Source of the DNA: an uncultured Myxococcales bacterium
Lineage (GTDB): Bacteria; Myxococcota_A; Polyangia; Palsa-1104; JAEUJZ01
Assembly: GCA_937868485.1 (NCBI GenBank)
Contig: CALMML010000112.1
Span: forward strand, 4,161 to 68,160
DNA: 64,000 bases
Direction of reading: 5' to 3'
Both the position numbers and the translations under genes were made by a program. Positions 1 through 64,000 of this stretch are shown one piece after another. Below the pieces are notes generated by a model. That model saw only the letters and a list, made by a program, of their open reading frames with translations, did no database searches and was not told where the DNA came from. Within the stretch, counting starts at the first letter, position 1; each line of letters opens with the position of its first letter.

Positions 1-806
1 CCGTTAATGGCCTTAATCAAGTCGGCGTTTTGCAGTCCAATCTTGGAAAAGATGGACGCTGTGCGGATATTGTAAAGCTTGAAGCCCGACGGCTTTCCGT
101 CCTTGATCCACGGAACAAATCGAGCACTCGTAGCCAGCGCGGTGGTATTGGCCAATACCTTGTCGATCAGGCTCTTATCGACTTCACAGTTGCTGCCCGT
201 GCAGCGAACGCCCTTTTCGACATCTTTTTCAATGCCGGTCGGGTCTGTCGTGCTCGGCTCTGCGGAAGCCACAGCGCTGGGCGGCGGCGGTGGCGGCTCT
301 TTGTCGCTGGTCAGGTACTCGATGCGCTTGCCCACGACCAAGTAGACACGGCCTTCGATGACCTGCGCGACGATGGCACCGCCTTGCGTCAGCTTGTCAC
401 CGCGACGGAAGATGCCCACTCGCTTGCGATCATCGCTGGTGTCACGAATGACCGCCATCGACCAGTCCCAGTCGCCCGGTGACACCATCGTCGCCACCAG
501 CGCCAGCGGCAGGCTGCTTCGCTGCGGCGTCTGATCGACCGGACCCTCTTCCTGCGCTTTTTCCGGCGTCAGCGAGATCGGCGCGCAGCTACTACAGAAG
601 ATGTTGCGACGAAGAATCGCCTCGATGTCTTTGGAACGGCTCTTTTCGGCGCTGGTCGCAACGCTGGCTTCCCGCCTCGGGAACGGTGGACCATCGCCTC
701 GCAAAAGGACCGAAACCGCCGAGTTTGCCGTCGTGCGACCGACCAGCGCAGCACAAACTCCGACGACAAGAAGGTTTACGACCCAGAAGTAGTTCTTGAC
801 TAGCAC
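1..806 (-). CDS. GspC-like type II secretion component (N-terminal TM helix, PDZ-like C-terminal region). 3' partial; the C-terminus runs off the window start.
   Basis: Minus-strand frame is open from a GTG at 806 (in-frame stop just upstream at 834-836) to position 1. Translation begins VKNYFWVVNLLVVGVCAALVG (TM) and ends ...GFKLYNIRTASIFSKIGLQNADLIKAING, a PDZ-like G-x-L...D-x-I-x-x-ING motif. It is absent from the ORF track only because it is truncated by the window edge. Confidence 0.45.
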   Translation of the reverse strand, partial: MLVKNYFWVVNLLVVGVCAALVGRTTANSAVSVLLRGDGPPFPRREASVATSAEKSRSKDIEAILRRNIFCSSCAPISLTPEKAQEEGPVDQTPQRSSLPLALVATMVSPGDWDWSMAVIRDTSDDRKRVGIFRRGDKLTQGGAIVAQVIEGRVYLVVGKRIEYLTSDKEPPPPPPSAVASAEPSTTDPTGIEKDVEKGVRCTGSNCEVDKSLIDKVLANTTALATSARFVPWIKDGKPSGFKLYNIRTASIFSKIGLQNADLIKAIN

Positions 807-1115
807 GGCCTTTGACTCCGCCTCAGCCCAGAGCTAATGCAAAGCCTGGGCCATCTTCGCTACGCAGACAGAACCGTCGGCTCGACGAGGACTTCGCCAC
901 ACCGGACCTTCGCTTCGCTCGCTGCGGCTGCCAGTTTGACACAGTGACCAGCCGACGCCGCCAGCTACTTTGCCAATTTGACAAGCGACCCAGACCAAGG
1001 TGTGCGGCCCCTGACCACTTCGACGACACCAGGGTCGGCCCGGCTGAGCGGCTCGCCGAAGCGGTCGCACCATCGCGCCGGAAATCGCGGTATGCTGAAC
1101 AAGTCCTAGGAAACC

Positions 1116-2060
1116 TTGATGTTGGTGTCGATCTCCGAGGGTGTGCTGCTGGAACGGGCTGTCGCGACCGGGCTGATTTCCGCAGTGGATGTTGCAGCGG
1201 CGCGCGCGGATCAAACGACGCTGACGAGGCCTCGCAAGTGGGGGCTGCTGCTCGATCGACTGATCGCATCCGGGAAGCTGAGCGACGAACAGGTTCGACA
1301 GCTGCACGACGACTTCATGCGCGGAACGCCAGGTGCGGCGGCGCTCGACCGAACGATGGACGGCGGGCTGGCGCGCACGATGGACGGCGGGCCGGTTCAG
1401 ACGAGCGACCACATCTTGGACCAGACGATCGACGGAGTGCTGGCGCAGACCATGGACAGCGGGCCCGATCGGGCCAAAGCAAGTCCGTCGGTGGCTCCGG
1501 TCAGTCCGTCGCCCAGCTTTCCCGCGCCACACTGGGACAAGTACGAGTTTTTGGAGCTGCTCGGACGAGGTGGTATGGGCGCTGTCTATCGGGCCCGCGA
1601 CCGACGGCTCGGTCGGCTGGTCGCGCTGAAGTTCATTCACGGCGACGATCCGGGGCTGATTCAGCGCTTTTTGCAGGAAGCCCGCTCGCAAGCACGGCTC
1701 GATCACCCGTTTATCTGCAAGGTCTTCGAAGTCGGCACCGTCGATAGCAAGCCCTACATCGCGATGGAGCTGGTCGACGGACGCACGCTCGACCGTCTGA
1801 GCCCGCAGCTTACGCTGAGCAACAAGCTCCAGATCGTCAAAGACACCGCCGAAGCGCTTCACCACGCCCACGAGCAAGGCATCGTCCACCGCGACATTAA
1901 GCCGTCTACCGATGTTCCCCTCGAACTGTCCGAAAAGACTTCCCTTTTCCGAAGAAGTATGCATGGGAAGTCAGCGCACGCGGGGAGGCCGGCAAGACGG
2001 ACGCCGCCCGCGCAATCGGACACGCTCCTTAGCCCGACTTTGGCGCAGACGGCTGCATAA
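1116..2060 (+). CDS. Hanks-type Ser/Thr protein kinase, N-terminal fragment. The gene is disrupted; the frame continues into inserted DNA after the catalytic loop. Likely a pseudogene piece.
   Basis: Glycine loop [14 protein letters not shown]-like ALKF, conserved E (QEARS), and HRDIKPS catalytic loop. After HRDIKPS the translation becomes non-kinase ([10 protein letters not shown]...). The missing continuation NIMIEQ...DFG...APE sits at 6452 onward. Confidence 0.8.
1902..1908. repeat. Left copy of a 7-bp direct repeat CCGTCTA at the kinase/insert junction (target-site-duplication-like).
   Basis: aagCCGTCTAccgat here versus cagCCGTCTAacatc at 6445-6451. Joining the flanks restores HRDIKPSNIMIEQRTDGGFRPVLMDFGLAR. 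Confidence 0.55.
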
Positions 2061-3936
2061 GACGCTGCAAGATCTGCTGTGCCGACTCTTCCGCTGACAG
2101 CGTCGTCGTATCAAGGCGCAGCTCGGGAGACTCCGGTGGCTCGTAGGGAGAGTCAATTCCCGTAAAGTTTTTGAGCTGCTTCGCACGCGCCTTTTTGTAA
2201 AGACCCTTGGGATCGCGACGCTCTGCTTCCGCAACCGGCGTGTCGACGAAGATCTCCAGGAACTCACCCGGCGCAAACAGACTTCGCGCCAGCGCACGCT
2301 CGGAACGGAATGGCGAGATAAACGCCACCAGCACAATCAGTCCGGCATCGACCATCAGCTTCGCAACTTCCGCCACACGGCGAATGTTTTCCACGCGATC
2401 CGCTGCGGTAAATCCCAGGTCTTTGCTGAGTCCGTGCCGGATGTTGTCTCCGTCGAGCAGATAGGTGTGTTTTCCCTGCGCGTAGAGCTTCTTTTCGAGC
2501 AGGTTCGCAATCGTCGACTTGCCCGCGCCCGATAGTCCCGTAAACCACAGCACGCACGGCGTCTGTCCCTTCTGCGCCGCGCGCGTCTCTTTGTTCAGAT
2601 CGAGCGCTTGCCAGTGAATGTTGTCCGCTCGTCGGAGAGCGAAGTGAACCAGACCCGCCGCCGCCGTTGTGTTGCTGATGCGATCGATCAGGATGAAGCC
2701 TCCGGTTTCCCGGTGTTCCTGATACGGATCAAACGTGATCGCGCGATCAATGCTCAGGTTACAGACTGCGATTTCGTTGAGTCCCAGCGTGCGCGCCACC
2801 ACCTGATCCAGCGTGTTTACATTGACCTTGTGACGAAGCGAAGTCACCGTCGCTGTAGCGAGCTGCGTTCCGATCTTGATGAGATAGGGACGACCGGGCA
2901 AAAGCGGCTCCTCTTGCATCCAGATCAGCGTGGCTTGCAGCTGATCCGCACAGGTCGCAGGATGCACGGGATCCACCAGCAGATCGCCTCTGCTCACATC
3001 GATTTCTTGTGTCAGGGAAACGGTCACAGACTGTCCCGCGCAGGCTTCCTTTTGCAATCCGTTTGCGCCCCAGATCGAAGCCACTTCCGCGATGATTCCC
3101 GACGGCATCACCCGCAGCTTGGCGCCTTCCTGAATCACTCCGCTAGCGACCAGTCCTGAAAAGCCACGGAAGTCCTGATGCGGACGATTCACCCACTGCA
3201 CCGGAAGTCGAAACGGCTGACTCTGCGGCGAATGGGACACATCCACCGTTTCCAAATGATCGAGCAGAGTCGGTCCCTCATAGTACGGAGTCTGGCTACT
3301 TCGCGCAGTAACATTGTCCCCTTTGAGCGCCGAGATAGGAATCGCCAGCACGTCGGACAGACTGATGCGCGCCGCAAACTCTGCGTACTCCTTTTGGATC
3401 GCAGAAAAGACCGCACGATCAAAGCCCACTGCATCCATCTTGTTGATCGCCAGCACCACTTTGCGAATGCCCAGCAGAGACACCAGATAGCTGTGTCTGC
3501 GCGTCTGGGTCAGCACTCCTTTGCGCGCATCAATGAGCAGAATCGCCAGCTCACAGTTGCTGGCCGCTGTCACCATGTTGCGCGTGTACTGCTCATGTCC
3601 TGGTGTATCAGCGACGATGAACTTGCGCTTGTCGGTTGAAAAGAAGCGATACGCAACATCGATCGTGATGCCTTGCTCGCGCTCTGCGGCCAGTCCATCA
3701 ACAAGCAGAGACAGATCCAGATCTTCGCTCTGTGGATTCCGTTTTTTCGACTCTGCTTCAATCGCCGCCAGATGATCCGCAAAGATCAGCTTCGATTCAT
3801 ACAGCAGCCTTCCGATCAGCGTGCTCTTGCCATCATCGACGCTGCCGCAGGTCATAAAGCGCAAAAGACTCTTTCCTTCATGCGCCTTGAGGTACTGCTC
3901 AATGTCAGCCGCGATCAGCTCGGACTTGTGAGACAT
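2029..3936 (-). CDS. cysNC: Bifunctional sulfate adenylyltransferase subunit 1 / adenylylsulfate kinase (CysN/CysC).
   Basis: N-terminal GTPase motifs [19 protein letters not shown]-terminal APS kinase P-loop GLSGAGKST. 635 aa. Confidence 0.9.
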
Positions 3937-4835
3937 TAGAAGTATCCTTCCTGCTTCTTTTTTTCCATCGAGGCCGCTTGATCGTGATCAATCGCGCGTC
4001 CTTGTCGCTCGGAAGTCGTCGTCAGCAGCATCTCTTGAATGATCGCGGGCAGCGTGTCTGCTTCGCTTTCAATCGCGCCGGTCAGCGGATAACAACCAAG
4101 CGTTCGGAAACGGACTTTCTTGCGCTGCGGAGTCTCTCCTTCCCGCAGCGGCAAGCGATCATCATCCACCATCAAGAGCATTCCGCCGCGCTCAACCACC
4201 GGACGCTCTGCCGCAAAGTAGAGCGGAACGATCGGAATCTGTTCCAGGTAGATGTACTGCCAGACATCCAGCTCGGTCCAGTTCGACAAAGGAAAGACAC
4301 GGATGCTCTCTCCCTTGCGCTTGCGGGTGTTGTAAAGCCGCCACAGCTCTGGACGCTGATTCTTCGGATCCCAGCGATGATCCGCACTGCGAAAGGAAAA
4401 CACGCGCTCTTTGGCTCGCGACTTTTCCTCATCGCGGCGCGCACCCCCAATCGCTGCATCAAAGCCATGCAGATCGAGCGCACGCTTGAGCGCCTGCGTC
4501 TTCATCACATCGGTATGCACCGACGATCCGTGCGTAAACGGACTGATGCCCGCATCCAGTCCTTCCTGATGGATGTAGACAATCAGGTTGAGCGATTCCT
4601 GCTGCGCAACCTGATCGCGAAAAGAGATCATCTCGCGAAACTTCCAGGTCGTATCCACATGCAGAAGCGGAAACGGAATCCGTCCCGGTGCAAACGCTTT
4701 CTTGGCCAGGTGCAGCATCACCGAGCTGTCCTTGCCAATCGAGTACATCATCACAGGACGCTCGCACTCTGCGACCACTTCTCGCAGGATGTGAATGCTC
4801 TCTGCTTCGAGCCGTTGTAGATGGGTCAGCGACAT
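3936..4835 (-). CDS. cysD: Sulfate adenylyltransferase subunit 2 (CysD).
   Basis: PAPS-reductase-like ATP pyrophosphatase fold. Motif [13 protein letters not shown] is typical CysD. It overlaps the cysNC start by 1 bp, consistent with an operon. Confidence 0.9.
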
Positions 4836-4970
4836 GCTCTCTCCGATTCGGTAGTGGTCCTACAACGCCCAGCCAAAAAAGTCAGCAGAGAACTTTTCGC
4901 GAAGACATACCGAGCCAATATTATGCATCTATTCTGCTTCATATTGTGACGTCCGTCGATCGCACAAGCG

Positions 4971-6311
4971 GTGTTCGGGAATCATCGCTGTGCGCACAGA
5001 CCTTGCGTTACAGGCTTGCGACTCTGCGCCGAATCCCGCATCGTCTTGCAGATGACGCGACACCTCGATCTTCGCCGCTTGGGACAGTGGATCCTGCTGG
5101 GTCACGTCGTGGGAGCGGTCTGTGGTGCGGGCTCTGCGCTGTTTTTGTGGCTGCTCGATCTGGCCACCAACACGCGCGTACAGCATCCGCAGATCGTGTA
5201 TGCACTGCCGCTTGCCGGCCTTGGGATCGGCTGGTTTTATCAGCGCTTTGGTCAGCCGGTGAAGGCTGGTAGTAACCTGGTGATTGATACGATCTCGGAC
5301 AACGGTCCAGAGCTGCCGCTGCGAATGGCCCCGATGGTGCTGTTCGGAACGGTCCTGACCCATCTGTTTGGCGGAAGCGCAGGACGCGAGGGAACTGCCG
5401 TGCAGCTTGGCGCGAGCTTGACCGACTTTCTGTCGCATCGGCTCCGTCTGTCTTCCGCACTACGGAGACAGCTTCTGTGCGCAGGAGTCGCGGGAGGCTT
5501 CGGCTCTGTGTTTGGGACTCCGATGGCAGGAATGATCTTCGGACTCGAGTTCGTGGTGCTGGGACGCATCGAGTATGAAGCGCTGGTTCCGGCTTTGATT
5601 GCCGCTCTCATCGGGGATCTGGTGACGCGCTCGCTCGGAATCGTTCACACCAGCTATCCGACGCCAGCAGCGCTGCCGCTGTCACCGCTGCTGCTTGTAA
5701 AGTGGCTGCTGTTTGCCATCGCGACTGCGCTCACCACCACGCTGTTTATTGAGCTGGTTCATGCACTGAAAAAGCAAGGCGAGCGCTTCCTTCCGCAGCT
5801 CTCTGTTCGCATGATGCTGGGTGGTCTGTCTGTGCTCGCGCTGTGGAAGCTGTTCGGAAGCGACGACTACTTGGGCTTGGGCGTTCCCACCATCGTGCGC
5901 GCGTTTACCGATCCGACCCTTCCGTCCTATTCCTTTGCGGCCAAGCTTCTGTTTACTGCGCTCACGATCGGAGCGGGCTTTTTGGGCGGGGAAGTGACTC
6001 CGCTCTTTTTCATTGGAGCCACGCTAGGGAATGTCCTTGCGCAGTTCCTAGGAATCCCGCTGTCCCTGGGCGCTGGCGTCGGTCTGGCTGCGGTGTTTGC
6101 TGCGGCATCGAACACTCCGCTGGCGCTGTCTGTGATGGCGGTGGAGCTGCTGGGAGCCCACGTCTTGCCGCACGTTGTGATTGTCTGTGTGCTGTCCTAT
6201 CTGCTGTGCGGACACCGCAGCATCTACCAAGCGCAGCGACTCCTTCGCACCAAGTCGGGATCAGAGCTTGCGCAGATGACCACGCTTCGTCACGACTCCG
6301 GTTCCACGTAA
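4971..6311 (+). CDS. ClC family chloride channel / H+-Cl- exchanger.
   Basis: GSAGREGT, GxFxP-like and GGEVTPLFFIGATLG motifs. Polytopic membrane protein. The start could instead be the internal M at about 5052 (MTRHLDLRRLGQW...). An AT-rich divergent promoter region (4836-4970) is shared with cysD. Confidence 0.8.
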   Translation: MFGNHRCAHRPCVTGLRLCAESRIVLQMTRHLDLRRLGQWILLGHVVGAVCGAGSALFLWLLDLATNTRVQHPQIVYALPLAGLGIGWFYQRFGQPVKAGSNLVIDTISDNGPELPLRMAPMVLFGTVLTHLFGGSAGREGTAVQLGASLTDFLSHRLRLSSALRRQLLCAGVAGGFGSVFGTPMAGMIFGLEFVVLGRIEYEALVPALIAALIGDLVTRSLGIVHTSYPTPAALPLSPLLLVKWLLFAIATALTTTLFIELVHALKKQGERFLPQLSVRMMLGGLSVLALWKLFGSDDYLGLGVPTIVRAFTDPTLPSYSFAAKLLFTALTIGAGFLGGEVTPLFFIGATLGNVLAQFLGIPLSLGAGVGLAAVFAAASNTPLALSVMAVELLGAHVLPHVVIVCVLSYLLCGHRSIYQAQRLLRTKSGSELAQMTTLRHDSGST

Positions 6312-6326
6312 ACACAACCAGATTCC

Positions 6327-6356
6327 CAGCGCTGCGCAGGCTCCTACGCAGCGCTG
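6327..6356 (+). terminator. GC-rich hairpin just downstream of the ClC gene (cagcgctgcg-N10-cgcagcgctg).
   Basis: Perfect 10-bp inverted repeat with a 10-nt loop, 16 bp after the stop codon. No U-tract follows, which is common in high-GC genomes. Confidence 0.5.
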
Positions 6357-6444
6357 CACGCCTTCCCTCCCACTTCCGAACAGAGTCTCTGCATCCCGAT
6401 ACTCCGACGGAAACGATGCAAAGATTGATCGACCAAGGAAGCAG

Positions 6445-6451
6445 CCGTCTA
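6445..6451. repeat. Right copy of the 7-bp direct repeat CCGTCTA.
   Basis: See 1902-1908. Confidence 0.55.
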
Positions 6452-6456
6452 ACATC

Positions 6457-9165
6457 ATGATCGAGCAGCGCACGGACGGCGGCTTTCGTCCGGTGCTGAT
6501 GGACTTCGGTCTGGCGCGCGAAAGTGGCGACTCCCATGGACTCACAGAGTCCGGTGCGGTGATGGGAACGCCTGCGTATATGTCGCCGGAGCAAGCACGC
6601 GGAGAAGCACGACGGCTCGATCGACGCAGCGATGTCTACAGCTTGGGTGCGACGCTGTATGAAGTGCTGGTTGGACGGCCTCCGTTTGAAGATCAGACCG
6701 TCATCAACATCCTGCTCAAGGTGATGAACGATCCGCCGACTCCACTGCGGAGCCTCGATCCGCAGATCCCGGAAGCGGTGGAGCTGGTGGTCAGCAAGTG
6801 TCTGAACAAGGAACCCGAGCAGCGCTATCAGACGGCCAAGGCGCTCGCAGAGGATCTCGGTCGGTATCTGTCCACAGAGCGCGTGCAGGCCAAGCGGCTG
6901 AGCTATACGTATCGGCTGACCTACTGGGCGCGTCAGAATCGAACGCTGGCAGCACTCGCAGCGATCCTGTGTGTGACCGTGATCAGCGCGCTAGGAATCG
7001 GCATCCGAGCGCGGATCATCGCGGTGCAAAAGGAACGTCGCGCCAAAGAGCAAGCCGAGCTTTCCCGTCGGATTGGACAGTCTGTTCAAGATCTAGAGTG
7101 GGTCGCACGCACTGCGTATCTGCTGCCGCTTCATGACACGTCCTATGAACAGAAGCTCGTGCGGGATCGCATGACAGAGATCCAGCAAGAGCTGCAAGGA
7201 CACAGCGACAGTGGGCCTCGGCTGGAAGCGTATGCGCGTGGACGTGGACTGTTGGCGCTGCACGACTTTGGCGGCGCACAAACAGAGCTAGCGCGTGCAG
7301 AGCGGCTGGGACATGTCGATCTCGAGCTGGACTATGCACTCGGTCGCGCGCTCGGTGAGCTGTATTCCCAAGCGCTCGATGATGCACGCAAGAGCGGTGA
7401 CAAGAGCTTCTTTGAAAAGCGCAAGGCAGAGCTGGATGCAGAGCTGCTCCGTCCGGCGCTGCGTTACCTACAGCGGAGTCGCGCGCTGCGCAGTGTGTCG
7501 TCTCTGTATGTCGAAGGACTGATTGCCTACTTTCAGCAGGACTTCGACCTGGCCCTGACCCGCGCAGAGCAGGCCCAGAAGCTGGCCCCGTGGCTGTATG
7601 AAGCGGTGAAGCTGGGCGGCGATGTCTTGTTGGAGCGCGCTCGGGCCGAGCGAGATCGCGGCGAGCACGATCGCGCAGCGCAGCACTTTGCAGAGTCCGT
7701 CGCGCGCTACAAGCAAGCCGCAGAGATTGGCCGCAGCGATCACAGCGTCCACGAAGCACTGGCCGAAGCCTACATCCGCTGGGAAGAGCTGGACTACTTC
7801 CGAGGCAAAAACCCCGAGCCCTATCTCCAAGAAGCCCTGCGCGCTGCCGACAAGGCCCTTGTCGCTGCCCCCAAAGCCTCCCACGGCCACACCAAAAAGG
7901 CGTTTGCCTATTATTTCTACGGCGAATATTCAAAACAGCATTTATCACCACAACAAACACGAATGCTCAGAAAGAACCAGATCGAGGAAGGCATTAGTGC
8001 GACCATTCAACATCACGATGACCCATATGCCCACGAAATCACTGGCCTTGGTTTTTGCAGAGCAGCAGAAGTAGACTCAGAAAACAGCAAATCTCACATA
8101 AAAAATGCAGTCTTTTATCTTGATAAATCAGTCAGAATAAACCAGCGATTCCCATGGGCCTACAACGACTATGCCATTGCGCTGCTGGCAGAGTCCAAGC
8201 TCCAGCAGCAGTCCAATCAAAGCCCGATTGACACGATCCAGCGTGCGGTTGCCCTGGCCGAGCAAGCGCTGACGATTGACCCAGGATACATCTATGCGAT
8301 GAATACCATCACTGCAGCCAGCCTGCGTGCCAGCACCTGGCTGATCGAGCATGGCCAAGATCCCAGCGTCTGGATTCAAAAAGGGATTCAAGCCGCATCG
8401 CAAGTCCTAGCGATAAACAAGAACTTTCCACTTGCACATGGAAACATTGGCACGATCTTGATGAACAAGTCCTTTTACGAATTACTGGCTGGAATCAATC
8501 TATCTGGCAGCAAAACTGCTTGCATTTCATCCTTTCGTCAAATGATCAACATCTCAGGATCCTCAGCGGATGTACAAAGCTACATTGCCATCCTTCATCA
8601 CTTTGAAGCGCTACAAATCTTACAAAATAAAAACAACCCGTCTGCAACCATTGACGAAGGACTCAAAGCCATCGAGTCATGCACAAACACGATCAACAAA
8701 GATCCATACTGCATAGATGCACAGGCTCGTCTTTTATCAGCAAAATCAGCATGGCTCATTGAAAACAAGCAAGATTTTAAGACAACGCTAGAGCAATCAT
8801 ACCGACTTGCACAGACAGCCGCTCAGAGTCTGGGCGACGAACCGGATGCTCTCCTTTCCCTGGGAGAAATTGCTCTCTTGCTGATAACGGAAGGTTCAAT
8901 ACCGCAGGCACGACGACTCGCTGTCATCCAGCAAGGCATTGGCGGACTAGACAGAGCGCTGGCGAATCAGCTGGGCTGGCCGCGTGCCTTGGTTGTCAAA
9001 GGGGCGCTGCTGCGCGTTCGGGCGCAGGGTGAGCGGGGCATTCAGCGACAATCGACGCTGCGGATGGCGAGGGATGCACTGAAGGAAGGGCTGGCGGGGA
9101 ATCCGCTGCTTAGGCGACAGTACGGCACGACGCTGGCAGAGCTGGAGCAACAGCTCGCACCGTAA
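6457..9165 (+). CDS. Ser/Thr kinase C-lobe (DFG through APE to subdomain XI) fused to a ~700 aa TPR-like helical repeat domain. This is the continuation of the disrupted kinase at 1116.
   Basis: MIEQRTDGGFRPVLMDFGLAR, GTPAYMSPEQ and DVYSLGATLYEVLVGRPPF motifs. A predicted TM helix follows (LAALAAILCVTVISALGIGI), then long helical repeats. The first in-frame ATG is at 6457. Upstream in frame reads KQPSNI, matching the missing HRDIKPSNI. Confidence 0.8.
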   Translation: MIEQRTDGGFRPVLMDFGLARESGDSHGLTESGAVMGTPAYMSPEQARGEARRLDRRSDVYSLGATLYEVLVGRPPFEDQTVINILLKVMNDPPTPLRSLDPQIPEAVELVVSKCLNKEPEQRYQTAKALAEDLGRYLSTERVQAKRLSYTYRLTYWARQNRTLAALAAILCVTVISALGIGIRARIIAVQKERRAKEQAELSRRIGQSVQDLEWVARTAYLLPLHDTSYEQKLVRDRMTEIQQELQGHSDSGPRLEAYARGRGLLALHDFGGAQTELARAERLGHVDLELDYALGRALGELYSQALDDARKSGDKSFFEKRKAELDAELLRPALRYLQRSRALRSVSSLYVEGLIAYFQQDFDLALTRAEQAQKLAPWLYEAVKLGGDVLLERARAERDRGEHDRAAQHFAESVARYKQAAEIGRSDHSVHEALAEAYIRWEELDYFRGKNPEPYLQEALRAADKALVAAPKASHGHTKKAFAYYFYGEYSKQHLSPQQTRMLRKNQIEEGISATIQHHDDPYAHEITGLGFCRAAEVDSENSKSHIKNAVFYLDKSVRINQRFPWAYNDYAIALLAESKLQQQSNQSPIDTIQRAVALAEQALTIDPGYIYAMNTITAASLRASTWLIEHGQDPSVWIQKGIQAASQVLAINKNFPLAHGNIGTILMNKSFYELLAGINLSGSKTACISSFRQMINISGSSADVQSYIAILHHFEALQILQNKNNPSATIDEGLKAIESCTNTINKDPYCIDAQARLLSAKSAWLIENKQDFKTTLEQSYRLAQTAAQSLGDEPDALLSLGEIALLLITEGSIPQARRLAVIQQGIGGLDRALANQLGWPRALVVKGALLRVRAQGERGIQRQSTLRMARDALKEGLAGNPLLRRQYGTTLAELEQQLAP

Positions 9166-9192
9166 CGAAGCGATGGCGAACAGGAAAGGACG

Positions 9193-10281
9193 CTAGTTCG
9201 CGACGCACTCACCAGCGGCGCTGGTCAGGGTGCAGGGACGAGCGCTGAGCAGCACGCCAGAGTGGCTGCTGGTGCACGCCACAAAGCGACTCGGGCACTG
9301 CGTCTTGATGATGGCCAGGCGCTGTAGCAGGGTGGTGTTGGTGCTGCGGTACTCGCTTTCGTTGAAGCAGGACGCACCGTTTTCGTTCCAGAACGCCTCC
9401 ATCGTGGCGAGGGTCTGGTTCGTATCGGCGTGAATGCCGACGCGGTCTTTGACGTGAATCGTGGTCACGCCCTGCGCGGCATCGTAGCCAGTGGTCAGCG
9501 GGCTTCCTGATCCACAGACATCATCGCGCTTCATCCGCGTACACGCCTGGTGAACCGACGCCATCGAGACCGGCTTGCCCGTCACTTCGTCCGGTCGCGT
9601 TCCCCATGGACCGTAGCCCCACTCGACGCAGCCGCCGATGGCATCCTGCGAGCAGCCGAGCGTGATGGCGTTGGCATCGCTCACCTTGCTACCGCTCAGG
9701 TTCCAGCGAACGCCGCCAATCGGGATCATCGTCTCGTAGACCGTCTGGGTGGTGGTCTTGGTGACCAGTACCTCACGCGGGCACAGACCAACCGACGTGG
9801 TCGCATCGTCGGCATGGGCCGACACCCACTGTGTGGTGTAGCGGCTAAACGATCCATCGGTTGCGGTCGAAGCTGCGGTGATCCGCAGCGTTCCCGCCAG
9901 TGGCGCGGCCACCGTCAAGACCAGCTCGACCGAGGCATCTTCTGCATCGGCACCAATCACCAGAAACGATCCCTGCGCAGTGGTCAGGCTCTGTGGCGCA
10001 ATCGCCTGTCCGTTGTAGGCAATCGACGTCACCTGCGCATAGGTCAGGCTGCTGCCCGTGCTGACAAACCACGCGCCGCCCGAAAAGTACAGGCCGGTCA
10101 CCGTCTGACCTTCCAGCGTCGCCGAAAACAGCTGGTTGTAGTTGGTGCTGGACCACCCGTCTCCGCGAATCGCCTGCTGGACGGCATCCCGACTGGTGTC
10201 TTCCGGCTCGACCCCACAGCCACTTCCGATCACGCTGGCCAGACACAGAACTGAAAACATCTTGTGAAGCGACATCGTCAT
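9193..10281 (-). CDS. Hypothetical secreted lipoprotein.
   Basis: Start MTMSLHKMFSVLCLASVIGSGC gives a signal peptide plus lipobox Cys. AGGAG sits immediately upstream of the ATG. No recognisable domain. The ORF-track start at 10494 lacks an RBS, so I trimmed it to 10281. Confidence 0.55.
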   Translation of the reverse strand: MTMSLHKMFSVLCLASVIGSGCGVEPEDTSRDAVQQAIRGDGWSSTNYNQLFSATLEGQTVTGLYFSGGAWFVSTGSSLTYAQVTSIAYNGQAIAPQSLTTAQGSFLVIGADAEDASVELVLTVAAPLAGTLRITAASTATDGSFSRYTTQWVSAHADDATTSVGLCPREVLVTKTTTQTVYETMIPIGGVRWNLSGSKVSDANAITLGCSQDAIGGCVEWGYGPWGTRPDEVTGKPVSMASVHQACTRMKRDDVCGSGSPLTTGYDAAQGVTTIHVKDRVGIHADTNQTLATMEAFWNENGASCFNESEYRSTNTTLLQRLAIIKTQCPSRFVACTSSHSGVLLSARPCTLTSAAGECVAN

Positions 10282-10625
10282 CTCCTGGTTGAACTTCTCT
10301 ACGGGCGATACATCCCAAAATGCGTGCCAACAGAATCTGTAGTTTCGTCGGAGATGGGCTTGCGCAACACAGCAGAGCGCGCCGAACTCCCAACCGATAG
10401 GAATCACAAAGGAATCGAAGTCCTTCGCGGAGCAGACAGACTCCCCATCACGCACGCCTAGACAGCCCAGCTTGTGACAGTGGCACTGACACAACCGCTG
10501 TCACATGTGTCACCCCGTGCCAGACTCCCAAGCCCGGACTCCTGGGTACAGACGCCCCACGCGGGACGCCCTTCTGCAGACTCCGCAGTCCACCCCGGTA
10601 CGGACTCCCAAGCGATGCTGCACGC

Positions 10626-12014
10626 TTAGGGCTCTTCGTCTTCATCCAGAACATCGGCGCGACTGCCACTGACCTGTACGCCGTACTTGGTCAGCAAGCG
10701 CTTAAGCTGCGTCCGATGCAGTCCCAAAAGCCGCGCGGATGCACTGATGTTGCCCTCACTTCGCCGCAGCGCTTCCTCGATTTGATTCCGATCGGGCTGT
10801 TCTTTGCGTGAAATCGGCGGATGAAGCAGCACCGCGCACGGCGGCGTGGACTCCTCACTGCGCTCGATGGGCTGACCGGCGTGTGCGCTCAGGTGCGAAG
10901 GCTCCAGACGACTCGACTCTCTTCCCAAGGCCTGATGCGCGGCGGCGCGAACTTCCGCCAGCAGCTCTCGGACATTGCCCGGCCAGGCACGCAAAAGACA
11001 CAGCTCGACAAACAGCGCATGCACGGACAGCGCTTGAGGAATCGCGCGCAGCCCCAGCTGAATCAGCCACGGAATCTCTTCGGGACGCTGACGAAGAAGA
11101 GGCACCGTCACACTCGGACTGCCAATGCGAAAATAGAGATCTTCCCGAAAGCGCGAGCTGCTTACTTCTTGCCGCAGGTTGCGATGGGAAGCGGTACAGA
11201 TGGACAGGTTCACCAGCCGAGGACGCAGCGCGCCCATCGCCAGCACTTCTTTGGTTTCAATGACGCGAAGGAGCTTGGCTTGGACCGCCAAATCCAGCTC
11301 TGCCACTTCATCCAGAAACAGTGTTCCACCGTCGGCAGACTGAATCAGTCCTTCGCTGTCTGCAACCGCTCCTGAAAACGCGCCACGGCGCGCCCCAAAC
11401 AGCAGTCGCTCTGCCACACCTGGAGCAATCGTCGCACAGTTTATCGCAACAAACGGACCGCTGCCGCGCTGACCAGCGGAGTGAAACGCGCGCGCGATTC
11501 CTTCTTTGCCGCTGCCACTGTCTCCGGTGATGTGTAGCGTCCTTCCGTACTGTGCCGCACGCGCCGCTTGTTGCAGCGCTTCCTGAAGCAGCGGACCGAC
11601 GACGCGATCCTCTGTCACCCGCACGCCCAGCTTTTGAAACGGACGAAGATCCGCGCAAAACAGAAACAGCGAGTCCCCCGTTCGCAGCACCTTCGCCACC
11701 GCGCTCGCGATCGATCCAGTGACGCGCACACCATCGACATAACAGCCGTTTTGACTGCCCAGATCGCTCACCCGAAAGCGCTCTCCGTCAAACGAGACAC
11801 TTGCGTGCTTGCGCGACATCCGAGGATCGCTCGGAAACAGCGACTTTCCATCGCCGCGTCCCACTTCCAGCGCATTCCCTGTCATCGGAATCGCCGTGCA
11901 GCGCGGTGTCCCTTGCGCAAAGACCAGTAGCAGACCTGGAACCGGAAGCCCGCTGCCTTCGCCTCCCGCTGTACTGCTTACGGAGTCGCGCAAGGTCACA
12001 GGTTGATTCGCCAT
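10626..12014 (-). CDS. Sigma-54-dependent Fis-family transcriptional activator with an N-terminal FHA domain.
   Basis: FHA core (GR...DP..SR.HA....G..F.V.DLGS.NG..V). AAA+ sigma-54 interaction domain with Walker A GDSGSGKE and a GAFTGA-like GAFSGA loop. C-terminal Fis HTH (ARLLGLHRTQLKRLL). Confidence 0.85.
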   Translation of the reverse strand: MANQPVTLRDSVSSTAGGEGSGLPVPGLLLVFAQGTPRCTAIPMTGNALEVGRGDGKSLFPSDPRMSRKHASVSFDGERFRVSDLGSQNGCYVDGVRVTGSIASAVAKVLRTGDSLFLFCADLRPFQKLGVRVTEDRVVGPLLQEALQQAARAAQYGRTLHITGDSGSGKEGIARAFHSAGQRGSGPFVAINCATIAPGVAERLLFGARRGAFSGAVADSEGLIQSADGGTLFLDEVAELDLAVQAKLLRVIETKEVLAMGALRPRLVNLSICTASHRNLRQEVSSSRFREDLYFRIGSPSVTVPLLRQRPEEIPWLIQLGLRAIPQALSVHALFVELCLLRAWPGNVRELLAEVRAAAHQALGRESSRLEPSHLSAHAGQPIERSEESTPPCAVLLHPPISRKEQPDRNQIEEALRRSEGNISASARLLGLHRTQLKRLLTKYGVQVSGSRADVLDEDEEP

Positions 12015-12122
12015 CGTGCGTACATCTTACCGCGCACAAGCACCCGGCAGCGGAGCCCCGCGACGGGTCCAGGCAGCCGCCCCAGCCACACAGGTGGGTA
12101 CATTCCCGCGCTTTGCGACTGG

Positions 12123-12467
12123 CTACTCGGACTCTGGCCCGACCGTGCGCTGATCCGCGAGCGAGCTTCCCCACGCAGCAATCGCGTCATACACCGTCCG
12201 AAAGCCCTGCCCCGCCGCCGTCAGCTCATACTCGACGCGAATCGGAGGCCCCGGATGCACGATCCGTCGCACCACACCTTGCGCTTCCAGCTCTTTGAGC
12301 CGCGTCGACAAGATCCGATCCCCAATGGCAGGAATGCGCGCGCCGATCTCTGAAAAGCGCAGCGCGCCATCTTCCAAGGTCGCGACAATCAGTCCTGTCC
12401 AGGGCTTGGCCAAGACCTCCATCGCTTCTTGAAATCGTGGGCACAGCCCTTCACAGGTTCGCTTCAT
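12123..12467 (-). CDS. HxlR family winged-helix transcriptional regulator.
   Basis: CP..ALE......W...I...L..G..RFSEI.....I..R.LS.RLKELE..G.V.R......P..VEYELT..G pattern. 114 aa. Confidence 0.8.
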   Translation of the reverse strand: MKRTCEGLCPRFQEAMEVLAKPWTGLIVATLEDGALRFSEIGARIPAIGDRILSTRLKELEAQGVVRRIVHPGPPIRVEYELTAAGQGFRTVYDAIAAWGSSLADQRTVGPESE

Positions 12468-12557
12468 CGCTTGCTCTCGAGTTCAGTATGCGCAGCCGCT
12501 GCAAAAAAGAAAGTGACTTGACGATCGGAAGCACGAGCCTTAGCCTACTTCATGTGT

Positions 12558-12578
12558 TAAGGGAAGCTGCTTCCTAAT
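12558..12578. promoter_or_regulatory. Palindromic candidate operator (ttaAGGGAAGCtGCTTCCTaa) in the hxlR / SDR divergent intergenic region.
   Basis: GGAAGC-t-GCTTCC perfect inverted repeat. It is centred between the divergent starts at 12467 and 12672. Confidence 0.4.
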
Positions 12579-12671
12579 TTGCAGCGACAACCGATGATGA
12601 GGCAGTGACCAGCACAGTACGGCCTGCCTCCTCAGCCAACCCGCAGCGCGGACACGACAGGAGCTTTTGAC

Positions 12672-13409
12672 ATGAGCACTCTGAGCAAGCGAGTCATCTT
12701 GATCACCGGAGCGAACAAGGGAATCGGGCTGGAGACGGCCCGGCAGCTTGGCAAAGAAGGACACACGATCATCGTCGCCGCGCGCGATGAAAAGAAAGCG
12801 CAAGCCGCCGTGGCAGAGCTGAGCCAAGAAGGCGTCGATGCCCGTCCGCTGGTGCTCGATGTCACCAGTGCGGAGTCGATCGCGCAGGCCGCAAAGCAGA
12901 TCGAACAGCAGTTTGGCAAGCTCGATACGCTCATCAACAATGCGGGTCTGGCGCTGGAAGGCTGGGGCAGCAAGGCCAGCACGACGCCGGTTGACGACTG
13001 GCGCAAGATCTATGAAACGAACGTGTTTGGTCTGGTGGCGGTGACGCAAGCGCTGCTGCCGCTCGTGAAAAAGAGCGAAGCCGGTCGCATCGTCAACCTG
13101 AGCAGCATCCTCGGCTCGCTGGCGCTGCACGCTGACCCGAAGTCGCCGATCTATGACTTCAAGGCTGCGGCCTATGACAGCTCGAAGTCGGCAGTGAACC
13201 AGTTCACGCTGCACCTTGTTCACGAGCTACGCGGCACGCCGATCAAGGTGAACTCCGCACATCCGGGCTGGGTGAAGACCGATATGGGTGGACAGGACGC
13301 ACCGATGAACGTCGTCGATGGAGCCAAGACCAGCGTGTGGCTGGCGACGCTTCCGGCGGACGGACCGACCGGCGGCTTCTTCCACCTGCAAGATCAGCTT
13401 CCTTGGTAA
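12672..13409 (+). CDS. SDR family NAD(P)-dependent oxidoreductase.
   Basis: TGANKGIG cofactor motif, NNAG, catalytic YDSSK. Divergent from hxlR, the classic HxlR-regulated arrangement. Confidence 0.85.
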   Translation: MSTLSKRVILITGANKGIGLETARQLGKEGHTIIVAARDEKKAQAAVAELSQEGVDARPLVLDVTSAESIAQAAKQIEQQFGKLDTLINNAGLALEGWGSKASTTPVDDWRKIYETNVFGLVAVTQALLPLVKKSEAGRIVNLSSILGSLALHADPKSPIYDFKAAAYDSSKSAVNQFTLHLVHELRGTPIKVNSAHPGWVKTDMGGQDAPMNVVDGAKTSVWLATLPADGPTGGFFHLQDQLPW

Positions 13410-13497
13410 CAGCCTCGCAGCTCGCTTGTTTTGGGACGGTCACCTGCGGTAGAAATGCGTACGTAAGTACTCGATTTCTCCGAGGTGACAGGTATCC

Positions 13498-15081
13498 ATG
13501 GCCAGCCCCAATCCGTCGAACGATAAGTCTTCGCAAAAAGCCCCCGCCGCCAAGAACGAATCCAGCATCACCCCGCGCAGCGTAAGCTACAGCGACTGGT
13601 ATCTCGACGTGATCCGCCAAGCCGAGCTGGCCGAACACAGCGCGGTCCGTGGCTGCATGGTCATCCGTCCGCACGGCTACTCGATCTGGGAAAAGATGCA
13701 GCGAGAGCTGGACGACCGCTTCAAAGCGACCGGCCACGTCAACGCCTACTTCCCAATGTTCATTCCGCTGTCGTTTCTGACGCGCGAAGAACAGCACGCC
13801 GCCGGCTTTGCCAAAGAGTGCGCGGTGGTCACGCATCACCGACTCAAAGCGATTGATGGCGTGGTGCAGGTCGATCCCGACTCGAAGCTGGAAGAGCCGC
13901 TCGTGGTTCGTCCAACCAGCGAGACGATCATCTGGAACCAGTACAAAAACTGGATTCAGAGCTATCGCGATCTGCCGCTGCTCATCAATCAGTGGGCCAA
14001 CGTGGTGCGCTGGGAGCTGCGGACGCGCCTGTTTCTGCGTACCGCAGAGTTTCTGTGGCAAGAAGGACACACCGCGCACGCGACGGAACAAGAAGCGCTC
14101 GAAGAGACGGCCAAGATGCTCGATGTCTACGCCGACTTTGCGCAGAACGTGATGGCGGTTCCGGTCATCAAAGGTCGCAAGACGCCGGGAGAGCGCTTCG
14201 CAGGCGCGCTCGACACGATGTGCATCGAAGCGATGATGCAGGACGGAAAAGCGCTGCAAGCGGGCACGTCGCACTACTTGGGACAGAACTTTTCCAAAGC
14301 GGCGGATGTGAAGTTCCTAAACCGTGAAGGAAAGCTGGAATACGTCTACGCAACCAGCTGGGGAGTCAGCACACGGCTCGTCGGTGCGCTCATCATGACG
14401 CACTCCGATGATGGCGGTCTGATTCTGCCGCCAAAGCTTGCGCCGATTCACGTTGTGATCGTTCCGATTTATCGCAAAGACGATGAAAAGGAGCGCGTGT
14501 TCGCCGAAGCCGACAAGGTCAAAGCGGAGCTATGCGCAAAAGGACTCACCGTCAAGTTCGACGACCGCGACAACATGCAGCCCGGTGCGAAGTTCTACGA
14601 GTGGGAAAGCAAAGGCGTTCCCATCCGCATCGAGATCGGACCCAAGGATCTCGACAAGGGCGTCCTGTGCTTGGTTCGTCGCTTCGTCCTCGATCAGCCC
14701 GGTGAGTCCGTCGAAGATCAGCGCAAGCGTCGCAAGAGCTTTGTACCGCGCGCCGAAGCCATCGAAGGAATCCCCACAATCCTCGCGGGCATGCAAAAAG
14801 AGCTGTACGACCGCGCGCTCGCGTTCCGCAACAGCCGCACCCGCATCATCGACACCATCGAAGACTTCGAGCGCTTCTTCAAACAAGAAGGCGGCGGCTT
14901 TGCCTGGGTTCACTGGGCGGGCACGGGCGACGACGAAGATCAGATGTCGAAGCGCTTTGAGACCACCATCCGCTGCATTCCCCTGCCTGATCAGATTCCC
15001 AGCGAAGCCCAGGGAAGCGGCACCTGCATCCTCACCGGCAAGCCGTCTGCGCAGCGCGTGATCATGGCCAAGGCCTACTGA
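13498..15081 (+). CDS. proS: Proline--tRNA ligase, archaeal/eukaryotic-type class II ProRS.
   Basis: Class II motifs. No bacterial INS editing insertion. C-terminal zinc-binding domain ending ...MAKAY, the C-terminal Tyr typical of this subtype. 527 aa. Confidence 0.9.
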
Positions 15082-15087
15082 TTCCGC

Positions 15088-15510
15088 TCACAGACTCCCT
15101 TCGCGTAGGTACTGCAGCGCTTCCTCTTCACTGCTTGTAATCAGCCGCTCGACTCCGTCCGACTTCGCGTGTCGCTTGATCTGAAGCGCACCGACGGCCA
15201 TCTTCACCAGCACCGCGTTGCGCACAAAGCCTCTGTGAACGAGCGGAATCAGCGGCATGACGATCTGTTCAAACGCCGGATCGTTGCGCGCTGGACCTTG
15301 CCGCATGTCTCCCAGAAAGCAGCGTCCCCGGCGCCCGGCGCGATCACAGGCTTCGATCACATCCAGCCAGCCTCTGCGCACCGCGTCTAGCGAAGGAAAC
15401 GGCTCACTCGTGCGCTTCATCCGTACCAGCTGCTCGGATTCATCGAGGTGAATCACGAAGTATGGAGTGCGCAAGATCTCCCGCAGCGGCACGCTGCAAT
15501 GATAGCCCAC
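15088..15510 (-). CDS. Hypothetical protein, possibly STAS/SpoIIAA-like fold.
   Basis: Good GC3. C-terminal ...VAVGALQI...SSEEEALQYL resembles STAS-family C-termini. It shares architecture with the protein at 38973-39428. The start may be the internal M (MKRTSEP). Confidence 0.4.
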   Translation of the reverse strand: MGYHCSVPLREILRTPYFVIHLDESEQLVRMKRTSEPFPSLDAVRRGWLDVIEACDRAGRRGRCFLGDMRQGPARNDPAFEQIVMPLIPLVHRGFVRNAVLVKMAVGALQIKRHAKSDGVERLITSSEEEALQYLREGSL

Positions 15511-15540
15511 GCCTCGCGCCCTGCTCGTCGAGTAATACGC

Positions 15541-16251
15541 TTACCCCAACGACCTGTGTAGGACTTCCATCACCACGTTGCAGGTTGCGTGAAACAGCGA
15601 TCCAGCCAGCACCGATCCGCTCAGGTGGCGCAAGATTCCAAACAGCAGACCCGGAAAGAACACAAGCAGCGACGCTGGATGGAACGTCACCAGATAGTGA
15701 CCCAGTGCAAACAGCGCTGCGGACAGAAGCCACGCGCGCCAGCCGCTCATCACCTCACCCAGGCGCTGCTGGATGTAGCCACGGAAGAAGAACTCCTCGG
15801 GCAGCGCCACCACCAGCACCTGCGACACAATCAGCAGAGGCAGCTTGGGCGGCAGTCGCAGCGTCTTGGCCATCGGTGTCGGACAGACCACCAGCTTCGC
15901 CAGCAGCTGCGGACACAGCTTGTTCACGAACTGATCGTAGACGACCCCAAACACTGGCAGGATGAGCAGCGTCGCAAGCAGCCACAGCCCGACTCCTTTG
16001 CCGAGCGGACGAAAGCGCAGCCCATAGTCTTCTAGCTCGAAGCCTCGTCGCCACAGAAGCAGCGCAGGCAGATACAGAAACGCCACCGCCGCCACCACCG
16101 CGATGTTGCTTTCCACAAACGGAATGCTGCGCAGCCGATACAGGATCGCCACCAGCACCGTCGCCGCCAGAAACACGCCCAGCACTTCTTGCAGGACGGC
16201 TCGACGACTCGGAGGCAGCACAGGAGAAGGAGACAGAGACGGTGCAGACAC
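15541..16251 (-). CDS. CPBP family intramembrane glutamic endopeptidase (CAAX protease / Abi family).
   Basis: EEFFFRG, FALGHY and HATCN motifs on a polytopic membrane protein. Confidence 0.75.
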   Translation of the reverse strand: MSAPSLSPSPVLPPSRRAVLQEVLGVFLAATVLVAILYRLRSIPFVESNIAVVAAVAFLYLPALLLWRRGFELEDYGLRFRPLGKGVGLWLLATLLILPVFGVVYDQFVNKLCPQLLAKLVVCPTPMAKTLRLPPKLPLLIVSQVLVVALPEEFFFRGYIQQRLGEVMSGWRAWLLSAALFALGHYLVTFHPASLLVFFPGLLFGILRHLSGSVLAGSLFHATCNVVMEVLHRSLG

Positions 16252-16287
16252 GGGATCTTCGATGAAGGTTACGCTGCGATGACGGGC

Positions 16288-17970
16288 TTAGCGCGGCTGA
16301 TTTGGACGACCGTCGAGCACCAGCTGACGCATCGTTCCCACCACCTGCGGCTCCGCCAGTGGTCCGATGCTGTTGGTCTCTTCGTAGTGGTCGCCTTCCG
16401 CTTCCGCAAAGTACGGCTTCTTTTCATCGAGCAGCCAGTTGTAGCGCGGCACGATGTAGCCCACAAAGTCGTGCGTCAGGCCCCACGTCATCCGCAGCTT
16501 GGGATCGCCATCCATCACATCGATCAAGTACGGCGGCTTCGGTGCTTTGCTCACGTCGGCAGCGTTTGGCTTCTTGGTGTCAATAAAGGTGTACTTGCCT
16601 GCGTACTCACCACCGTAGCCACCAATGAACAGCTCCGGCAGCAGCTCACCCGGATTGGTGATGATCGACGCTGGGCCAATCTGTAGATACGTCACCTGCG
16701 TCTCCACCGACGGCAGGTTGTCTTCGTCCACCGCGCGGGTGTTGTCGTAGCAGCACACCGAGCGCTGATAAATCTTGAGCTGAAGCGCCAGGTGATACAG
16801 CCGATTGGCCACCTGCGCCGGGAACGACGTCGTGCGGTAGCTCAGCTTGGCCGACTTGCCTTCCACCGTCACCGCCGCCGGGTCCGCCATCGAGGTCTTG
16901 GCAAACGCTGCCACGCCCTTGCCAATCCACTCGACCTTTTCGAAGCTGCCGCTCTTGTACTCGTTGCCCTTGTCGTCGATCGCCACGACCTTGCCCGGTC
17001 CAATCTGTCCGCCGAGCGCGCCGCTTACGTACACCACCGGACCCGAGCCTGCGATCTCCAGCTCTTTGCGCAGGTAGTGAACAAAGTCCGACGTAATCAG
17101 GTGATTCGACGAGCCCGCGCCTTCGGGGTGATGCGCCCAGTTCACCAGCGTCGCAATCGGCCTGGGCGGCGTCGTCGATAGATCCATGAACTGCATCGTG
17201 TGCAGCCGAGGATTGATCACCACCGGATCGCGAGAGTCACCGACATAGCGATGCATGTCTCCGCCGGCGTCCTGCACCAGCACCGAGTTCATCGTCACCC
17301 GCGACGGCTTAATCGCCATCACTGCTTCGGACGCGGCCTCGGCAATCAGCTTGCGCACGCGCTGCTGGTAGGTGCGGTTGATGCCACTGTTGAAGTTGTC
17401 CGGGCCCCAGCCACCGACCAAATCCGGTGCTTGATGCAGGTGCGTTGCATGCACCATCAACAAGTCCACACCCAGCCGAGGATCAATCAGCTTTTCGATC
17501 TCTGGCGTCTCGTCCCGAAACAGACCCAGCGCATCGACCGACACCAGCACCACCACCGTCTGGTTCTGCTTCCAGGCGATCGCCCGCGCCCACATCGAAT
17601 CATGCACACCGTACGCGAGCCGACCGTTGCCGTAGCCCGCCATCCAGTACGCATCGAACTTGCCGTTGCCGTTCTTGTCGACGTACGGCTCACCGTCGTC
17701 CCACACGCCGTTTTTGTTGCTGTCGGTGAACGACTCGATCTCTGGCGTGATGTCGCGGACGCCGTAGCCGACGTACAGCGTGCTGTCGCCCCCGTCTGGG
17801 CAGCTTGAATCGCCGGGACAGCGACCACTTATCTTGAGCGGGAGCTCATCCGGATCGAGCGTGGTCTTGACGGCCATATCGGGGCTTGTGTCTTGCGGCG
17901 GCTCTCCCGGTGGACAGCCCAGTAGCAGCAGAGACAAGCCCCACACGGTCCATTTCGCTCGTCGTAGCAT
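16288..17970 (-). CDS. Neutral/alkaline ceramidase-like secreted lipoprotein.
   Basis: Signal peptide plus LLLLGC lipobox. VGYGVRDITP, MWARAIA, VVLVSVDALG and VHATHLHQAP motifs parallel the ceramidase N-terminal domain (GxGxADITG, QWARAF, VYVNTDLG, ATHTHSGP). Confidence 0.6.
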   Translation of the reverse strand: MLRRAKWTVWGLSLLLLGCPPGEPPQDTSPDMAVKTTLDPDELPLKISGRCPGDSSCPDGGDSTLYVGYGVRDITPEIESFTDSNKNGVWDDGEPYVDKNGNGKFDAYWMAGYGNGRLAYGVHDSMWARAIAWKQNQTVVVLVSVDALGLFRDETPEIEKLIDPRLGVDLLMVHATHLHQAPDLVGGWGPDNFNSGINRTYQQRVRKLIAEAASEAVMAIKPSRVTMNSVLVQDAGGDMHRYVGDSRDPVVINPRLHTMQFMDLSTTPPRPIATLVNWAHHPEGAGSSNHLITSDFVHYLRKELEIAGSGPVVYVSGALGGQIGPGKVVAIDDKGNEYKSGSFEKVEWIGKGVAAFAKTSMADPAAVTVEGKSAKLSYRTTSFPAQVANRLYHLALQLKIYQRSVCCYDNTRAVDEDNLPSVETQVTYLQIGPASIITNPGELLPELFIGGYGGEYAGKYTFIDTKKPNAADVSKAPKPPYLIDVMDGDPKLRMTWGLTHDFVGYIVPRYNWLLDEKKPYFAEAEGDHYEETNSIGPLAEPQVVGTMRQLVLDGRPNQPR

Positions 17971-18013
17971 CGCCAGCTCCTTGTGACGGGTATTGCAGGG
18001 GGGAATCGGGCGG

Positions 18014-19195
18014 TCAGCCGTGCGTCAGCGCGAAGAACACGCCAACATTCGACAGCAGATAGACTTCGCTGGCAGATGCACTCGGTCGCGCCGAAGCGCC
18101 CTGGCCGGGGTTGAAGGCCTGAAGAAGCTCGCCGCTTGCGCCGTCGACGATCAGCAGCCCACTTGCCACCGAGTTAAACAGCACATACCGACTCCACACG
18201 AGCGGTGCCGAGATCTCGCCGTGCTTGCTCGGACTCTGCTGCCACAGAAGACGCCCCTTGCGGTCGAGCGCAATCATGCCCTGCGTCGCCGAAGCCGCAT
18301 ACAGCCGCTCGCCCCCTGGATCAGCGGCAAGCTGTCCCGCCGCTTCCAGCTCATAGCGCCAGCGCGTCGAGCCGTCTTTGACATCCAGCGCGAACACGCC
18401 GCTTGAAAAGCACGACACAAACAGGGTGTCGCCCATCAGAACAGGCGTGCTGTCCACATCGGTAAAGCGAGTGGCATTACCGGACAGCTGCCGCGTCCAT
18501 AGAAGCTCTCCGTTTTCGGCTTGTAGGCAGCCCAAGTAGCCATCGGGAAAGCCCACGTAGACGCGTCCGCCCGTCACCAGCGCGCCCGAGCCACCGCGAA
18601 TGGCAAAGCCATCGGGCGTCTCTCGCTCGTACTGCCAGACCCACTTACCAGTACCAAGCTTGTGGGCATAGATGCGGCCCGCCGTGGTGGTGGTGAAGAC
18701 CAGTCCGCCCGATACCGTTGGCTGGGTGCGCACCGGACCCGAAAGCTGCATCGACCAGCGAACCTCACCGGTCTTGGGCGACAGCGCGGTCAGCATGCCA
18801 TCGTCATCTCCGACCAGCAGCAGCGGCTCGTTGGTCGCTTCGCCCGCCGGCACGTACAGTGGCTCGGATGCCAGTCCGCCGGTGAGCTGATGTCGCCACA
18901 GGACCTCGCCGTCACGCTGGCGCAGGGCATACAGCACCTTGGCCGAGCTACCAACAAACACAGTCTGACCATCGGGAGACAGCGCGGCGGTCGCAAACTC
19001 TTGGGGGTTGTAAGCGAAGAAGGCCTGAGACAAGACCAGAGGCCGACTCCAGCGAACCCGCAGCACCGCTTCGGGCGCGATGAATGTCTCGCGCGCCATT
19101 GTCACCCCGCCGAGCTTGGCCGGACGCGGCGCCAGGCCGAGGCCCGCGCACCCACACAGTCCCAGCACAAGCGGCAGCCACGCCTTGGCTGTCAT
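18014..19195 (-). CDS. bamB: BamB-like PQQ beta-propeller lipoprotein (outer membrane protein assembly factor).
   Basis: Lipobox LGLCGC. Repeated G.vlW...g....s.P motifs of PQQ-type propeller blades. It directly follows a yfgM-like gene, as in E. coli yfgM-bamB. Confidence 0.7.
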   Translation of the reverse strand: MTAKAWLPLVLGLCGCAGLGLAPRPAKLGGVTMARETFIAPEAVLRVRWSRPLVLSQAFFAYNPQEFATAALSPDGQTVFVGSSAKVLYALRQRDGEVLWRHQLTGGLASEPLYVPAGEATNEPLLLVGDDDGMLTALSPKTGEVRWSMQLSGPVRTQPTVSGGLVFTTTTAGRIYAHKLGTGKWVWQYERETPDGFAIRGGSGALVTGGRVYVGFPDGYLGCLQAENGELLWTRQLSGNATRFTDVDSTPVLMGDTLFVSCFSSGVFALDVKDGSTRWRYELEAAGQLAADPGGERLYAASATQGMIALDRKGRLLWQQSPSKHGEISAPLVWSRYVLFNSVASGLLIVDGASGELLQAFNPGQGASARPSASASEVYLLSNVGVFFALTHG

Positions 19196-19924
19196 CTACT
19201 GCTCCAGCTGCGACAGGCGGTTCTGGATGTCGTCGCGCAGCGAGCTCTTCGCATCGCCCTTGGCCAGCATCTCTTTGTAGATCTCGATGGCTTTGGCCTT
19301 GTTGCCTTGCTTGGCGTAGATCCGAGCCAGGTTCCACTGCGAGCGCTCTTTCCACAGATCGCCCGCCGTCTGCGCCGTATAAGCCGCCAGCGCAGCGTTC
19401 AGATCGCCACGCGCCTCGGCACACAGGCCAATGCCTTCTTGGGCCATCAGCACCAGCGCTTGCTCTCGCGGCTTGGCATCGACGAAGCGACGATACAGCG
19501 ACTCGGCTTCGGGATAGCGGCCCTGATCGTAGGCCAGCGACGCCTTCACCAGCGTCGCCCGCAGCGCAGCCGGGGTGCTGGCATAGTCCTTGTCTAGGTC
19601 GCCCAGCACCTTGAGCGCACTGTCCTGGCGCTCCTTGTTCGTCTTAAAGCGTGGAACCTCGTCGCTCTGCTCCACGTCTTTTTCTTGCTCGGTGATGAGC
19701 GGCGCTTCAGAAATCCGAAGGGCCCGCCCCAGCGCTTCCGTCGAGCGCTCCTTGCGTCCATCCAGGTACTGAGTGATCGCCCATCCCGCGACGATCACGA
19801 CCACCAGTCCGACCAGCAGCACCAGACCGCGCGAAAAATACACGGTGATGCTTTCCCACTTCCGCTGCCAAAAGCCAACGAACCCGTCCGGGGCTCCCGA
19901 GGCTGTATGGTGTTGTTTGGACAC
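19196..19924 (-). CDS. YfgM-like TPR membrane protein (N-terminal TM anchor, periplasmic TPR).
   Basis: GAAGGAG RBS sits 6 nt upstream of a GTG at 19924. TM helix LVLLVGLVVVIVAGWAI is followed by a TPR-like region. It is translationally adjacent to bamB (stop/start at 19195/19196). Confidence 0.6.
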   Translation of the reverse strand: MSKQHHTASGAPDGFVGFWQRKWESITVYFSRGLVLLVGLVVVIVAGWAITQYLDGRKERSTEALGRALRISEAPLITEQEKDVEQSDEVPRFKTNKERQDSALKVLGDLDKDYASTPAALRATLVKASLAYDQGRYPEAESLYRRFVDAKPREQALVLMAQEGIGLCAEARGDLNAALAAYTAQTAGDLWKERSQWNLARIYAKQGNKAKAIEIYKEMLAKGDAKSSLRDDIQNRLSQLEQ

Positions 19925-20180
19925 GCAAAGCTCCTTCCGAAGAGGTAGGGACGCTAACAAACCCGGCCCGTGTCCGTCAAGAAACGCAAGTGTGCGCGCG
20001 TCGTAGGCCAGTCCCTAGCAGGGCGGCTTGGGCGATTGCCGACGCAACCCAACGACTGGCGCACTGGCGCACCGCTTGCCGTTGTCGTGGTCGGGCTGCT
20101 CATGGCCAGGACCGCCGCTTCGCCGTGTCGTAGTCAGGCTTCTTTGGAACGGAAGCGCAGCTTCAACCGCTCGTGAATGC

Positions 20181-20460
20181 GCGCTGCGTTCGCCTGACTG
20201 TGCTTTCAGCGCCCAGTGTCGCGCTCGGCGTTCGCCTGACTGCGCTTTCAGCGCCCGGCGTCGCGCTCGGCGTTCGCTTGGCTGTGCTTTCAGCGCCCAG
20301 AGTCGCGCTCGGCGTGCGCTTGGCTGCGCTTTCAGCGCCCGGAGTCATGCTCGGCGTGCGCTTGGCTGCGCTTTCAGCGCCCGGAGTCATGCTCGGCGTG
20401 CGCTTGGCTGCGCTTTCAGCGCTCAGAGTCGTGCTCGGCGTTCGCCTGGCTGCGCTCTGC
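20181..20460. repeat. Tandem array of about 6.7 copies of a 42-bp unit (GCGCTCGGCGTKCGCYTGRCTGYGCTTTCAGCGCCCRGMGTC). Each unit contains the palindrome GCGCT-TTC-AGCGC.
   Basis: Read directly from the sequence. Units are 42 bp, contiguous with no unique spacers, and differ by a few SNPs. The array lies between the queE 3' end and the yfgM-like start. Confidence 0.85.
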
Positions 20461-20488
20461 GTGGTGCAAGCGACACACCGAGTCCCAG

Positions 20489-21148
20489 CTACGGAATACC
20501 AAGGAGCTTGTGGGTTTGAAGCGACAGACGCCAGCGAGGGTGGCGCTGGCAGTACGCGATGGCAGAGGCGGTGTTCTCCGCGCGCAGCGGGCCGTCCATG
20601 GGCTGAAGGAAACAGGACGAAAAGCGGAGGTCAGCGAAGCGCTCGGGCTCCGCACCAGGCTGCGGGAAGACCAGCTTGAGCTCATCCCCAGCGTCTAGCA
20701 CCAGGGTGCTGCCCGCCTTGGGAGACACGCAGACCCAGTCGATGCAATCAGCGGCGGAACCGGTGGGCACGGGCTGGGTTCCGTTTGTCTCGATGGCAAT
20801 GTAGAAGCCGCGTGCGTGCAAGCTGCGACACAGAGCGGCATCGACTTGGAGCAGTGGCTCACCACCCGTGAGGACGACAAAGCGACGCTCTGGATGACTG
20901 AGGGCGTGGGCATCCCAGCAGGCAAGGACGGCATCGGCGAGCGCGTCGGCATCAGCGAACTTGCCACCGCCGGGTCCATCGGTACCGATGAAGTCCGTGT
21001 CGCAGAAGCGACAGGTTGCGCTGGCGCGGTCGGACTCGCGACCACTCCACAGGTTGCAGCCCGCAAAGCGACAGAACACGGCGGAGCGCCCCGTGTGTGA
21101 GCCCTCGCCTTGCAGGGTATAAAACAGCTCCTTTACCGCGTAACCCAT
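20489..21148 (-). CDS. queE: 7-carboxy-7-deazaguanine synthase QueE (radical SAM).
   Basis: ELFYTLQGEG N-terminus, CxxxCxxC-like cluster region (FCRFAGCNLWSG...CRFCDT), and GGEPLL. Confidence 0.85.
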   Translation of the reverse strand: MGYAVKELFYTLQGEGSHTGRSAVFCRFAGCNLWSGRESDRASATCRFCDTDFIGTDGPGGGKFADADALADAVLACWDAHALSHPERRFVVLTGGEPLLQVDAALCRSLHARGFYIAIETNGTQPVPTGSAADCIDWVCVSPKAGSTLVLDAGDELKLVFPQPGAEPERFADLRFSSCFLQPMDGPLRAENTASAIAYCQRHPRWRLSLQTHKLLGIP

Positions 21149-21188
21149 GATGCAGGCGCGGGACTTTACAGGCTCTGCGGAGGACGCG

Positions 21189-22451
<1,263 letters not shown>

Positions 22452-22519
22452 GTGTTTGTCCGTAAGACGTTATCAGCCCGTCGAGATCCTGTCTATGCAG
22501 CGGGCCCGACTCTCACCAA

Positions 22520-23728
22520 GTGGGATGTGTGGCCCAGTGTAGAAACCGATCTTGGAAAGCAGCGTCTCGACAGACCGTAGCTATGCACTTTACCATGTGG
22601 TCTTGGGCTTTTGTGCAGGGACTACTTGGCGCCTTGGGCAAAGACCCGACTTGCTTTCAACTGGGCAACCAACTGGGTAATGAACGGGCGATCGCCATGG
22701 CTCAGGGACACCTTGGAACCGGGACCGGAACGAAGCCTCGCACCGAGCGAGCAGTGGCAGTCGTGGTCGAGCGCAATCGGGCCACCGGCAAGCGTCTGGC
22801 ACGGCTGCTGGTCAGTGCGGGTTATACCGTAAAGACCTACGAAGACGAGACGACTGCGATTGCGCCCATCCTTCACAGCGATCCGCAGGTCGGACTGTGG
22901 CTGGTGGTTGGAGAAGCAGCGGCGGCGTCAGCGATTGCCGAAGGGCTCAAGACGCCACCGGCTGGCAAGCGCTGTGTTGGTGTGATCTATGGCGCGGGGG
23001 ATGAAGTCGATGCCGCGACAATGTTTGAGCACACCGGCATCGCAGCAGTGCTCGGGATAAAGCCCGGCTCGGCTCGACCTGATCTAGAGTCGGAGCTGCT
23101 CAGCATCGCGGCGTTTCTGCGCGGTCAGCCGCTGCTGCCGGTTCAAGGGTTTCTGCTCTGGGGCGCGCAGGCGTTTTCGGCCAGCATCACCAACATCGGT
23201 GGACGCGACGCAGCAGAGTCTCGGCTGGTCAAGCTGTGCGCCGAACATCTGAACATCTCGCGCCGGGTGGCGGACAGCCTGGCGGAAGTGGTCCATGAGC
23301 TGATCACCAACGCGATGTACGACGCGCCGGTCGACGCACAAGGCAGAACCCGCTACGCGCACGACCGCACCGCCGCGATCGAGCTGCCCGCAGAAGACAA
23401 GGTGATCTTCCGCTACGGCACCGATGGCATGCGCCTGGCGGTGGAAGTGGTGGATCACTTTGGGCGACTGCGACGACCCGATCTGGTGCGTTCGCTGCGG
23501 CGGGCAGCGAGCGGGCAAGTCAACCGAGGCCAAGGCGGTGCGGGCATCGGACTGTCGCTCGTGTGTCGGACCTGTCCGCTTGTGCAGGTGGATGTAGAGC
23601 CGGGCAGCCGCACCAGGCTGACCGCTGTCATCGATTTAGAGCCAGGACGCGCGACGGAAGGTGGCAAGCCTGGCCGCAGTATCATTTTCCCAGACTTGAC
23701 CGCCCACGCGGTTAGGCTCGATTCTTAA
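22520..23728 (+). CDS. GHKL/HATPase_c-domain protein (anti-sigma-factor-like Ser kinase) with an N-terminal receiver-like domain that lacks canonical Asp residues.
   Basis: N box HELITNAMYDA, G1 DHFG and G2 GQGGAGIGLSLV in the C-terminal half. The N-terminal half has a CheY-like alternating pattern. The true start may be an internal M (e.g. MAQGHLG). Confidence 0.6.
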   Translation: MGCVAQCRNRSWKAASRQTVAMHFTMWSWAFVQGLLGALGKDPTCFQLGNQLGNERAIAMAQGHLGTGTGTKPRTERAVAVVVERNRATGKRLARLLVSAGYTVKTYEDETTAIAPILHSDPQVGLWLVVGEAAAASAIAEGLKTPPAGKRCVGVIYGAGDEVDAATMFEHTGIAAVLGIKPGSARPDLESELLSIAAFLRGQPLLPVQGFLLWGAQAFSASITNIGGRDAAESRLVKLCAEHLNISRRVADSLAEVVHELITNAMYDAPVDAQGRTRYAHDRTAAIELPAEDKVIFRYGTDGMRLAVEVVDHFGRLRRPDLVRSLRRAASGQVNRGQGGAGIGLSLVCRTCPLVQVDVEPGSRTRLTAVIDLEPGRATEGGKPGRSIIFPDLTAHAVRLDS

Positions 23729-23742
23729 GGTAGGCTGCCGTC

Positions 23743-26181
23743 GTGAATTACGAAGAACGTTCAGGCATGTTGGGGGCTGTCCAGCCTCCGCCCAAGCTCC
23801 TCATCGAGCGTCTGTCGGACGGCGACGTAACCTGCCTACGCCTGATGGGAACGATCGACGAACAGTTCGACGCCCCAGGGCTGTCGCAGACCATCGCCTG
23901 CCGCTACCTGATCCTCGACCTGGGTGGAGTGGACCGGATCTCTTCCTTTGGTATCCGTCAGTGGATCGACTTCGTCCAGCACATCGCACCGCGACTGGCT
24001 GGCGTCTACTACGTCGAGAGCAGTCCGAAGGTCGTCGACCAGTTCAACATGGTCGCCAACTTCGGCGGGCCCGGATACATCGTGTCCTTCTACGCTCCGT
24101 ATCGCTGCGAGTCATGTGACCTGGAAAAGCGTCACCTGTTCCGCACCGATGAGGAGACGCCCGTTTGGCGCGCTGGACAAGCTCCAGCGATGACCTGCCA
24201 GACCTGCGGCAACAAAGAGGACTTCGACGAAAACCCTGCGATGTACTTTAACTACGTCGCACAGCAGCCGATTCAGGCGATTCCGCCGGCGGTGATGCAG
24301 TTTCTGCGGGTCCACCTAAACTACGGCCAGGGCGGACAGCGCAAGCTGCGCATCGAAAAGCGGATCGAGGGTCGCTGCACGTACATCAAGCTGTCGGGCG
24401 ATCTCGATAGCGATCTGAAACCAGAGAAGCTGGCCGACGGACTGGAAGGCGAGGTCGTCGTCGATCTGGGCGGCATCTTGTCCATCGATCCAGTGGGCAC
24501 AGCGCACTGGCGCAAGCTGATGCGGACGCTCGATGCCAAGACCGGTACGTCGGAATCGGTCGAGCGGGTCAGCTTCATCGCGGTCCCGGCAGTGTTTTTG
24601 GAGCGACTAGGCAAGCCCGAAGACCTGACACGCAAAGGTCAGGTGCTGTCGCTCATCATTCCGTATAACTGCTCACGCTGCCGAGCGACGACGCCAAAGC
24701 TGGTGGACTTTACGCAGCATGGCGACGAGCTGCGGGCCGGTCGTGTGCCACGCATCAAGTGTGCGCTGTGCGGCGGTCCGGTGACGTGCGTGGTGTCGGA
24801 GACGTGGTTTAACCGTCTGCAGACGCTGCCGCAGCCGCAGGTGACGCCGGATCTGAAAGCGACGATTGCACACCTGACGGCGGCGCCGGCCCCACAGACG
24901 CCGCGATCGACGATGGCCGGTCCCGCGATGGCAGCACCAGTGGGTCCACCGACTCCGTCGGGAGGTCCAGCGTGGACGCCGCAGCCGATGTCGGGAGGTC
25001 CGCAGCAGCCGCAGAGCACAGGCTGGACACCGCAGCCAACGCCCACGCCGTCGCCGATGGGGATGAGCAATCCGCGATCGACGATGGGCTCCTCGATGAA
25101 TCAGTCGAGCGCGGCGTTTCCGCGACCAGGATCGATCAGCCAAGCGACGAGCCTGCCGCAGCCGCCTCAGCCACCGCAGCCGCAGGGTGTGTTTGGCAAG
25201 CTACAGACGATCCCAGGACTTCTGCCGGGACTTCTGGTGGTGATGCTGTCGCTGTCGGGCGCGATTGTGTATCGCATCTTGGCGACTCCGGCGGGACGTG
25301 GCGCAGGCGACTGGTCAGTCGTCGAGTCATCGACGCCGAAAGCGCCCCCGTGGCATGACGCCAAGCTTGGCAGCGATGGCAGCAAGTTTGTCGGACACTC
25401 GACGCTGGTTGCCGATCGAACCGAAGCGCTGGAGCGCGCCGATGTGGCCGCGCAAGCGGAGCTGGTCAGCAAGCTGGCTGAAGAGCTGGAAACCAAAGAT
25501 CCCGACTGGCGGAAGGTGATTCAGCCGCTGTTTGCGGAGTCCGTGCAGACGATCAAGGACGAGCTGGACAAAGCGCAAAAGAGCATCAAGCCGACCGATG
25601 ATCCGACGGCAGCGGAGGCTCAGCTTCAGCCTGCGCGAGATCGTCAGGCCGATCAGCAAAAGCGTGTCGCAGCGTCGCTCAAGCAGAGCCTGCCCGAGGG
25701 TGCGCTGCCCGCGATGACGCAGTACTGGGAAAAGCGCGCGCGCAAAAGCAAAGGCACCCGAGAGACGGGATTCCAGGCTTCGACGCTCATCGAGCTAGAC
25801 AAAGCGGCGTTTGACAAGCTGGTGAACCAGTTCCGTCAGACGGAAGCAGCGGCCAAGGTCAAGGTCGTGCCGTTCTTCCCGCTGCTGGCGATGCGCTTTG
25901 AATCGACGGTGCGCGGACCTGTGGTGATCGAGGTCGATGACAGCAGCCCGCTGGCCCCCGCTGGCATCAAGACGGGAGACATCGTGCTGTCGGTGCTGGG
26001 ACACGAGGTGCGCACGCCGAGCGACTTCGCCAAACAGCTCGATCAGGCGATCAAAGAGCTGGCGAGCCACGATCTGGTCCTGAAGGTTCAGCGCGGCAAA
26101 GATCTGGTGGATATCAAGCTGGCGCAGAGCAAAGCGGCGCCGAAGAAGGGCCCGGTCTTCATCAAGAAGGCCGGCAAGTAA
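23743..26181 (+). CDS. Membrane protein with two N-terminal STAS (anti-sigma antagonist-like) domains, each followed by a C4 zinc ribbon. A Pro-rich linker, one TM helix, a coiled-coil region and a C-terminal PDZ domain follow.
   Basis: STAS-like blocks at aa ~20-110 and ~205-290. Zinc ribbons CESC...CQTC and CSRC...CALCGG. TM helix LLPGLLVVMLSLSGAIVYRILA. PDZ GPVVIEVDDSSPLAPAGIKTGDIVLSVLGHEV. 14 bp downstream of the GHKL gene. Confidence 0.7.
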   Translation: MNYEERSGMLGAVQPPPKLLIERLSDGDVTCLRLMGTIDEQFDAPGLSQTIACRYLILDLGGVDRISSFGIRQWIDFVQHIAPRLAGVYYVESSPKVVDQFNMVANFGGPGYIVSFYAPYRCESCDLEKRHLFRTDEETPVWRAGQAPAMTCQTCGNKEDFDENPAMYFNYVAQQPIQAIPPAVMQFLRVHLNYGQGGQRKLRIEKRIEGRCTYIKLSGDLDSDLKPEKLADGLEGEVVVDLGGILSIDPVGTAHWRKLMRTLDAKTGTSESVERVSFIAVPAVFLERLGKPEDLTRKGQVLSLIIPYNCSRCRATTPKLVDFTQHGDELRAGRVPRIKCALCGGPVTCVVSETWFNRLQTLPQPQVTPDLKATIAHLTAAPAPQTPRSTMAGPAMAAPVGPPTPSGGPAWTPQPMSGGPQQPQSTGWTPQPTPTPSPMGMSNPRSTMGSSMNQSSAAFPRPGSISQATSLPQPPQPPQPQGVFGKLQTIPGLLPGLLVVMLSLSGAIVYRILATPAGRGAGDWSVVESSTPKAPPWHDAKLGSDGSKFVGHSTLVADRTEALERADVAAQAELVSKLAEELETKDPDWRKVIQPLFAESVQTIKDELDKAQKSIKPTDDPTAAEAQLQPARDRQADQQKRVAASLKQSLPEGALPAMTQYWEKRARKSKGTRETGFQASTLIELDKAAFDKLVNQFRQTEAAAKVKVVPFFPLLAMRFESTVRGPVVIEVDDSSPLAPAGIKTGDIVLSVLGHEVRTPSDFAKQLDQAIKELASHDLVLKVQRGKDLVDIKLAQSKAAPKKGPVFIKKAGK

Positions 26182-26188
26182 GCACGCA

Positions 26189-26222
26189 GACCGGCAGCGG
26201 AGTCAGGGATTCCGCGCCGGTC
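26189..26222. terminator. Strong hairpin between convergent genes, a candidate bidirectional terminator.
   Basis: GACCGGCaGCGGA-gtcagggat-TCCGCGCCGGTC, a 12-bp stem with one bulge, between the stops at 26181 (+) and 26233 (-). Confidence 0.5.
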
Positions 26223-26232
26223 GTTCGTGTCG

Positions 26233-28200
26233 TTAGTCGAGCGACTTCAGGTGGGTGAGCAGCTTGCTCCACACCGCTGGGGTGACGCCGACTTCCAGGT
26301 GACCGTAGGCCACGCTCTCTTGCTTGGCGTCTTTGCCACGCTTGCTGGCGGACCACTTGCTCGTCAGGATGTCGAGCGCAGCGATGCTCTTCTTGAACAG
26401 GACGCCATCGCCGTTGACGGAGCAGGTCGGGCAGCTCATGCCGTCGGTTTCAAAGACGGTTCCTGGCGCGCCGCCCGCTTCTCCGTACAGCACGTAGAGC
26501 GAGTCGAGGCTTGTGTCGAGCCCGCTCGCCCTCAGTCGATCGATGAAGTGTCCGCCCATCTCGACGGCGCCAGCGATGCCAAGGCCCGACATGAGCTGGT
26601 ACTTGTTGTAGAAGCCCGACGACTCGGTGTTGCGCGAGTTGTAGTAGGTGTGCCACGCGACGCACGGCGATGACGACGGATCAAACGCAGTCTTGCGGCA
26701 CGCTTGACGGTTCGGATCGTCCAGATAACCGCCGCCCAGGTAGGTCAGCTTCGGACGCAGCCACGGGTAATAGCGGTTTTCATCGGCATCGAGATCCTTC
26801 CAGTCGCTGGAGTCACGACGCGGCACCGGATAGTCGGCACGCAGATCCGACGCAGCCTGAAGCTGACCGAGGTACGCGCTCACCCACTTGCCCGACTCGT
26901 TGACGCTGCCGAACAAGCTGATGTTGTATTCGTCGAAGGAATAGGTGCTGCTCGGAGCACCGTCGGTGGTGTTCAGCGTTCGGAGCGAGCCGCGCGACAC
27001 AGGCTTTCCGTCGGAGTCAAGGCCGCTCAGGTTCGAGATGTAGACGCGGTTAAAGTAGTCGGTCCAGGTTCCGCCACGACCCTCGCAGACGCTCTTGGCG
27101 TAGGGATTGTCGTACCAAGGAACGTCCGGGCCCCAGTTGACGCACTGGAGCGACGAAAACCAGGTCCAGGGCATCGGGCCTCGGCCCACGGGCGCATTCC
27201 ACGAGGTGCTGGCGATGGTCAGCGTGTGGATCGGATGACGGAAGTTCAGGTCGATGCCCAGGTGCGGTCCCGACAGCGCAATGTACGAGCGAATGTCGTC
27301 GCGATAGCGAGGAACGGCAGCACCTTGCGCGGCTGCAACCCGATCAAAGAAGCGCGTGCTGAGCGATGGCCACGTTGCGGCATTTCCGACGTAGGCATCG
27401 ACGGACAGAACACCTTTGCTCCACGCAAGAACGTCCACCTTCGGCGAGCTTCCGTCGGCCTTCTTGTGAAGCTGACGCACTCGCGAGATGGCATTGGCGA
27501 CGGCAATGGCTTGGCTATAGTTGTCTCCGTGGAAGTTGCCAAACGTCACGGCATAGACGCAGCGACCTTCCGCTTCCATCGCTTGCACGAGGCCGGTCTT
27601 TTGCGTCGTGCCCGCATAGGCGTTGCCCGAGCCATCGTTGCCACCGGGAAACAGCCAGACGTTGGCATCTTGCATCGCGCCGTGAACCAGCAAGAGCGGC
27701 GCTTTGGTCACGTCGCAGGTGCGCGCGTAGGTCTTCGGACCTTTGTGCAGCAGCACAAAGCGAGCCTCGGGACGCATCGGACCCGGCTCGGCACAGACAG
27801 CCCCCTTCGTCGTCGCGCAGGTGTTCTTGTAGTACAGGTTGAAGCCGTCGACGAGCTGCTGGTTGAGCGAGCCAAAGTACGTGCCGAGCGGATAGTCGCT
27901 GCTTTGGAACGTGTCTTGGGCGCGCAGCTTTTCGGTGCGACGGTTGTAGCCTTCGGTGCGGACGAGCTGGCTTCCTTCGAGCAGCTCGATTTCGCCCCAC
28001 GACCAGCTGGGTGGACGCAGGCTGCCCACAACACGGAACGAGTCCGTCGGCTTGTCGTTCCGATCAAAGACGGCCTGGACATCCGCAGTGAGCGATGAAA
28101 CCAGCTCAGCAGGTGCTGCGACTTCGGGAGGAACCGGCTGGCAGCCCGCCAAGACGGCAAAGGGGAACCAAACGGCTCGCGGTAAACGGCGACGAATCAT
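26233..28200 (-). CDS. Secreted alpha/beta-hydrolase (lipase/esterase-like) lipoprotein.
   Basis: GGAGG RBS then ATG at 28200. MIRRRLPRAVWFPFAVLAGC gives a signal peptide plus lipobox. Lipase-like LLLVHGAMQD (oxyanion HG) and nucleophile-elbow AWSKG motifs. The ORF-track start at 28416 has no RBS. Confidence 0.6.
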   Translation of the reverse strand: MIRRRLPRAVWFPFAVLAGCQPVPPEVAAPAELVSSLTADVQAVFDRNDKPTDSFRVVGSLRPPSWSWGEIELLEGSQLVRTEGYNRRTEKLRAQDTFQSSDYPLGTYFGSLNQQLVDGFNLYYKNTCATTKGAVCAEPGPMRPEARFVLLHKGPKTYARTCDVTKAPLLLVHGAMQDANVWLFPGGNDGSGNAYAGTTQKTGLVQAMEAEGRCVYAVTFGNFHGDNYSQAIAVANAISRVRQLHKKADGSSPKVDVLAWSKGVLSVDAYVGNAATWPSLSTRFFDRVAAAQGAAVPRYRDDIRSYIALSGPHLGIDLNFRHPIHTLTIASTSWNAPVGRGPMPWTWFSSLQCVNWGPDVPWYDNPYAKSVCEGRGGTWTDYFNRVYISNLSGLDSDGKPVSRGSLRTLNTTDGAPSSTYSFDEYNISLFGSVNESGKWVSAYLGQLQAASDLRADYPVPRRDSSDWKDLDADENRYYPWLRPKLTYLGGGYLDDPNRQACRKTAFDPSSSPCVAWHTYYNSRNTESSGFYNKYQLMSGLGIAGAVEMGGHFIDRLRASGLDTSLDSLYVLYGEAGGAPGTVFETDGMSCPTCSVNGDGVLFKKSIAALDILTSKWSASKRGKDAKQESVAYGHLEVGVTPAVWSKLLTHLKSLD

Positions 28201-28234
28201 GCTGTCCTCCAGGACGAAAAACGGGGGTTTGTGA

Positions 28235-29083
28235 CTACGGCGCAGCCTGCGCGGGACCAGACGGCAGCGGTGCAGGTGCGGACGTACCGGGAACCGATCC
28301 ACCTTGCAGTGGAGTCGGTGAAGCAGAGCCAGGAGGCAGCAGCGACGGATCCGAAGGTGCCGCTGCGGGCTCCGGCGGGATGACGAGCGGGACTCGATTG
28401 GGGTCACCGGGACCATCGAGGTTTGCAGGCGCTTCCGCTGGTGGAGGAGAAGCCACGGGACTCACGACTGTCGCTGGCTTGCCGGTTCCAAACTGATAGG
28501 CGACGCCAACATCGAGCAGGTAGCTGCCTTGAAACGGCTCGCCCTGCCCTGTCAGGCCGTAACCACCGGCTCGCGCAAACACGCTGACCGGAACCTTGAG
28601 TCGTGGCTGAAAGTCAAAGCCCAGGCCACCGAGTCCAAGCGGCATAAAGTAGTTCCCCACCGTCGGTGCGGTCTGCACGATGCCACCGTCGACAGTGGTC
28701 TGCATCGAGCCGGGTCGATTGAGCGCGTTATAGCCAATCCCAAGGTGCAGGTCGAAGAACAGTCCCGTCGGTAGTGCGACGCGATAGCCGCCCGACAAGA
28801 AGATGAACAGGCTGTAGCCCGGCGACGCGGAATAACCACCGATGCTGGCGCCGAACAGGAACTGACTGACACCACGCGCCCAAGCGGTGCCCTCGTAGGA
28901 CAGTCGAGCGCCGGGACGGACCGCGCTTTCTCCGAAATAGGACAAGGCCACACGTCGTGGCTTGTCTTCCGAAGCAGCAGTCTGCGCCCGCGCGGAACCG
29001 AAACCGAACGTCATCGCCTGCGAGACAAGCAGCGCAGCGACAGGAAAAGGGAAGGACAGAGATCGACCCAATCGAGGTGTCAT
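28235..29083 (-). CDS. Hypothetical secreted protein, possibly an outer-membrane beta-barrel, with a Pro-rich C-terminus.
   Basis: Start MTPRLGRSLSFPFPVAALLVSQAMTFGFGSARAQ (signal peptide). Alternating Gly/aromatic-rich beta-strand-like segments. Immediately upstream of the lipase-like gene, likely an operon. Confidence 0.5.
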   Translation of the reverse strand: MTPRLGRSLSFPFPVAALLVSQAMTFGFGSARAQTAASEDKPRRVALSYFGESAVRPGARLSYEGTAWARGVSQFLFGASIGGYSASPGYSLFIFLSGGYRVALPTGLFFDLHLGIGYNALNRPGSMQTTVDGGIVQTAPTVGNYFMPLGLGGLGFDFQPRLKVPVSVFARAGGYGLTGQGEPFQGSYLLDVGVAYQFGTGKPATVVSPVASPPPAEAPANLDGPGDPNRVPLVIPPEPAAAPSDPSLLPPGSASPTPLQGGSVPGTSAPAPLPSGPAQAAP

Positions 29084-29312
29084 GGCGTTTTGTGCGGACC
29101 GTAGTCGTGATCCCCAGGTCATGCAAGAGAACGCATCGGCTGCACTGTGGGCCACGGGAGCACATAAAAACCGTTGCACCTACTGGTACACCCAGAAGTA
29201 ATAATGTGGGTTATTCGGCGTGCTCTGGCGGAAAGCGTCGCTGATTTGGCAGGTTTTCGACGCAGCCAGACTCGACCGCAACCCGAAATGAGCGAAAGGA
29301 AGGGTGCTGTAA

Positions 29313-31625
29313 ATGTCCTCTCACTGGCCGAATCGTAAGCGCTGGACCTTGCTGCCGCTGGGCCTGGCGGCGCTGTCAGTGGGCCCCTCGTGCGATCCGC
29401 AGAGCGGCTCTGACTCGCAACAAAAAGCCATCATCGTGACCCGGTCAGGGTCCGGTCTTGGCACCGTATCGACGCAAGGTGGAGAGATTGCGTGCGGCAC
29501 CGACTGCTCTCGCTTGTATGCACCGGGAACGTCGGTCACGCTGACTGCAACGGCAGACGCAGCATCGACGTTTGCCGGTTGGAGCGGCGCTTGTACCGGC
29601 AGCGGCCCGACGTGCGAAGTCAAGCTGTCGAGCGATCCCAACTCTGGCGCAACCGTTGCCGTCGATGCAAAGTTCGACACGCAGTACGTTCCCCCGACGG
29701 TCGCGCTGACGGTGAGCAAGACAGGCGCGGGTGCGGGCAAAGTGACCTCGTCGGACAACGCGGTCGACTGCGGCACCAAGTGCCAAGCCCAGGTGCAGAT
29801 TCCGGGAACGGTCACGCTGACGGCGGCGGCTGACATCGGATCTGGATTTGCGGGCTGGACCGGCGCGTGCGAAGAGCAAGGCACCAATCCCGTCTGCGAA
29901 GTGCAGATCAACCTGGCAACTGCCGTCTCAGCGAAGTTCGTCAAGCGGATCTGCACGACGGACAACGTGTGCTGGGAAAATCCGCAGCCGACGGGCCAGA
30001 CGCTGACGTCGATCTGGGGACGTAGCAAGACCGACGCGTGGGCGGTCGGTGAAAACGGCACGATCCTGCACTACGACGGAACGGCGTGGAGCGCGAGCGC
30101 GAGTGGCGTGACCCAGAAGCTCAACGCGGTGTTCGGCTTCGCTGCAAACGACGTGTGGGCCGTCGGCAATGGCGGAACGGTTGTTCGCTGGGATGGAACC
30201 AAGTGGTCGTCGGTCAGCTCGACGAGCATGAACCACCTGCGCGGGCTGTGGGGCGCTGACAACAAGAACCTCTTCGTCGTCGGAGCCGCTGGAACGCTGC
30301 TCAAGTGGGATGGAACCAGCTTCGCGACGGTGACGCCGCCTGCCGCTGCTGCCGGACGCGACTTCAACGCCATCCACGGTGTCAGCGGAACCAACATCCG
30401 CATCACCGGCGAGCTGGGCGTGCTCATTCGCTGGAACGGAACCGCGTGGGCGGCGGAAAACAGCGGCTCGCCTCGCAACCAGTACGCCGTGTGGCACGCC
30501 GATGCCAACAACGCGTGGGTGGGCGGATTCATCGGCAACGTCAGCATCTGGAACGGAACGGCGTGGACCTGGAAGCCGCAGTCGACGGGCGTGACGTTTA
30601 ACTCGATCTGGGGCTCGGGACCGGAAGACGTCTGGTTTGCGGGTCAGGCCGGTCTGTTCTTCCGTTACTACCGCGACGCGAAGAACACGCTGGTGTGGGA
30701 AGCCAAGCAATCGCCGGTAAATGGCTCGCTCAACGGCGTGTGGGGCACGGCAGCCAATGATGTGTGGGCCGTTGGCGATGCGGGCTCCGTGATCCACTAC
30801 GACGGAACCAAGTGGTCTGCCGGTGGAGCAGCCATCCAAGCGGGCTGGAACGGCGCGTGGGGTACCAGCGGATCGAACCTGTGGGCCGTCGGTGGAAACG
30901 GAACCATCGCGCACTGGGACGGTGGTGGTCTTTCGACGATGGACAGCGGAACGACTGCTGCGCTCCACGGTGTGAGCGGCACGTCGAACAGCAACGTCTG
31001 GGCCGTCGGTGAAGCAGGCACCATCCTTCGTTATAACGGCAGCAAGTGGGCTCCGTCGGCAAGTGGCACGCCTGTCGATCTGTTCGCGGCGCAGGCTGTG
31101 GCCGCGCAAGATGCATGGGCGGTCGGTGCGGGTGGCAAAGCGCTGCGCTGGAATGGCTCGTCGTGGAAGACCATCGAGACCGGCACGAGCGCCAGCTTGA
31201 ACACGCTGTGGGCGGTGTCCGCGACGGATGTCTGGACGGCGGGCGATAACGGCACGGTGCTGCGCTGGGACGGCAGCAAGTTCACGCAGCTCCCCGGTCC
31301 AAGCACGCTGACGGTGCAGGGTCTGTGGGCCGGCTCTGCGACGAACGTCTGGGCCGTGGGCGCCGGTGGCGTCTACAAGTACGACGGAACGACCTGGACC
31401 AAGCAGACGGTTCCCTCGGCGGGTCCGTTCGTCGGCGTCTGGGGCTTCGCGAGCGGAACGGTCTACGTCGTCGGAAGCAGCGGCCAAGTGCTGCGCTATG
31501 ACGGAACGACGTGGAAGGCGCTGCAGAGCGGCACGTCGAGCAACCTGACCCGCGTGTACGGCGCCAGCACGGCGAGCGTCTTTGTGCTCGGCGACGCAGG
31601 CACCCTGCTGCGCACGGGACAGTAA
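29313..31625 (+). CDS. Large secreted repeat protein. It has two Cys-containing InlB-B-repeat-like domains followed by about 13 BNR/Asp-box-like beta-propeller repeats.
   Basis: Signal peptide. Two copies of the GG.I.CG..C...Y..GT.VTLTA.A...S.F.GWSGAC.G.G..C module. Then a ~45 aa repeat (WAVG..GT.LRYDGT.W) occurs about 13 times. AGGAAGG RBS upstream. Confidence 0.7.
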   Translation: MSSHWPNRKRWTLLPLGLAALSVGPSCDPQSGSDSQQKAIIVTRSGSGLGTVSTQGGEIACGTDCSRLYAPGTSVTLTATADAASTFAGWSGACTGSGPTCEVKLSSDPNSGATVAVDAKFDTQYVPPTVALTVSKTGAGAGKVTSSDNAVDCGTKCQAQVQIPGTVTLTAAADIGSGFAGWTGACEEQGTNPVCEVQINLATAVSAKFVKRICTTDNVCWENPQPTGQTLTSIWGRSKTDAWAVGENGTILHYDGTAWSASASGVTQKLNAVFGFAANDVWAVGNGGTVVRWDGTKWSSVSSTSMNHLRGLWGADNKNLFVVGAAGTLLKWDGTSFATVTPPAAAAGRDFNAIHGVSGTNIRITGELGVLIRWNGTAWAAENSGSPRNQYAVWHADANNAWVGGFIGNVSIWNGTAWTWKPQSTGVTFNSIWGSGPEDVWFAGQAGLFFRYYRDAKNTLVWEAKQSPVNGSLNGVWGTAANDVWAVGDAGSVIHYDGTKWSAGGAAIQAGWNGAWGTSGSNLWAVGGNGTIAHWDGGGLSTMDSGTTAALHGVSGTSNSNVWAVGEAGTILRYNGSKWAPSASGTPVDLFAAQAVAAQDAWAVGAGGKALRWNGSSWKTIETGTSASLNTLWAVSATDVWTAGDNGTVLRWDGSKFTQLPGPSTLTVQGLWAGSATNVWAVGAGGVYKYDGTTWTKQTVPSAGPFVGVWGFASGTVYVVGSSGQVLRYDGTTWKALQSGTSSNLTRVYGASTASVFVLGDAGTLLRTGQ

Positions 31626-31695
31626 GCGAGTCGAACGATCTTTTTATTGGCGAGACGGCTCTCGACTGAGCTGTCTCGACAGCTAGGAGCAAACG

Positions 31696-34600
31696 ATGCG
31701 AAAGAACTGGTTCGGATCGCGAATCTTCTTGGGTACCGCCGTGAGCCTGATGGGTGCGTGCGGTATGCCAAGCGCGCCCGAGGCCCCGGCGCTACCGCAA
31801 GGTCCCGAGGCAGGCCCGGCGCTGCAAGTCGTCACGCAAGTGATGCACCGAGACAAAGTAAACGGTCAACCGACGATGGCGCACCTGCAAGCGCAGGCTG
31901 TGGCGCTGCCAGGGACCGATGCCAAAGCGGTCGCGTGGTCGACGCTGCGTGGTCTCAAGTCGAGCTATCGGCTGTCGGACGAAGCGCTGAGCGGTGCCAA
32001 GCTGCAAGACCTGCACGACGCGGGCAACGGTCCGCTGATCGCGCACTTTGACCAAGAGATCGACGGCATTCCGGTCTTCCATCGCAGCCTCAAGGTGGCG
32101 ATGGACCGAGAAATGAACCCTCAGTTTGTGGTCGGCAGCTTCGCACCGAGCACAGTCAAGGTGGCCGAGCAGTGGACGCTCGATGAAGCGGTTGCTGTGT
32201 CGTCGGCGTTCAACGCGATGAGCGGAGCCCAGAAGGCGCTGTCTCGTGTCAGCTTCACGGGCAAGCGCTCGGGTGGCTATGTCGCGCTCGAGCTAGAGAG
32301 CGCGAAAGACATGGAAGGGCTCATCCAGTCCGGTCCCGCGCGCGTTCGCAAGATCTGGTATCCGACGGAAGAAGGCTTGATTCCGTCGTACTACGCAGAG
32401 CTGGACGTCGGCTACAGCAACAACAAAGACTCGAAGATGATGGCGTTTGTGGTGTCAGCCATCGACGGAACGATCTTCTTCAAGCACAGCCTGACCGCGG
32501 CAGACGCATTCACGTATCGGGTGTGGGCAGACTCGACGGGACGCAAGACGCCGTGGGACAGCCCGATGGGCAACGACTTTACGCCACATCCGACGGGAAC
32601 GCGCACGGCTGCGGCCCCGACTCCGGCGTTTAAGTCGTCGAACTTGGTGACGCTGGAAAGCGCTCCGTTTTCTCGCAGCGATCCGTGGCTGCCCGCCGAT
32701 GCAACCGATCTGTCGGGCAACAACGTCTTTGCGTACGCAGACCTCGCTTCTCCCGATGGCTGGAGCGCGGGCGACGCCAAAGTGTCGCTCACCGGGCCGA
32801 AGACCTTCGATCGCGTCTACGATCCGACGACCGATCCGCTGGCTTCGACGAACAACTCGCAGGCGATTACGACCAACCTGTTCTACATCCTGAACTGGAT
32901 GCACGACTACTTCTACGACGCGGGCTGGACGGAATCGGCCTTCAATCCGCAGAAGTCGAACAAGGGTCGCGGCGGCGTCGAAGGCGATCCCATTCGTGGC
33001 GAAGCGCAGGACGCGGGCGGTCGCAACAACGCCAACGCCAGCACACCGGCAGACGGTGGCATGCCACGCATCCAGATGTATGTGTGGGACGCGATCGGCG
33101 CGACGGGCAAGGTTACGGCTCCGGCGGACATTGCGGGCGACTACGAAACCTCGGGAGCGCCCTACGGTGCGTCGCTGTTTTCAGTAACTGGTGAAGCGGT
33201 CATCGTCGATGACGGCGTCGGCAACACTGGTGATGGCTGCGAGGCTCCGTTCAAGAACGCAGCGGCGGTGTCGGGCAAGATTGCCCTGATGTGGTTCGGC
33301 GAAGGCAACTGCACGTCTCGCGCGAAGGTGAAGAATGCGCAGCTTGCAGGTGCCAAGGGCGTTATCGTCGTCAGCGTAGACCCAACCATTGGCCTACCTG
33401 CGATGGGCGGCACCGACGCAACCATCACGATTGGCGTCGTCGGCATGACCTACGAAGACGGCATCAAGCTGTGGGACAAGGTCAAGGCGGGCACTCCGGT
33501 GAACGTCACCATCGGAGGCAGCCGCTCGACGCACGATGGCTCGCTCGATACCGGCGTGGTGTCACACGAGTGGGGCCACATCCTGTCGAACCGTCTCATC
33601 GGCAACGCAACCGGTCTGTCGAACAACCAGGGCGGCAGCATGGGCGAAGGCTGGAGCGACTTCATCGTGCTCCTCACCATCGTTCGTCCCGAGGACATCA
33701 ACGTCCCGGCCAACGCCAACTGGAACGGCGTCTACCCGGATATGTCGTATTCGATCTGGGCGCCGGGCAACAAGGCGTTCTACGACGGTCTGCGTCGGTA
33801 TCCATACTCGACGGACAAGACCAAGAACCCGCTGACCTTCAAGCACATCGAAGACGGCAATCCGCTTCCGACGAGCCCGGCTCCAAGCTTTGGTGGCGAT
33901 GGTGTGTCTAACTCGGAAGTCCACAACGCAGGCGAAATCTGGGCGACGGTGATGTGGGAATGCTACGCGGCACTGCTGCGTGATTCTCGTCTGAACTTCG
34001 ATCAGGCCAACGAGCGGATGCGTCGCTACTTGGTGTCGTCGCTGAAGCTGACGCCGAATGCGCCGACGTTCTTGGAAGCGCGCGATGCAGTGCTCGCCGC
34101 TGCGTGGGTGAGCGATCGGGCTGACTACGATCTGTTCGTCGCAGCGTTCGCCAAGCGCGGCATGGGCTCGGGCGCACAAGGTCCAGACAAGAGCTCGACC
34201 GATCACGCTGGCGTCGTGGAAAGCTATGTCACCGGCGCGGATGTCTCGATCGATCGCATCGTGCTCGATCAGTCGAAGACCGACTGCGACCAGGACGGAA
34301 TCCTCGACAACGGTGAGACGGGACGACTGCTCGTTACCATCCGCAACACCGGCAACAAGGATCTGACGAGCGGCGCGCTCAAGGTCACGTCGAACAAGCC
34401 GACAGTGACGGTATCCGCGAGCCCAGCAACCTTCCCGACGCTGGCTCCGTTCCAGTCGACAGTGGTTAGCGTCGAAGTGTCGATGAAGGATGCCACGGAA
34501 GTTACGACGTTCGACCTCGGACTCGAAGTGAGCGGCCAGGGCCTGTACAAGCCGGGCACGATCCAGCAGACCTACACCACGCAGGGCAACTACGACGTGG

Positions 34601-35619
34601 TGCCGAACAAGACGACCAACGACAAGTTCGACAGCAAGAACACCGGCTGGTCGGTTTCCGAAGATCCCGAGCTGTTCGTCGAGCCATGGCAGTACGTCTT
34701 TTCATCGGGCAACGGCATGTGGCACGGACCAGACAGCGCCGAGCCAGCGGATCACCGCTTCGTCTCACCGGATCTGAAGATCGGTGCGAACGGCATGACC
34801 GTCACGGTTCGTCACCGCTACTCGTTTGAGACCGATGGCATCGGCTACTACGACGGCGGCGTCATCGAGCTTTCCGACGATGGCGGCGTGCTCTGGATCG
34901 ATGTGACCGCGATTCCTGGCGTGTCGATCTCGAACGGCTACACCCAGTCACTCGCGGCGTCTCCGTCGAAGAATCCACTGGCAGGACGCATGGCCTTCGC
35001 GGGTCCAAGCACCGACTACCCGACCAAGTGGATCGAGACCAAAGTGGCGATTGGCAAGATTCTCGCGGGCAAGACCGTCAAGCTGCGCTTCCGTAGCGGC
35101 AGCGATGACACCGTCGGAGCACCGGGCTGGGACATCGACGCTGTCTCGATCGAAAATCTGGAAAACAAGCCGTTCGGTGAACAAGTCATCCACCGTGGCG
35201 AGTGCGTGATGAAGCCGGTGTCGAAGTTTGCGATCTCGTCGACGGATCTTTCCAACATCCCGGTTGGGTTCCAGGTGCAGCTGCTGGCCACCGCGACGAA
35301 CGCGACCGGCGCTGTGACGTGGAAGTGGGAGCAGACCAACGGACCGGCGGTCACGCTGTCGGCCACGGACATTGCCAACCCGACGTTCATTGCACCGACG
35401 GTAACCAGCCCGACGACGCTCACCTTCAAGGTGACGGCGCAAAATGGCGATGTCTCTCGCGAGACGATGGTCAACATCCAGATCGTCAAGGCGCAGAGCA
35501 CCAGCGGCGACGCGAGCAGCGGTTGTAACTTCGGTGGAGGCACGTCCTCGACAGCCGGAGCCGGTCTGGTCCTCTCCGCGCTCGCCCTCATCGCTCGCCG
35601 TCGACGCAGCCGCGCGTAA
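31696..35619 (+). CDS. M36 (fungalysin)-like zinc metalloprotease lipoprotein with an inserted PA domain and a C-terminal MYXO-CTERM sorting signal.
   Basis: Lipobox LMGAC. HEWGHILSNRL and downstream GEGWSDF zinc-binding motifs. PA domain GKIALMWFGEGNCTSRAKVKNAQLAGAKGVIVVS. C-terminal GCNFGGGTSSTAGAGLVLSALALIARRRRSRA. Confidence 0.75.
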   Translation: MRKNWFGSRIFLGTAVSLMGACGMPSAPEAPALPQGPEAGPALQVVTQVMHRDKVNGQPTMAHLQAQAVALPGTDAKAVAWSTLRGLKSSYRLSDEALSGAKLQDLHDAGNGPLIAHFDQEIDGIPVFHRSLKVAMDREMNPQFVVGSFAPSTVKVAEQWTLDEAVAVSSAFNAMSGAQKALSRVSFTGKRSGGYVALELESAKDMEGLIQSGPARVRKIWYPTEEGLIPSYYAELDVGYSNNKDSKMMAFVVSAIDGTIFFKHSLTAADAFTYRVWADSTGRKTPWDSPMGNDFTPHPTGTRTAAAPTPAFKSSNLVTLESAPFSRSDPWLPADATDLSGNNVFAYADLASPDGWSAGDAKVSLTGPKTFDRVYDPTTDPLASTNNSQAITTNLFYILNWMHDYFYDAGWTESAFNPQKSNKGRGGVEGDPIRGEAQDAGGRNNANASTPADGGMPRIQMYVWDAIGATGKVTAPADIAGDYETSGAPYGASLFSVTGEAVIVDDGVGNTGDGCEAPFKNAAAVSGKIALMWFGEGNCTSRAKVKNAQLAGAKGVIVVSVDPTIGLPAMGGTDATITIGVVGMTYEDGIKLWDKVKAGTPVNVTIGGSRSTHDGSLDTGVVSHEWGHILSNRLIGNATGLSNNQGGSMGEGWSDFIVLLTIVRPEDINVPANANWNGVYPDMSYSIWAPGNKAFYDGLRRYPYSTDKTKNPLTFKHIEDGNPLPTSPAPSFGGDGVSNSEVHNAGEIWATVMWECYAALLRDSRLNFDQANERMRRYLVSSLKLTPNAPTFLEARDAVLAAAWVSDRADYDLFVAAFAKRGMGSGAQGPDKSSTDHAGVVESYVTGADVSIDRIVLDQSKTDCDQDGILDNGETGRLLVTIRNTGNKDLTSGALKVTSNKPTVTVSASPATFPTLAPFQSTVVSVEVSMKDATEVTTFDLGLEVSGQGLYKPGTIQQTYTTQGNYDVVPNKTTNDKFDSKNTGWSVSEDPELFVEPWQYVFSSGNGMWHGPDSAEPADHRFVSPDLKIGANGMTVTVRHRYSFETDGIGYYDGGVIELSDDGGVLWIDVTAIPGVSISNGYTQSLAASPSKNPLAGRMAFAGPSTDYPTKWIETKVAIGKILAGKTVKLRFRSGSDDTVGAPGWDIDAVSIENLENKPFGEQVIHRGECVMKPVSKFAISSTDLSNIPVGFQVQLLATATNATGAVTWKWEQTNGPAVTLSATDIANPTFIAPTVTSPTTLTFKVTAQNGDVSRETMVNIQIVKAQSTSGDASSGCNFGGGTSSTAGAGLVLSALALIARRRRSRA

Positions 35620-35762
35620 CGCGCACCTTCCCCCTCTTCCGTCCCCCAATCCATCCCAAAGCAAGCCACGGTGACCCAGCGGGCACCGTGCGCTTCGTCG
35701 TGACCGCTCAGCGACGACATCAAAGCAAGGTGCCGTAGCGTCTCGGCTACACCAAGCGACCG

Positions 35763-36530
35763 CTACTGCTTCGAAAACACCGGACAGAGACGACCGCTGC
35801 GCGCAGCCCCGGCGAAGCGTCCATGCGGCTTCGGCAGTGTCTTGATGCTTCCCAGCGTCGCGTTCAAGCTGCCGTCAAACAGCGGATTCCCTGACTGCTC
35901 GACGATCCGAAACGAGCGCAGGTTGCCTTCATCATCGATCGTCAGACACGCCGCGGCCTGAAGCTTCGCCAGCTCCTCGGGCTTGAGCATCGTCGGCACC
36001 GTCCAGCGCTCCAGCACCGCCGCAACGATCTCGCGCAGGTACGGATCGCCCGCCGCTTCGTTGGCCGATCCACCGCGCACACCGTTTGGATCACCTTCTT
36101 CGAGCGCCTCACGCGTCGCTCGCTCATCGTCATCGGCGCGCAGGTTTCGCGTCAGATCCGTCAGCTTGGCCAGCGCATCGGGCTTCTTCTCTTCTCGCTT
36201 CTGCGCGGGCTTGTCGGGATCCTGCGCCAGCTTGATCTTGTTCTTGTCAGCGGTGCGCGGCGTCGTCTCGACGTGTGGCAGAAACGACAAGTCACGCTTG
36301 CGACCGAACTTGAGCAGCTTCACATCGACGAACACTTCGGGACCGCTTGGCCTTGGCTTGTCGACGTGACGACTGCTTCGCCACAGCATCAGCAGGCCGC
36401 CGCCGTTGAGCGCCAAGGTCAGACACAGCCCCGCGACGAGCCCATTTCGATCGAGCGGTCGATGTCGCAGCGAGCGCTGTCGCTCTTCCACGGGCTGCGC
36501 CGGTTCCGCGCTGGCATTGGGAGCCGTCAT
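35763..36530 (-). CDS. TonB/TolA-like energy transducer (N-terminal TM, Lys/Pro/Glu-rich linker, TonB-C domain).
   Basis: TM LVAGLCLTLALNGGGLLML. Charged linker. C-terminal YLREIVAAVLERWTVP...GNPLFDGSLNATL matches the TonB C-terminal fold. Immediately downstream of exbD. Confidence 0.7.
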   Translation of the reverse strand: MTAPNASAEPAQPVEERQRSLRHRPLDRNGLVAGLCLTLALNGGGLLMLWRSSRHVDKPRPSGPEVFVDVKLLKFGRKRDLSFLPHVETTPRTADKNKIKLAQDPDKPAQKREEKKPDALAKLTDLTRNLRADDDERATREALEEGDPNGVRGGSANEAAGDPYLREIVAAVLERWTVPTMLKPEELAKLQAAACLTIDDEGNLRSFRIVEQSGNPLFDGSLNATLGSIKTLPKPHGRFAGAARSGRLCPVFSKQ

Positions 36531-36535
36531 GACGA

Positions 36536-36976
36536 CTACTGCGCCTCCTCGCGGCTCGACATCGGATCGGTGATCAGTCCCACCTTGTCCGCGCCCGCTT
36601 TCGACGCCAGCGACATCACCGTGATCACGTCTTGGTAGCGCAAGCTGCCGTCGGCGTGGATGTACATCTCGCGCTCGGACTGGAGCTTGTCATTGGTCCG
36701 CAGCTTCAGCTCCAGCTCCGCAAAGCGCACCGGGTTTTTCCCCAGATACACGACCTGATCTTTGGGAAAGCTCGCCGGGATCGTCAGGATGATCTTCGCA
36801 TCTTCGCTATCGAGCGACTGCGTTTCACCCTTGGGTAGCACCACCGGCACACCCGTGGTCGCAATCGGCGCAGCGACCATGAAGATGATGAGCAGCACCA
36901 GCATCACGTCGACCAGCGGGGTGACGTTGATCTCAGAGACCATCTGCGAGGAATCGCGAGAGGGAGACATGGCCAT
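36536..36976 (-). CDS. exbD: ExbD/TolR family proton-motive-force transducer subunit.
   Basis: MAMSPSRDSSQMVSEINVTPLVDVMLVLLIIFMV, with the conserved Asp in the TM helix. 146 aa from the internal ATG at 36976. Confidence 0.8.
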   Translation of the reverse strand: MAMSPSRDSSQMVSEINVTPLVDVMLVLLIIFMVAAPIATTGVPVVLPKGETQSLDSEDAKIILTIPASFPKDQVVYLGKNPVRFAELELKLRTNDKLQSEREMYIHADGSLRYQDVITVMSLASKAGADKVGLITDPMSSREEAQ

Positions 36977-37121
36977 GTGCGGAGTATATCGCCAGGGAAA
37001 ATCGGGATCGAATGGCGAAGTGACATCCGACTGCATCAGCGACGATTTGTCGTCGAGAGTCCACCTGCCCGCGTCCGCACGCGTCTCCCGGTAGAGCCCC
37101 GTTTTTCTATATGATGTTCGG

Positions 37122-38963
37122 ATGTCGCTCCTTCACCAAGTGTGCGTCCTGCTGATCGCTGCGGTCTTGGCGGTGCCTCTGTTTCGGCGACTCAAGCTTG
37201 GCGCGGTGCTCGGCTACCTGGCGGCAGGACTGTTCATCGGTCCGTGGGGACTGCGACTCATTGCCGACGTAGAAAGCATCCTGCACTTTTCCGAGTTTGG
37301 CGTCGTGCTGCTGCTGTTTCTCATCGGCCTGGAGCTAAACCCGTCTCGGCTGTGGGTGATGCGACGAGCGGTCTTCGGTCTGGGTGGCGCGCAGGTGGTG
37401 GCCACGACGCTGGCGATTGGTGCACTCGGTGTGCTGGTCGGAGCGCCGACGCTCGCATCCCTCGTGGCTGGCTTTGGTCTTGCACTGTCGTCGACTGCGT
37501 TTGTGCTGCCAATCTTGGCCGAGCGAAACCAGCTTGCAACGCCACACGGTCACGCCGCGTTCGCGATCCTGCTGTTTCAAGACCTGGCGGTCATTCCGCT
37601 CCTGGTGATCTTGCCGATGCTGTCGGACACCGCAGCGACAACCCACACAAGCGGGCTCGTTACAGCGGCCAAGATCGTCGCAGCCCTGGTCGGTCTGGTC
37701 ATCGCCGGTCGGTTTCTGCTGCGCCCGGTGTTCAAGCTGATCGCAGCGTCGGGAAATCAAGAGATCATGACCGCGCTCGCACTGCTTGTGGTCGTCGGAA
37801 CCGCCTCGATCATGCACGTTGTCGGGCTGTCGATGTCGCTCGGAGCCTTTCTCGCTGGCGTGCTGCTGGCAGAGTCCGAGTACCGTCACGAGCTACAAGC
37901 CGACATCGAGCCATTTAAAGGCCTGCTCCTCGGACTGTTCTTTATGGCCGTCGGCATGTCCACAAACCTGGGCATCATCCGCGATGAGCCGCTGCGTGTG
38001 ATGGGCGTGGTGCTCGGCTTCATGCTGGCCAAGACGGCGGTCATCTACGGCGTCAGTCGCCTGTTTGGAGAGTCCCGTGACTCGTCCCGCAACGTCGCGA
38101 CCTCGCTGTCCCAAGGTGGCGAGTTTGCCTTCGTACTGTTCGGCATCGCCGCCGCCGCCAAAGTGCTCAGCCCACACGCCGCCGACTTCCTGGTCGTTTC
38201 CGTCACCGTGTCGATGATCCTGACGCCGCTCAGCTTTCTGTTGAATGAGCGACTGCTCACCCGATGGTTCACCAAAGACGAGCCGCGCGAGTTTGACGCC
38301 ATCGCCGAGCACGAAAACCCCGTCGTCATCGCTGGCTTCGGTCGCGTCGGTCAGATCGTGGGCCGCATCCTGCGCCTGCGCAAGATTGGCTTTACCGCGC
38401 TCGATGCCACACCGACGCACGTCGACTTTCTGCGCAAGTTCGGCAACCAGATTTACTACGGAGACGCCACCCGGCTCGACCTGCTCCGCGCCGCACAGCT
38501 CGACAAGGCCAAGATCCTGGTGCTCGCCATCGATGACATGGTCGCTTCCGTCAAAGTGGTCGAGCTGGTTCAGCATCACTTTCCGTCGGTCAAGATCTAC
38601 GCGCGCGCGCGCAACCGTCAGCACGCTTATCAGCTCCTCGCGATGGGTGTGCAGAACATCATCCGCGAGACGTTTGAGGCCAGCTTGACGCTGTCTCGTC
38701 AGGTGCTCGAAGGGCTGGGCGTTTCCGATAGAACAGCCAAAGACACCGTCGACAAGTTCGCAGAGCGCGATGAGGAGATGGTCCGCGCGATGTACGTCTA
38801 TCGACACGATGAAAAGAAGCTCATCGAGTCGGTCAAGCAGTACACCCAAGAGCTGGAGAGCCTGTTTAACAACGACGCGTCGAGCGATGGATCGCCTCCC
38901 GAGCTGGTCACGACCCAGTTTCAGCCTCCGTCCGCGTCCTCGAAGAGCAGTCAGCCCAACTGA
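37122..38963 (+). CDS. kefB: KefB/KefC-type CPA2 K+/H+ antiporter with a C-terminal RCK (TrkA-N) domain.
   Basis: 13-TM Na+/H+-exchanger-like N-terminus. Rossmann GFGRVGQIVGRIL in the C-terminal RCK domain. 613 aa. Confidence 0.85.
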   Translation: MSLLHQVCVLLIAAVLAVPLFRRLKLGAVLGYLAAGLFIGPWGLRLIADVESILHFSEFGVVLLLFLIGLELNPSRLWVMRRAVFGLGGAQVVATTLAIGALGVLVGAPTLASLVAGFGLALSSTAFVLPILAERNQLATPHGHAAFAILLFQDLAVIPLLVILPMLSDTAATTHTSGLVTAAKIVAALVGLVIAGRFLLRPVFKLIAASGNQEIMTALALLVVVGTASIMHVVGLSMSLGAFLAGVLLAESEYRHELQADIEPFKGLLLGLFFMAVGMSTNLGIIRDEPLRVMGVVLGFMLAKTAVIYGVSRLFGESRDSSRNVATSLSQGGEFAFVLFGIAAAAKVLSPHAADFLVVSVTVSMILTPLSFLLNERLLTRWFTKDEPREFDAIAEHENPVVIAGFGRVGQIVGRILRLRKIGFTALDATPTHVDFLRKFGNQIYYGDATRLDLLRAAQLDKAKILVLAIDDMVASVKVVELVQHHFPSVKIYARARNRQHAYQLLAMGVQNIIRETFEASLTLSRQVLEGLGVSDRTAKDTVDKFAERDEEMVRAMYVYRHDEKKLIESVKQYTQELESLFNNDASSDGSPPELVTTQFQPPSASSKSSQPN

Positions 38964-38972
38964 TCCCGTCCG

Positions 38973-39428
38973 CTAGGCGATGTTCTTGATCCGTGCCCGC
39001 TGCGACGACAGCCACGCCAGCGCCTCATCCCGACTCCCGAAGAAGGAAATCGGATTGCTGATGTTCGGCACGCGACGAAGCAGCTCCAGCGCGCGAAAGA
39101 ACAGCGTCAGCAGCGCGCGCGTCACCAAGCTCGCCCCCACGATGGCAATGGCGCCCAGGTACGGACGATCATCCGCCGACACCAGCCCCGTGTAGCGCCG
39201 CGTCTCGGGAGTCAGGTTCCGCATGCGATGGACATCCACCAGCATCAGGTCATAGCCGCACTCGGCGCGTATCGACTGCCCGGAGCTGTGAATCACATCG
39301 ACGTCTTCATTGGTCACATCACCGTCGATGTATAGATCGGTGCGGTCGTGCTCGACGCGAACCAAGCGGTGGCGCCCGAAGTGCAGCGTCTCCCCGATCT
39401 TCATGGATCCGATTGTGTCCGATCGCAC
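38973..39428 (-). CDS. Hypothetical protein, possibly STAS/SpoIIAA-like fold.
   Basis: ...YLGAIAIVGASLV...FFGSRDEALAWLSS C-terminus. Related in pattern to the protein at 15088-15510. Confidence 0.45.
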   Translation of the reverse strand: MRSDTIGSMKIGETLHFGRHRLVRVEHDRTDLYIDGDVTNEDVDVIHSSGQSIRAECGYDLMLVDVHRMRNLTPETRRYTGLVSADDRPYLGAIAIVGASLVTRALLTLFFRALELLRRVPNISNPISFFGSRDEALAWLSSQRARIKNIA

Positions 39429-39513
39429 AAAAAAACGGTGAGCTTCAGGATCTGATGTGTGTCAGCCTCGGCGCAGGTCGAGCCAGCAACCCCGGCCAGC
39501 CCACGTCAGCAGG

Positions 39514-40068
39514 CTACTGACCCTTTTGCATCACAATCAGACGGTAGTTCGCAAACTCAGCCTGCCCGGCGGAATACAGGACTTCCGTGAGCAGCCGATA
39601 CGGCGTCCGACGATCCGCCATGATGATGGCCACGCCGTCAAACGTCTGGCTCTGAAGCTGTGCCAGCCGGGTCAGTCGCGTCCGGTGCTTCGACAGCGCG
39701 CTCACAATCGGATCGATCGCGTAGCCCTGCTGACCTTGCGACTTCCACTTCGCATCGACCTGCCCGCCTTTGACCTCGACCACCGCGTCGTCTTCGACCA
39801 CGATCGCACTTTGCGTGATCGTGATGTTCACCGCAGGCTGCGGCTGACGCTTGGCCGTCGAAGCTGGAAGCTGAAGCCCGGTCGGCTGACTGACCGCCAG
39901 CTGCTGCACCGAGAACTGCTTGATCAAAAAGACCAGCAGGATCGTCATCATGTCCATCATCGGCATGATGTTGAGGAAGTTGATCTCCTCGGCCTCTTCC
40001 TCGACCTTGCGACGCAGCTTCCACAGCGCCTTGCGCGCCTGACGACGATCCACCTCTTGGCGAGCCAT
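39514..40068 (-). CDS. ExbD/TolR family protein (AglS-like second stator subunit).
   Basis: NIMPMMDMMTILLVFLI TM helix with the conserved Asp. It overlaps the upstream TolR gene's stop by 1 bp. Confidence 0.75.
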   Translation of the reverse strand: MARQEVDRRQARKALWKLRRKVEEEAEEINFLNIMPMMDMMTILLVFLIKQFSVQQLAVSQPTGLQLPASTAKRQPQPAVNITITQSAIVVEDDAVVEVKGGQVDAKWKSQGQQGYAIDPIVSALSKHRTRLTRLAQLQSQTFDGVAIIMADRRTPYRLLTEVLYSAGQAEFANYRLIVMQKGQ

Positions 40069-40652
40069 CAGTTCACCCCCGCGCCAAGAAGTACGCCCGG
40101 AAACAGCACCTTGCCCTCGTCGCTGCCTTGCACCGGGCTCTGCCGCATCGAATCCATCGTCGAAACCAGCAGCTCATAGGGAATCTGCGGCGTTGCGGTG
40201 ATGATCGCGCGCTCTTCTTCGGGGTACAGCGCCTTTAACTGCACCAGGATCTGCGTCAGCGCCACCAGATCGTGCTTGCCGTCCGGCCCAAGCGGTATCG
40301 TCGGCAGCTCAGTTGAGTTCTGCTGCACACCTTGCGCCGTCAGCACAAAGCCGCGAAACAGCACCGACCCCGACGTCGCCAGCGTATAGCCCTTTTCGGT
40401 GATCGAAACCGTCAGGTTGAGCTCCGGCTTCGGAGCCGCCGCTGGTGCCGACGATGCCACCGACGCGGTGGGCAGGTTGATGTTGATGCTCGCGAGCGAA
40501 GCCTGAAAGGTAATCGTCGCCAACAAGAACATGATGATGTTCATGATGATGTCGAGGTACGGCACGAGGTTTAGCTCGCCCGACTCCTCGGCCAGCTCTT
40601 CCCCATGCTCGCGGAGCTTCCGCATACGGAAGCGCAACCTCTGAATCGTCAT
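40068..40652 (-). CDS. ExbD/TolR family protein (AglQ-like).
   Basis: LVPYLDIIMNIIMFLL TM helix with the conserved Asp. 194 aa. Confidence 0.75.
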   Translation of the reverse strand: MTIQRLRFRMRKLREHGEELAEESGELNLVPYLDIIMNIIMFLLATITFQASLASININLPTASVASSAPAAAPKPELNLTVSITEKGYTLATSGSVLFRGFVLTAQGVQQNSTELPTIPLGPDGKHDLVALTQILVQLKALYPEEERAIITATPQIPYELLVSTMDSMRQSPVQGSDEGKVLFPGVLLGAGVN

Positions 40653-40679
40653 ATCGACCTTTACCCAGTCGTCTGTCGG

Positions 40680-41390
40680 TTAGTCGTTGTCTTCGTCGTC
40701 GATATCGCGAGCCCGACGGCCCTTGCGATCGCCACGACCTTCTTTTTCCGCCGCTGGTGCCGGTGGGTTCGCGATCAGGTCGAACAGCAGGTTTTCCAGC
40801 CGAAGCGCGAAGCTCTCCAGCTCTTGCTGCTTGTTCTTGCTCGCCGCCGACAGAAACAGGTGACCGATCATGCACAGCGCGGCGATGGCCAGACCGAGCC
40901 AGGTGTTGTTCATGGCTTCGGAAATCCGCGTCGCCAGGATCGTGCTGCGCTGATCCGCCGCCGCCTTGCCGATCGCCGCGAAGCCACCGATCAGACCGTT
41001 GATCGTGCCAAGCAGTCCAAGCAGCGTCGCGATGTTGGCCAGCGACCACAGCACCGCGATCCGCTTCTTTAGCTCTGGCGTCGCATCGGTCAGCGCTTCC
41101 TCGATCGCAGTCGAGACAGCCACTTCACCGCTCTTGAGCTTCGACAGACCCGCCCGCGCGACCTGAGCCACCGGCGCATCGGACGACTGACTCAGCCGCT
41201 GCGCCTTTTCAAGCTGTCCCGCGCTGAGAAGCTTGCGAAGCTGCTCCAGGAAAGCCCGGGCATTCACCGAGCCTTTGCCCAGAAAAAACAGCGCTCGGTC
41301 GATGATCAGCGCCACGACGATGACCGAGCACAGCAGGTTCACATACATGAAGAACCCGCCCTGCTCGAAAAACTCTTTCAGCTGCTGCAT
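40680..41390 (-). CDS. MotA/TolQ/ExbB proton-channel family protein (AglR-like).
   Basis: 3-TM topology. C-terminal TolQ signature ...AIAKAAADQRSTILATRISEAMNNTWLGLAIAALCMIGH. 236 aa. Confidence 0.85.
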   Translation of the reverse strand: MQQLKEFFEQGGFFMYVNLLCSVIVVALIIDRALFFLGKGSVNARAFLEQLRKLLSAGQLEKAQRLSQSSDAPVAQVARAGLSKLKSGEVAVSTAIEEALTDATPELKKRIAVLWSLANIATLLGLLGTINGLIGGFAAIGKAAADQRSTILATRISEAMNNTWLGLAIAALCMIGHLFLSAASKNKQQELESFALRLENLLFDLIANPPAPAAEKEGRGDRKGRRARDIDDEDND

Positions 41391-41417
41391 GAGAAATGGC
41401 CCCTAAGGACGTAACGG

Positions 41418-41765
41418 CTACTGAATCTCTAACATTTGGCCGATGAAAGCGAAATCGCCCGCGTAATTTCCGGGGTCGATCTCCGCAAAATCGGGGCGAC
41501 CGGGCAGCGTTTCATCGCTCACCACCTCGGCGATGCGTGACTGAACGTAATCCCGCACGCTCTGTCCCTTCCCCAGGTCGATCACGAACAGCACCTTGGC
41601 TTTGACCACGCCCGTTTCCAGGTCAGTCGACAGGACAAACAGCACCGCTTTGCCGCCCTTGCCGTTTTCGTAGTCCTGGCGGGCTGCGTAGAAAGTGGTC
41701 GTCACCGACGTGGTATCACGGGTCTCAAGCCTGGAAAACTGAGTCGGCGGGATCAGGTCGCTCAT
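41418..41765 (-). CDS. Hypothetical protein upstream of the TolQ-like gene.
   Basis: Good codon bias. No recognisable domain. 115 aa. Confidence 0.5.
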   Translation of the reverse strand: MSDLIPPTQFSRLETRDTTSVTTTFYAARQDYENGKGGKAVLFVLSTDLETGVVKAKVLFVIDLGKGQSVRDYVQSRIAEVVSDETLPGRPDFAEIDPGNYAGDFAFIGQMLEIQ

Positions 41766-41972
41766 GGGTGCTCCTTTGCACGCCGCCCCATACGCGGCAG
41801 GCCGGTCCTATTATGCCGGTCGGATACGCGCGTCGAAACCCCAAAAAGCGAAGTTGTATCCGTCTCTACCTGAGACATCAGTCGGGAGTGATTCCCGAAC
41901 CATGGCTGCCGCCCTTAACATCTAATGGACCAGCCGCTGGGCGACGAACCATTTGCGAAAGAGACCAGGGAC

Positions 41973-43163
41973 ATGCCGATCCTGCGAACGCTGCTGTTTG
42001 TAACCATCATGACGCTGGCCCTGTGTGGGCTGCACTACTACCTGTACGTACGGATCTCGCGTGGTCTGTCCCTGGGTCCGGCAGAGCAGCGCCTGCTCAA
42101 GCTGGGGATCGGCGGTCTGTTTGCCCTGCTGTGGCTCAGCTTTCCGCTCGCCCGCGCGGCACCTCGGCACATTGCGTCGCCGGTCCTGTGGGTCAGCTAC
42201 ATCTGGATGGGCACCATGGCGGTGTCTTCGGTGGTGTTCGGGCTGGTCGATCTGGCGCGGCTGGCTGGCTCCGCACTGTCGCCGATGCTGCCAATTGACG
42301 AGTCACGGCGCGCGTGGATCAGCAAGCTGGTCGATGTCATGGCGCTCGGGGGAGCCGCGACCTTATCGGCCACGGCGCTCGCGCTCGGACTGCGCAAGGT
42401 CGGGGTGAAGCGCGTCGAGGTCTCGCTCGCCAAGCTGCCGCCGAGCCTCGATGGCTTTCGGATTGTTCAGCTGACCGACGTTCACATCGGGCCGACGCTC
42501 GATGGTCGCTGGCTCAAAGAGGTCGTTGCCAAGGTAAACGCCCTGGCCGCCGACGTGGTGGTCATCACCGGCGATCTGGTAGACGGTAGCGTCTCTCAGC
42601 TGCTGTCTCACGTCGAGCCGCTCCGCGATCTGAAGGCCAAGCACGGGGTCTATTTCGTCACCGGCAACCACGAATACTACTCGGGCGTCGATGCCTGGCT
42701 GACCGAGCTTCGCCGCCTGGGAATGACCGTGCTGCGCAACGAGCGAGTGACCCTGCATCCCCAAGGGCTGGCCGGTCCTGGCGCCGGAGCGCTTGGCATA
42801 GATCTCGTCGGGGTGGACGACTATCACGCCGGGGTCTTTCCAGGTCACGGCCCCGATCTGCCCAGAGCGCTCACCGGGCGTGATCCGTCCCGACTCGCCG
42901 TGCTGCTCGCACATCAGCCCGCCGCCATCGAAGAAGCGGCCCAGCTTGGCATCGATCTCCAGATCTCCGGTCACACCCACGCCGGACAGCTGTGGCCGTG
43001 GGGGTATTTCGTACGGCTCCAGCAGCCCTATGTTCACGGACTACACCGCCACGGCAGCGCCCAGATCTATGTCAGCGCAGGAACCGGCTACTGGGGTCCG
43101 CCCATGCGGCTTGCGTCCGAAGCCGAGATCACCGAGCTGGTCCTGCGTCCCCGGCCAAGCTAA
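41973..43163 (+). CDS. Membrane-anchored metallophosphoesterase (calcineurin-like, YkuE-type).
   Basis: Three N-terminal TM helices. Then GDLVDG, GNHEYY and GHTH phosphoesterase motifs. An alternative upstream start is at 41925. Confidence 0.75.
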   Translation: MPILRTLLFVTIMTLALCGLHYYLYVRISRGLSLGPAEQRLLKLGIGGLFALLWLSFPLARAAPRHIASPVLWVSYIWMGTMAVSSVVFGLVDLARLAGSALSPMLPIDESRRAWISKLVDVMALGGAATLSATALALGLRKVGVKRVEVSLAKLPPSLDGFRIVQLTDVHIGPTLDGRWLKEVVAKVNALAADVVVITGDLVDGSVSQLLSHVEPLRDLKAKHGVYFVTGNHEYYSGVDAWLTELRRLGMTVLRNERVTLHPQGLAGPGAGALGIDLVGVDDYHAGVFPGHGPDLPRALTGRDPSRLAVLLAHQPAAIEEAAQLGIDLQISGHTHAGQLWPWGYFVRLQQPYVHGLHRHGSAQIYVSAGTGYWGPPMRLASEAEITELVLRPRPS

Positions 43164-43289
43164 CGAACGCTCCGTCGCACCTGCCGTTCGCGTTATCATT
43201 CGGAACGGTCGAGGCCTCGCTGTCGTCTTGCTAGTGAACATCGGTCTTGCCGGACCTCGCAGCGCGCAAGACCCAAGGGGAAACACACC

Positions 43290-43655
43290 ATGTCGCTCAC
43301 CAAGATTGTCTGCTTTGCCTTGGGACTCCTGTGCTTGGCTCCGGTGGCCTGGGCCGATGAGCCGATGCAGCCGGTCGTGCCCGAAGTCAAAGAGCGCCCC
43401 CAGCCGGTTCGCGCCGATCGCAGCGAGCTGCGGGCCGAGCTTCGCAGCGCCGTCCAAGCCGCCCGCGCAGAGCTGCGCCCCGAACGAACCGCGACCGATC
43501 GTCCCGTCCGCACCGAGCGCCGCGAGCTTCGCGCAGAGGCCGATCAGCGCCAGCTGCAAAAAGAAGAGCGTCGCCAGGCCCTCCGCGAGCTGCGCCGGGA
43601 AAACCGCGACGAGCGCCGCGAAGCCATCCGCAGCCTGATCCGCCGCAGCCAGTAA
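43290..43655 (+). CDS. Small secreted Arg/Glu-rich helical protein (possible CpxP/Spy-like periplasmic protein).
   Basis: Signal peptide MSLTKIVCFALGLLCLAPVAWA. AAGGGG RBS. Repeated ELRAEL/RRELRAE heptads. Confidence 0.5.
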   Translation: MSLTKIVCFALGLLCLAPVAWADEPMQPVVPEVKERPQPVRADRSELRAELRSAVQAARAELRPERTATDRPVRTERRELRAEADQRQLQKEERRQALRELRRENRDERREAIRSLIRRSQ

Positions 43656-43657
43656 CG

Positions 43658-45208
43658 TCAGAACAGTCGCAGCTGCGGCTTCGGCACGCGCTTCTTCGGG
43701 GCGGCTTGCACCACCGTCAGCGCTGCGGGCACCTCAGACAAAAACGGGCTCGGCCCGCTCTCGCCACGCGCGGAGCCGTGGGTCGCCAGGCCGGAATCGA
43801 CATACGACAGGTACAGCCGCTCTTTGGCACGGGTCATCCCCACGAAAAACAGCCGCCGCTCCTCTTCTCGCTCTTCATCGCTGCGACCCGGACCCGGGAG
43901 CTGCCCAGCTTCCAGCCCGACCAAAAACACCACCGAAAACTCCAGTCCCTTGGCACCGTGCAGCGTCAGCAGCGCCAGTCGCTGATCTTCCAGGTGATCT
44001 GACTCGTAGGTCGGCTCCAGCACAGGCTGCTGCGGCTCTGCCTCGGCACGCTTCCGCTTCACGCTGGGGCGAGTAAACGGCAGTCCCGACTCTCCCAGTG
44101 CTTTGGCCAGCGAGTCCGCCCGCGCCACGGTCCGCGTCAGGATGGCCACATCCGCAAAGCCATAGCCACCTGGCTGCCACGACGCACTCTGCCCGGTGTC
44201 GTACGCCAGCAAGCTGGTCCCGCCGATGAGCCGCTCGATCTCTTTTACCACCCGCTGCGCCTCCGCAAAGGGGCTGTCGCTCCGCCACAGGATGATCGGC
44301 TCGCCCGACGGACACTTCGGCACAGGGGACGGCGCACTGCGCGCACTGTTGTGAGCAATCACCGCCGCTGCGGCCCGCACGATCTGCGGCGTACTGCGAT
44401 GGTTTTCCACCAGAAACCGCGACACCGCAGAGGGGAAGTCGTCCAAAAACCCGCGAAAGTGCCGCACCTCACCACCGCGAAAGGCATAGATCGCCTGGTC
44501 GGGATCACCTATCGCCAGCACCTGCGCAGCTTGACCGAGCGCAACCGTCATCGCTCGCTGCACCGCACTCACATCTTGGTACTCATCCACGGCGACAAAG
44601 CGAAACCTGCGCCGCACGGCATCCGTCTTTAGCACCACCAGCGCGCGCAGCAGCAGATCATCCAGGTCCACCGCCTCCGCGTCGCCCAGGAGCTGTTCAT
44701 AGCGACGAAGCACTTGCAGCTCTTCGGGCGATAGATCCAGTTCCCCCACAGGCAGCCGCTGCGGATAATCGGGATGCTGACCTTTGCGCAGCGAGATCAG
44801 CGACGCCAGACTGGACGCCGACTTGCGACAGCCGCTGCCCACCAGCGCCTGTTCGATAAGCGCCAGCCGCTCGGCTTCGTCCCCCACATGCTGCGACGGC
44901 AGAAGCGGAGCCACCAAGACCGCCAGCCGGTGAAACGTCCCCACCATCAGTCGCTGCGCACGCGGCCCAAGCAGCGTCGACAGTCGCTCCGTCAGCTCTT
45001 GGGCCGCCCGGCGGGTAAACGTCACCGCCACGATCTCTTCGGGCTGCGCCTTTTGCGACGCGATTCGCTCGACAATCCAGGCACACAGCGTCCGCGTCTT
45101 GCCTGAGCCCGGTCCCGCCGTCACCAGCTGCGGTCCGCTCGCATACGTCGCAACCTGATGCTGAACCGCCGATAGGCCCGCCAGCCACGGCGAAGTCTCG
45201 ACGCTCAT
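43658..45208 (-). CDS. Compact UvrD/PcrA-like superfamily-1 DNA helicase.
   Basis: Motif I AGPGSGKT, motif II VDEYQD, III GDPDQAIYAFRG, and V/VI TLHGAKGLEF...VGMTRA. 516 aa, shorter than canonical UvrD. Confidence 0.85.
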   Translation of the reverse strand: MSVETSPWLAGLSAVQHQVATYASGPQLVTAGPGSGKTRTLCAWIVERIASQKAQPEEIVAVTFTRRAAQELTERLSTLLGPRAQRLMVGTFHRLAVLVAPLLPSQHVGDEAERLALIEQALVGSGCRKSASSLASLISLRKGQHPDYPQRLPVGELDLSPEELQVLRRYEQLLGDAEAVDLDDLLLRALVVLKTDAVRRRFRFVAVDEYQDVSAVQRAMTVALGQAAQVLAIGDPDQAIYAFRGGEVRHFRGFLDDFPSAVSRFLVENHRSTPQIVRAAAAVIAHNSARSAPSPVPKCPSGEPIILWRSDSPFAEAQRVVKEIERLIGGTSLLAYDTGQSASWQPGGYGFADVAILTRTVARADSLAKALGESGLPFTRPSVKRKRAEAEPQQPVLEPTYESDHLEDQRLALLTLHGAKGLEFSVVFLVGLEAGQLPGPGRSDEEREEERRLFFVGMTRAKERLYLSYVDSGLATHGSARGESGPSPFLSEVPAALTVVQAAPKKRVPKPQLRLF

Positions 45209-46533
45209 CCAAACAGTCCCATCTGCTGAGACGACGATGAAGACGCTCGCTCACTTGGTTCAACCAGCCCCACCCGTCCGTACTCGCCATCAAAGCCCGC
45301 CGCGATCCGCAGCTCTCCTCGCCGCATCCGCACCAGCGCTTCCCCAAGCAGCGGGTCCGCCACCCGCCGGATGTCTTGCGGCAGCGCCGAGCGCAGCACA
45401 AACAGCTCCGGCCCCACCTCGTTCAGCAGTCGAAAGTACAGTCGCTGCACGGCATCCGACGCAGCGGTCTTGCCCAGGACATCGGCCAGCACCTCGGTAA
45501 GCGGCACCAAGCGCTCGAACGGACGAGCCCGAGGTGGACGAAACGTCGAGTCGCCATCGATCGGACGGTCAGCCAGCGCCTCGACACGCGACAGCACCCC
45601 GACCGTCACCGGCTTGCCACAGCGCGGACACAGCCCGCCGAGCTTGGCCCGCTCGCTCGGCTCCAGCCGCACCCCGCAGTCGCGATGTCCGTCGAGGTGA
45701 TACTTTCCTTCCTCCGGGTAGAACTCCAGGGTGCCCAGAAACTCTTCGGGCAAGCACAGCGCAAGCGCCTTTCGCAGACCAGCAAACGTCGGCGGATCCG
45801 CCAGGTGGAGACGGGTCAGCTCCCGGCCCAGCTTCTGCGGCGAGTGCGCATCCGAGCTGGAAATCAGCGTCAAGTGATCGAGCGCCGACAGCCGCCAGTT
45901 CATCGCCGGGTCCGAAGACAGCCCCGTCTCCAGCGCGAAGATGTGCGGCGTCAGATCGCCAAAGCAGTCGCTCAGCCGGTCAAAGCCAGACAGCGAGCCA
46001 AACACCGAAAAGTGCGGCGTCCAGATATGGGCCGGGACCAGATACGCCCGGCTGTCCGTCGATAGAAGCAGCTCCAGAAAGTCGCGACACGGCATGCCCA
46101 GGATCGGACGACCGTCCGAGTGCAGGTTGTAGCCCAGGCGCAGCAGCCGGTCCGCCACCTGATCCGCACAGTCGAGGCTCGGCAGCACAATCAGGTTGTG
46201 GACTTTGCGTACCGCGCCGTCTTTTTTGAAGATGTGCGAGATCTCACCGGCCAGCACAAAGCGCACCCGACGACGACACGAGCGCGGAACCGCCTCATCG
46301 AGCGGCGCGCGGAGGTCTTCCCGCAGCTCATACAGCCCTTCGCCACGCCCTTCATCGGCAGGAACCAGCTGCTGGCGCAGCTCGGCTCGCCACACCGGGT
46401 GCAGCACGTCGCCCGTCGCCACCACGTCGATGCCTTTGCGCTGCGCCCACTGGTACATGTGCCCCAGGTCCATGTCCGCGCTGACGGCCCGCGAAAACCG
46501 AGAGTGAACGTGCAAATCAAGCAGCAGCTCCAT
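45205..46533 (-). CDS. PHP-domain protein with a C-terminal zinc ribbon (EndoQ-like / TIGR00375-type nuclease).
   Basis: MELLLDLHVHSRFS plus a downstream His/Asp PHP motif. Zinc ribbon CPRCGKPVTVGV. Its stop overlaps the helicase start by 4 bp. I chose the ATG at 46533 over the TTG at 46569. Confidence 0.7.
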   Translation of the reverse strand: MELLLDLHVHSRFSRAVSADMDLGHMYQWAQRKGIDVVATGDVLHPVWRAELRQQLVPADEGRGEGLYELREDLRAPLDEAVPRSCRRRVRFVLAGEISHIFKKDGAVRKVHNLIVLPSLDCADQVADRLLRLGYNLHSDGRPILGMPCRDFLELLLSTDSRAYLVPAHIWTPHFSVFGSLSGFDRLSDCFGDLTPHIFALETGLSSDPAMNWRLSALDHLTLISSSDAHSPQKLGRELTRLHLADPPTFAGLRKALALCLPEEFLGTLEFYPEEGKYHLDGHRDCGVRLEPSERAKLGGLCPRCGKPVTVGVLSRVEALADRPIDGDSTFRPPRARPFERLVPLTEVLADVLGKTAASDAVQRLYFRLLNEVGPELFVLRSALPQDIRRVADPLLGEALVRMRRGELRIAAGFDGEYGRVGLVEPSERASSSSSQQMGLFG

Positions 46534-46663
46534 GGGCCGACCGTAGCCAGGACTCCGTCGCTGCTGCAACGTGTAAGGCGGGTTAAAATCACCCCGCTGC
46601 CGTCGCCATTTTTACCAAGCGGAACCGCGTCTTACGTGACAGAGCCCGTGGTACGCTACGAAC

Positions 46664-49162
46664 ATGCCAAAGTTCCACCCCGAGGCCCCCGACCTGGTGG
46701 TGAGCCCCGATGGAAAGTGGGCCGCAGAGCTGACCTCAAGCGAGCTGAAGGTCTACGCCCTTGCAGCCGGTGACCCCGAAGCGACCGAGCTACAGCCGGT
46801 CGAGACCATGCGTCACGACGACCGCCCCGGTCGCATCTTCTTCGTTCACCCCGAGCGACTGCTTCACCTGTGGGTGGAAGACGCAACCGAGGGCAGCGCA
46901 GGCTGTGTCGTCGCCGAGCTTCTGTCCGTACCGCAGCTTTCCAAGATCGGACGCTCGGTGCGGGTGCCCGGCGCAATCCGAATCCTCGGCGGCGGACCCG
47001 GTGGCGTGGTGGTCGCGCCCGCTGGCATGGGCGCCGAGCTGGTCATCCCCAGGGAAAGCGACATCATCGTCTACAAGCTGTTTGTCCGAGGGGAAGCACT
47101 GTCCGCTGGCGCCACCCCAGATCACCGTGTCGTCATCGAGCAGCGCGGTGTCTTCGAGATCTGGGACACGCAGACCCGACGGGCGATGGCCAAGCTGATC
47201 CTCAACACCCGACAAGCACCGCTCCAGCTTGGCTTTGTTGGCGACGGCAAGATGGTCTGGGCCCTGACCAGCGCCATCCCCATGCGCATCGAGGTCTTTC
47301 GCGCATCCGACGGACTGCGACTGCTCGAGCTGGAACAGCCTGGACGCGGCCTGTGTGCCGAGACGGCCCCCGGACGCCTGGTGATTGGCTTTGAAGACCA
47401 CAAGAGCATCAGCTTCCTCGACCTCGATGTGACCACGCGCAGCCTCCGTCGCGTCAGCTTGCCCAAAGACAGCAAGCGGCCCCTGAGCTTCGCGCTCAGC
47501 CCGAGCAGCAAGCAGCCTGAGCTACTCGTCCGGGTCGAAGACGAAGATCAGCCCTTTGTCCGCCTGCCGCTCGCCAAGATCAGCACCAGAGAGACCGTTG
47601 CACAGCCAGGCACCGAGACACGCGGTGGCTCACGCGGTCCCCAGCCAGCCCAAAGGCCAGCAAGCCGGACCGAGCCAAGCGCCAAGCTGTCCTCACGCGC
47701 GCTGCGTGATGCCCGTCCAGAGTCTCGGCTGATCCGCCGCATCTCCGAATCAGAGTCCGCGCAGGCCGAGCCCCGCAGCAAGCCGCTAACGCCTCCGGGC
47801 CCAGAAGCAGTGCCCTCGAAGCGCTCGCCGCGACCGGACCCCCAGGAATCCGAGTCACCAAGGGACAGTGATCGAGACGAAGCCGACGCGCTGGCCGTCA
47901 GCGAAGCAGAACCGGCAGCCAGCACCCCGCGCGAAGACAGCGAGCCAGTGGCCGTCCCTCTGGTTCCCGAGATTGCCCTGGGTGGTCAGCCGGTCCCGCC
48001 CCAGGTTCACAGCCCCCCGCCCAAGCCTGCGCTGCGCGCTTACGATGCCCAGCGCAGTCCCGCCGCCTGGCAGTGGGAGCTGGCCCGCTGGGCCCAAGGC
48101 TGCTTGCAGTCCGCAGAGGCCGAGTCGCCCCCTTCCGCAGGGCCGCTTCACGAGCTGGGTACGCGCCTGGGCCTGTCGACCGCCGCGCAGCGGGTGCTGG
48201 GACTGCTCTATGCGGCGTCGCAGCTGCTCGGGCTGCGAGCACGCGGCATGCGTCCGGTGGAGCTGGCCCTGAGCCTGCGGGGTCAGTGCGAAGAGCCCGA
48301 GGTCTTGGCCGAGCTACTGCCCGCCGCCCCGCTGCTTGCCCTCGACCTGATTGCGCCACGACCCGATGGACGACTGTGCCTGCGTCCTGCCGTGGCCCAG
48401 CGCCTGTCTGGAGCCCCCGATCCACAGGTCCAGTGGCCGCAGGCACCGTCACGCGAGCTGCTCCAGCCAGGGCTGTATCTGCTCGATGGACCCTGTGTGA
48501 CCCGTCCGGCGCGCCTGCTCGGACGCGCGGTGCTGCGACTGGATGGACTGACAGAGCCGCAGCCCCACAAAGCCCTGCCCGCCCGCCTGCGCCGGGCCTT
48601 GCTTCACGATGCCGTGCTGGTCATTGATGGCCTGTGCGGGCTGTCGTTCCCCGCCTTCAGTGCCCCGACTGTGCTGGCCGAGCTTCTCCCGCAGCTTGCC
48701 GCGCCGCGTGTGCCGGTCGTGCTGTGGGCCATGCCCGATGCCGCTGCATCAGCTGGGCTCGCCGGTCGCAAGCTGTCCGAGCTGATCATTGTCCGCGAGG
48801 GACCAGCCCCCGGCTTTCCCAGCAGCGCGCTGCCCCCTGGGGTGCTGTTCAGACCACCAGCCCCGGCAGCCAAAGCCGCCACATCCACGCGCAGCACCGG
48901 ACAGCTCATCGTCCATCAGACGGCGGACCGTCGCGCCGCCCTGGTCCTTGGACCCAGTGCCAACGCCGAAGCCTACGCCCGCGCAGCCTACCTGGCCGCC
49001 CGCGATGGTGCGCTGCTCGTGCTGGAAGCAGAGCTTACGCCGCCACGGACTGCGCTGCTGGCCATGCTCCTGCGGCAGCTCCCCGTGGTCGTGTCGGCGA
49101 TCCCACCAGGCGGTGCGGACCAGCCGTGGCCGATCGAGCTGCGACCCTTTGCCCACGCCTAG
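46664..49162 (+). CDS. Large hypothetical protein (832 aa). N-terminal structured region, Pro/Ser/Glu-rich disordered middle, Leu/Ala-rich C-terminal region.
   Basis: Long ORF with coding-like GC3. No recognisable catalytic motif. Confidence 0.5.
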   Translation: MPKFHPEAPDLVVSPDGKWAAELTSSELKVYALAAGDPEATELQPVETMRHDDRPGRIFFVHPERLLHLWVEDATEGSAGCVVAELLSVPQLSKIGRSVRVPGAIRILGGGPGGVVVAPAGMGAELVIPRESDIIVYKLFVRGEALSAGATPDHRVVIEQRGVFEIWDTQTRRAMAKLILNTRQAPLQLGFVGDGKMVWALTSAIPMRIEVFRASDGLRLLELEQPGRGLCAETAPGRLVIGFEDHKSISFLDLDVTTRSLRRVSLPKDSKRPLSFALSPSSKQPELLVRVEDEDQPFVRLPLAKISTRETVAQPGTETRGGSRGPQPAQRPASRTEPSAKLSSRALRDARPESRLIRRISESESAQAEPRSKPLTPPGPEAVPSKRSPRPDPQESESPRDSDRDEADALAVSEAEPAASTPREDSEPVAVPLVPEIALGGQPVPPQVHSPPPKPALRAYDAQRSPAAWQWELARWAQGCLQSAEAESPPSAGPLHELGTRLGLSTAAQRVLGLLYAASQLLGLRARGMRPVELALSLRGQCEEPEVLAELLPAAPLLALDLIAPRPDGRLCLRPAVAQRLSGAPDPQVQWPQAPSRELLQPGLYLLDGPCVTRPARLLGRAVLRLDGLTEPQPHKALPARLRRALLHDAVLVIDGLCGLSFPAFSAPTVLAELLPQLAAPRVPVVLWAMPDAAASAGLAGRKLSELIIVREGPAPGFPSSALPPGVLFRPPAPAAKAATSTRSTGQLIVHQTADRRAALVLGPSANAEAYARAAYLAARDGALLVLEAELTPPRTALLAMLLRQLPVVVSAIPPGGADQPWPIELRPFAHA

Positions 49163-49261
49163 TCAGCCGCCGGACACATCCGGCAGCGGAACCACGCAGA
49201 CTGGGTGAAGCAGGAAAGGTTGGGTATCGGAGGGATTCAGAGAGCAGGACGGGACGTCGTG

Positions 49262-50548
49262 CTAGCGCTTGCCGGTGCGGGCTTCGCTGGCGCGACCGCG
49301 ACAAGTCCCCGAGCAGAAGCGACGAACGGCGGTGCGGCCCGAGACCTTGACCACGAACTCCTTGCCGCACTTCTCCCACTCGCAGATCCGCAGCTCTTCA
49401 TCCGGTCCGAGCGTGCGCTCGCCGTCTTTTTTGCTGCCACGGCTCTTCTTGGACTCCTTAACGGGAGCCACTTCGGCCTCTTCCACTTCTTCGACCACCG
49501 CAGCCTTGGCAGCCGCCTTGGCCGGGCTCGCCTTACCAGCCGACTTGCTCGATGGGGCCGACTTGCTCGATGCCACCGGGCTCGCCGCGCTCGACTTGCT
49601 TGACGGCTTGACCGCAGCTTCCGCCTTGGCCGACTTGTCTGCTTTGGCAGTGACCTTGTCCGCTTTGGCAGCCTTGTCGGCTTTGTCAGCCTTCACTGGC
49701 TCGGCCTTGGCCGACTTGCTCGAGGGCGCAGGCTCTGCCTTCACCGACTTGGCGGACTTGGCCGGCGCTTCTTCCTTCGCAGCCTTCTTGGGAGCCGGGC
49801 TCGCCTTGCTGGACTTGCTCGACTTGGCCGAGATCACTTCTTCCTCGTCCGCGTCCGCAAGGTCATCCGCCTCATCGTCCAGGTCATCCAGCACCACCGG
49901 CTTGCTCAGCACCTTGGTGGCCGACTTGCTCGACTTGGCCGCCTTGCTCGGAGCCTCTGGGGCTTTTTCAGGCTCTGCCTTGGCGGCATCCTTCTTCGCA
50001 GGCTTTTTGTCGTCGGCCTTGGCCGCCACGGCCTTGCTCACCGGCTCAGCCGCCACCGCCTTGGCTGCCTTCTTATCGACAACCTTTTCAGGCAGCTTCT
50101 CTGCGGTCTTTTCGGCCTTGCCCGGCGACTTGCTGGACGGAGCAGGCTCCGCAGCCGCCTTCCGATCGAGCAGGGCTTCCGCCTTGCGACGCTCCACCGC
50201 TTCTGCCACCGCAGACTTGGCTGCGGCGACCGGCTCTGCCTTGGCGGGAGCAGCCACCGGCGCTTTCTTGTCTGCCCTGGCAAGAACTGCGGCCTTCACT
50301 GCGTCTACGGATTTCGCGGGCGGAGGCAGATCGCCAGCCGCTGGACGCTCCGGCGGCATCGGCTTGCTGTTACTTACGGAGCCATCGCGGCCCGAAGTAT
50401 CAACCCGGACCGGTCGCGGCTTCGATGGAAGCGGGCGAGTCACTTCACAAGAAGGAACTCGCTCTGCCGAGCGCGGCACCATCGGCGCAAAGGGATCTAC
50501 AGGTCGGAAGGCCGGCGTTGGGGGCGTAAAGTGTCGTCCGTTGCTCAT
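49262..50548 (-). CDS. Lys/Ala/Pro-rich histone-H1-like low-complexity protein with a C-terminal C4 zinc ribbon.
   Basis: KAAK/AKAE repeats. C-terminal RICEWEKCGKEFVV...FCSGTCRG. Minus-strand codon usage (AAG Lys, TCG/AGC Ser) fits the genome better than the antisense Ala/Leu ORF at 49269-50597. Confidence 0.55.
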   Translation of the reverse strand: MSNGRHFTPPTPAFRPVDPFAPMVPRSAERVPSCEVTRPLPSKPRPVRVDTSGRDGSVSNSKPMPPERPAAGDLPPPAKSVDAVKAAVLARADKKAPVAAPAKAEPVAAAKSAVAEAVERRKAEALLDRKAAAEPAPSSKSPGKAEKTAEKLPEKVVDKKAAKAVAAEPVSKAVAAKADDKKPAKKDAAKAEPEKAPEAPSKAAKSSKSATKVLSKPVVLDDLDDEADDLADADEEEVISAKSSKSSKASPAPKKAAKEEAPAKSAKSVKAEPAPSSKSAKAEPVKADKADKAAKADKVTAKADKSAKAEAAVKPSSKSSAASPVASSKSAPSSKSAGKASPAKAAAKAAVVEEVEEAEVAPVKESKKSRGSKKDGERTLGPDEELRICEWEKCGKEFVVKVSGRTAVRRFCSGTCRGRASEARTGKR

Positions 50549-50842
50549 TTTCCGTAAGCTCCGCTGTACCTACTGCAGACAGAAGGCCGGACCATAAGTG
50601 ATCGGGCGCCATAGGTTAGCACTTTGATCTCTTTTCATGGACAGAAATTCGACCCATCCACCAGCAGTAAACTCGGGGGTTCCTTTTAAATGCCTGCTGG
50701 CAAAAAAAAGCAAGGGTATCGGCACCTTAGATAGCGGTTTGCGTGCATCCAGGGTCCGATTTCCCTTCCTTCTGGTTGTGCCTGGTCCCAAACACAAGCG
50801 CTGATCGGATTCTGCTCTTCACTGTTCACAAGCGCCGACTGC

Positions 50843-51619
50843 GTGGTAATGGTGCGGAGCCTGATGCCGTCTGAGCCATCCATTGAAACCACCGCGCAGC
50901 CACGTCCTACGGACCGGGCGACCCAGGATCTGATCACTGTATCGAACCTGCGCAAGCGCTTTGGTGACACCGAAGTCCTGCGCGGCATCGATCTGACCAT
51001 CCAGCGCGGAGAGATGGTTGCCCTCACCGGACGGTCGGGATCGGGCAAGTCCACGCTCTTGCACATCATCGGTGGGCTCGACTACCGCCAAGGCGGGCAG
51101 AGCTACCAAGGCAAAGTCGAGCTGATGGGTCGCGATCTGGGACAGCTCACAGACGCCGAGCTTTCCGCGCTACGCAACCGTCACATTGGCTTTGTCTTCC
51201 AAGCGTTTCACCTGCTGTCGCACCTGAGCTGCCTCGACAACGTGCTGCTGCCGAATGCCTTTGCCCACGAGCCCTTGTCCAAAGCGGATGCCGAGCAGCG
51301 CGCGATGCTGGCCCTTACGCGCGTGGGTCTTGGCGACAAGCGGCGCAGCCGTCCATCCGAGCTGTCCGGCGGTCAAAAGCAGCGGGTGGCCATCGCTCGC
51401 GCCTTGCTGTTTCGACCCACGCTGCTTCTATGTGACGAGCCGACCGGCAACCTAGACGACTACACCGGGCAGCAGATCATCGATCTCTTTCAAGAGCTGC
51501 ACCGCGATGGCCTGACCATGGTCCTGGTCACGCATGAGCCGCGCGTCGCGCAGGCCACGACTCGGCGGGTCCAGCTGCAAAGTGGTCGCATCGTAGACAA
51601 AGAGGAGCCCGCACCATGA
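50843..51619 (+). CDS. ABC transporter ATP-binding protein (LolD/MacB-type).
   Basis: Walker A GRSGSGKST, signature LSGGQKQRVAIARAL, Walker B LLLCDEPTGNLD. Confidence 0.85.
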   Translation: MVMVRSLMPSEPSIETTAQPRPTDRATQDLITVSNLRKRFGDTEVLRGIDLTIQRGEMVALTGRSGSGKSTLLHIIGGLDYRQGGQSYQGKVELMGRDLGQLTDAELSALRNRHIGFVFQAFHLLSHLSCLDNVLLPNAFAHEPLSKADAEQRAMLALTRVGLGDKRRSRPSELSGGQKQRVAIARALLFRPTLLLCDEPTGNLDDYTGQQIIDLFQELHRDGLTMVLVTHEPRVAQATTRRVQLQSGRIVDKEEPAP

Positions 51620-52995
51620 CTTCGCGCCAGGCTGGCTCGCTGCTTGTGCGCAGCCTGTGGCGGGCGCCGCGTGCGTTTGCCCTGTCGGTGTTCGGGATTG
51701 CCGTGGGCATCTCGGTGCTCGGGTTCTTCCTGGCGCTGTCGCTTGGCATGCAAAAGCGGGTGCTGTCACGCATCTTCCCGACCGACCGGCTAGAGGTTGT
51801 GCCGCCCAAGACCTCGGTCGATCAGGGGGCAATCGGGGCGCTCGGCTCGCTGCTTGGGGGAACCCGCCAGCTTGGGGACGACTTCATCGCGACCCTGCGG
51901 GCACATCCCGATGTCCTGGCCGTGTTTCCGCGCATGAAGGTCGCGTTCCCGGTGCGTGGCTGGGGTGGCGAGCGCATCGTCGGTAGGCCGATCTACACCG
52001 ACCTGCCGATTGACGGGATTGACCCAGCCGCCGTCAGCGAAGCGACCTCCCCGTGGGCCTTCAAAGACTACGTCAGCGACCAAAATCCGTTCTGCACCGA
52101 GGACAAAAACTGTCCGTCTGGCTGGTACTGCTCTTGGGACATCAACAAGTGCGAGCCACCAGTCCCTGTCATTGTCTCGCCAACCATCTTGGAGTTTTAC
52201 AACGGCTCCTTTGCGCGGATGTATGGCCTGCCCAAGATCAGCGGCTTTTTGGCCAACCAGCTACGCGGCATGACCGCCACCGCCGAGCTGGGCAAGTCAT
52301 TTATCTCGCGCCGCGAGTCCGGCAAGCCCCGGCAGCGCAAGCTGGTGCTGGTGGGCGTATCGGACCGGGCGCAGCCGTTTGGCCTGACCGTGCCGCTGCC
52401 GTACGTCAAGCGCTGGAACGCCGAGTATGCGGGAGGCGGCGCCGCCCAGGAATACTCCAGCCTGACCGTCCAGGTCAGACCGGGCCGCAGCGTCACCCGC
52501 GTCGTTGAGCTGGTCCGCAAGCAGGGCTACAGCATTGAAGACAACGGAGCCGAGCAAGCGGGCCTGGCGGTCCTGCTGATGACGGCGCTGTTTGTGCTGG
52601 TGTCGCTGTCTACCCTGGTAGTGGCCACGTTGAATGTCGCGCACACCTTCTTTCGCGCCATCGCAGAGCGACGCCACGAGCTGGGCGTGATGCGAGCCGT
52701 CGGCGCCAGCCAGCGCGACATCTTGGTGCTGCTGCTCGGCGAGGCGGTCTGCATCGGCATAGGTGGCGCAGTGGTCGGCCTGGTCGTGTCGTGGCTGGCC
52801 GCGCTGGGCATCGACTTTCTGTCGAAGACCGCCCTGCCCGACTTTCCGTTCAAGCCCACCTCGTACTTCTGGTTTGCCCCGGAACTGGTCGTTGGGCTGC
52901 TGCTGTTTTCGGTGACGATCTGCCTGCTTGGCGCCCTGTGGCCAGCCCGCGCTGCCGCCAAACAGTCGCCCGCCGAAGCCCTGACCGCCAAGTAA
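51616..52995 (+). CDS. ABC transporter permease, FtsX/MacB/LolC family.
   Basis: N-terminal TM, large periplasmic domain, C-terminal 3-TM FtsX domain. 4-bp overlap (ATGA) with the ATPase gene. Confidence 0.8.
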   Translation: MTSRQAGSLLVRSLWRAPRAFALSVFGIAVGISVLGFFLALSLGMQKRVLSRIFPTDRLEVVPPKTSVDQGAIGALGSLLGGTRQLGDDFIATLRAHPDVLAVFPRMKVAFPVRGWGGERIVGRPIYTDLPIDGIDPAAVSEATSPWAFKDYVSDQNPFCTEDKNCPSGWYCSWDINKCEPPVPVIVSPTILEFYNGSFARMYGLPKISGFLANQLRGMTATAELGKSFISRRESGKPRQRKLVLVGVSDRAQPFGLTVPLPYVKRWNAEYAGGGAAQEYSSLTVQVRPGRSVTRVVELVRKQGYSIEDNGAEQAGLAVLLMTALFVLVSLSTLVVATLNVAHTFFRAIAERRHELGVMRAVGASQRDILVLLLGEAVCIGIGGAVVGLVVSWLAALGIDFLSKTALPDFPFKPTSYFWFAPELVVGLLLFSVTICLLGALWPARAAAKQSPAEALTAK

Positions 52996-53022
52996 ACCGC
53001 TCCTCACAGAGAGAAAAGCCCG

Positions 53023-53238
53023 ATGAGCCAGTCTCCCCCCACGCTCTGCTGCCCGATCTGCCAAAGCCCACTCGACCTGGGGCCCGATGGCAAGTCGCCA
53101 TCCCCTGCGACCATGAAGCTGATGCCGTTTTGCTCGGCCCGCTGTCAGATGGTGGATCTGTCCAACTGGCTGGGTGAGCGCTATACCGTGCCCGGTGAAG
53201 CCGTCGAGCAGCAGGCCGCAGAGCAGCCCGAGACGTAG
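53023..53238 (+). CDS. yacG: DNA gyrase inhibitor YacG (zinc finger).
   Basis: CPICQ...FCSARCQMVDLSNWL matches YacG's CPxC...FCSxRCqxiDLgxW. Confidence 0.8.
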   Translation: MSQSPPTLCCPICQSPLDLGPDGKSPSPATMKLMPFCSARCQMVDLSNWLGERYTVPGEAVEQQAAEQPET

Positions 53239-53241
53239 CAA

Positions 53242-53766
53242 CTAGCTCGGCAGGCTGCCGCTTGGGGGCGTCTCGCCTTCCGCAACGGGAGAGCGCAGCT
53301 TTGGACCCAGCTCTTCCAGGAGCGGCTCGACCGCAGCACCTTGCAAGACCACCTGGCCGAGCAGCTCGTAGAAGTCGATCATCGTGTCGATGGTGGTCGA
53401 TACCAGCCGGAACAGATGGTCGTAGGACAGTGCGCCATCGTCCGTCCGTGGCACCACCACCCGGTAGTAGAGCAGCCGGTTGTCGTGGTCGATGCCAAAG
53501 GCGGGCATGATCAGCCGGTGATTGATGAGCGCCACTGCGTGCTCAGCAAGCTGCATGTGCTGCGGAGGAATCTTGTAGGGGAACGCCACGGCAAACTGAG
53601 CGAGCAGGAGCTGCTTTTCCCAGCGGATGATCATCTCGCTGTCGAGCGGCCCGTTCTTCACCGCGAACGACACCACCTGCTTGTCGGGATCGGGCTGGCA
53701 CGGCACGTTCTCAGACTCCAGCAGCGCCACCAGCTCCGCAAAGGTCGAAACCATCTTCACATCCAT
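53242..53766 (-). CDS. Hypothetical protein, possibly YbjN-like (T3SS-chaperone-like fold).
   Basis: 174 aa, coding-like. Weak resemblance only. Confidence 0.4.
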   Translation of the reverse strand: MDVKMVSTFAELVALLESENVPCQPDPDKQVVSFAVKNGPLDSEMIIRWEKQLLLAQFAVAFPYKIPPQHMQLAEHAVALINHRLIMPAFGIDHDNRLLYYRVVVPRTDDGALSYDHLFRLVSTTIDTMIDFYELLGQVVLQGAAVEPLLEELGPKLRSPVAEGETPPSGSLPS

Positions 53767-53899
53767 CGCCCAAGCTCCCCGGCCCCTACACAGGCCGCTT
53801 CGGAATCAGTGTAAGCCGGAACCGGGACGGGACGAAACAAACCGGCACAGAAGGCTCACGCGCAGGGACCAGACCACCGGGAAACTGGGTCAGCGGCCA

Positions 53900-54130
53900 C
53901 TTCAGAAGGGTCTAGACCCTCGGCAAACGCCTCACCGACCCCTGGCCCGATGGTCTTCACCCTTCGCCATCGCCTCGCCGACCCCTTCGCGAAGGGTCGG
54001 GACCCTGCTCAAGCGGCTCACCGACCCCTTGCCCGATGGTCTTCACCCTTCGCCATCGCCTCGCCGACCCCTTGCCCGATGGTCTTCACCCTTCGCCATC
54101 GCCTCACCGACCTCTTCGGGAAGAGTCGGG
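53900..54130. repeat. Cluster of short palindromic intergenic repeats (REP-like). It contains three copies of CGCCTCRCCGACCCCTTGCCCGATGGTCTTCACCCTTCGCCAT plus GGGTC..GACCC palindromes.
   Basis: Read directly. Irregular spacing, no uniform spacers. Translated shadow ORFs (53627-54403, 53950-54351) show repeated peptides. Confidence 0.7.
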
Positions 54131-54134
54131 ACCG

Positions 54135-54692
54135 TTACTTGCCTGCGAGCAGCTCGGTCTTCAGGCCGTCATCGGCAGGCTTGGGGCCCAGCCAGCTTAA
54201 GAAGATGGCGTCCGCGAAGTCTTTGCCTTCAATGGTGGCGGAGCCGCTGCCCTGCATTGCAATGGTGGTGCCCTTGCCCGGTACGTACGAGACGGTCAGG
54301 ACCGTGCCCGCCTTGGCATCGCCGATGGCAGCGGCCACCTTGTCCAGGTGAGGCAGCAGTGCGGCGGCCTTGCTCGCAGCGTTCTTTTCAAAGCCTTCCT
54401 TAAAGGCGCCCATCAGCTTGCCCTTGTCTACCTCACGCAGGAAGCTGAGCTTCATGACCTTGACTGAGTCGGCCTTGACGATGGCAGCAGCGTCTGTGGA
54501 AGACTCTTCCAGATAGAGCGCACCGACATAGACCTTGACCACAAACTTCTTGCGGATGCCCGCGCCATTACACTTGAGGCTCTTGCCTTCGGCGCTGAGC
54601 GTGTCTGCCACTTCGACCCCTGCGACCGGACGGGCCAGGGCGGGCGTAGCAGCAAGCAGCAGAGCGGCCAACGTTACGTGGGTGAGCTTCAT
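54135..54692 (-). CDS. Periplasmic chalcone-isomerase-like (CHI fold) protein.
   Basis: Signal peptide. GAGIRKKFVVKVYVGALYLEE matches the CHI-like G.G.R.K......Y...LY motif. Confidence 0.65.
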   Translation of the reverse strand: MKLTHVTLAALLLAATPALARPVAGVEVADTLSAEGKSLKCNGAGIRKKFVVKVYVGALYLEESSTDAAAIVKADSVKVMKLSFLREVDKGKLMGAFKEGFEKNAASKAAALLPHLDKVAAAIGDAKAGTVLTVSYVPGKGTTIAMQGSGSATIEGKDFADAIFLSWLGPKPADDGLKTELLAGK

Positions 54693-54721
54693 CGTCGTTC
54701 TCCTTTGTCTGGGTTTGGATG

Positions 54722-56389
54722 TCAGTCAATCACGATTGGAAGCGTCGGGGCTGCTTTGGGCCAGCCGCGCGCTCGGACACTGTGATGGATCATGGCATGG
54801 GCCAGGGATGGTCCGCTCGACATCGCCACAAAGCGATGCCCAAGCCGCTCGACCGCCCACCCCAGCGCATCCTGAAGCGCAGCAGGGGACGGCTGGTCAG
54901 GCCAGGTCGCAGGCAGGACAAAGCGAAGGCGCTCGGCGCGGGGCAGCGGGTCCGGCAGCAGCGTCACGCCAGCGCTCGCCGGGTCTTGCCCAAGCGGCGA
55001 CCGTCGCAGCAGCAGAAACGGGGTGATCGCGGCACTCACCAGCGCCTGCTGATGCGTCACCAGAAAGTCGAGCGTCTGCTGAAGCTCCGCGCGCGTCTCC
55101 CCCGGATAGCCAATCAGGCACAGCGCCCGCACCCGCAGACCCAGCCGCTCGGCATCGCGCAAGATCCGCTCGACCACGTCTTGTTCGACGCCCTTTTGCA
55201 TCAGCGAGCGCACCCGAGGCGACGCCGACTCTAGCCCCAGCCACAGCTCTTCCAGCCCCGCGTCATGCGCCTGCGAAAGGACATCGAACGTCAGGTCGGG
55301 CTCAAAGCGGCTGCGGGCCGAAAAGCGGGCCGAAAAAGGCAGACGGCGCACAACCTGGGACAGGGACAGGAGCTGCTTGGGCGTCAGCAGATCGTCGCGG
55401 AAGCGGAAAAACGAACTACGCAGCAGGCGATGAGCAGCGCGCAGGTCCGGCTCGACCTCTGGCACGGGCAGCGCGCGATAGCCTTCCTGGTGCATGGTGA
55501 TGGCGCAGAAGGTGCAGCGGCTCCACGGACAGCCCCGCGACATGCGAATGTCCACGAGCGGCTCTGGATACGGATAGATCGAGGGATTGATGAGCGAAAA
55601 CTCGGGTCGGCCCAGGGTCCGCAGCTTTTCACGACCCCGCACGGGCACAGCGGACAAGCCATGACGGGGTGCCAGCAAGCTGGGAACGTGGTGAAGCGTC
55701 TGGCCTTCGGACAGTGCCTGATGAAGCTGGGCAAGCGCGGATTCGGCTTCCCCAATGACGGCACCGTCAAAGTCGGCAAAGAACTGGTGCAGCGGCTCGC
55801 CTTGGACGGGGAGCAGGTCTTCGATCAGGTCTTCCGGGGACAGGACGTCTTCGTGGGCGCCGTAAATGCACAGAAAGCCCCGATAGCCCGCCTGACGCAG
55901 CAGCCGACCGAGCACCAGGGTCTGGACAAGCTGGTCGGGATGAACCAGCGCCACGGCAACCAGGATCGGATCGGGCTCAAGGATCGACGCAATGCTGCGC
56001 TGAAGGTACTCGAGCGCCGGATTGCGCAGCGGGTCCAGCCCGACAGCCAGCGCAGCAGGCAGGTGCGACTCTTCGACACCGGGAAAGCTCAGTCGCCCGA
56101 GACCATACTGACAGCCGAAGCGAGCGGACACCGCATCAAGGGCGTGCTCGACCTGCTCGCTGGCCTGGTGATACAGGGTCGGCGATAGGTAGGTGTCGCG
56201 CTGCCGCAGGGACTCAAAGCCCGGGACGCCGCGTAGGTGGTGATGCAAAAGCCCGGCGCTCAGGTCATAGACGCGGGTCGGGATGCCCTGCCCAAGCAGA
56301 TACGAGCCGGTATACAGAAGGTCCGCAGGAACCGCCGCGTAATACCAGTGCGGAGGAAAGCAGAGGCATGCCGCGCGCGCTCGGGCCAT
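54722..56389 (-). CDS. B12-binding-domain radical SAM protein.
   Basis: Radical SAM cluster motif RGCPWSRCTFCAI. N-terminal cobalamin-binding-like domain. 555 aa. Confidence 0.8.
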   Translation of the reverse strand: MARARAACLCFPPHWYYAAVPADLLYTGSYLLGQGIPTRVYDLSAGLLHHHLRGVPGFESLRQRDTYLSPTLYHQASEQVEHALDAVSARFGCQYGLGRLSFPGVEESHLPAALAVGLDPLRNPALEYLQRSIASILEPDPILVAVALVHPDQLVQTLVLGRLLRQAGYRGFLCIYGAHEDVLSPEDLIEDLLPVQGEPLHQFFADFDGAVIGEAESALAQLHQALSEGQTLHHVPSLLAPRHGLSAVPVRGREKLRTLGRPEFSLINPSIYPYPEPLVDIRMSRGCPWSRCTFCAITMHQEGYRALPVPEVEPDLRAAHRLLRSSFFRFRDDLLTPKQLLSLSQVVRRLPFSARFSARSRFEPDLTFDVLSQAHDAGLEELWLGLESASPRVRSLMQKGVEQDVVERILRDAERLGLRVRALCLIGYPGETRAELQQTLDFLVTHQQALVSAAITPFLLLRRSPLGQDPASAGVTLLPDPLPRAERLRFVLPATWPDQPSPAALQDALGWAVERLGHRFVAMSSGPSLAHAMIHHSVRARGWPKAAPTLPIVID

Positions 56390-56444
56390 CGTTGCATCAT
56401 ATCGCAGATGGCTTCGCCGAGCGGGGGCGCGCTACAGTGGAGCC

Positions 56445-56993
56445 ATGGCGACGCCCGATCCGCCGGATCAGCCCTTGGCCCCGCTGCCGTCTTGGCAGCT
56501 CTTTGCCAGCGTGACCACGCAGAGCGAGCTGCTCGATGACGTGGCGATGCGGCACCCGGATCAAGTGGCCGAGCCCCCCGCTGGTGTCGAGGTCCAGGCC
56601 ACTTCGCAGGCGGTCCGCGTGCCCGATCCGCTGAGCGATCCGCTGGCCACTTCGGCTTTTGCGGTGGCGACCCCAGGTCCAGACCCCGCCCAAGTCGCAG
56701 AGCAGGCAGCCGGTGCAGCGGACACGCCCACGCTCGCAGCCCCACACGCAGCGGCCCACAAGGCGAGCCCGTCCGACAAGGTGCCTGCCTTCACTGCGGC
56801 AGCGGCACCGAAAGCGCAGGCCGTGCGGTCGCCGCTTGTGGATCTACAGCGCACGATCCGGCGCAGCATCTTTTTGCCCCCGCTGCCTGGCCTGGCCGAT
56901 GTCGAGCCTGGGGTCGAGCCTGCCGTACGAGCCATCTCGCCGGTCGGCAGCGACTACGTTCCCGGTAGCTTGGGTCGCGCCATCAAGGGCTGA
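56445..56993 (+). CDS. Hypothetical Pro/Ala-rich protein.
   Basis: High GC3. Low complexity. Divergent from the radical SAM gene. Confidence 0.35.
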   Translation: MATPDPPDQPLAPLPSWQLFASVTTQSELLDDVAMRHPDQVAEPPAGVEVQATSQAVRVPDPLSDPLATSAFAVATPGPDPAQVAEQAAGAADTPTLAAPHAAAHKASPSDKVPAFTAAAAPKAQAVRSPLVDLQRTIRRSIFLPPLPGLADVEPGVEPAVRAISPVGSDYVPGSLGRAIKG

Positions 56994-57236
56994 CCGACTG
57001 CGCCGCATACCGCAACGCGGCACGCCCAGCGCCAGCAGGCCGGACACGCCGAGCGTCCACAGCCTGTCCGGGGTGGACATGTCCGGGCAGGGCAGCGGAC
57101 ACGGAAAGGCCAAGTCAAGACCCGCTCGCAAGTCGTTACGCCGACGAAGACCCGCTGCGCAAGCGCCCGCGCGTGGCTGGCCTGATCCTTGAAATGAACC
57201 CGCACGGGCCACGCAGCGGCCCAGCGAAAGGAACGG

Positions 57237-59606
57237 GTGGACATGGACCAGAAGACGCAGGCGATGGCAGCGCGACGGACCTGGCTTGGGCTCTTGGCTG
57301 TGCTCCTTGGACTGTGGGCCGTGGCGGATTGGGTGCAACAGCCGCAGCCACCGCGCGGTCTGGACGCTCCGAGCGACCGCTTTTCGGAAGCGCGTGCCAT
57401 GCCGGTGGTACGCAAGCTGGCCGACGAGCTGGGTCCACATCCGGTTGGCAGTGCGCAGGGCCTGGCCGCCGCAGCGTATCTGGCGGGTGAGCTTGCCAAG
57501 ATTCCGCGCGTCGAGGTGGAGCTACAAGATGTCGAAGGCGATACCCGGCTGCACGTCTGGCCGGATGTGAACTTCCACTACCGAGTCCGCAACGTGGTGG
57601 CGCGGCTGAAAGGCCGGCGGCCCGATGCGCTGCTGCTCAATGCGCACTATGACTCGCCGGTGGAGGGACCGGGCGGATCGGACAACGGCATCGGGACCGC
57701 CGCGATGGTTGAGGTGCTGCGGGCGTTGGCGAGCGGGCCGGAGCTGGAGTGGACGGTGGTCGTCTGCTTAAACGGTGGGGAAGAGGCTGGCTCCGGTGGT
57801 GCAGCAGGGTTTTTGAAGCATCGCTTTGCCAAAGACGTGCGCGGGTTCATCGACACCGATGGCTCGGGATCAGGCAAAGCCAACCTGCTTCAGGCCAGCG
57901 CGCAGGTTCCGGCCCTGCTCAAGGCGTACGCGCGGTCGGTTCGCTTTCCGCAAGCGACGGTGTTTGGCAATGACTTCGTACAGAGCGGACTCACCCAAGC
58001 GAGTGGCGACTTTGAGCCGCTCAGTCGCGCGGGGCTGTGGGGACTCGATGTTGGGGCGGTGAAGGACACCTGGGGCGTCCACAGCCACTTGGATGGGTCC
58101 AGCAGGCTTACGCCGGGTACGCTTCAGGATCTTGGGGACACCATCTTGGCGGTGTCCAGAGAGCTGACCGAGACGCCGACGAGGCTGGACGTAGCGTCCG
58201 AGCGGACGGTGTATTACGACATGCTCGGACAGACGACGCTGCTGTATTCGATGCGAACGGCGCGCTGGCTGACGGGGGGAGCGCTCGGGCTGCTGGGGCT
58301 GGTCCTGTGGCAGCTTGTGCGGCGCCGCGAAGTGACGGTGCGCATGCTGGTCGGGAGCGTGGGCTGGACGATAGGGTCTGCGCTGGCGGGACTTGTGGCA
58401 GCACTGCTGTCGGCCATCGTGGTGTCCTTGATCTTGCAGCGTCCGCATGGCTTTTACGCGACGCCGTGGCTCATCGTGCCGTCGGTTGCGCTGGCGGGGC
58501 TGTGTGGCGTGCTGGTGGTCCACGGACTGTGGCGACGTCGAGAAGTGGCGCGTGGTCAAGCTGCCGAGCAGGGCGCGCTGTCGGCCTGGGCGGCGGGGCT
58601 GTGCCTGTGGGGACTGCTGCTCACGCTGTGTAGCCTGGGATCGCTTGGGCTGGGCTATCTGGTGCTGTGGTGGCTGGTTCCATCCTCGCTGGCGCTGGGG
58701 ATTGGGCTGTGGCTGCCGCAGTGGCGATGGCAACTGTATCTGGCCAGCGTGGCGATGGGGGCGGCGAGCTTCATTCACCTGGCGGTTGGGCTGATCCCGG
58801 CGCTGATTGGCATGATGATCGGCATGACGCCGGACCCGGTGCCGGGCGACATCAAGCTGGCACTGCTTATGTGGCTGTTTGTGGTGGCGCCCTTGTCGAT
58901 TGGAGGCATGGCGCAGGTCCACCGAGTCGGTCAGCTCCGGTCGCTTTTGCTGTGCTGCGTAGCCATCGCGGGGCTCGGACACCTGGCGTCGGCGCTGCGT
59001 CATCCCTATACCGCCGAGCGACCCAAGCGGCTGATGGTGGTGCATGAGAGTCAGAAGGGACAGAGCGCGCTGCTGGTGCAGAGCCAGGACTCGCTGCCGG
59101 TGACGCCGCTGATTGAGCGGCTGCCGCAGGTCCAGCCGGTGCCGACTGGCGAGGTGTGGGCTCACTTTGTGCCGCCGGGCTGGCTGCCACCGTTTGCTCA
59201 CAAGCTGCCCGCCGAGCCACCGCAGGGACCGCCGCCTCGGCTTACGCCGCTGTCAGAGCAGGTCGATGCGGCATCCGGGGTGCGAACGGTGACGGCGCGG
59301 CTCGACGCAAGCGGCTGGGTGACGATGCTGCACATCCCGCACGAGTCGCTTGTGGGCTGGTCGCTGGCGATGCCGCTGCCGCAGCCTCTACCGGGGGAAC
59401 GCACCATCACGGCGCTGTTTGTGGCGCCAAGTCCCGAAGGTCAGATGCTCACGCTGACGCTACGGGGAACAGCCAAGGTGCCCGTGCAGGTGGTGCAAGC
59501 CAGTCAGCCAGAGCAGAGCGACGCGCTCCGCACACTGCGAAAGAGCCTGCCAGACTGGACGACGCTGAATGCCCGGACGATTGTGGTCATCACGACCGAG
59601 CTGTAG
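57237..59606 (+). CDS. M28 family zinc aminopeptidase fused to a C-terminal polytopic membrane domain.
   Basis: LNAHYDSPVEGPGGSDNGIGTAAMVE, GGEEAGSGGAAGF and DTDGSGSG metal-binding motifs. Then about 8 TM helices. Confidence 0.75.
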   Translation: MDMDQKTQAMAARRTWLGLLAVLLGLWAVADWVQQPQPPRGLDAPSDRFSEARAMPVVRKLADELGPHPVGSAQGLAAAAYLAGELAKIPRVEVELQDVEGDTRLHVWPDVNFHYRVRNVVARLKGRRPDALLLNAHYDSPVEGPGGSDNGIGTAAMVEVLRALASGPELEWTVVVCLNGGEEAGSGGAAGFLKHRFAKDVRGFIDTDGSGSGKANLLQASAQVPALLKAYARSVRFPQATVFGNDFVQSGLTQASGDFEPLSRAGLWGLDVGAVKDTWGVHSHLDGSSRLTPGTLQDLGDTILAVSRELTETPTRLDVASERTVYYDMLGQTTLLYSMRTARWLTGGALGLLGLVLWQLVRRREVTVRMLVGSVGWTIGSALAGLVAALLSAIVVSLILQRPHGFYATPWLIVPSVALAGLCGVLVVHGLWRRREVARGQAAEQGALSAWAAGLCLWGLLLTLCSLGSLGLGYLVLWWLVPSSLALGIGLWLPQWRWQLYLASVAMGAASFIHLAVGLIPALIGMMIGMTPDPVPGDIKLALLMWLFVVAPLSIGGMAQVHRVGQLRSLLLCCVAIAGLGHLASALRHPYTAERPKRLMVVHESQKGQSALLVQSQDSLPVTPLIERLPQVQPVPTGEVWAHFVPPGWLPPFAHKLPAEPPQGPPPRLTPLSEQVDAASGVRTVTARLDASGWVTMLHIPHESLVGWSLAMPLPQPLPGERTITALFVAPSPEGQMLTLTLRGTAKVPVQVVQASQPEQSDALRTLRKSLPDWTTLNARTIVVITTEL

Positions 59607-59672
59607 CGAGACTCGCCGCTGCGCACACCAAGCGGGCTCAAGCGGCGACATGCGAACCGAATCGAGCAGCCG

Positions 59673-60635
59673 CTACTCGTGCTCTTCGCCGCACAGCTTG
59701 AGCAGCAGCCCGTCGAGCTGATCGAGCGACAGATACTGCACTTCGATGATGCCGCTCTGCGCGGTCTTCTGACGCAGATGAACCCGCGTACCGAGCGCTC
59801 GCTGGAGCCGCTCTTCCACATCGCGAACCGACGACGAAGCCTTCTTGTCTTCCTTTGGCGGCTTGTCTTTCGCTTGCGGCTTCTGCGCGCGCCGGACCAG
59901 ATCCTCGGTCTGTCGCACCGACAGCGCCTTTTTGATCACTTGGTCGGCGTTTTCCTCGATGACGTGGGCATCTTCGAGGCCGAGCAGCGCCCGCGCGTGA
60001 CCCATCGCCAGCTGTCCGGTCGCCACTTGATCGCGGACTTTGCCGGGCAGCTTGAGCAGACGCAGCGAGTTCGCCACCGTCGCACGCTCTCGACCGACAC
60101 GCCGAGCCAGCTCTTCCTGGGTGTAGCCGAACTCGTCGGACAGACGACGATAGGCTTCGGCCTCTTCGATCGGGTTCAGATCTTCGCGCTGAAGGTTTTC
60201 GACGAGCGCCAGCTCAAACGCCTGGGCCGCGCTGACGTCTTTGACCACCACCGGAACGTCTTTGAGCCCGGCTTTCTGCGACGCACGCCAGCGACGCTCA
60301 CCGGCAATCAGGACGAAGCTGCCTTCCCCGAGCTTGTCTTCGGGCGTCCGCATCCGCACAACCAGCGGCTGGACCAGACCTTGGGCACGAATCGACGCGG
60401 CCAGCTCTTCCAGACGCTGCTCGTCGAAGCGCTGCCGAGGGTTATCGACCGACGGCGCAATCTCTTCGATCGGACAGAAGAAGAAGTCTCGACGCGCCAC
60501 CTGGGGCTTGGCAGAGACAGACGGGCTGGCTGCGGTGCCGACATCCTCGACGCCGACCGGCGCTTGGTGAACGGCAGCGGGAAGGTTCGGAATGAGAGCG
60601 CCCAGACCGCGACCGAGTGCTTTGCGCTTGTCCAT
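59673..60635 (-). CDS. parB: Chromosome partitioning protein ParB/Spo0J.
   Basis: ALGRGLGALIP N-terminus, ParB box, HTH. 320 aa. Directly downstream of parA. Confidence 0.9.
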   Translation of the reverse strand: MDKRKALGRGLGALIPNLPAAVHQAPVGVEDVGTAASPSVSAKPQVARRDFFFCPIEEIAPSVDNPRQRFDEQRLEELAASIRAQGLVQPLVVRMRTPEDKLGEGSFVLIAGERRWRASQKAGLKDVPVVVKDVSAAQAFELALVENLQREDLNPIEEAEAYRRLSDEFGYTQEELARRVGRERATVANSLRLLKLPGKVRDQVATGQLAMGHARALLGLEDAHVIEENADQVIKKALSVRQTEDLVRRAQKPQAKDKPPKEDKKASSSVRDVEERLQRALGTRVHLRQKTAQSGIIEVQYLSLDQLDGLLLKLCGEEHE

Positions 60636-61445
60636 TTACGGCGATCCTTGGACGCTCGGCTGCGACGGAGCGGACAGCGCGGCGTTCTTGTGCGAGAGGA
60701 CTTCTTTGGCGAGCTGACCGTACGCATACGAGCCACGCGACGCCGGGTCATACTTCAAAATCGGCAGTCCGTGAGACGGCGCTTCCGACAGGCGAATGTT
60801 ACGCGGCACCAGCGTCTTGTAGACCTTGGGACCAAAGTGGCCGCGCACCTCGCTTTCGACCTGCTGCATCAGGCTCGTGCGGGTATCGACCATCGTCAGC
60901 AAGATGCCTTCCAGCTCTAGGCTTGGGTTCCACACTGCACGAACCTTATCGAGCGTCGAGAGCAGATACGACAGACCTTCCAGCGCAAAGTATTCGCACT
61001 GCATCGGCACGAGCACACCATCGGCAGCCACCAGCGCGTTCAGCGTCAAGAGCCCAAGCGACGGCGGACAGTCGATCAGGATGTAGTCGTAGCGATTGCG
61101 GACCTCAGCGAGCGCGTCGTGAAGCTGCCACTCGCGCCGCTCGGTGCCGACCAGCTCGACCTCGGCACCGGCCAAGTCAGCCGTCGAGGGAACGAGCCAC
61201 AGCGTCGATAGCACCGTAAGCTGCGTCAGCTCTCGCAAGGACACCTTATCAATCAGGCTGTGATAGACGCCTTGCTCGACGGAACCGCGCACAAAGCCCA
61301 GCCCCGAGGTGGCGTTGCCCTGCGGGTCGAAGTCCACGACCAAGACCTTCTCGCCCTCTTCGGCAAGAGCGGCAGCCAAGTTCACGGTGGTGGTGGTCTT
61401 GCCCACTCCACCTTTTTGGTTGGCAACTGCGATGACTCGACCCAT
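60636..61445 (-). CDS. parA: Chromosome partitioning ATPase ParA/Soj.
   Basis: Deviant Walker A VANQKGGVGKTTT. Start MGRVIAV is at the internal ATG 61445. The ORF-track start at 61523 adds a non-conserved extension. Confidence 0.9.
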   Translation of the reverse strand: MGRVIAVANQKGGVGKTTTTVNLAAALAEEGEKVLVVDFDPQGNATSGLGFVRGSVEQGVYHSLIDKVSLRELTQLTVLSTLWLVPSTADLAGAEVELVGTERREWQLHDALAEVRNRYDYILIDCPPSLGLLTLNALVAADGVLVPMQCEYFALEGLSYLLSTLDKVRAVWNPSLELEGILLTMVDTRTSLMQQVESEVRGHFGPKVYKTLVPRNIRLSEAPSHGLPILKYDPASRGSYAYGQLAKEVLSHKNAALSAPSQPSVQGSP

Positions 61446-61733
61446 GGATTCGACTCTCTTATGGCCTCTAGAACCGTTAGACAAAGCGGGCCACAAGATA
61501 GCGACGAGCCGCTGCGCTTTCAAAAAAATCGCCCGAGATAAATTTGACCCGTCGGAAAAGCGGCAATACCAGAAGGTTTATGAGACTTGCCAAGCTTGCG
61601 GCCCGTCCTCACCATCCGGCAAAGAGCGCTGATGCGGAAATCGATGCGATGCTCGATGCGCTGTTCGCCACCGAGCTTCACCCGACCTGGCAAAACCAGG
61701 CGGTGAAGGAAGATCCAAGCGAAGAAACAGCGC

Positions 61734-63365
61734 TTACGTCGGCAGCTTATGGTGCTGATACAGCTCGCGCAGCTTGAGCTTGTTGAGCTTTCCCGTCGCG
61801 GTATGAGGCAGCTCGCTGACAAACAGGATGTCGTCGGGCAGCCACCACTTTGCGACCTTGCTCGCCAGCACTTGTAGCAGTTCGTCTCGCGTCGTGGACT
61901 GACCCGGCTTACAGATGACCAGCAGCAGCGGTCGCTCTTGCCACGTCGGATGCGCCACGCCGATGACCGCAGCCTCTTGCACCGCTGGGTGAACGAGCGC
62001 TGCATTTTCCAGATCGATCGACGAAATCCACTCGCCGCCGCTCTTGATGACATCCTTGGCGCGGTCGGTGATCTGCATGTAGCCAAACGGATCGATGGTC
62101 GCGACGTCGCCAGTCGCAAACCAGCCGCCTTCGTCGAGAATGTCTCCGCCTTCGCTGCGGAAGTAACGCTTGGTGATCCACGGACCGCGCACCTTGACCA
62201 CGCCGAACGCCTGGCCGTCATTCGGGAGCGTGCGGCCACTGTCATCGACGATCTTTAGCTCGACGCCCCACATGATGCGGCCTTGCTTGACCTTCAGATC
62301 AAGCTGCTGTTCGCGGGTCATCGATTCCCAGTGCCGAGGACGCTGCGACGTGGTGCCAACCGGGCTCATCTCAGTCATGCCCCACAGGTGGATCACATCG
62401 ACGGACAGCTCGGTTTCCAAGCGCGAGATCAGCGTTCGCGCCGCCGCCGATCCACCAATCAGCATCCGCTTGAGGTGCTTGGGCTTCGACTCGGGATGCT
62501 TGTCCAAATGCCCGAGCAGTCCAAGCCACACCGTCGGAACACCGAGAGACAAGGTACAGGACTCGCTGTTGAGCAGATCACAGACGCTGTGTCCGTCGAG
62601 CGACGCGCCCGGAAGCACCAGCTTCGCACCAGCCATCGCCGCCGAGTAGGGAACGCCCCAGCCGCTCGCGTGGAACATCGGAACGATCAGCAGCACGCAC
62701 TCTTGGCTGGACAGCCCGAGCACGTCTTTCATACAGGACGCCATCGCGTGCAGCACCGTCGAGCGATGACTATACAAGACGCCCTTGGGATTGCCGGTGG
62801 TGCCCGACGTGTAGCAGAGCGCCGCCGCCGTGTTTTCATCAAAGTCTGGCCACGAGTAGTCGTCGTTCTGCGCAGCCAGCAGCGCTTCGTACGAGCTGAC
62901 ATACGGATGCGTCGGCCTGGCCTTTTCCGTCACGGCTTCGTCAGCCAGCATCACAAAGTGCTTCACGGTCGGCAGCTCTGGCTTCAGCTTGTCGACGAGC
63001 GGCACAAACGCAGCGTCGTAAAACAGCAGCGTGTCTTCGGCGTGATTGATGATGTAGGTCAGCTGCTCGGGAAACAGGCGCGGATTGACGGTATGCAGCA
63101 CCGCACCGATGCCAGACACCGCGTAGTACAGCTCAAGGTGGCGATGGGTATTCCACGCCAGCGACGCCACACGATCACCGGGCTTTACCCCCAGCGCCAG
63201 CAGCGCTTTGGCCAGCTGTCGAGCGCGCTTGTGGGTAGAACGCCAAGTTCCTCGGTGCATACCATCGGAACAGCGAGAGATGACTTCCGTGTCGCCGTGA
63301 ACTGTATCGGCGTACTCAATCAACGAAGAGACAAGGAGCGGACGGTCTTGCATCAAGCCGAGCAT
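61734..63365 (-). CDS. AMP-dependent acyl-CoA synthetase (long-chain fatty-acid--CoA ligase-like).
   Basis: AMP-binding motif YTSGTTGNPKGV plus adenylation-domain C-terminal motifs. 543 aa. Confidence 0.85.
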   Translation of the reverse strand: MLGLMQDRPLLVSSLIEYADTVHGDTEVISRCSDGMHRGTWRSTHKRARQLAKALLALGVKPGDRVASLAWNTHRHLELYYAVSGIGAVLHTVNPRLFPEQLTYIINHAEDTLLFYDAAFVPLVDKLKPELPTVKHFVMLADEAVTEKARPTHPYVSSYEALLAAQNDDYSWPDFDENTAAALCYTSGTTGNPKGVLYSHRSTVLHAMASCMKDVLGLSSQECVLLIVPMFHASGWGVPYSAAMAGAKLVLPGASLDGHSVCDLLNSESCTLSLGVPTVWLGLLGHLDKHPESKPKHLKRMLIGGSAAARTLISRLETELSVDVIHLWGMTEMSPVGTTSQRPRHWESMTREQQLDLKVKQGRIMWGVELKIVDDSGRTLPNDGQAFGVVKVRGPWITKRYFRSEGGDILDEGGWFATGDVATIDPFGYMQITDRAKDVIKSGGEWISSIDLENAALVHPAVQEAAVIGVAHPTWQERPLLLVICKPGQSTTRDELLQVLASKVAKWWLPDDILFVSELPHTATGKLNKLKLRELYQHHKLPT

Positions 63366-63404
63366 GGTCTGTCCTCCAGGATCTGCGAGTCGCAGATCTC
63401 CAGA

Positions 63405-64000
63405 TTAGCGACCAAACAGACCTGGAAGTCCACCCTTCTGCTGAAGTCGCTTCTGCGCGTCCTGAAGCTGCTGCTGTACGTTGTTCTGAGGCGCAGGCTG
63501 TCCCGACGCTGGCTGCGGATTGGTCGGCAAGCTGGTCGGCAGGTTCGCGGGCAGGTTCGCAGGCAGGCTCGGCAGACCGCCGGTTGCGCCCGTCTGACCG
63601 CTCTGACCGCCCTTGCCCGACAGCACATTGCCGAGCGCGCTCCCCAGCTGACCGCCCACTTGGCCACCGACCTGACCGCCCACTTTGCCGAGCAGCTCTT
63701 GGCCTTTGCCCTTGGCAATCGCCGTCGCCAGCGCCGCCACTGTCTTCACCGGGTCAGCCAGCTGAAACTCTGGCTTCGACAGCGAGCCCACGATCTTGAT
63801 CGCGACCGGAACTGGCACCGCCGGGACAATCTTGCCCGCCGTCAGCTGCGAGACGAGCCCCGGCTGAAGCTGGAGATCGCCCAGCATGTCCAAGCTCTTG
63901 TCGAGCCCAATCGATCCGCCAAGCGAGATCACGCCTTCGTCGCTGGTAAAGCGAATCGGCGAGTTTGCGTGCAGCCGTCCGTCACTGATCCGAAGCTGCG
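63405..64000 (-). CDS. AsmA-family-like protein, C-terminal part only; the 5' end lies beyond the window end.
   Basis: The frame stays open through position 64000 (LRISDGRLHANSPIRFTSDEGVISLGGSIGLDKSL...). Gly/Gln-rich tail. Confidence 0.4.
   Translation of the reverse strand, partial: QLRISDGRLHANSPIRFTSDEGVISLGGSIGLDKSLDMLGDLQLQPGLVSQLTAGKIVPAVPVPVAIKIVGSLSKPEFQLADPVKTVAALATAIAKGKGQELLGKVGGQVGGQVGGQLGSALGNVLSGKGGQSGQTGATGGLPSLPANLPANLPTSLPTNPQPASGQPAPQNNVQQQLQDAQKRLQQKGGLPGLFGR

Follow-up and report, generated by a model that had tools for sequence, protein, structure and literature searches.

A kinase gene of uncultured Polyangia split at its catalytic loop by a recombinase-less insert that may be an integrase-less islet

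How did a Ser/Thr kinase gene of an uncultured myxobacterium come to be cut in the middle of its catalytic loop by a block of metabolic genes, and by what means could such a block be gained or lost? The gene, a neighbor of an FHA/sigma-54 activator gene, lies in the window, i.e., the 64-kb stretch of DNA analyzed here. Its reading is broken between HRDIKPS and NIMIEQ, at the catalytic-loop codons K-P-S/N (here and below, a slash within a sequence marks the break). The N-terminal half is carried by an open reading frame (ORF) at 1116-2060 (+), the last 50 aa of which are a tail read from insert DNA. The ORF of the C-terminal half spans 6457-9165 (+), and its earliest start codon is the ATG at 6457, at the NIM codon.

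The left junction reads ...CAC CGC GAC ATT AAG CCG TCT A/CC GAT, and the right junction reads ...GGAAGCAGCCGTCTA/AC ATC ATG ATC GAG. The first-pass annotation of this DNA had recorded a 7-bp repeat, CCGTCTA, at both junctions; the repeat is present, but its true length is 9 nt (AGCCGTCTA), and CCGTCTA is the inner 7 nt. Identity over 9 nt at two independently defined breakpoints is expected by chance at ~4e-6. In silico removal of 1909-6451 (4543 bp) gives HRDIKPSNIMIEQ and a 1168-codon ORF, close to the ~1170 aa that the annotation had anticipated from deleting this block. A natural, uninterrupted counterpart, which the annotation had suggested looking for, is found in L001, where the intact ortholog encodes 1166 aa in the same gene neighborhood and contains the 9-mer once. 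L001 aligns to window positions 1-1908 and 6443-8396, with the two alignments overlapping by exactly those 9 nt, and the C-terminal half is 98.6% identical to L001 at the nucleotide level from 6443 onward. Both halves are colinear with one contiguous protein rather than with different paralogs; the annotation would have counted a match to different paralogs against an insertion. Its view of a once-contiguous kinase-TPR gene split at the catalytic loop by a repeat-flanked block of ~4.5 kb is thus borne out by the intact, syntenic L001.

Features of the split kinase locus, in window coordinates
Feature	Position	Strand	Basis
N-terminal half of Ser/Thr kinase (N-terminal domain, N-lobe, catalytic loop through HRDIKPS)	1116..1908	+	Pfam Pkinase positions 1-127; colinear with intact P0001/L001
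Left copy of 9-nt core repeat AGCCGTCTA	1900..1908	.	Single copy in empty site, L001 2044-2052
Insert proper, 4534 bp (4543 bp including one repeat copy)	1909..6442	.	Missing from L001
Left-end motif, inverted repeat GACTTCCC-N20-GGGAAGTC (8-bp arms), 29 nt inside left junction	1937..1972	+	Unique in window; 0 expected by chance
cysNC, sulfate adenylyltransferase GTPase subunit fused to APS kinase	2029..3936	-	Pfam GTP_EFTU + APS_kinase
cysD, sulfate adenylyltransferase small subunit	3936..4835	-	Pfam PAPS_reduct
ClC-type voltage-gated chloride channel homolog	5052..6311	+	Pfam Voltage_CLC; ATG 5052 matches L002 gene call
Right-end motifs TTCCCTCCCACTTCC (6363-6377) and CCGACGG (6404-6410), 40-90 nt inside right junction	6363..6410	+	End alignment
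Right copy of 9-nt core repeat AGCCGTCTA	6443..6451	.	Junction comparison with L001
C-terminal half of kinase (catalytic Asn [NIMIEQ...], DFG, APE, hydrophobic segment ILCVTVISALGIGI, TPR-like region)	6451..9165	+	Pfam Pkinase positions 139-260

The Pfam domains of the insert are confined to those of cysNC, cysD, and ClC. In agreement with the annotation, no transposase or integrase domain was found among them, and Pfam revealed no integration or transfer genes in this insert or among the extra genes of its larger relative in lineage B' (see below). The cargo is housekeeping-like and unlike typical island cargo. Its GC content, for which a comparison had been proposed, is 0.577 versus 0.62 in the window, a mild difference. 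The search for a recombinase was extended to the whole 64 kb, where tblastn with the L008 tyrosine integrase or the L007 serine recombinase as the query gave no match, and to 30 further window ORFs, in which Pfam detected no recombinase domains. The annotation had also advised searching the termini for inverted repeats, and none pairing the two insert ends were found. A diversity-generating retroelement (DGR) template for the hypervariable C-terminal region was likewise absent from the window, and positions 1-10000 gave no match to known RNA families.

Three lineages (A, B', and C) share the cysNC-cysD-ClC insert, which was recovered in no fewer than six independent assemblies. It is present in L002 (99.4% identical to the insert of the window), in L003 to L006 and L011 of lineage C (~87% for L004 and L011), and in L026/L027 of lineage B' (~93% for L026). 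The N-terminal half protein of lineage A was retrieved from ~25 contigs and five sources. The settings from which these uncultured myxobacteria derive are wastewater and soil metagenomes. An empty and an occupied site can be compared directly in L001 and L026, the latter of which carries a 7137-bp insert: the flanks are 99.6% (left) and 99.7% (right) identical, mismatches are evenly spread with no imported tract, and the junction is the same 9-nt core. The natural intact allele differs from the occupied one only by the insert, and the gain or loss of the insert was precise and recent. The larger size of the B' insert reflects an extra FA_desaturase plus TerB-like module located exactly at the left core, which looks like accretion; no recombinase was found in this module. 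As a candidate internal att-like site between the two B' modules, the 8-mer GCAGCCGT was suggestive, but its alignment against the insert ends was not significant and it was rejected.

Homologous recombination is active at the locus, as seen in an A-B mosaic ranging from 85% to 100% identity, and some presence/absence polymorphism could therefore spread without a site-specific enzyme. Identity to L001 jumps from 85% left of the junction to 98.6% right of it, and we considered whether this switch marks a junction-specific joint. This idea was discarded: because the high-identity tract continues into ClC when L026 is used for comparison, the switch belongs to the ordinary recombination mosaic.

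Interruption of the kinase gene at this position is not confined to the cysNC-cysD-ClC insert. The break falls at the same codon (..Q/PSNIM..) in L008/L009, L010, and L012 and within ~27 nt of it in L022, each with unrelated upstream genes; in all, five or more clades have the codon interrupted. Many lineages have proteins that consist of the N-terminal half alone (43 to 100% identity) and end directly behind HRD(I/V/L)KPS(N). Insert sizes range from 4.5 kb to tens of kilobases, the latter in clade D, and inserts of different clades have no cargo proteins in common. In L037, the N-terminal half abuts a truncated histidine-kinase gene, and in L007, the C-terminal half is further shortened. Three clades, D and E among them, contain interleaved intact and split alleles, and flanks are only 72 to 80% identical between clades. 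Relatives sharing the interruption, which the annotation took as evidence against an insertion, do exist and have both halves conserved; however, because intact alleles interleave with split ones, the insertion reading stands. Similarity of the right ends does not track host relatedness: between L012 and L022, the flanks are 95.9% identical but the right ends are unrelated (~53%), whereas for L008 and L012 the flanks are 80% and the right ends 67% identical. Element and host histories thus disagree. None of the five left and seven right ends examined had an autonomous relative with an integrase beside it. Viral contigs yielded neither an attP form nor the predicted circular junction, and matches there to the right-end motif pair were at chance level or absent.

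The ends of the inserts are conserved across different cargo. In its cross-clade form, the left-end inverted repeat is ACTTCCC-N20-GGGAAGT; it recurs at the left end of the same insert in L002, L004, and L011 and also at that of an insert with different cargo (L028/L029). The arm sequence is conserved, the loop is variable, and the arms show no covariation. The annotation had interpreted a hairpin of the insert as its own terminator, but the folding of the 1937-1972 hairpin does not surpass that of shuffled sequence (z = 0), and a terminator scan did not detect it; what is found instead is a conserved end motif. No such hairpin is present at the right end of the window's insert, and L010 has an intact palindrome near its right end. 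Across clades, the right-end motif takes the form TTCCCNCNNACTTCC...TCGACGG. Its first part (TTCCCTCCCACTTCC) occurs once in the window and in one copy per locus in 11 split loci, invariably a short distance 5' of the right junction; carriers include L008, L010, and L012, whose cargo is unrelated. Over the window and ~0.5 Mb of fetched loci, the left and right motifs occur once per split locus and at insert ends only. End alignments show that the two ends carry different, directly oriented motifs and not inverse copies. In addition, the 12 nt beside the core resemble the target in L008 (8/12), L010 (7/12), L022 (11/12), L028 (8/12), and L037 (9/12), compared with a background mean of ~3.2. Outside the 9-nt core, the ends in the window's own lineage do not resemble the target significantly (5/12 and 4/12). 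This target-like stretch is limited to ~12 nt beside the core and to some clades; the idea that insert ends are decayed copies of long kinase segments was rejected, as unanchored alignments were not significant (z < 2).

Between lineages A and C, the cargo has a dS of 0.33 to 0.55 (cysNC, dS 0.47 and dN/dS 0.10; cysD, 0.33 and 0.05; ClC, 0.55 and 0.15), and the flanks have a dS of 0.42 to 0.49. Because cargo and flank values are similar, the insert is old rather than recent. As part of the best explanation as a whole, we consider it, on balance, probably inherited vertically. For the kinase, dN/dS relative to lineage C is 0.06 in the kinase part of the N-terminal half and 0.15 in the C-terminal half, indicating purifying selection on both.

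The explanation that we favor, and regard as somewhat the better bet, is that the insert is an integrase-less islet with attL/attR-like ends that occupies an intragenic site of repeated integration and is moved by a trans-acting recombinase. As such, the possibility of a non-autonomous mobile cassette lacking its own recombinase, raised in the first-pass annotation, gains support. The target would be the K-P-S/N catalytic-loop codons of a conserved Polyangia/Myxococcota kinase-TPR gene, into which a circular element would insert in Campbell fashion via the 9-nt core, leaving attL- and attR-like junctions. The conserved ends (GACTTCCC-N20-GGGAAGTC on the left and TTCCCNCNNACTTCC...TCGACGG on the right) would be retained while the cargo between them differs. 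Gain and precise loss would depend on a recombinase encoded elsewhere, most plausibly of the tyrosine type, which may bind the repeated ACTTCC-type motifs as putative arm sites. Here we infer both the recombinase and its type, and the same holds for whether a given event was a gain or a loss and for any split-kinase function. Since it has no recombinase, the window's insert can be compared to an integrative element reduced to a cis-mobilizable (CIME-like) remnant. A stronger version is possible, although we think it unlikely: recombinase-less gene-intervening islets in Polyangia might reversibly split the kinase, with a host or distant recombinase inserting and excising them precisely, and so form a DNA-level off/on switch. 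Such a switch could be heritable at the population level or a developmental rearrangement, and it would explain both the purifying selection on the two halves and the alternation of intact and split alleles among near-identical strains.

An unlikely alternative to the trans-mobilized islet, but one with evidence behind it, is a one-off illegitimate insertion, in which chromosomal DNA was captured at a break in the kinase gene through 9-nt microhomology and alleles were later shuffled by homologous recombination. The end sequences would then be a later-evolved terminator of the N-terminal half and a promoter/leader of the C-terminal half. The missing recombinase in insert and window, the housekeeping-type cargo, the mosaicism around the locus, and the codivergence of insert and flanks in lineages A, B', and C all fit this account, and L037 looks as if random DNA had been captured. 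However, alleles interleave in each of three clades, between which the flanks have diverged too far to be exchanged readily by homologous recombination, the flanks of L001 and L026 contain no imported tract, the right ends do not follow host relatedness, and the same end motifs surround entirely different cargo. We also find it rather improbable, though compatible with any origin, that the gene is a functional split kinase, with the halves made separately and either reassembling or serving separate roles. This would explain the purifying selection on both halves, and the dN/dS values hold across a dS of ~0.45 spent split. Moreover, the 1166 codons are free of stops and frameshifts, genes for the N-terminal half alone are widespread and stable (24 contigs carry an identical P0131, for example), and an ATG at the NIM codon opens the C-terminal half. 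The catalytic loop, though, is a poor split point for fragment complementation, and the cut places the catalytic Asp/Lys (HRDIK) and Asn residues of this one loop on different halves. Selection could instead act via intact alleles together with recombination or excision (the A and B C-terminal halves are 98.6 to 99% identical), and the C-terminal half of L007 is truncated further.

A single-strand element (HUH/Y1, IS200/IS605-like or PATE-like) with direct-orientation subterminal hairpins, a transposase supplied in trans, and a short, guide-chosen target would agree with site-specific insertion without an enzyme inside, with the lack of inverted terminal repeats, and with the palindrome 29 nt inside the left end and a related motif of the same orientation near the right end (an intact palindrome in L010). 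We nevertheless deem it very improbable: such elements make no 9-nt duplication, which is present here, and carry at most ~2 kb, while clade D cargo reaches tens of kilobases; the window's insert does not have stable subterminal hairpins at both ends, its left hairpin being no better than shuffles and its arms showing no covariation. A non-autonomous DDE transposon, for which a staggered cut would leave a 9-bp target-site duplication, is highly doubtful. The perfect direct repeat, found once in the empty site, matches the 9-nt direct duplication of target DNA made by elements of the Tn5/Tn10/IS4 type. Yet the absence of inverted repeats, with ends that are not inverse copies, largely refutes this reading; a transposase gene is likewise missing from the insert, and transposons of this kind do not strictly return to one and the same codon, as seen here in five clades or more. 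An assembly or binning chimera that joined unrelated DNA inside the kinase gene, an artefact that the first-pass annotation had kept among its options, has nothing in its favor beyond the oddity of the arrangement. We exclude it for practical purposes because the same structure occurs in independent loci and sources: the same junctions are found in diverged, independent assemblies from ENA, JGI, NCBI, and Logan, and a 9-nt repeat is far below assembler k-mer length.

If the recombinase of the proposed islet is host encoded, the locus would offer cargo DNA a new place to dock inside a gene and possibly act as a DNA-level switch of a signaling pathway. In these uncultured myxobacteria, a eukaryotic-like kinase is hit at its most conserved motif, and the inserts share their ends only, with no recombinase in the cases examined. 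For annotators, there is a warning: many "short kinases" (~250 to 350 aa) and "900-aa kinase-TPR" proteins in Polyangia metagenome-assembled genomes are two halves of one gene.

Precisely removed, gene-interrupting elements are already known in endospore formers and heterocystous cyanobacteria. They include skin in sigK, SPbeta in spsM, and gin in gerE of Bacillus and the nifD, fdxN, and hupL elements of cyanobacteria. As in those systems, a multikilobase element with a short direct repeat at its borders lies in coding sequence, and the ORF is restored once the element is precisely removed. For gin, recombination within a 9-bp consensus and a lack of phage genes have been described (PMC5595907; PMC4191935), and an identical 9-nt core likewise flanks the insert of the window. 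The known elements, however, encode their own recombinase, which this insert does not, and the present case further differs in its myxobacterial host, its metabolic cargo, and its target, the catalytic loop of a kinase. Literature searches turned up no precedent in Myxococcota. An integron gene cassette was considered and rejected: the insert has three genes on both strands with their own divergent intergenic region, the window contains no integrase, and any resemblance to attC is limited, by eye, to the heptamer GTCTAAC, which is like an inverse core site and not convincing. CIMEs are decayed integrative and conjugative or integrative and mobilizable elements (ICE/IME) that keep attL and attR but have lost integration and transfer genes. 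The conserved ends, core repeat, and missing recombinase of the window's insert resemble this state, and the module added at the left core of the larger B' insert looks like accretion. In contrast, no related autonomous ICE/IME using this site was found at the 12 insert ends studied or among viral contigs, the B' modules have no internal att site between them, and the target lies inside an ORF, which is disrupted, instead of at the 3' end of a tRNA or housekeeping gene. Further parallels are the gonococcal genetic island and the Acinetobacter pdif modules, which are moved by the host XerC/XerD. The target here, GACATTA-AGCCGTC-TAACATC, is by eye unlike a canonical dif site, and it is the catalytic loop of a protein-coding gene. 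Still, IMEX (PMC5790767) and dif/pdif modules, recombinase-less cargo flanked by short recombination sites and moved by a chromosomal tyrosine recombinase, follow the same logic as that proposed here, namely, cargo without a recombinase of its own.

The cysNC-cysD-ClC block of the window belongs to a family of inserts in Polyangia for which a single catalytic-loop codon of a Ser/Thr kinase-TPR gene is the docking site. It is an old member of that family and lacks a recombinase of its own. The block separates the kinase gene into an N-half and a C-half. At the left junction the DNA reads ...GAC ATT AAG CCG TCT A/CC GAT GTT, and at the right junction ...GGAAGC AGCCGTCTA/AC ATC ATG ATC GAG (slashes mark the cuts). 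The first-pass annotation had described a 7-bp repeat, CCGTCTA, at both junctions; the repeat is indeed present at both, with a length of 9 nt (AGCCGTCTA). The same annotation had proposed that excision of the block rejoins the gene, and in silico deletion of 1909-6451 (4543 bp) does restore HRDIKPSNIMIEQ and an open reading frame of 1168 codons, the junction of the empty site being CGCGACATTAAGCCGTCTAACATCATGATCGAGC. As also noted there, the block is devoid of transposase and integrase domains, according to a Pfam domain search of its ORFs. Terminal inverted repeats were not found at the insert ends.

Features of the split kinase locus in the window
Feature	Position	Strand	Remark
Kinase N-half ORF	1116-2060	+	Pfam Pkinase profile positions 1-127, fold lost after
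Direct repeat AGCCGTCTA (9 nt)	1900-1908 and 6443-6451		Junction DNA
cysNC	2029-3936	-	Gene in insert
cysD	3936-4835	-	Gene in insert
ClC channel gene	5052-6311	+	Gene in insert
Kinase C-half ORF	6457-9165	+	Pfam Pkinase profile positions 139-260, then long TPR-like region

The first-pass annotation had suggested looking for an intact kinase ortholog, and a protein search retrieved one: P0001 (1166 aa), a full-coverage match to the rejoined protein. Its contig, L001 (lineage B), carries an uninterrupted kinase gene with the same neighbors as in the window, namely a 325-aa gene upstream and an ADYC-domain gene, an FHA/sigma-54 activator, HxlR, and SDR downstream. Window positions 1-1908 align to L001 159-2052 and positions 6443-8396 to L001 2044-3997; because these alignments overlap (2044-2052), L001 has a single copy of the 9-mer. 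The interrupted arrangement, on the other hand, is also present in L002 (99.4% identical to the window), in L003-L006 and the MAG contig L011 (lineage C), and in L026/L027 (lineage B'), while the N-half protein of lineage A was recovered from JGI, ENA, NCBI, Logan, and MGnify, on about 25 contigs in all. An assembly chimera, which had been one option for the split arrangement, is excluded by this recurrence in independent assemblies.

Insertions at this codon are not limited to one cargo. In genome and metagenome scans, C-half-only proteins (P0018 and P0020) and the loci L008/L009, L010, and L012 begin at ...Q/PSNIM..., and L022 has its C-half start no more than about 27 nt away. Upstream of the C-half, L010 carries an ICMT-like gene, L008 a 474-aa unknown, an NHL protein, and a sigma-54 activator, and L012 an intact paralogous kinase and an ISL3 transposase. 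A query with the N-half only returned many short proteins, 43 to 100% identical, that terminate just past HRD(I/V/L)KPS(N). Their contigs hold further cargo: L026 has a fatty acid (FA) desaturase, a TerB-like gene, and cysNC-cysD-ClC; L028/L029 have an IstB fragment, a sulfotransferase, and T6SS genes; L037 has a truncated histidine kinase and a response regulator; and L030 has unrelated genes. No cargo proteins common to inserts of different clades were found. A sulfur-activation theme, which may be coincidence, appears in two clades, as PAPS-making cysNC-cysD (lineages A, B', and C; window 2029-4835) and as a PAPS-type sulfotransferase (clade D; L028/L029 11839-13131). In L037 (10826-11498), where the conserved left-end motif is lost, the N-half is joined directly to the 3' end of the sequence for a histidine-kinase ATPase domain, and the response regulator gene comes next. 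A distant N-half-only kinase, P0131 (279 aa, ending HRDLKPS/DERAA...), is identical on at least 24 contigs from many samples (L031-L036); it lies in another neighborhood (thiolase, OmpA, and a 1709-aa kinase-AAA-GAF protein), with the C-half absent within 10 kb.

The insert ends carry conserved motifs. The pattern GACTTCCC-N20-GGGAAGTC sits ∼30 nt inside the left junction of the A, C, and clade D (L028/L029) inserts; this pattern (in short ACTTCCC-N20-GGGAAGT) has a single copy in the window, where 0 would be expected by chance, and is absent from the rest of the fetched loci. At the right end, the inserts of A, B', C, L008, L010, and L012 share the 15-mer TTCCCNCNNACTTCC, followed ∼25-35 nt downstream by a TCGACGG-like heptamer and then by CAGCC(G/C)TCNAAC; each split locus has one copy of the 15-mer, invariably 60-90 nt 5' of the junction. 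The arms of the left-end palindrome are conserved and its loops variable, and the window copy, previously read as a terminator hairpin, folds no better than shuffled sequence. Together, these properties suggest repeats bound by a protein rather than a terminator or another RNA structure. In several clades, the 12 nt next to the core are similar to the target (7-11/12 identities against a background mean of ∼3.2; just 4-5/12 in the window's own lineage): the L008 end reads LIRDTQPSN for target IIHRDIKPSN, and the L028 end NITTVEK for target NIMVERT. Unanchored alignment of the insert ends to the target gave no significance.

At synonymous sites, lineage A (window) and lineage C (L004/L003) have diverged alike in the insert (dS of 0.47 for cysNC, 0.33 for cysD, and 0.55 for ClC) and around it (0.49 for the ADYC gene, 0.42 for the sigma-54 activator, 0.48 for the kinase N-half domain, and 0.45 for the first 487 codons of the C-half). 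The insert therefore co-diverged with its surroundings and is older than the A/C split. In this comparison, dN/dS is 0.06 for the N-half and 0.15 for the C-half, and 1166 kinase codons contain no stop or frameshift; such low values and clean frames in both halves are unlike the behavior of a dead gene. A functional two-piece kinase, an unlikely reading, would explain selection on both halves, but the cut falls inside the catalytic loop. The selection may also act on the halves indirectly. Lineage B, where intact alleles occur, has a C-half with 98.6-99% identity to the one in lineage A, and recombination with intact alleles could therefore help to keep the halves clean.

Identity matrices delimit clades ABC, D, and E, plus L010 and L025, and split and intact alleles are intermixed in B (intact L001 versus split L026/L027), D (intact L013 versus split L028/L029 and L008), and E (intact L023/L024 versus split L012/L022). 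L001 and L026 differ by a 7137-bp insert with the same 9-mer at its edges; their flanks are 99.6% (left) and 99.7% (right) identical, with 11 evenly distributed mismatches, none within 120 nt of the junction. This difference is a recent, precise gain or loss in which no foreign tract was imported. The right ends follow another pattern: L012 and L022 have flanks 95.9% identical and right ends at ∼53% (the baseline of that gapped alignment), compared with 80% and 67% for L008 and L012. This conflict with host relationships argues for several integrations by related elements and against one ancient accident. A single microhomology-mediated capture with later homologous shuffling of alleles accounts for the missing enzyme and for the mosaicism around the locus; we nevertheless regard it as unlikely, given that recurrence across clades just 72-80% identical, common ends around differing cargo, and the discordant end phylogeny would go unexplained. 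An IS200/IS605-like mechanism is very unlikely, as the 9-nt duplication, the size of the cargo, and the poorly folding hairpin all speak against it, and so is a DDE transposon, which is at odds with the absence of inverted repeats and the strict reuse of one site.

The kinase C-half contains a hypervariable mosaic segment (window 7751-8800; GC of 0.48 versus 0.62 window-wide), whose protein variants are common to different clades in patches; here the window alignment breaks with the otherwise 99.4% identical L002 (7913-8131) and with L001 (8397-8995). No template repeat for this segment was found in the window. In L007 (1-9980), a clade D relative, a second, different insert of ∼9.8 kb lies ∼110 nt downstream in the same kinase, at GTPAYMSPE; the overlap there is 11 nt. 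This element contains a diversity-generating retroelement (RVT_1, bAvd, and an FGE-sulfatase target) and has a large serine recombinase at its edge. In L008 (1440-3473), the end of a tyrosine integrase gene is 70 nt away from another kinase paralog, which is cut at IIHR/, and the N-half-only proteins P0132, P0134, and P0165 likewise stop at HR/, which points to a putative second element class aimed at kinase catalytic-loop DNA, five codons upstream. Because the window also holds parB and parA (59673-61523), ProRS, a BamB-like gene, and a UvrD-like helicase gene, the kinase locus appears to be core chromosome, probably origin proximal, rather than an island region. The ADYC-domain gene and the FHA and sigma-54 activator gene come after the kinase both in the window (9193-12014) and in every syntenic locus. 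The kinase could plausibly have the FHA activator as a phospho-dependent partner, and splitting of the kinase may therefore alter sigma-54-dependent regulation.

The empty site has one copy of the core and the occupied site two, element-specific motifs lie inside both junctions, and target-like arms flank the core in some clades, as Campbell-type integration of a circle would yield. Under this model of site-specific recombination, a circular element would integrate through the short core, and its circle form would carry the predicted junction CGACCAAGGAAGCAGCCGTCTACCGATGTTCCCCTCGAAC. Nine nucleotides are too few for RecA-dependent exchange, and the overlap regions of tyrosine recombinases span 6-8 nt; the 9-nt core fits such an overlap region. 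The repeated ACTTCC-type motifs (two direct at the right end, one direct and one inverted at the left) are putative arm-type sites. Searches found no recombinase gene in the A, B', or C inserts, adjoining the 12 insert ends examined, or across the 64-kb window. The most fitting description of the window block is therefore an integrase-less islet resembling a cis-mobilizable element (CIME; PMC5704250), whose gain or loss would require an enzyme acting in trans. The significance of the finding exceeds one broken gene, as it concerns a family of inserts sharing one kinase codon. The closest functional analogy is with the gene-intervening elements of Bacillus and cyanobacteria. Those elements encode their own recombinases, whereas the window insert encodes none and on that feature falls outside their family; it does have a 9-nt core, like the Bacillus element gin, which PMC5595907 describes as having a 9-bp core and lacking phage genes.

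Follow-up and report, generated by a model that had tools for sequence, protein, structure and literature searches.

Why does the coding sequence of a bacterial receptor kinase contain two sharply AT-rich patches in an otherwise GC-rich stretch of DNA? The window, i.e., the whole stretch of 64,000 nucleotides that was analysed, has a GC content of 62.4%, and not the approximately 66% that had been given for the genome in an earlier note, which pointed out the two patches within the ORF at 6457-9165. Their positions were confirmed by GC values in windows of 120 and 240 nt. The 120-nt windows gave GC of 0.39-0.48 across 7900-8199 and 0.40-0.43 across 8380-8799, and the stretch between the patches (8140-8379), described earlier as GC-normal, indeed gave 0.56-0.59. 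At 7912-8151 and approximately 8385-8830, GC is about 40-44%, which is the minimum of the entire 64 kb. When the 64 kb were scanned with 240-nt windows (mean 0.625, sd 0.042, minimum 0.40), values below 0.48 were found only at the two patches, the minimum lying more than 5 sd under the mean. A sliding GC/GC3 plot over the ORF, as proposed in the note, was run and it was found that GC is lowered at all three codon positions inside the patches; GC3 drops from ~0.70 to 0.23-0.50 (about 0.40) and GC1 from ~0.75 to 0.30-0.55. Most genes of the window have a GC3 of 0.72-0.83. The patches had also been said to encode helical repeats. This holds for the protein, in which TPR-like helical hairpins are predicted, but not for the DNA, since searches for direct, inverted and tandem repeats in 6200-10600 returned just matches of chance size. 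Rfam gave no match on either strand.

The reading that we consider likely is that the patches are two ancient, balanced allelic specificity cassettes in the TPR sensor of a Polyangia receptor kinase, which are shuffled by homologous recombination.

The split kinase gene and its predicted ectodomain

The ORF at 6457-9165 (+ strand, 902 aa) corresponds to the C-terminal portion of a Hanks Ser/Thr kinase of the receptor type and comprises the kinase C-lobe, a transmembrane helix and a TPR ectodomain. The C-lobe (6496-6852, + strand; DFG to the end of the catalytic domain) gave a significant match to the Pkinase profile (Pfam PF00069; E = 2.9e-16, 60.1 bits against a cut-off of 31.7), with aa 14-132 covering profile positions 139-260 of 263, and MDFGLAR and SPEQ are kept (DFG and activation segment). 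The N-lobe and the HRD motif are absent from this ORF, which does not hold a complete Hanks catalytic domain in one polypeptide. The Gly loop, Lys and HRDIKPS are on a separate ORF (1116-2060, + strand), whose translation gives the N-terminal region, the N-lobe and HRDIKPS; on the equivalent part of the orthologous locus L001, Pfam matched Pkinase profile positions 1-130. The single continuous ORF of the earlier note is open and includes the peptide quoted there, but the kinase gene is split and this ORF holds only its C-terminal fragment.

The kinase gene is interrupted by an insert of 4.53 kb (1909-6442), which the N-terminal ORF enters from 1909 onward. The insert is absent from the intact ortholog L001 (protein P0004), where the Gly loop, Lys, HRD and C-lobe motifs are present in one ORF. 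Pfam assigned a cysNC-like gene (2029-3936, - strand), a PAPS reductase (3936-4835, - strand) and a ClC channel (4971-6311, + strand) to the insert, and alignment of the junctions showed a 9-bp direct repeat, AGCCGTCTA, with its left copy at 1900-1908 and its right copy at 6443-6451 (both + strand); these are the only two copies in the window. The insert is carried by L002, L003, L005-L007 and L009, and its ClC end alone was found in L004, at the contig edge. The point at which the insert splits the kinase gene is the catalytic loop. Sites resembling promoters or terminators were not found in 6250-6520.

With the gene split in this manner, the C-terminal part might be regarded as a pseudogene that is drifting AT-ward. 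This is scarcely credible: L001 is intact and has the same AT-rich regions, which refutes the proposal; the ORF is open in all strains; the AT drop is restricted to two sharp-edged blocks; and pN/pS is approximately 0.07 for both kinase halves between split lineages (0.07 for the N-lobe between two such lineages, and a dN/dS of 0.07 for the C-lobe versus L005).

A single transmembrane helix, TLAALAAILCVTVISALGIGI (aa 163-183; 6943-7005, + strand), was predicted from the translation, and in an AlphaFold2 model of the ORF (mean pLDDT 91.3, 30 or more helices) this segment is part of a long helix comprising residues 162-222. According to DSSP on the model, it is followed by an all-alpha, TPR-like superhelical ectodomain of ~700 aa with ~17 hairpins (7006-9162, + strand), in which tandem helix-turn-helix hairpins are predicted to build a right-handed TPR superhelix. 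The best Foldseek match was the TPR domain of O-GlcNAc transferase (OGT, 1w3b; E = 6.5e-10, target-normalised TM-score 0.64). Pfam TPR matches were weak, with TPR_17 reaching 25.5 bits against a cut-off of 24.4 when the segment was searched alone and the remaining TPR matches falling below threshold. Judged from the single predicted transmembrane helix, the TPR domain would lie outside the cytoplasm, and this helix together with a conserved Cys pair (C742 and C752) suggests a periplasmic location.

Alleles of the two hypervariable regions

The first AT-rich patch coincides with a hypervariable region, HVR1 (7912-8151, + strand; aa 486-565), which comprises ~3.5 helices of the TPR superhelix. 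The second, HVR2 (8385-8995, + strand; aa 643-847), comprises ~5 helical hairpins, including the Cys pair; its AT-rich part is 8385-8830 and the final 165 nt are variable yet GC-normal. The two are separated by a conserved, GC-normal spacer (8152-8384, + strand; FPWAYND ... DPGYIYAMNT ... EHGQDP; GC 0.55-0.59), which is 85-100% identical to that of L001-L004 and contains small mosaic sub-blocks, e.g., 8310-8317. Residues F565, P566, W567, N570 and D571 are invariant. The pS of the spacer is 0.10-0.27 and that of the N-terminal ectodomain is lower (0.01-0.02).

On comparing five independently assembled orthologous loci, it was found that they are 98-100% identical outside the patches and ~50% identical inside HVR1 or HVR2. 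In a 19-kb alignment of L002 with the window, all 200-nt bins had an identity of at least 0.90 (mostly 0.97-1.00) except 7801-8200, where it was 0.67-0.79. Codon alignments showed that identity falls from ~1.00 to 0.35-0.67 within HVR1 (L002, L003 and L004) and to 0.40-0.57 within HVR2 (L001). For HVR1, the three comparisons gave 0.50-0.55 mismatches per site inside and ~0.02 outside (binomial P ~1e-84 to 1e-92), and for HVR2 versus L001, 305 of the 335 mismatches lie inside, i.e., 0.50 per site against 0.014 outside (P = 2e-158). The left edge of HVR1 is the same in L002, L003 and L004, with the first mismatch at 7912/7913, even though these carry three different alleles.

The HVR1 of L001 is the allele of the window (97-100% identical), as is the HVR2 of L002-L004 (91-99% aa identity), and L046 has a third HVR2 allele, 2c (49% aa identity). 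The combinations observed are 1a with 2a in the window, 1a with 2b in L001, 1b with 2a in L002, 1c with 2a in L003 and 1d with 2a in L004; a sub-block at 8397-8437 is common to L001, L002 and L004 but not L003. All alleles can be aligned with each other and keep the scaffold residues, and no relatedness was found between HVR1 and HVR2. Hence, discrete and highly divergent sensor alleles occur on a conserved kinase within one species-level group, as in pherotype-type systems. Since the patches are swapped as whole blocks between strains that are 98-100% identical, the term cassette exchange used in the earlier note is correct if understood as alleles replacing each other through homologous recombination; neither a foreign lineage nor, within the 64 kb, repeat copies in the same genome were borne out as the source.

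The comparison sequences are mostly metagenome assemblies, so the phase of HVR1 and HVR2 may in principle be chimeric, and many database entries break close to the HVRs. It could therefore be suspected that the alleles themselves are an artefact, a chimeric consensus of co-occurring strains. This is extremely improbable, because each allele of the window was recovered, with the reading frame intact, in assemblies made independently from other samples (HVR1 in L001; HVR2 in L002, L003 and L004), and chimerism could touch only the phase and not the existence of the alleles.

With respect to age, pS between allele classes is 0.69-0.85 and pN is 0.41-0.50, both saturated, on backbones with a pS of 0.01-0.10; dN/dS between classes is inestimable because of this saturation. 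Within classes, pS is 0.00 for HVR1 (window versus L001) and 0.04-0.09 for HVR2 (window versus L002-L004), and strains of one class diverge there no more than in the backbone. The divergence is therefore bimodal and not continuous. The within-class dN/dS is 0.05-0.5, which is under 1 and indicates that the cassettes are constrained. Proteins P0002 and P0005 share 67% identity in HVR1 (backbones 86%), whereas the HVR1 of P0002 is only 34-35% identical to those of its own clade-mates (backbones 98-99%), and at least one allele class is common to different clades. Old classes that transcend clades, a sharp divergence peak and a raised spacer pS were thus all found, as expected under long-term balancing selection. 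From the saturated alleles on near-identical backbones, the sharp common edges and the mixed combinations, it was concluded that these are old, persisting alleles moved by recombination, which would take place in the conserved flanks and carry alleles between backgrounds.

The bimodal divergence also bears on the proposal that the variation is generated in place, by a diversity-generating retroelement (DGR) or another local mutator. The variability is limited to short stretches of a binding-type domain, which would suit targeted hypermutation. This explanation is nevertheless highly improbable, as alleles shared between strains show no excess divergence, the ~50% mismatches affect all bases and codon positions and are accompanied by indels rather than confined to adenine-templated positions, and neither a template repeat within the 64 kb nor a reverse transcriptase among the 15 ORFs of the window that were scanned was found.

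A neutral explanation was weighed as well, in which a weakly constrained, fast-evolving half of the ectodomain occasionally receives imports from diverged relatives and no selection upholds the alleles. Conservation in the family is indeed lowest in this half (entropy 2.0-2.8 bits versus ~1.0-1.9 elsewhere), and the locus does recombine with diverged lineages, L001 being 84% identical to the window upstream of the kinase split and 98% downstream. However, such imports should have flanks with species-level divergence and scattered ends, and instead the flanks are identical up to 7912/7913 for three alleles; no donor backbone was matched; saturated alleles on backbones with a pS of 0.01-0.02 are not expected to persist neutrally; and the cassettes are constrained. 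Neutral introgression is hence considered unlikely.

The kinase family and the source of the AT-richness

The contrast between backbone and HVRs recurs in many clades of the family, which is conserved in Polyangia (Myxococcota). In 34 protein pairs, which include cultured Polyangium species, the backbones are at least 93% identical, and many of these pairs are just 17-60% identical in the HVRs. In culturable Polyangium, for instance, P0042 and P0065 have backbones of 96% identity and HVRs of ~60% identity. A scan of metagenome contigs gave 14 loci and no close relative having both HVRs. In word-index protein searches, HVR2 alone returned one match and HVR1 alone none; these searches carry no weight as negatives because they missed the near-identical proteins P0001-P0003. 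A conserved nucleotide anchor at the cassette edges was looked for among distant clades, and third-position identity there (0.34-0.39) was not clearly over that of the surroundings.

Genomes contain 2-3 paralogs of the family (e.g., L013, L025 and L031 in one MAG), and in L025 and P0124 the module occurs without the kinase or in another fusion. Together with the discrete, block-wise alleles, their sharp edges and the smaller sub-blocks mentioned above, this is what would be seen if silent donor cassettes elsewhere in the chromosome were copied into the locus by gene conversion, in the style of pilE/pilS or vlsE. Such a source is quite unlikely, as neither DNA nor protein comparisons revealed a second copy of either HVR within the 64-kb window, the known paralogs are just 29-43% identical and mostly complete genes, and the short HVR2-like proteins examined turned out to be contig-end fragments of orthologs and not cassettes.

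The strongly atypical composition had led the earlier note to suggest that a foreign segment was acquired; the corresponding reading is horizontal transfer from a low-GC lineage. It had been proposed that the AT-rich segment, searched alone, might find its best matches in another lineage; an exhaustive HMMER search with HVR2 alone returned members of this kinase family, matched in their C-terminal parts, as well as generic TPR proteins, and nothing else, with a best identity of 38%. Furthermore, every ortholog bears the segment at the same position with the same scaffold residues, no mobility genes are found at the patches, and the GC of the alleles (0.37-0.50) is lower than that of the backbone or locus in any of the family members examined, the lowest locus GC among these being 0.52. 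In none of them does the AT content of the backbone reach that of the patches. A foreign origin is accordingly very unlikely. The note had itself held that the same composition in orthologs would speak against a recent mosaic, and this is what was found; hence, the AT-richness is a feature of the lineage. In sequence, the patches are nevertheless mosaic, and far more strongly so than a single strain could show.

In bacteria, AT-biased mutation and GC-biased gene conversion have both been described (PMC2936529; PMC4450053). AT-biased mutation, acting on segments that evade homogenising recombination, has probably left the patches AT-rich as a by-product. Since divergent allele classes would be unable to recombine with each other inside a cassette, the cassettes would escape the GC-favouring force, be it selection or biased gene conversion, by which the rest of the genome is kept at 62% GC, and may drift to the AT-biased mutational equilibrium; the amino-acid composition would follow, with more Ile, Asn, Ser, Thr and Lys and less Arg, Glu, Leu and Ala. 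Outside the HVRs, 219 polarised singletons (recombination imports may account for some) gave an equilibrium GC of ~0.50 versus the present 0.59 at those sites, which lends modest support to an AT-biased input. Against the by-product explanation, the implied equilibrium of 0.50 exceeds the HVR GC of ~0.41, no GC drop is seen in L012 and L020, and only a small one is seen in Polyangium isolates.

A candidate recognition system and its known counterparts

Two neighbouring genes may be relevant to function. An ADYC-domain lipoprotein (9193-10275, - strand; Pfam PF20032, E = 1.9e-28) adjoins the kinase in L001-L005, L008, L010 and L046, and has a variable stretch of 24 aa (~10141-10212) just past the lipobox Cys that is different in every strain, among the few strains compared. 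Except for this stretch, the 10-kb flanks are nearly invariant (97-100% identical). A predicted activator with FHA, sigma-54 AAA+ and HTH domains (10626-12014, - strand; Pfam) is likewise found next to the kinase in L010 and Polyangium sp. L014, and the kinase probably uses it as output partner. Within ~10 kb on either side, the few strains compared gave no ligand or co-varying partner gene.

To our knowledge, bacterial loci with discrete, ancient and recombining alleles nearly always serve recognition or conflict, as in quorum-sensing pherotypes, kin recognition, and phage or toxin receptors. Myxobacteria are social and have huge kinase repertoires, the ligands of which are mostly not known. 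A surface of about one superhelical TPR turn would recognise a ligand or partner, and balancing selection over long times, or negative frequency-dependent selection, on this surface would maintain the allelic cassettes, with the signal probably relayed via the kinase to the neighbouring FHA-sigma54 activator. Going further, it may tentatively be proposed, as one possibility of rather low probability, that this is a previously undescribed self/non-self or strain-specific recognition system of Polyangia and a bacterial counterpart of the S-locus receptor kinases (SRK) of plants, in which the cassettes set specificity and Thr phosphorylation relays recognition to the activator. The specificity partner would then be polymorphic and extracellular or periplasmic, possibly the ADYC lipoprotein or an unlinked factor. 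Literature searches yielded nothing on this family, and no publication was found in which a locus of this type lies in a Hanks-type receptor kinase with a TPR ectodomain.

The hypervariability probably marks the ligand-facing turn of this kinase family and thereby gives a concrete site for a ligand hunt and a testable hypothesis. The locus also provides a natural case, within a single ORF, for the debate on GC maintenance, with non-homogenised segments 20 GC points under their flanks. In practical terms, cassettes of this kind break metagenome assemblies and may pass for foreign DNA.

Several known systems share part of this organization. In Rhs core extensions and the flagellin central domain, an AT-rich, strain-variable part is fused to a conserved, GC-normal part; however, the tips of Rhs proteins are toxin domains, which are exchanged with orphan cassettes, and flagellin is a surface antigen, whereas here two internal blocks lie inside a single TPR solenoid. 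The variable regions of DGRs are likewise short hypervariable stretches in a ligand-binding domain, but DGR variation is templated, adenine-specific and continuous and requires a reverse transcriptase and a template repeat, hallmarks that were not seen in the 64 kb and the 15 ORFs searched for them. In Bacillus, divergent sensor classes of the comQXP pherotypes are exchanged by recombination. In the hypervariable region of the staphylococcal agr locus, the AgrC sensor together with AgrB and AgrD forms discrete classes that are exchanged in the same way (PMC10482373). Both systems resemble the present locus in having a conserved kinase domain and discrete, highly divergent sensor classes within one species; they differ in that their kinases are histidine kinases with polytopic membrane sensors and a cognate peptide gene inside the hypervariable block. 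The present kinase is instead of the Hanks type, its ectodomain is a TPR domain of 700 aa, and a co-varying ligand gene was not seen within ~10 kb.

In the same phylum, the variable domain of TraA mediates kin recognition for outer-membrane exchange in myxobacteria (PMC6372800; PMC3820747). TraA also has a polymorphic recognition domain at one locus, with many allele groups shuffled by horizontal transfer and homologous recombination. It is, however, a homotypically binding adhesin of the outer membrane, and its variable domain is PA14-like, in contrast to the putative inner-membrane TPR receptor kinase described here, and no sequence or fold relationship was found between TraA and the kinase ectodomain. 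The SRK of Brassicaceae, which has old alleles under balancing selection (PMC2045110), is eukaryotic, has an S-domain/lectin ectodomain and is tightly linked to its ligand gene SCR, and the resemblance is evolutionary only; nevertheless, it too is a receptor Ser/Thr kinase in which a few hypervariable ectodomain regions are combined with a conserved kinase.

Organization of the kinase locus

The two AT-rich patches are hypervariable allelic cassettes, HVR1 (7912-8151) and HVR2 (8385-8995), in the sensor domain of a receptor kinase. They lie in an ORF of 902 amino acids (6457-9165, +), a C-terminal kinase fragment in which a Hanks kinase C-lobe (positions 139-260 only of the Pfam profile PF00069) is followed by a single hydrophobic helix (residues 163-183) and about 700 residues of helical hairpins. 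The AlphaFold2 model (115 homologs, mean pLDDT 91.3) is an all-alpha solenoid that, among solved structures, comes closest to the O-GlcNAc transferase TPR superhelix (1w3b, E = 6.5e-10). HVR1 comprises residues 486-565 (about 3.5 helices) and HVR2 residues 643-847 (about five hairpins), with two conserved hairpins (FPWAYND...) between them; judging from known TPR geometry, the three would span roughly one superhelical turn. Of the 115 homologs aligned, 90% or more keep the cysteine pair C742 and C752, which, together with the single transmembrane helix, points to a location of the TPR domain outside the cytoplasm.

The gene is neighboured by an ADYC-domain lipoprotein (9193-10275, -) and an FHA-sigma54 activator (10626-12014, -); the latter also adjoins the ortholog in the related locus L010 and in Polyangium sp. 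(L014). FHA domains bind phosphothreonine, and the activator is therefore the likely output of the kinase. In the lipoprotein, a short stretch directly past the lipobox cysteine (10141-10212, -), including three residues after DGW, was different in each strain compared, the remaining protein being near-invariant; with few strains compared, this stretch may act as partner to the variable ectodomain. The variable module, which extends from the motif ESHGHTKK to the C-terminus, is also found joined to a lipoprotein signal and other TPRs in P0124 (600 aa) and in a paralog without a kinase domain (L025, 3884-6145); hence, it behaves as an independent module.

The kinase gene is interrupted within the catalytic loop, between HRDIKPS and N, by a 4.53-kb insert (1909-6442) with cysNC-like, PAPS reductase and ClC genes; the N-terminal fragment is the ORF 1116-2060. 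AGCCGTCTA occurs just twice in the whole window, at the two borders of the insert (1900-1908 and 6443-6451), and recombination between these copies would restore exactly the intact sequence and ORF of L001, a close relative. Intact genes (P0004, the protein of L001, P0006, P0007 and P0011) are interspersed among split ones with near-identical backbones, that is, the gene outside both cassettes. The right junction (…QPSNIM…) is the same in L009 and L010 (3380-3440 in each), from clades sharing only 62-70% identity with the window. L010 has a different upstream context: the ClC gene is lacking, and a complete kinase is encoded on the other strand. Both halves are under purifying selection (pN/pS 0.07 each, between two split lineages) and the cassettes of the intact L001 gene are AT-rich too, so that pseudogene decay fails a direct test. 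The kinase may work in two pieces, the insert may be an intervening element that excises precisely, or the gene may be repaired repeatedly from intact alleles. On comparing L001 (159-2052) with window 1-1908, identity was found to be 84% upstream of the split point and 98% from there onward, which places a recombination breakpoint at the insert junction. Directly past the ClC stop codon lies a near-perfect 14-nt palindrome (6327-6356; CAGCGCTGCGCAGG / CCTACGCAGCGCTG) lacking a T-run, where the terminator search called none.

Cassette alleles and their persistence

Whole-protein relatives number in the thousands, all from Polyangia or Myxococcota, with identity graded downward from 93%. The same locus with the same neighbours occurs in independent assemblies (L001, L002, L003, L004, L005-L008 and L046), and an assembly artefact fails a direct test. 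Over 19 kb, every 200-nt bin of L002 is at least 0.90 identical to the window, mostly 0.97-1.00, the sole exception being 7801-8200. In codon alignments, L002, L003 and L004 are about 1.00 identical up to 7896, 0.35-0.67 up to 8136 and 0.85-1.00 thereafter; L001 is 0.98-1.00 identical in HVR1 and 0.40-0.57 in 8437-8976, its HVR2 replacement spanning 8385-8995. Mismatches per site amount to 0.50-0.55 in cassettes versus 0.014-0.024 elsewhere (P between 1e-84 and 1e-158). The window carries alleles 1a (HVR1) and 2a (HVR2), L001 carries 1a and 2b, and L002, L003 and L004 combine 2a with 1b, 1c and 1d, respectively. A third HVR2 allele (2c) with identical flanks is present in L046, a contig-end fragment that does not reach HVR1. 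Small sub-blocks (8310-8317 and 8397-8437) are common to certain strains and missing in others. The 3' end of the ORF holds a further small mosaic block (9111-9149), where the tail of L003/P0001 resembles that of the L005 clade.

These alignments show that the cassettes are allelic, are replaced block-wise and are old. Between allele classes, both kinds of site are saturated (pS 0.69-0.85, pN 0.41-0.50), with a backbone pS of 0.01-0.10 in the same strains; among strains sharing an allele, no excess cassette divergence was found (pS 0.00 for HVR1 of the window and L001; 0.04-0.09 for HVR2 of the window and L002-L004). Divergence is hence bimodal, as would be expected of discrete old alleles shuffled by recombination and unlike the output of a local mutator; mutagenesis of the DGR type fails directly on the allele-sharing strains. 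Within classes, constraint is evident (dN/dS 0.05-0.5) and the fold is preserved.

The four HVR1 alleles, on backbones 98-100% identical, share only 26-42% protein identity, a spread equal to that between clades with 60-80% identical backbones. HVR1 of P0002 is 67% identical to that of P0005 (backbones 86%) versus 34-35% to its own clade-mates. The pattern recurs in many clades, cultured Polyangium species among them, and of 34 pairs whose backbones reach 93% identity or more, many have cassettes with just 17-60% identity.

Silent cassettes within the same genome are an unlikely source of the alleles by gene conversion: the 64-kb window holds no donor copy, and the short HVR2-like proteins examined are contig-end fragments. 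Many HVR2-matching database proteins are only 230-340 aa long; the six sequences read (P0121-P0123, P0125, P0127 and P0129) are C-terminal fragments of kinase-family members, and for P0121 (L046, 1-1021) the start of the fragment was confirmed to coincide with the end of its contig. Metagenome assemblies would thus seem prone to breaks at the hypervariable region.

Base composition of the patches

The earlier note had described two AT-rich patches separated by a GC-normal stretch and encoding an Asn/Lys/Ile/Ser-rich product, and had proposed a GC3 check; all of this was borne out, its figures needing correction only for the background GC, which is 62% (62.4% in the window) rather than about 66%. 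In 120-nt windows, GC is 0.39-0.48 across 7900-8199, 0.40-0.43 across 8380-8799 and 0.56-0.59 in the spacer (8140-8379). Only at the patches do 240-nt windows fall below 0.48 (mean over 64 kb 0.625, sd 0.042, minimum 0.40). GC drops at third codon positions (GC3, about 0.70 to 0.23-0.50) and at first positions (GC1, about 0.75 to 0.30-0.55); the coding strand has 0.35 A and 0.17-0.18 G, whereas the ectodomain upstream has 0.21 and 0.32, respectively. The product is enriched in Ile, Asn, Ser, Thr and Lys and depleted in Arg, Glu, Leu and Ala. Elsewhere, GC3 is 0.72-0.83 in most window genes, with lower values in the insert genes (2029-6311; 0.65-0.68) and the FHA-sigma54 activator (0.62).

In the wider clade of the window, all alleles, including that of the intact L001 gene, have a GC of 0.37-0.50 and a GC3 of 0.28-0.46. 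The drop is likewise clear in L009-L011, L013, L025 and L027-L030, small in Polyangium isolates (GC3 0.92 to 0.70-0.90) and absent in L012 and L020. Orthologs of like composition, which the earlier note held would speak against a recent mosaic, are thus found throughout the wider clade. The lowest locus GC among family members is 0.52, so that no backbone reaches the cassette level. When HVR2 alone was searched exhaustively with HMMER against 1.84 billion representatives, no more than 60 matches resulted; the ones examined, or identifiable from their length and the position of the match, are C-terminal pieces of the same kinase family, and those matching in several stretches resemble generic TPR proteins. 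Foreign acquisition fails on these grounds, and AT-richness is a property of the cassette pool and does not point to a foreign donor. The observation of the earlier note is therefore confirmed and its interpretation partly right: mosaicism holds as block-wise replacement of allelic cassettes, not as import of a foreign segment.

Bacterial mutation is AT-biased, and GC-rich genomes are upheld by selection or recombination-linked GC-biased gene conversion (PMC2936529, PMC4450053). AT-richness is probably a by-product, in that cassettes whose divergence prevents pairing with other alleles would be spared the GC-raising force. Polarised changes outside the cassettes (103 GC-to-AT versus 71 AT-to-GC; implied equilibrium GC about 0.50) lend this no more than modest support.

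Probable selection and comparison with known systems

Balancing or negative frequency-dependent selection on a recognition surface would account for the persistence of the alleles. The main alternative, neutral introgression, is improbable: it would predict diverged flanks and scattered ends, whereas the left edge of HVR1 lies at 7912/7913 in three different alleles, and alleles this old are not expected to survive neutrally on homogenised backbones. The raised synonymous diversity of the conserved spacer (pS 0.10-0.27) is in keeping with linkage to polymorphisms under balancing selection.

The literature searches yielded no account of the kinase locus, and no linked, co-varying ligand gene was evident in the neighbouring sequence compared between strains. 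Similar evolutionary behaviour is known from pherotype loci, namely agr (PMC10482373) and comQXP, from myxobacterial TraA (PMC6372800, PMC3820747) and from SRK of plants (PMC2045110). With its Hanks-type catalytic domain and TPR ectodomain, the kinase lies outside these families.

Follow-up and report, generated by a model that had tools for sequence, protein, structure and literature searches.

Among described tandem repeats, the nearest analogues of the 42-bp array considered here, found between the queE gene and a yfgM-like gene of an uncultured Myxococcales bacterium, appear overall to be the MIRU-VNTRs of mycobacteria and the tandem repeats of Borgs, extrachromosomal elements of Methanoperedens. 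MIRU-VNTRs, like the array, are made up of direct repeats, about 40-100 bp long and in tandem, that occupy spacers between co-directional genes; as here, their copy number varies between strains, they are missing from the homologous spacer of related species, and they contain G+C-rich internal inverted repeats (PMC3184786). However, MIRU units form a few related sequence families spread over approximately 40 loci, whereas the unit of the array was found at one locus in the approximately 73 kb sampled. Besides, MIRUs carry short ORFs that reach over the stop codon of one flanking gene and the start codon of the other, whereas the array has none, being separated from these codons by 32 nt and about 255 nt, respectively.

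Borg tandem repeats share with the array locus-specific, independently arising units, fast turnover, copy-number heterogeneity within populations, an A-enriched coding strand, the lack of a uniform secondary structure and, often, partial repeats at the flanks (10.1101/2022.05.18.492195). They differ in being perfect and in having many unit lengths, whereas the units of the array are 91% alike and have a fixed length of 42-43 bp. The Borg is an archaeal element, whereas the host of the array is a bacterial chromosome.

The F-plasmid sopC consists of 12 direct 43-bp repeats, each with a 16-bp inverted repeat bound by SopB; the likeness is in form only, namely spacerless direct repeats with one palindrome per four helical turns (PMC3177203). 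sopC adjoins sopAB and is bound by SopB, whereas no partition genes are adjacent to the array: the ParAB genes are situated at approximately 59.7-61.5 kb of the window, that is, of the whole 64-kb stretch of DNA analysed, and a search of this window for parS-like sites found none. The palindrome of the array is shorter than that of sopC (5-3-5) and often imperfect, and several unrelated arrays are present on the same chromosome. In M. tuberculosis, tandem repeats in promoters vary in copy number within and between populations and have been proposed to alter promoter strength (PMC12817950). By comparison, the units of the array contain no promoter-like hexamers, and the promoter is situated about 200 bp further downstream; the analogy with such phase variation is weaker because the units themselves hold no promoter (PMC12817950).

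REP and BIME elements of enterobacteria and pseudomonads resemble the array in being extragenic G+C-rich palindromes that follow stop codons, lie between co-transcribed genes and are sometimes clustered. However, REPs are scattered over the genome in hundreds of copies with stable hairpins, and within their clusters the orientation alternates, whereas the array is weakly structured and strictly head-to-tail, with all units direct, and its unit was seen at one locus. Iterons of replication origins are repeats of approximately 17-22 bp that adjoin a rep gene and are spaced by roughly two turns; the array does not fit this class, given the 42-bp period, the neighbouring queE gene and envelope operon, and the chromosomal context with parAB 39 kb away. 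In type III toxin-antitoxin systems, a ToxI-like tandem array lies immediately upstream of a ToxN/AbiQ-type toxin gene. Here the gene downstream encodes a TPR_21 protein, and PADLOC produced no relevant match for the flanking proteins, so that neither this system nor any other defence-system context is indicated by them.

The reading that we favour, with moderate confidence, is that the array is a fast-evolving, non-coding, locus-specific minisatellite (VNTR) in a dispensable spacer, belonging to a lineage-typical class of repeats with a unit of four helical turns. On this reading the neighbouring genes would depend on no sequence-specific job of the array.

The array and its locus

The features of the locus, in the order of transcription, are as follows.

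20489..21148, minus strand: queE, 7-carboxy-7-deazaguanine synthase (NCBIfam TIGR04508, 335 bits against a cut-off of 240)
20457..20488, minus strand: spacer of 32 nt, from the queE stop codon (TAG, 20491-20489) to the first unit
20179..20456, minus strand: 42-bp tandem array (TRF, register layout, nhmmer)
20200..20422, no strand: six 13-bp interrupted palindromes at exact 42-bp spacing (20200-20212, 20242-20254, 20284-20296, 20326-20338, 20368-20380, 20410-20422)
20121..20178, minus strand: decayed copies along the edge of the array nearest to the promoter (register layout, repeat search)
19951..19980, minus strand: predicted promoter of the yfgM operon (conservation among orthologues)
19196..19924, minus strand: yfgM-like gene encoding a TPR_21 protein, GTG start codon at 19924-19922 (Pfam PF09976, 34 bits, cut-off 25.5)
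18014..19195, minus strand: bamB-like gene encoding a beta-propeller (PQQ_2 at 165 bits)

All three genes are on the minus strand, and the array is downstream of queE and upstream of yfgM. The best model for the bamB-like product is TIGR03300 (BamB), which scores 180 bits, under its cut-off of 285. The operon consists of the yfgM-like gene, the bamB-like gene, a gene for a 560-aa protein with ceramidase-like orthologues in relatives, and a gene of Rce1-like type, and this order is conserved in relatives. The initial annotation correctly placed the array between the queE stop and the yfgM start; it does not fill the spacer, as was stated there, but takes 278 of the 564 nt, and unique sequence of about 255 nt lies between it and the start of yfgM.

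The description of the array as near-identical 42-bp units following each other head-to-tail with no spacers is borne out by TRF (period 42, 6.6 copies, 91% matches, 0% indels, score 395) and by a repeat search, in which the start-to-start spacing is 42 bp across the whole array. The units abut at this exact spacing and there are no unique spacers, and CRISPR, already dismissed in the initial annotation, is ruled out. On the gene-sense (minus) strand, six full units (20456-20205) with the consensus AGCGCAGCCAAGCGCACGCCGAGCGCGACTCCGGGCGCTGAA are followed by a partial unit of 26 nt (20204-20179). A profile built from 22 distinct units gave six full nhmmer matches (E from 4e-14 to 6e-12) and one partial match, all of them in the array. 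The 18-nt palindrome core GCTGCGCTTTCAGCGCCC occurs six times at up to three mismatches in the 64 kb, always within the array; 0.31 matches are expected from shuffles, and six were reached in none of 100 shuffles.

Seven palindrome-bearing units had been counted originally. The array stands, and the count is corrected to six, four with the perfect palindrome GCGCTTTCAGCGC (GCGCT-TTC-AGCGC) and two with one mismatch, GTGCTTTCAGCGC (GTGCT-TTC-AGCGC). The copy at 20431-20472 has no palindrome, the copy at the opposite end, 20204-20163, is decayed, and decayed copies flank the array on both sides; the repeat search reports 70% identity for 20137-20262. Two adjacent units inside the window's array are identical. 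The unit itself looks like a higher-order repeat of sub-repeats of approximately 10.5 bp, glimpsed by TRF as well.

No dispersal of the unit was detected in the sequence covered. The nhmmer profile found nothing beyond the array in the 64-kb window and nothing in relatives, and no further copy is present in the window and the 9 kb beyond it, that is, in about 73 kb sampled from the species' own genome. Among 185,579 species genomes, a collection whose scan returned no locus of this species, the 22-nt unit core has four single matches in unrelated taxa. It has 11 matches in the metagenome collection, of which two are arrays, both being the locus described here, and none in viral contigs. The single matches elsewhere agree with the searched 22-nt core only. 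Thus, as far as accessible data show, within about 73 kb of its own genome and these collections, the unit is locus-specific and is no dispersed REP; to this extent, the profile and pattern searches favour a single locus in the choice between a local array and a dispersed family that had been left for checking.

The array could also be thought to encode a repeat peptide or protein, as 42 nt correspond to 14 codons. The period is a multiple of three, and three frames run through the array without a stop: 20173-20679 and 20028-20519 on the plus strand and 20163-20390 on the minus strand. However, none of these three ORFs has a Pfam match, and no gene is called over the array in the 10 listed assemblies. 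The plus-strand ORFs run antisense into queE, and the sole minus-strand ORF relies for its start on an ATG that alleles L003, L008 and L010 lack. The reading frame running on from queE ends in the first unit. Moreover, the arrays of sister species described below have a period of 43 nt, which is no multiple of three. A coding sequence is ruled out by the lack of a Pfam match and of a conserved start codon, and the repeat peptide is close to refuted.

Copy-number alleles and folding of the array

The alleles compared are the window and the 10 contigs listed from 200 blocks recording the exact BamB-like protein; most of these 10 come from activated-sludge or wastewater assemblies (metagenomes and MAGs). 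The 11 contigs have an identical BamB-like protein, and their flanks differ at 0-5 of 250 positions. The array length, whose comparison among strains had been proposed in the initial annotation, does vary: alleles with 3 and with 4 palindromes occur besides those with 5 (in seven contigs) and with 6 (in two), and the spacer lengths, 438, 480, 522 or 564 nt, are exact multiples of 42 apart. All 11 spacer sequences are distinct. Hence the array is a VNTR whose copy number differs between strains, as read from short-read assemblies. Such assemblies are able to collapse repeats; the differences between alleles are argued to be real because the SNP patterns of the units differ too. Units at the edges are both the most stable and the most diverged, while those in the interior resemble one another most, the pattern expected of slippage or unequal exchange. 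It is likely that the array gains and loses whole 42-bp units by replication slippage or unequal exchange.

As RNA, the palindrome forms a hairpin with a 5-bp stem and a 3-nt loop, with energies of -6.8 kcal/mol on the sense and -7.6 kcal/mol on the antisense strand. A single hairpin folds no better than shuffles (z = -0.4), and neither does the array, with z-scores from +1.0 to +1.9 on the sense and from +0.2 to +1.0 on the antisense strand, that is, with no excess structure. Rfam has no match at the gathering threshold in the whole window, and none at E<=1 in 19850-20550. The structured REP-like element suggested initially is not supported by these values, and any reading of the array as a structured element was dropped. 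Among the 54 hairpins of all alleles, 34 are perfect and 20 imperfect; 17 have the commonest variant, a G-to-A change by which the sense RNA acquires a C-A mismatch, and the remaining three are altered on one side in other ways. Compensatory changes are absent from these 54 hairpins.

The scan of 19700-20800 for consensus terminators and promoters found nothing in or beside the array; in particular, there is no intrinsic-terminator-like site in 20457-20488, and the array has no U-tract. Because no terminator precedes it, the array probably forms the 3' tail of the queE transcript. In one alternative, the array acts on the RNA level as an intercistronic or 3'-UTR element, similar to REP/BIME or MIRU and transcribed with queE. 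Its string of small GC hairpins would delay decay from the 3' end, or would cause partial termination or uncoupling of transcription ahead of the yfgM operon. The position of the array, starting 32 nt past the queE stop with no terminator between, is consistent with such a role, and MIRUs are transcribed inside polycistronic mRNA (PMC3184786). On the other hand, the hairpin is weak, the array folds no better than its shuffles, nothing in it is terminator-like, and the G-to-A change in 17 of the 54 hairpins breaks a pair of the sense RNA and is never compensated. We consider an RNA-level role unlikely.

Forty-two bp make four helical turns, and it had been noted initially that the palindromes are thereby phased on the DNA. 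The arithmetic holds. Moreover, since GCGC recurs at unit positions 2, 12, 23 and 35, the 19 GCGC motifs that the array contains all share a phase of 10.5 bp; the resultant is 0.85, compared to at most 0.19 for periods of 10 or 11 bp, and a post-hoc test against random placement yields p = 0.006. This phasing, together with a unit of exactly four turns, fits a ligand specific to one DNA face. One can imagine a protein-binding array, in the manner of sopC, iterons or operators, in which a dimeric DNA-binding protein assembles co-operatively on six phased palindromes that face the same side of the helix. The nucleoprotein complex so formed would act as a block, insulating the yfgM promoter, tuning it or stopping read-through from queE, with the copy number serving as the dose. 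The 5-3-5 palindrome recurs at fixed spacing in each unit, and the architecture matches that of sopC (PMC3177203). The palindrome half is also the least variable part of the unit: one of its 13 positions is strongly variable, compared to nine of the 29 positions in the rest of the unit. This low variability may reflect constraint (p ~ 0.1 by a rough estimate).

However, 20 of the 54 palindromes across alleles are imperfect. No gene for a DNA-binding protein is adjacent, parAB is 39 kb away, and the window contains no parS-like site. The suggestion of an iteron or binding-site array in the initial annotation is likewise not supported, with no cognate gene adjacent, a third of the palindromes imperfect and no compensatory changes. 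Taken with the observations on relatives given below, binding of a dedicated protein seems to us quite unlikely, a little more so than a role in the RNA.

The yfgM promoter and the same spacer in relatives

Orthologous loci were gathered via YfgM homologues; one of them comes from a MAG of a Myxococcales bacterium. The motif TTGACG-N17/18-(TG)nTAGCGT was found in every orthologous locus, down to 52% protein identity, at approximately 35-70 nt before the start codon, and the sequence further upstream of it is not conserved. The promoter was located by this conservation because the strict -10 rule of the scan misses the conserved TAGCGT. In the window, the -35 box TTGACG (19980-19975) is followed by an 18-nt spacer with TG (19959-19958) and by the -10 box TAGCGT (19956-19951), and the ribosome-binding site AAGGAG of yfgM is at 19936-19931. 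The yfgM-like/bamB-like operon is thus predicted from conservation to have its own promoter of the sigma-70 type, evidently self-contained, about 200 bp downstream of the end of the array. The upstream neighbour of the operon varies among relatives and may be queE, a pair of AAA_21 genes, unknown genes or microcompartment shell genes.

In the sister species L030/L031 (YfgM 80% identical), queE with the same C-terminus is directly upstream, and the spacer has 127 nt and no array. The spacers of L026/L027 (YfgM 92%) and L043 (83%) have 73 and 104 nt, respectively, with no array at this place. All these loci retain TTGACG-N17/18-TAGCGT. The conservation of the promoter in relatives with array-less spacers of 73-127 nt weakens the idea, put forward initially, that copy number could modulate expression of the envelope operon: the variation is there (3-6 palindromes in 11 contigs), and the modulation has lost ground to a separate conserved promoter. 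A regulatory role of the array, though conceivable, is not supported. The same loci count against both alternatives considered above, since the promoter is conserved and evidently sufficient where there is no array to bind a protein, and an RNA element would be missing in a sister species with the same gene pair.

Two other relatives have an unrelated 43-bp array at the same position upstream of the yfgM promoter, with a unit close to GGGTCTGACCCAAAGAAGC.GACTATC.GAAGTCCCCTGCGTT. L029 (YfgM 83% identical) contains seven copies of this unit at exact 43-nt spacing. In a 93%-identical species, one (L036), five (L039) and six (L037) copies are present, and therefore the 43-bp array is also a VNTR. 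A 17-nt stretch CCAAAGAAGCCTGACTA at 20147-20131, in the decayed edge of the queE-yfgM array, resembles this unit, matching that of L029 at 16 of 17 positions, with a marginal blastn E of 0.1. In two additional lineages this promoter is preceded by shorter repeats (18 nt in two versus three copies; 10 nt in four copies). Thus tandem repeats of some kind were found upstream of the yfgM promoter in five of the eight lineages sampled; such recurrence could reflect selection at the site and not neutrality. Judging by these comparisons of related spacers, the queE-yfgM array itself appears to be young.

Arrays with periods of 42-44 bp in the clade

Besides the arrays upstream of the yfgM promoter, the following were found.

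53905..54116 of the window, minus strand: second array of the window, 43 nt x 4.4 (TRF, period 43/86)
2847-3141 of L030: 43 nt x 6.9, upstream of queE there
8438-8619 of L033: 43 nt x 4.3 (TRF)
148-353 of L043: 42/43 nt x 4.9 (TRF)
1862-1965 of L026: 42 nt x 2.4 (TRF)

The second array of the window is intergenic, between two co-directional minus-strand genes, and its spacer is polymorphic in length: eight contigs have 368 nt there and two have 239 nt, exactly 3 x 43 nt less. Both arrays of the window are also present on the 837-kb contig JAXLYF010000001.1 of the conspecific assembly GCA_046351615.1. In total, eight arrays of more than 100 bp lie in called intergenic spacers within approximately 115 kb of the clade. 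The unit spacing is 42-44 nt in all eight, and they represent at least six unrelated sequence families; at least two are polymorphic besides the queE-yfgM array. In circular Smith-Waterman comparisons against shuffles, the related pairs were L026/L043 and L029/L037 and no others, and the queE-yfgM unit is unrelated to the seven other arrays (z from -1.8 to +1.1), nhmmer finding no similarity either. In all eight, the distance from the upstream gene's stop codon to the start of the array is 14-73 nt, and the genes on either side are mostly co-directional. No such array was found in 83 kb of unrelated control contigs, nor in 19 kb of a more distant relative (52% identity). Thus in this Myxococcales clade a period of 42-43 bp recurs in unrelated, fast-turnover arrays after stop codons. 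A literature search for such repeats in myxobacteria found nothing specific.

The sense strand of the queE-yfgM array is A-rich and T-poor (68 A versus 17 T), and A exceeds T on the gene-sense strand in all arrays where the strand is defined. A strand-specific bias of this kind is not predicted by a purely neutral model. It is consistent with a role in the RNA, as are the start of all eight arrays 14-73 nt after a stop codon, mostly between co-directional genes, and the significant structure of some sister arrays: the fold z-score is -10 in L029, -5.6 in L037 and from -3 to -4 in the second array of the window. Others are not strongly structured, and apart from length no single structural property unites the arrays of the clade. 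Helical-period A/T phasing (the fourth harmonic), considered as a property common to all arrays, gave no signal, and DNA curvature as a general explanation was rejected. The lack of this signal in the other arrays also speaks against protein binding; so does the diversity of the other arrays of this period, whose sequences are unrelated and whose palindromes differ or are missing, so that each would need a protein of its own. Neither of these two alternatives is positively supported for the queE-yfgM array.

Returning to a locus-specific minisatellite as the preferred explanation, the array taken alone is an ordinary VNTR. As such, it is a strain marker that could readily serve to track populations of an abundant uncultured activated-sludge myxobacterium, and a caution for the annotation and assembly of the queE-yfgM spacer. 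The unexplained and potentially novel part is the recurring length of 42-43 bp, including independent arrays in the same spacer of sister species, as a preferred unit length is not predicted by slippage alone. It is conceivable, and we offer this as a tentative and still doubtful proposal, that the array is one of dozens to hundreds of intergenic members of an undescribed clade-wide class of "four-turn" minisatellites with independent units of 42-43 bp. These may be characterized by positions just after stop codons, an A-rich sense strand and hypervariability within populations. If this is true, a fixed length with no shared sequence would point to a length-measuring generator, either a dedicated enzyme or a nucleoprotein ruler, with a logic comparable to that of CRISPR adaptation. 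Alternatively, it would point to selection for helical phasing, for example by a nucleoid protein binding array-wide. Should the pattern hold genome-wide, it would mean that in these bacteria there is either an unknown ruler in repeat formation or selection on the phasing of DNA.

Sequences upstream of the yfgM operon

The promoter-like motif TTGACG-N17/18-(TG)nTAGCGT is strongly conserved ahead of yfgM orthologues with protein identities as low as 52%. It lies at window 19951-19980 and at equivalent positions in L026, L029, L030, L033, L036, L040, L043 and L056, loci of related genomes; a simple sigma-70 consensus scan missed it. At the position of the main array, upstream of this promoter, two sister species contain a 43-nt array with the palindrome GGGTCWGACCC, which is unrelated to the 42-bp array of the window. 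The copy number of the GGGTCWGACCC array is 1, 5 or 6 across three contigs of one sister species.

Arrays with the palindrome GGGTCWGACCC
L029 (sister species with YfgM 83% identical), 3571-3865
L037 (contig of another relative, as are L039 and L036), 2629-2899
L039, 610-836
L036, about 2850

More distant relatives, too, have short tandem repeats upstream of the conserved promoter. These comprise an 18-nt unit, with two copies in one contig and three in another, and a 10-nt unit, CGTAAACCGG, with four copies.

Short tandem repeats upstream of the yfgM promoter
L040, about 2340-2400
L042, 249-297
L033, 3869-3909

The region upstream of the operon is a break point of synteny (L026 1-3927; L033 134-3586). 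In one relative it is occupied by DarT/Macro and AAA_21 genes, which look defence-related, and in another by genes of the bacterial microcompartment shell.

Arrays in other spacers

The window contains a second intergenic tandem array, which carries hairpins such as GGGTCTAGACCC and CCGACCCCTTCGCGAAGGGTCGG and is flanked by co-directional genes. Exactly 129 nt (3 x 43) are missing at this locus in two of the ten conspecific contigs.

Second array of the window and its flanks
53242-53766, minus strand, YbjN-like gene
53905-54116, tandem array, period 43/86
54135-54692, minus strand, Chalcone_3-like gene

Four further arrays with a period of 42-43 nt occupy other spacers in related genomes reached via YfgM homologues. 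All four start a short distance after the preceding stop codon, and the units of L026 and L043 are the only related pair among them.

Arrays of 42-43 nt period in other spacers of relatives
L030, 2847-3141
L033, 8438-8619
L043, 148-353
L026, 1862-1965

Short-period repeats, single pattern matches and par genes

Tandem repeats with 18-nt and 9-nt units (window 49620-49693 and 49799-49950; L026 904-1048; L036 1860-2004) have periods that are multiples of three, and the called genes that contain those of L026 and L036 encode 325 and 329 amino acids. Seven contigs from metagenomes or MAGs (L014, L017-L020, L022, L025; several have JGI identifiers) gave single matches to the 22-nt search pattern, the core of the main array's unit. 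None of the seven contains an array; all share an identical 18-nt match with an identical score, and these matches look like one unrelated conserved sequence.

The parS consensus TGTTCCACGTGGAACA had no match in the window with up to 3 mismatches allowed. The parA and parB genes (window about 59673-61523) suggest that the chromosomal origin may be close to the window.

Follow-up and report, generated by a model that had tools for sequence, protein, structure and literature searches.

A TolQ-TolR-TolR gene triad, probably of an Agl-like sister lineage, beside a Tol-type TolR-TolA pair in an uncultured Polyangia bacterium

Introduction

Does a gene for a TolQ-like channel that is followed by two genes for TolR-like proteins encode a gliding motor? 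The question is raised by a locus of an uncultured Myxococcales bacterium of the class Polyangia, in which such a triad is separated by 2.5 kb from genes for a third ExbD protein and a TonB-like protein. We analyzed this locus within a stretch of 64,000 nt of contig CALMML010000112.1 (assembly GCA_937868485.1; forward strand, position 1 being contig position 4,161 and the end contig position 68,160), referred to here as the window. A first, sequence-only reading had likened the triad to the AglRQS motor of M. xanthus (MXAN_6862-6860) and proposed that the distant pair either uses the TolQ of the triad or was split from an ancestral tolQ-tolR-tolR-tolR-tonB unit. Homologous loci compared with the window are designated by L-numbers; L004-L006 come from its close relatives.

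Results

The triad encodes divergent members of the proton-driven stator superfamily

The channel gene of the TolQ/ExbB family (40680-41390, reverse strand, 236 aa) takes the position of AglR, and its product matches PF01618 (MotA_ExbB) with 75.3 bits against a cut-off of 22.9. It is followed on the same strand by two divergent ExbD/TolR-like genes, ExbD-a (40068-40652, 194 aa, AglQ position) and ExbD-b (39514-40068, 184 aa, AglS position), which score 53.2 and 46.8 bits on PF02472 (ExbD; Pfam cut-off 25.4). ExbD-a starts 27 nt past the channel-gene stop and overlaps ExbD-b by 1 nt (TGATG). The sequence-only reading had thus described correctly one MotA/TolQ-family gene followed by two overlapping ExbD/TolR genes, each product with a transmembrane (TM) Asp. 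These residues are D34 of ExbD-a, kept in 72 of 72 orthologues with a residue in that column, and D39 of ExbD-b, which lies within an MMDMMT motif and is kept in 71 of 71.

The interval 39514-41765 also holds an open reading frame that is absent from the sequence-only reading, orf115 (41418-41765, reverse strand), which encodes 115 residues and whose stop lies 27 nt ahead of the channel-gene ATG. Its product has no family match in Pfam or NCBIfam, and a single-sequence AF2 model (pLDDT 62.7) gave no meaningful fold match in the PDB. L004-L009 each have an orthologue at this place, with 63-94% identity, and L010 and L013 match more weakly; orf115 is probably the first gene of the triad operon. 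A scan of 35500-42100 revealed neither promoter-like sites nor, at the gene ends, a convincing terminator. Judged by their conservation, the genes of the locus are not chance reading frames: about 80 other genomes have orthologues of 36-98% identity in matching order.

The triad proteins belong to the TolQ/ExbB/MotA plus TolR/ExbD/MotB superfamily of proton-driven stators, since the MotA_ExbB domain and fold, the conserved TM Asp of the partner proteins and the pore Thr residues are all present. The AF2 model of the channel protein (pLDDT 77) matches E. coli TolQ with a TM score of 0.71-0.75 at 19% identity (Foldseek). The pore Thr residues of TM2 and TM3, T129 (GLLGT) and T163 (NNT), do not vary across 81 sequences, and their motifs align with GLFGT and GTT of bona fide TolQ. 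N18 and Y16 are unchanged in all 80 sequences in which the residue is present, and 76 of 80 retain S22. The channel protein of the window lineage also bears a long charged C-terminal tail. ExbD-a and ExbD-b are only 28% identical to each other; both exceed canonical ExbD in length by about 40-50 residues, and their best matches among solved ExbD/TolR structures in the PDB reach only E ~1e-3.

We rejected canonical Tol-Pal TolQR as the identity of the triad. The channel protein scores 56.7 on the tolQ equivalog model against a cut-off of 221 and is 26% identical to canonical Polyangia TolQ, and the triad ExbDs separate from canonical TolR at 69% bootstrap. Grouping with canonical Tol-Pal proteins, named beforehand as the outcome that would speak against an AglRQS-like assignment, was thus not seen for the triad.

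The triad is widespread and usually free-standing

In a genome_contigs scan, at least 586 species genomes contained the three genes in this order, and we examined the neighborhoods in the best 80 of these, all of which are Polyangia/Myxococcales MAGs. The synteny comparison across relatives showed the triad order kept in about 80 species among the at least 586 matches. Within the best 80, the triad is usually free-standing in varied contexts, its recurrent neighbors being a class A PBP (37 loci) and an H+-pyrophosphatase (47 loci).

The combination of one ExbB with two ExbDs does not distinguish AglRQS, as the layout is shared by M. xanthus Ton(Oar), encoded by tonB1-exbB1-exbD1-exbD2 (PMC6434023), and by the second Agl-like set of M. 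xanthus, MXAN_3003-5. The triad could be a Ton-type ExbB-ExbD1-ExbD2 energizer of TonB-dependent outer-membrane transporters. Like Ton(Oar), it places one ExbB-family gene in tandem with two ExbD-family genes; of the seven ExbB/ExbD clusters of M. xanthus, three have no tonB gene (PMC6434023), and a TonB_2 protein is encoded downstream of the triad in L005 and L006. However, this downstream protein is of the TolA type, because TolB comes next in L107 and L086, and no TonB gene adjoins the triad in more than 70 species among the best 80 of at least 586. The triad proteins also reach only 25-31 bits (exbB) and 22-26 bits (exbD) on the equivalog models, whose cut-offs are 123-216, and the greater length and divergence of the ExbDs are likewise unlike a Ton system. 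We consider a Ton-type function improbable.

Asp28-type triads branch apart from the window triad

To place the triad we computed neighbor-joining trees of the channel and ExbD proteins from 169-213 columns, whose deep nodes reach only 69-76% bootstrap. The trees were built without M. xanthus, Sorangium or Haliangium sequences, and likeness to AglRQS was judged from published descriptions. The nearest relative outside the family is L103, which holds two divergent triads (217/193/180 aa and 230/199/289 aa) in a layout that matches Sorangium sce2991-2996 in Table S3 of PMC3169522. The window channel is 44% identical to that of the L103 'p' triad and 35% to that of the 'm' triad, and the second ExbD is 37% identical to its L103 counterpart. 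Window and L103p proteins group at 76% in the channel tree and at 91% for the second ExbD (L103p_D2), and the m-type channels form a clade at 93%. The second-position ExbDs of all triads, those of Asp28 type included, come together at 75%, so that the window triad shares their split into first and second ExbDs, while a clade of first-position ExbDs has less than 50% support; the best matches of ExbD-a are first-position ExbDs of other triads. The channel and ExbD trees are congruent. A MotA_ExbB gene considered as part of a further triad, P0246 in L104, was rejected, as it lies in an unrelated context.

The essential Asp of AglQ, defined by the D28N substitution, is residue 28 (PMC3858216). 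In the m-type proteins L103m_D1 and L106_D1 the Asp of the first ExbD is likewise residue 28, and it is residue 34 in the window. From the position of this Asp, the gene sizes and the Sorangium-like layout, the m-type triads may be AglRQS proper. On these comparisons the window triad branches apart from the triads that have an AglQ-like Asp28, and it probably represents a Polyangia-wide lineage whose sister is one of the two triads of Sorangium type.

These relationships bear on whether the triad is a true AglRQS orthologue that powers Agl-Glt gliding with Glt proteins encoded elsewhere, as the sequence-only reading had it. Gliding is found in many cultured Polyangia, and the gene order, with two distinct Asp-bearing TolR-like subunits, fits the published layout. 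The triad also stands free, as does the M. xanthus M1 cluster, and Luciano et al. listed both Sorangium and both Haliangium triads among the closest aglRQS homologues (PMC3169522). Besides a TolQ-like gene followed by two non-identical TolR-like genes, each with a TM Asp, the likeness to AglRQS extends to output partners that are encoded elsewhere and to a predicted channel pentamer around a heterodimeric plug. In contrast, the window ExbDs have 194 and 184 residues as compared to 162 and 194 residues in AglRQS, and Asp34 lies behind a longer cytoplasmic tail than in the Asp28-type triads, on the separate branch described above. Neither the 64-kb window nor the sequence within 10 kb of the triad in 80 relatives contains a Glt-type gene, whether FHA-TonB (GltG-like) or large TPR Glt-like, and no link to Nfs was seen over the same range. 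Absence of neighboring glt genes is weak evidence against gliding, because M. xanthus aglRQS is itself unlinked to glt. Moreover, M. xanthus needs its MXAN_3003-5 set for neither motility nor sporulation, and the proteins of this set do not bind GltG or NfsG (PMC3858216). A 2026 preprint reports that the key A-motility homologues in its MAG set belong chiefly to Myxococcia and a few other groups. Searches for AglR itself gave no further candidates: there was no MotA-like gene among 14 random matches to the published aglR cloning primer in a metagenome scan, the start MDLASVT and the end RDEEE inferred for AglR from that primer are carried by no representative searched, and a plasmid collection contained no match. 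The AglRQS-like arrangement holds for gene order and for the two Asp-bearing TolR-like genes, but a gliding role is unsupported, with no Glt-type gene over the range covered and a branch apart from the Asp28-type triads, and orthology with the gliding motor itself is the least likely of the readings that we weighed.

Also similar by description are three free-standing, Agl-like triads without an assigned role: the M. xanthus M2 triad MXAN_3003-3005 (260/173/193 aa, as compared to 236/194/184 aa in the window), the second Sorangium triad (sce2991-2993 or sce2994-2996; 225/187/202 aa), which was compared by size and layout, and the second Haliangium triad Hoch_3390-3392 (223/242/187 aa), which was compared by size. 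The window lineage differs from all three in the addition of orf115 and of the charged channel tail.

The distant ExbD and TonB_2 genes form a Tol-type pair

As described in the sequence-only reading, a third ExbD gene and a TonB/TolA-like gene lie about 2.5 kb from the triad on the same strand. The ExbD reading frame spans 36536-37036, and homologues place its true start at 36976, giving a canonical TolR-type protein of about 146 aa (36536-36976, reverse strand; PF02472, 104.3 bits). Its PDB matches are to ExbD (7.8e-21) and TolR (2.7e-14). On the tolR model TIGR02801 (cut-off 127.3) the window protein scores 108.9, as compared to 111.4 for that of L107 and 119.8 for that of the tolQRA cluster of L085. 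The second protein (35763-36530, reverse strand; PF13103, 36.9 bits) consists of an N-terminal TM helix, a charged linker and a TonB_2 C-terminal domain; it matches tolA_full weakly (25.4 bits) and can be aligned over its full length with its TonB_2 counterparts in L085, L086 and L107. Homologues of the window TolR are found in the orders tolQ-tolR-tolA (L085), tolQ-tolR-tolA-tolB (L086) and tolR-tolA-tolB (L107), and the equivalog models recognize the L085 TolQ (227.1, cut-off 221) and the L107 TolB (347.3, cut-off 343.15). By homology, the distant ExbD and TonB_2 proteins are a Tol-type TolR-TolA pair. The proposal that the third ExbD is an extra paralogue of the triad TolRs was rejected, as it has no significant similarity to either.

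The pair resembles Tol-Pal (TolQ-TolR-TolA-TolB-Pal) in its TolR-like and TolA-like components and in the cluster types of its homologues, and the triad, as noted, is not Tol-type. Unlike Tol-Pal, the pair has no adjoining tolQ, and no tolQ, tolB or pal was found in the 64-kb window. A tblastn search of the whole window (E<=10) detected no MotA/TolQ/ExbB gene besides the triad channel, in agreement with the earlier statement that the pair is without its own ExbB/TolQ. Adjacent tolQ is also absent from every locus whose TolR is at least 64% identical to that of the window (L004-L006, L084, L107 and L108, together with the window itself) and is present in L085 and L086, where TolR identity is 52-57%. 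The TolA helix differs as well. The TM helix of TolA bears an SHLS motif (Ser-x3-His), the His of which contacts TolQ TM1 (PMC12215075). This Ser-x3-His is not found in the window TolA helix, which has Asn in place of the conserved His; all seven orphan pairs have Thr-x3-Asn, and the TolQ-linked L085 and L086 have Thr-x3-His or Ile-x3-His.

The two modules were juxtaposed and then probably separated by an insertion

The 2.5 kb between the triad and the TolR-TolA pair is filled by a small ORF (38973-39428, reverse strand) and a KefB/KefC-type K+/H+ antiporter gene on the opposite strand (37122-38963, forward strand), an arrangement that the sequence-only reading had also reported. Assignment of the small ORF as STAS/SpoIIAA-like is weak, with scores below the Pfam cut-offs (DUF7793, 22.7 against 26; SpoIIAA-like, 21.5 against 25). 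The antiporter is well defined (Na_H_Exchanger, 215 bits; TrkA_N, 78 bits; NCBIfam KefC, 719.9 bits) and is functionally unrelated to the triad and the pair. Both genes are present in L004, where the STAS-like ORF is 77% identical; the STAS-like ORF is absent from L005 and L006, and KefB/KefC is absent between triad and pair in these two loci. In these two sister species the five genes of triad and pair are contiguous. In L005 the pair follows 17 nt behind the triad on the same strand, the stop of ExbD-b being directly adjoined by a conserved GATATACTCC box. Pairwise DNA identities divide the loci into three roughly equidistant lineages: window with L004, L005, and L006 with L007.

Because nothing separates triad and pair in L005 and L006, the 2.5-kb STAS-KefB segment is, from this comparison of loci, most likely a recent insertion in the window genome and L004; insertion was favored over deletion by parsimony among the three lineages, without an informative outgroup. 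The proposed split by insertion is thus borne out among close relatives but does not extend to an ancestral tolQ-tolR-tolR-tolR-tonB unit. Since its third ExbD and its TonB_2 protein form a Tol-type pair, the five-gene unit, which is seen only in one small clade, is a secondary juxtaposition and not an ancestral operon.

The juxtaposition raises the possibility that the two modules share a channel. Canonical tolQ would have been lost in the clade, and the orphan TolR-TolA would be energized by the TolQ-like pentamer of the triad as alternative plugs and transducers, comparable to the use of AglRQS with Glt and Nfs. Consistent with such sharing, adjacent tolQ is missing throughout the closest TolR relatives, the pair stays under selection (75-98% identity among relatives), and the L005 pair immediately follows the triad. 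The replacement of the TolQ-contacting His by Asn in 7/7 orphan TolA helices, against its retention in 2/2 TolQ-linked ones, and the near-invariant polar N18 and S22 of the triad channel TM1 would also fit, and E. coli Ton and Tol cross-complement (PMC12215075). However, all the orphans belong to one clade, and the correlation with the His-to-Asn change therefore probably reflects a single event. It would be simpler to assume that a canonical tolQ was relocated, as the search covered the 64-kb window and the compared loci, and tolQ may lie elsewhere in the genome of the window organism. The triad is equally conserved in lineages with TolR-TolA elsewhere; triad and pair adjoin only within a single genus-level group, where the STAS-KefB insertion separated them again with neither module evidently lost; and the window TolR is related to the triad ExbDs at the family level only. 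We therefore regard a shared stator as improbable, if marginally less so than a Ton-type or gliding function.

Discussion

We favor the reading, to which we assign a probability of roughly 0.6, that the locus combines an Agl-like triad of a sister lineage with a separate Tol-type pair, the two being neighbors by secondary juxtaposition. Two different modules driven by the proton-motive force would thus lie side by side in the window. The first would be a four-gene operon in the order orf115, TolQ-like gene, ExbD-a, ExbD-b. By analogy with the TolQ5R2 and ExbB5D2 structures and the published AglR5-AglQ-AglS model, its three membrane proteins would assemble into a heteromeric inner-membrane stator, in which the two ExbD-like helices, each with its protonatable Asp, may pair as a heterodimer inside a TolQ-like pentamer. 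The triad would belong with the Agl-type motors in a broad group of free-standing TolQ-TolR-TolR triads, with its output partner encoded elsewhere, and a general envelope task would be likelier for it than Agl-Glt gliding. The TolR-TolA clade, for its part, would have lost its adjacent tolQ. In the closest relatives the pair would have come to lie directly downstream of the triad, and in the window genome and L004 the 2.5-kb STAS-KefB segment would then have been inserted between them.

The triad is a further instance of the already known TolQ-TolR-TolR triads, of which myxobacteria carry several lineages, and such a triad should not be annotated as a gliding motor from gene order alone. The lineage found here, near-universal among uncultured Polyangia, is without an assigned role, as is the MXAN_3003-5 set of M. 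xanthus. Clusters of tolR-tolA(-tolB) without tolQ are unusual, given that the Tol system is normally encoded as one unit, and in one lineage such a tolQ-less pair is found directly behind the triad. Were a 5:2 stator shared between output systems in this way, which seems to us improbable, a Polyangia clade without canonical TolQ would run TolR-TolA(-TolB) on an Agl-like channel, with three plug types and several transducers, and the His-to-Asn exchange would be an adaptation to it.

Gene organization around the channel–ExbD–ExbD triad

Four closely spaced genes lie on the minus strand, beginning with a 115-aa ORF that has no family match (41418–41765) and continuing with a MotA/TolQ/ExbB-family channel protein of 236 aa (40680–41390) and two ExbD-family proteins, the first of 194 aa (40068–40652) and the second of 184 aa (39514–40068). 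The first two gaps measure 27 nt each and the ExbD genes overlap by 1 nt (TGATG); the four genes therefore look like one operon. The 115-aa ORF is kept in the related loci L004–L009 at 63–94% identity; its predicted fold, a four-stranded sheet with two helices, is of low confidence and gave no significant structural match. Past the triad lie a 151-aa minus-strand ORF with sub-threshold STAS/SpoIIAA-like matches (38973–39428), a plus-strand gene for a 613-aa KefB/KefC antiporter (37122–38963) and, again on the minus strand, genes for a canonical ExbD of about 146 aa (36536–36976, its start at 36976 set by homologues) and a protein of 255 aa whose C-terminal domain is TonB_2 (35763–36530). The sequence-only reading had listed the triad, the STAS-like ORF, KefB on the opposite strand and the ExbD–TonB pair, and this inventory was borne out together with its positions. 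The 64-kb window holds no second MotA/TolQ/ExbB gene and no tolB, pal or Glt-like genes, the remainder being housekeeping and unrelated genes.

Convergent with the TolA-like TonB_2 gene is one (31696–35619) for an M36 fungalysin-type metalloprotease of 1307 aa that contains PA and PKD-like domains. It reaches 1345.8 bits with the NCBIfam myxosortase-dependent M36 peptidase model (cut-off 1500), and its C-terminus, in which a Cys and Gly-rich sequence are followed by a hydrophobic helix and a final segment rich in Arg, resembles a MYXO-CTERM sorting signal. A 770-aa secreted protein (29313–31625) carries N-terminal InlB B-repeat-like domains followed by numerous repeats resembling WAVG..GT(I/V)L(R/H)(W/Y)DG(T/S)xW; no family covers the repeat region, and the repeats suggest a large beta-propeller. 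Neither Pfam nor NCBIfam gave a match for the ORFs at 46664–49162 (832 aa) and 26233–28416 (727 aa), and a 454-aa ORF (45205–46569), which overlaps the stop of a UvrD-like helicase gene, has only a sub-cut-off TIGR00375 match (149.8 versus 326.6). A ParB gene (59673–60635) and an adjoining ORF (60636–61523), a possible ParA by position only, suggest a location close to the chromosomal origin.

The triad is conserved and distinct from canonical Tol and Ton systems

Relatives of the channel protein number in the thousands, and the MAGs of the closest ones bear the labels Myxococcales, Polyangia or Deltaproteobacteria. With each species represented by one genome, a scan yielded at least 586, the best 80 of which all carry these labels. 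The triad is a genuine conserved unit: essentially every one of the best 80 loci keeps the three genes and their order, first ExbD matching first and second matching second, with identities to the window of 52–95% (channel), 36–91% (first ExbD) and 34–96% (second ExbD). The catalytic residues are invariant, both the transmembrane Asp of the ExbDs (72/72 first, 71/71 second) and the two pore Thr of the channel protein (81 sequences). The two triad ExbDs of the window share only 28% identity, and neither resembles the canonical ExbD beyond family level. Among the relatives' loci the triad is mostly free-standing, with no recurrent TonB-like or Glt-like neighbour. In the flanks of L004–L083, the upstream side has a class A penicillin-binding protein in 37 of 80 loci and a CDF cation-efflux gene in 27, and a membrane H+-pyrophosphatase follows directly downstream in 47.

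The triad proteins score far under the cut-offs of the tolQ, exbB, tolR and exbD equivalog models and match solved TolQ and ExbD/TolR chains only at E values of about 1e-3 to 1e-4. A bona fide Polyangia TolQ, itself passing the tolQ model (227.1 versus a cut-off of 221), shares 26% identity with the channel protein. Together these results rule out a canonical TolQR or ExbBD. The predicted channel fold is TolQ-like all the same (TM 0.71–0.75). In the window's clade the channel protein is 236–287 aa long and has a disordered, highly charged C-terminal tail (last 30 residues, …EKEGRGDRKGRRARDIDDEDND), while the tail is missing from most family members, whose length is about 213 aa. M. xanthus AglR likewise has an acidic end, RDEEE, as implied by a published cloning primer.

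Relation to AglRQS

An exhaustive representative search gave only 41 clusters at E<1e-30 to the channel protein. The contexts of some distant relatives were looked up, and all are triads except L104 and L105 (both P0246). They include a Cloacimonetes contig (L101, 220/173/161 aa), L102 (261/211/210 aa) and L103, where two triads, "p" (230/199/289 aa) and "m" (217/193/180 aa), are divergently transcribed. This layout is exactly that listed for Sorangium cellulosum, whose two divergent triads, sce2991–2993 and sce2994–2996, were both placed by Luciano et al. among the closest aglRQS homologues (PMC3169522 Table S3). The first ExbD of the m-type triads (L103, L106) has Asp at residue 28, and in AglQ the D28N substitution abolishes proton conductance (PMC3858216). 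Because the two positions coincide, the m-type is considered the likely lineage of AglRQS proper, M. xanthus being compared by its published Asp position. In the Asp28-type cluster of L106 (165–2841) the channel gene is present as a tandem pair encoding 224 and 225 aa, and the ExbDs that come next have 169 and 205 aa; the cluster is thus a triad variant with a duplicated channel subunit.

Neighbour-joining trees with bootstrap support, built for the channel and for the ExbD proteins, were congruent. All second-position ExbDs fall in one clade (75%), and canonical TolR separates from the triad ExbDs (69%). The p-type is sister to the window's family, with support of 91% in the second ExbD and 76% in the channel, and the m-type stands apart as a clade of its own (channel, 93%). 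This topology indicates that the first/second ExbD split predates the divergence of the window's lineage from the Asp28 lineage, and it places the window's triad within the same broad triad group, outside the candidate AglRQS branch. M. xanthus needs its second Agl-like set, MXAN_3003-5, for neither motility nor sporulation, and the channel protein of that set binds neither GltG nor NfsG (PMC3858216); the M. xanthus Ton(Oar) system likewise has one ExbB and two ExbDs (PMC6434023). Gene order alone thus cannot identify a gliding motor. The proposal of an AglRQS-like gliding motor is supported as regards the Agl-like arrangement of the triad and unsupported as regards gliding.

A Tol-type TolR–TolA pair without an adjacent tolQ

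The third ExbD scores 104 bits with the Pfam ExbD model and 108.9 with the tolR equivalog model, and its matches to ExbD and TolR chains of known structure lie between 1e-21 and 1e-14. Homologues of this TolR stand in tolQ-tolR-tolA (L085, 57% identity) and tolQ-tolR-tolA-tolB (L086, 52%) clusters, in tolR-tolA-tolB with a TolB that passes its equivalog cut-off (L107, 8001–10572, 64%), and in bare tolR-tolA (L108, 73%, and L084, 75%, each at about 8001–9300). By these contexts the third ExbD and the TonB_2 protein are assigned as a Tol-type TolR–TolA pair. An adjacent tolQ is absent throughout the clade at ≥64% identity to the window's TolR. Across this Polyangia clade, L107, L108 and L084 carry tolR-tolA(-tolB) without a nearby MotA/TolQ/ExbB gene, which is unusual for Tol-Pal.

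The TonB_2 proteins align end to end. All seven orphan TolA-like proteins (window, L004–L006, L084, L107, L108) have Asn in the transmembrane helix, and both TolQ-linked homologues (L085, L086) keep the conserved SHLS His at the same position, the residue through which the TolA helix contacts TolQ TM1 in the solved complex (PMC12215075). The orphan proteins also have a variable cytoplasmic N-terminal extension of up to about 25–30 residues. That the triad's channel runs this tolQ-less TolR–TolA seems improbable.

Juxtaposition of triad and pair

Nothing interrupts the five genes, all on one strand, in the sister-species loci L005 and L006 (channel 95% identical). The gap between the second ExbD and tolR is only 17 nt in L005, where a conserved GATATACTCC box just upstream of tolR abuts the second-ExbD stop codon. 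In L006 the spacer (about 11910–12100) holds roughly three tandem copies of a unit of about 41 nt (TTTGACTTCGCGTCCAAGTCAAATCGGCTGTGCTGCACTCG), and in the window and L004 the 2.5-kb STAS-KefB segment occupies the same site, so this junction seems prone to insertions. Pairwise DNA identities define three roughly equidistant lineages, (window, L004), L005 and (L006, L007), and a single STAS-KefB insertion in the window–L004 ancestor is thus most parsimonious. More distant relatives have no tolR-tolA adjoining the triad, and the five-gene arrangement is therefore a local, secondary juxtaposition. The split by insertion that had been suggested agrees with the contiguity in L005 and L006, but the ancestral unit it presupposed does not agree with the distant relatives.

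Proposed function of the triad

The window thus combines an Agl-like TolQ-TolR-TolR triad and, as its neighbour, an unusual TolR–TolA pair that lacks an adjacent tolQ. By analogy with the solved TolQ5R2 and ExbB5D2 complexes and the AglR5QS model, the triad would form a pentamer-plus-heterodimer stator. Its output partner would be encoded elsewhere, and its role would probably be other than Agl-Glt gliding.
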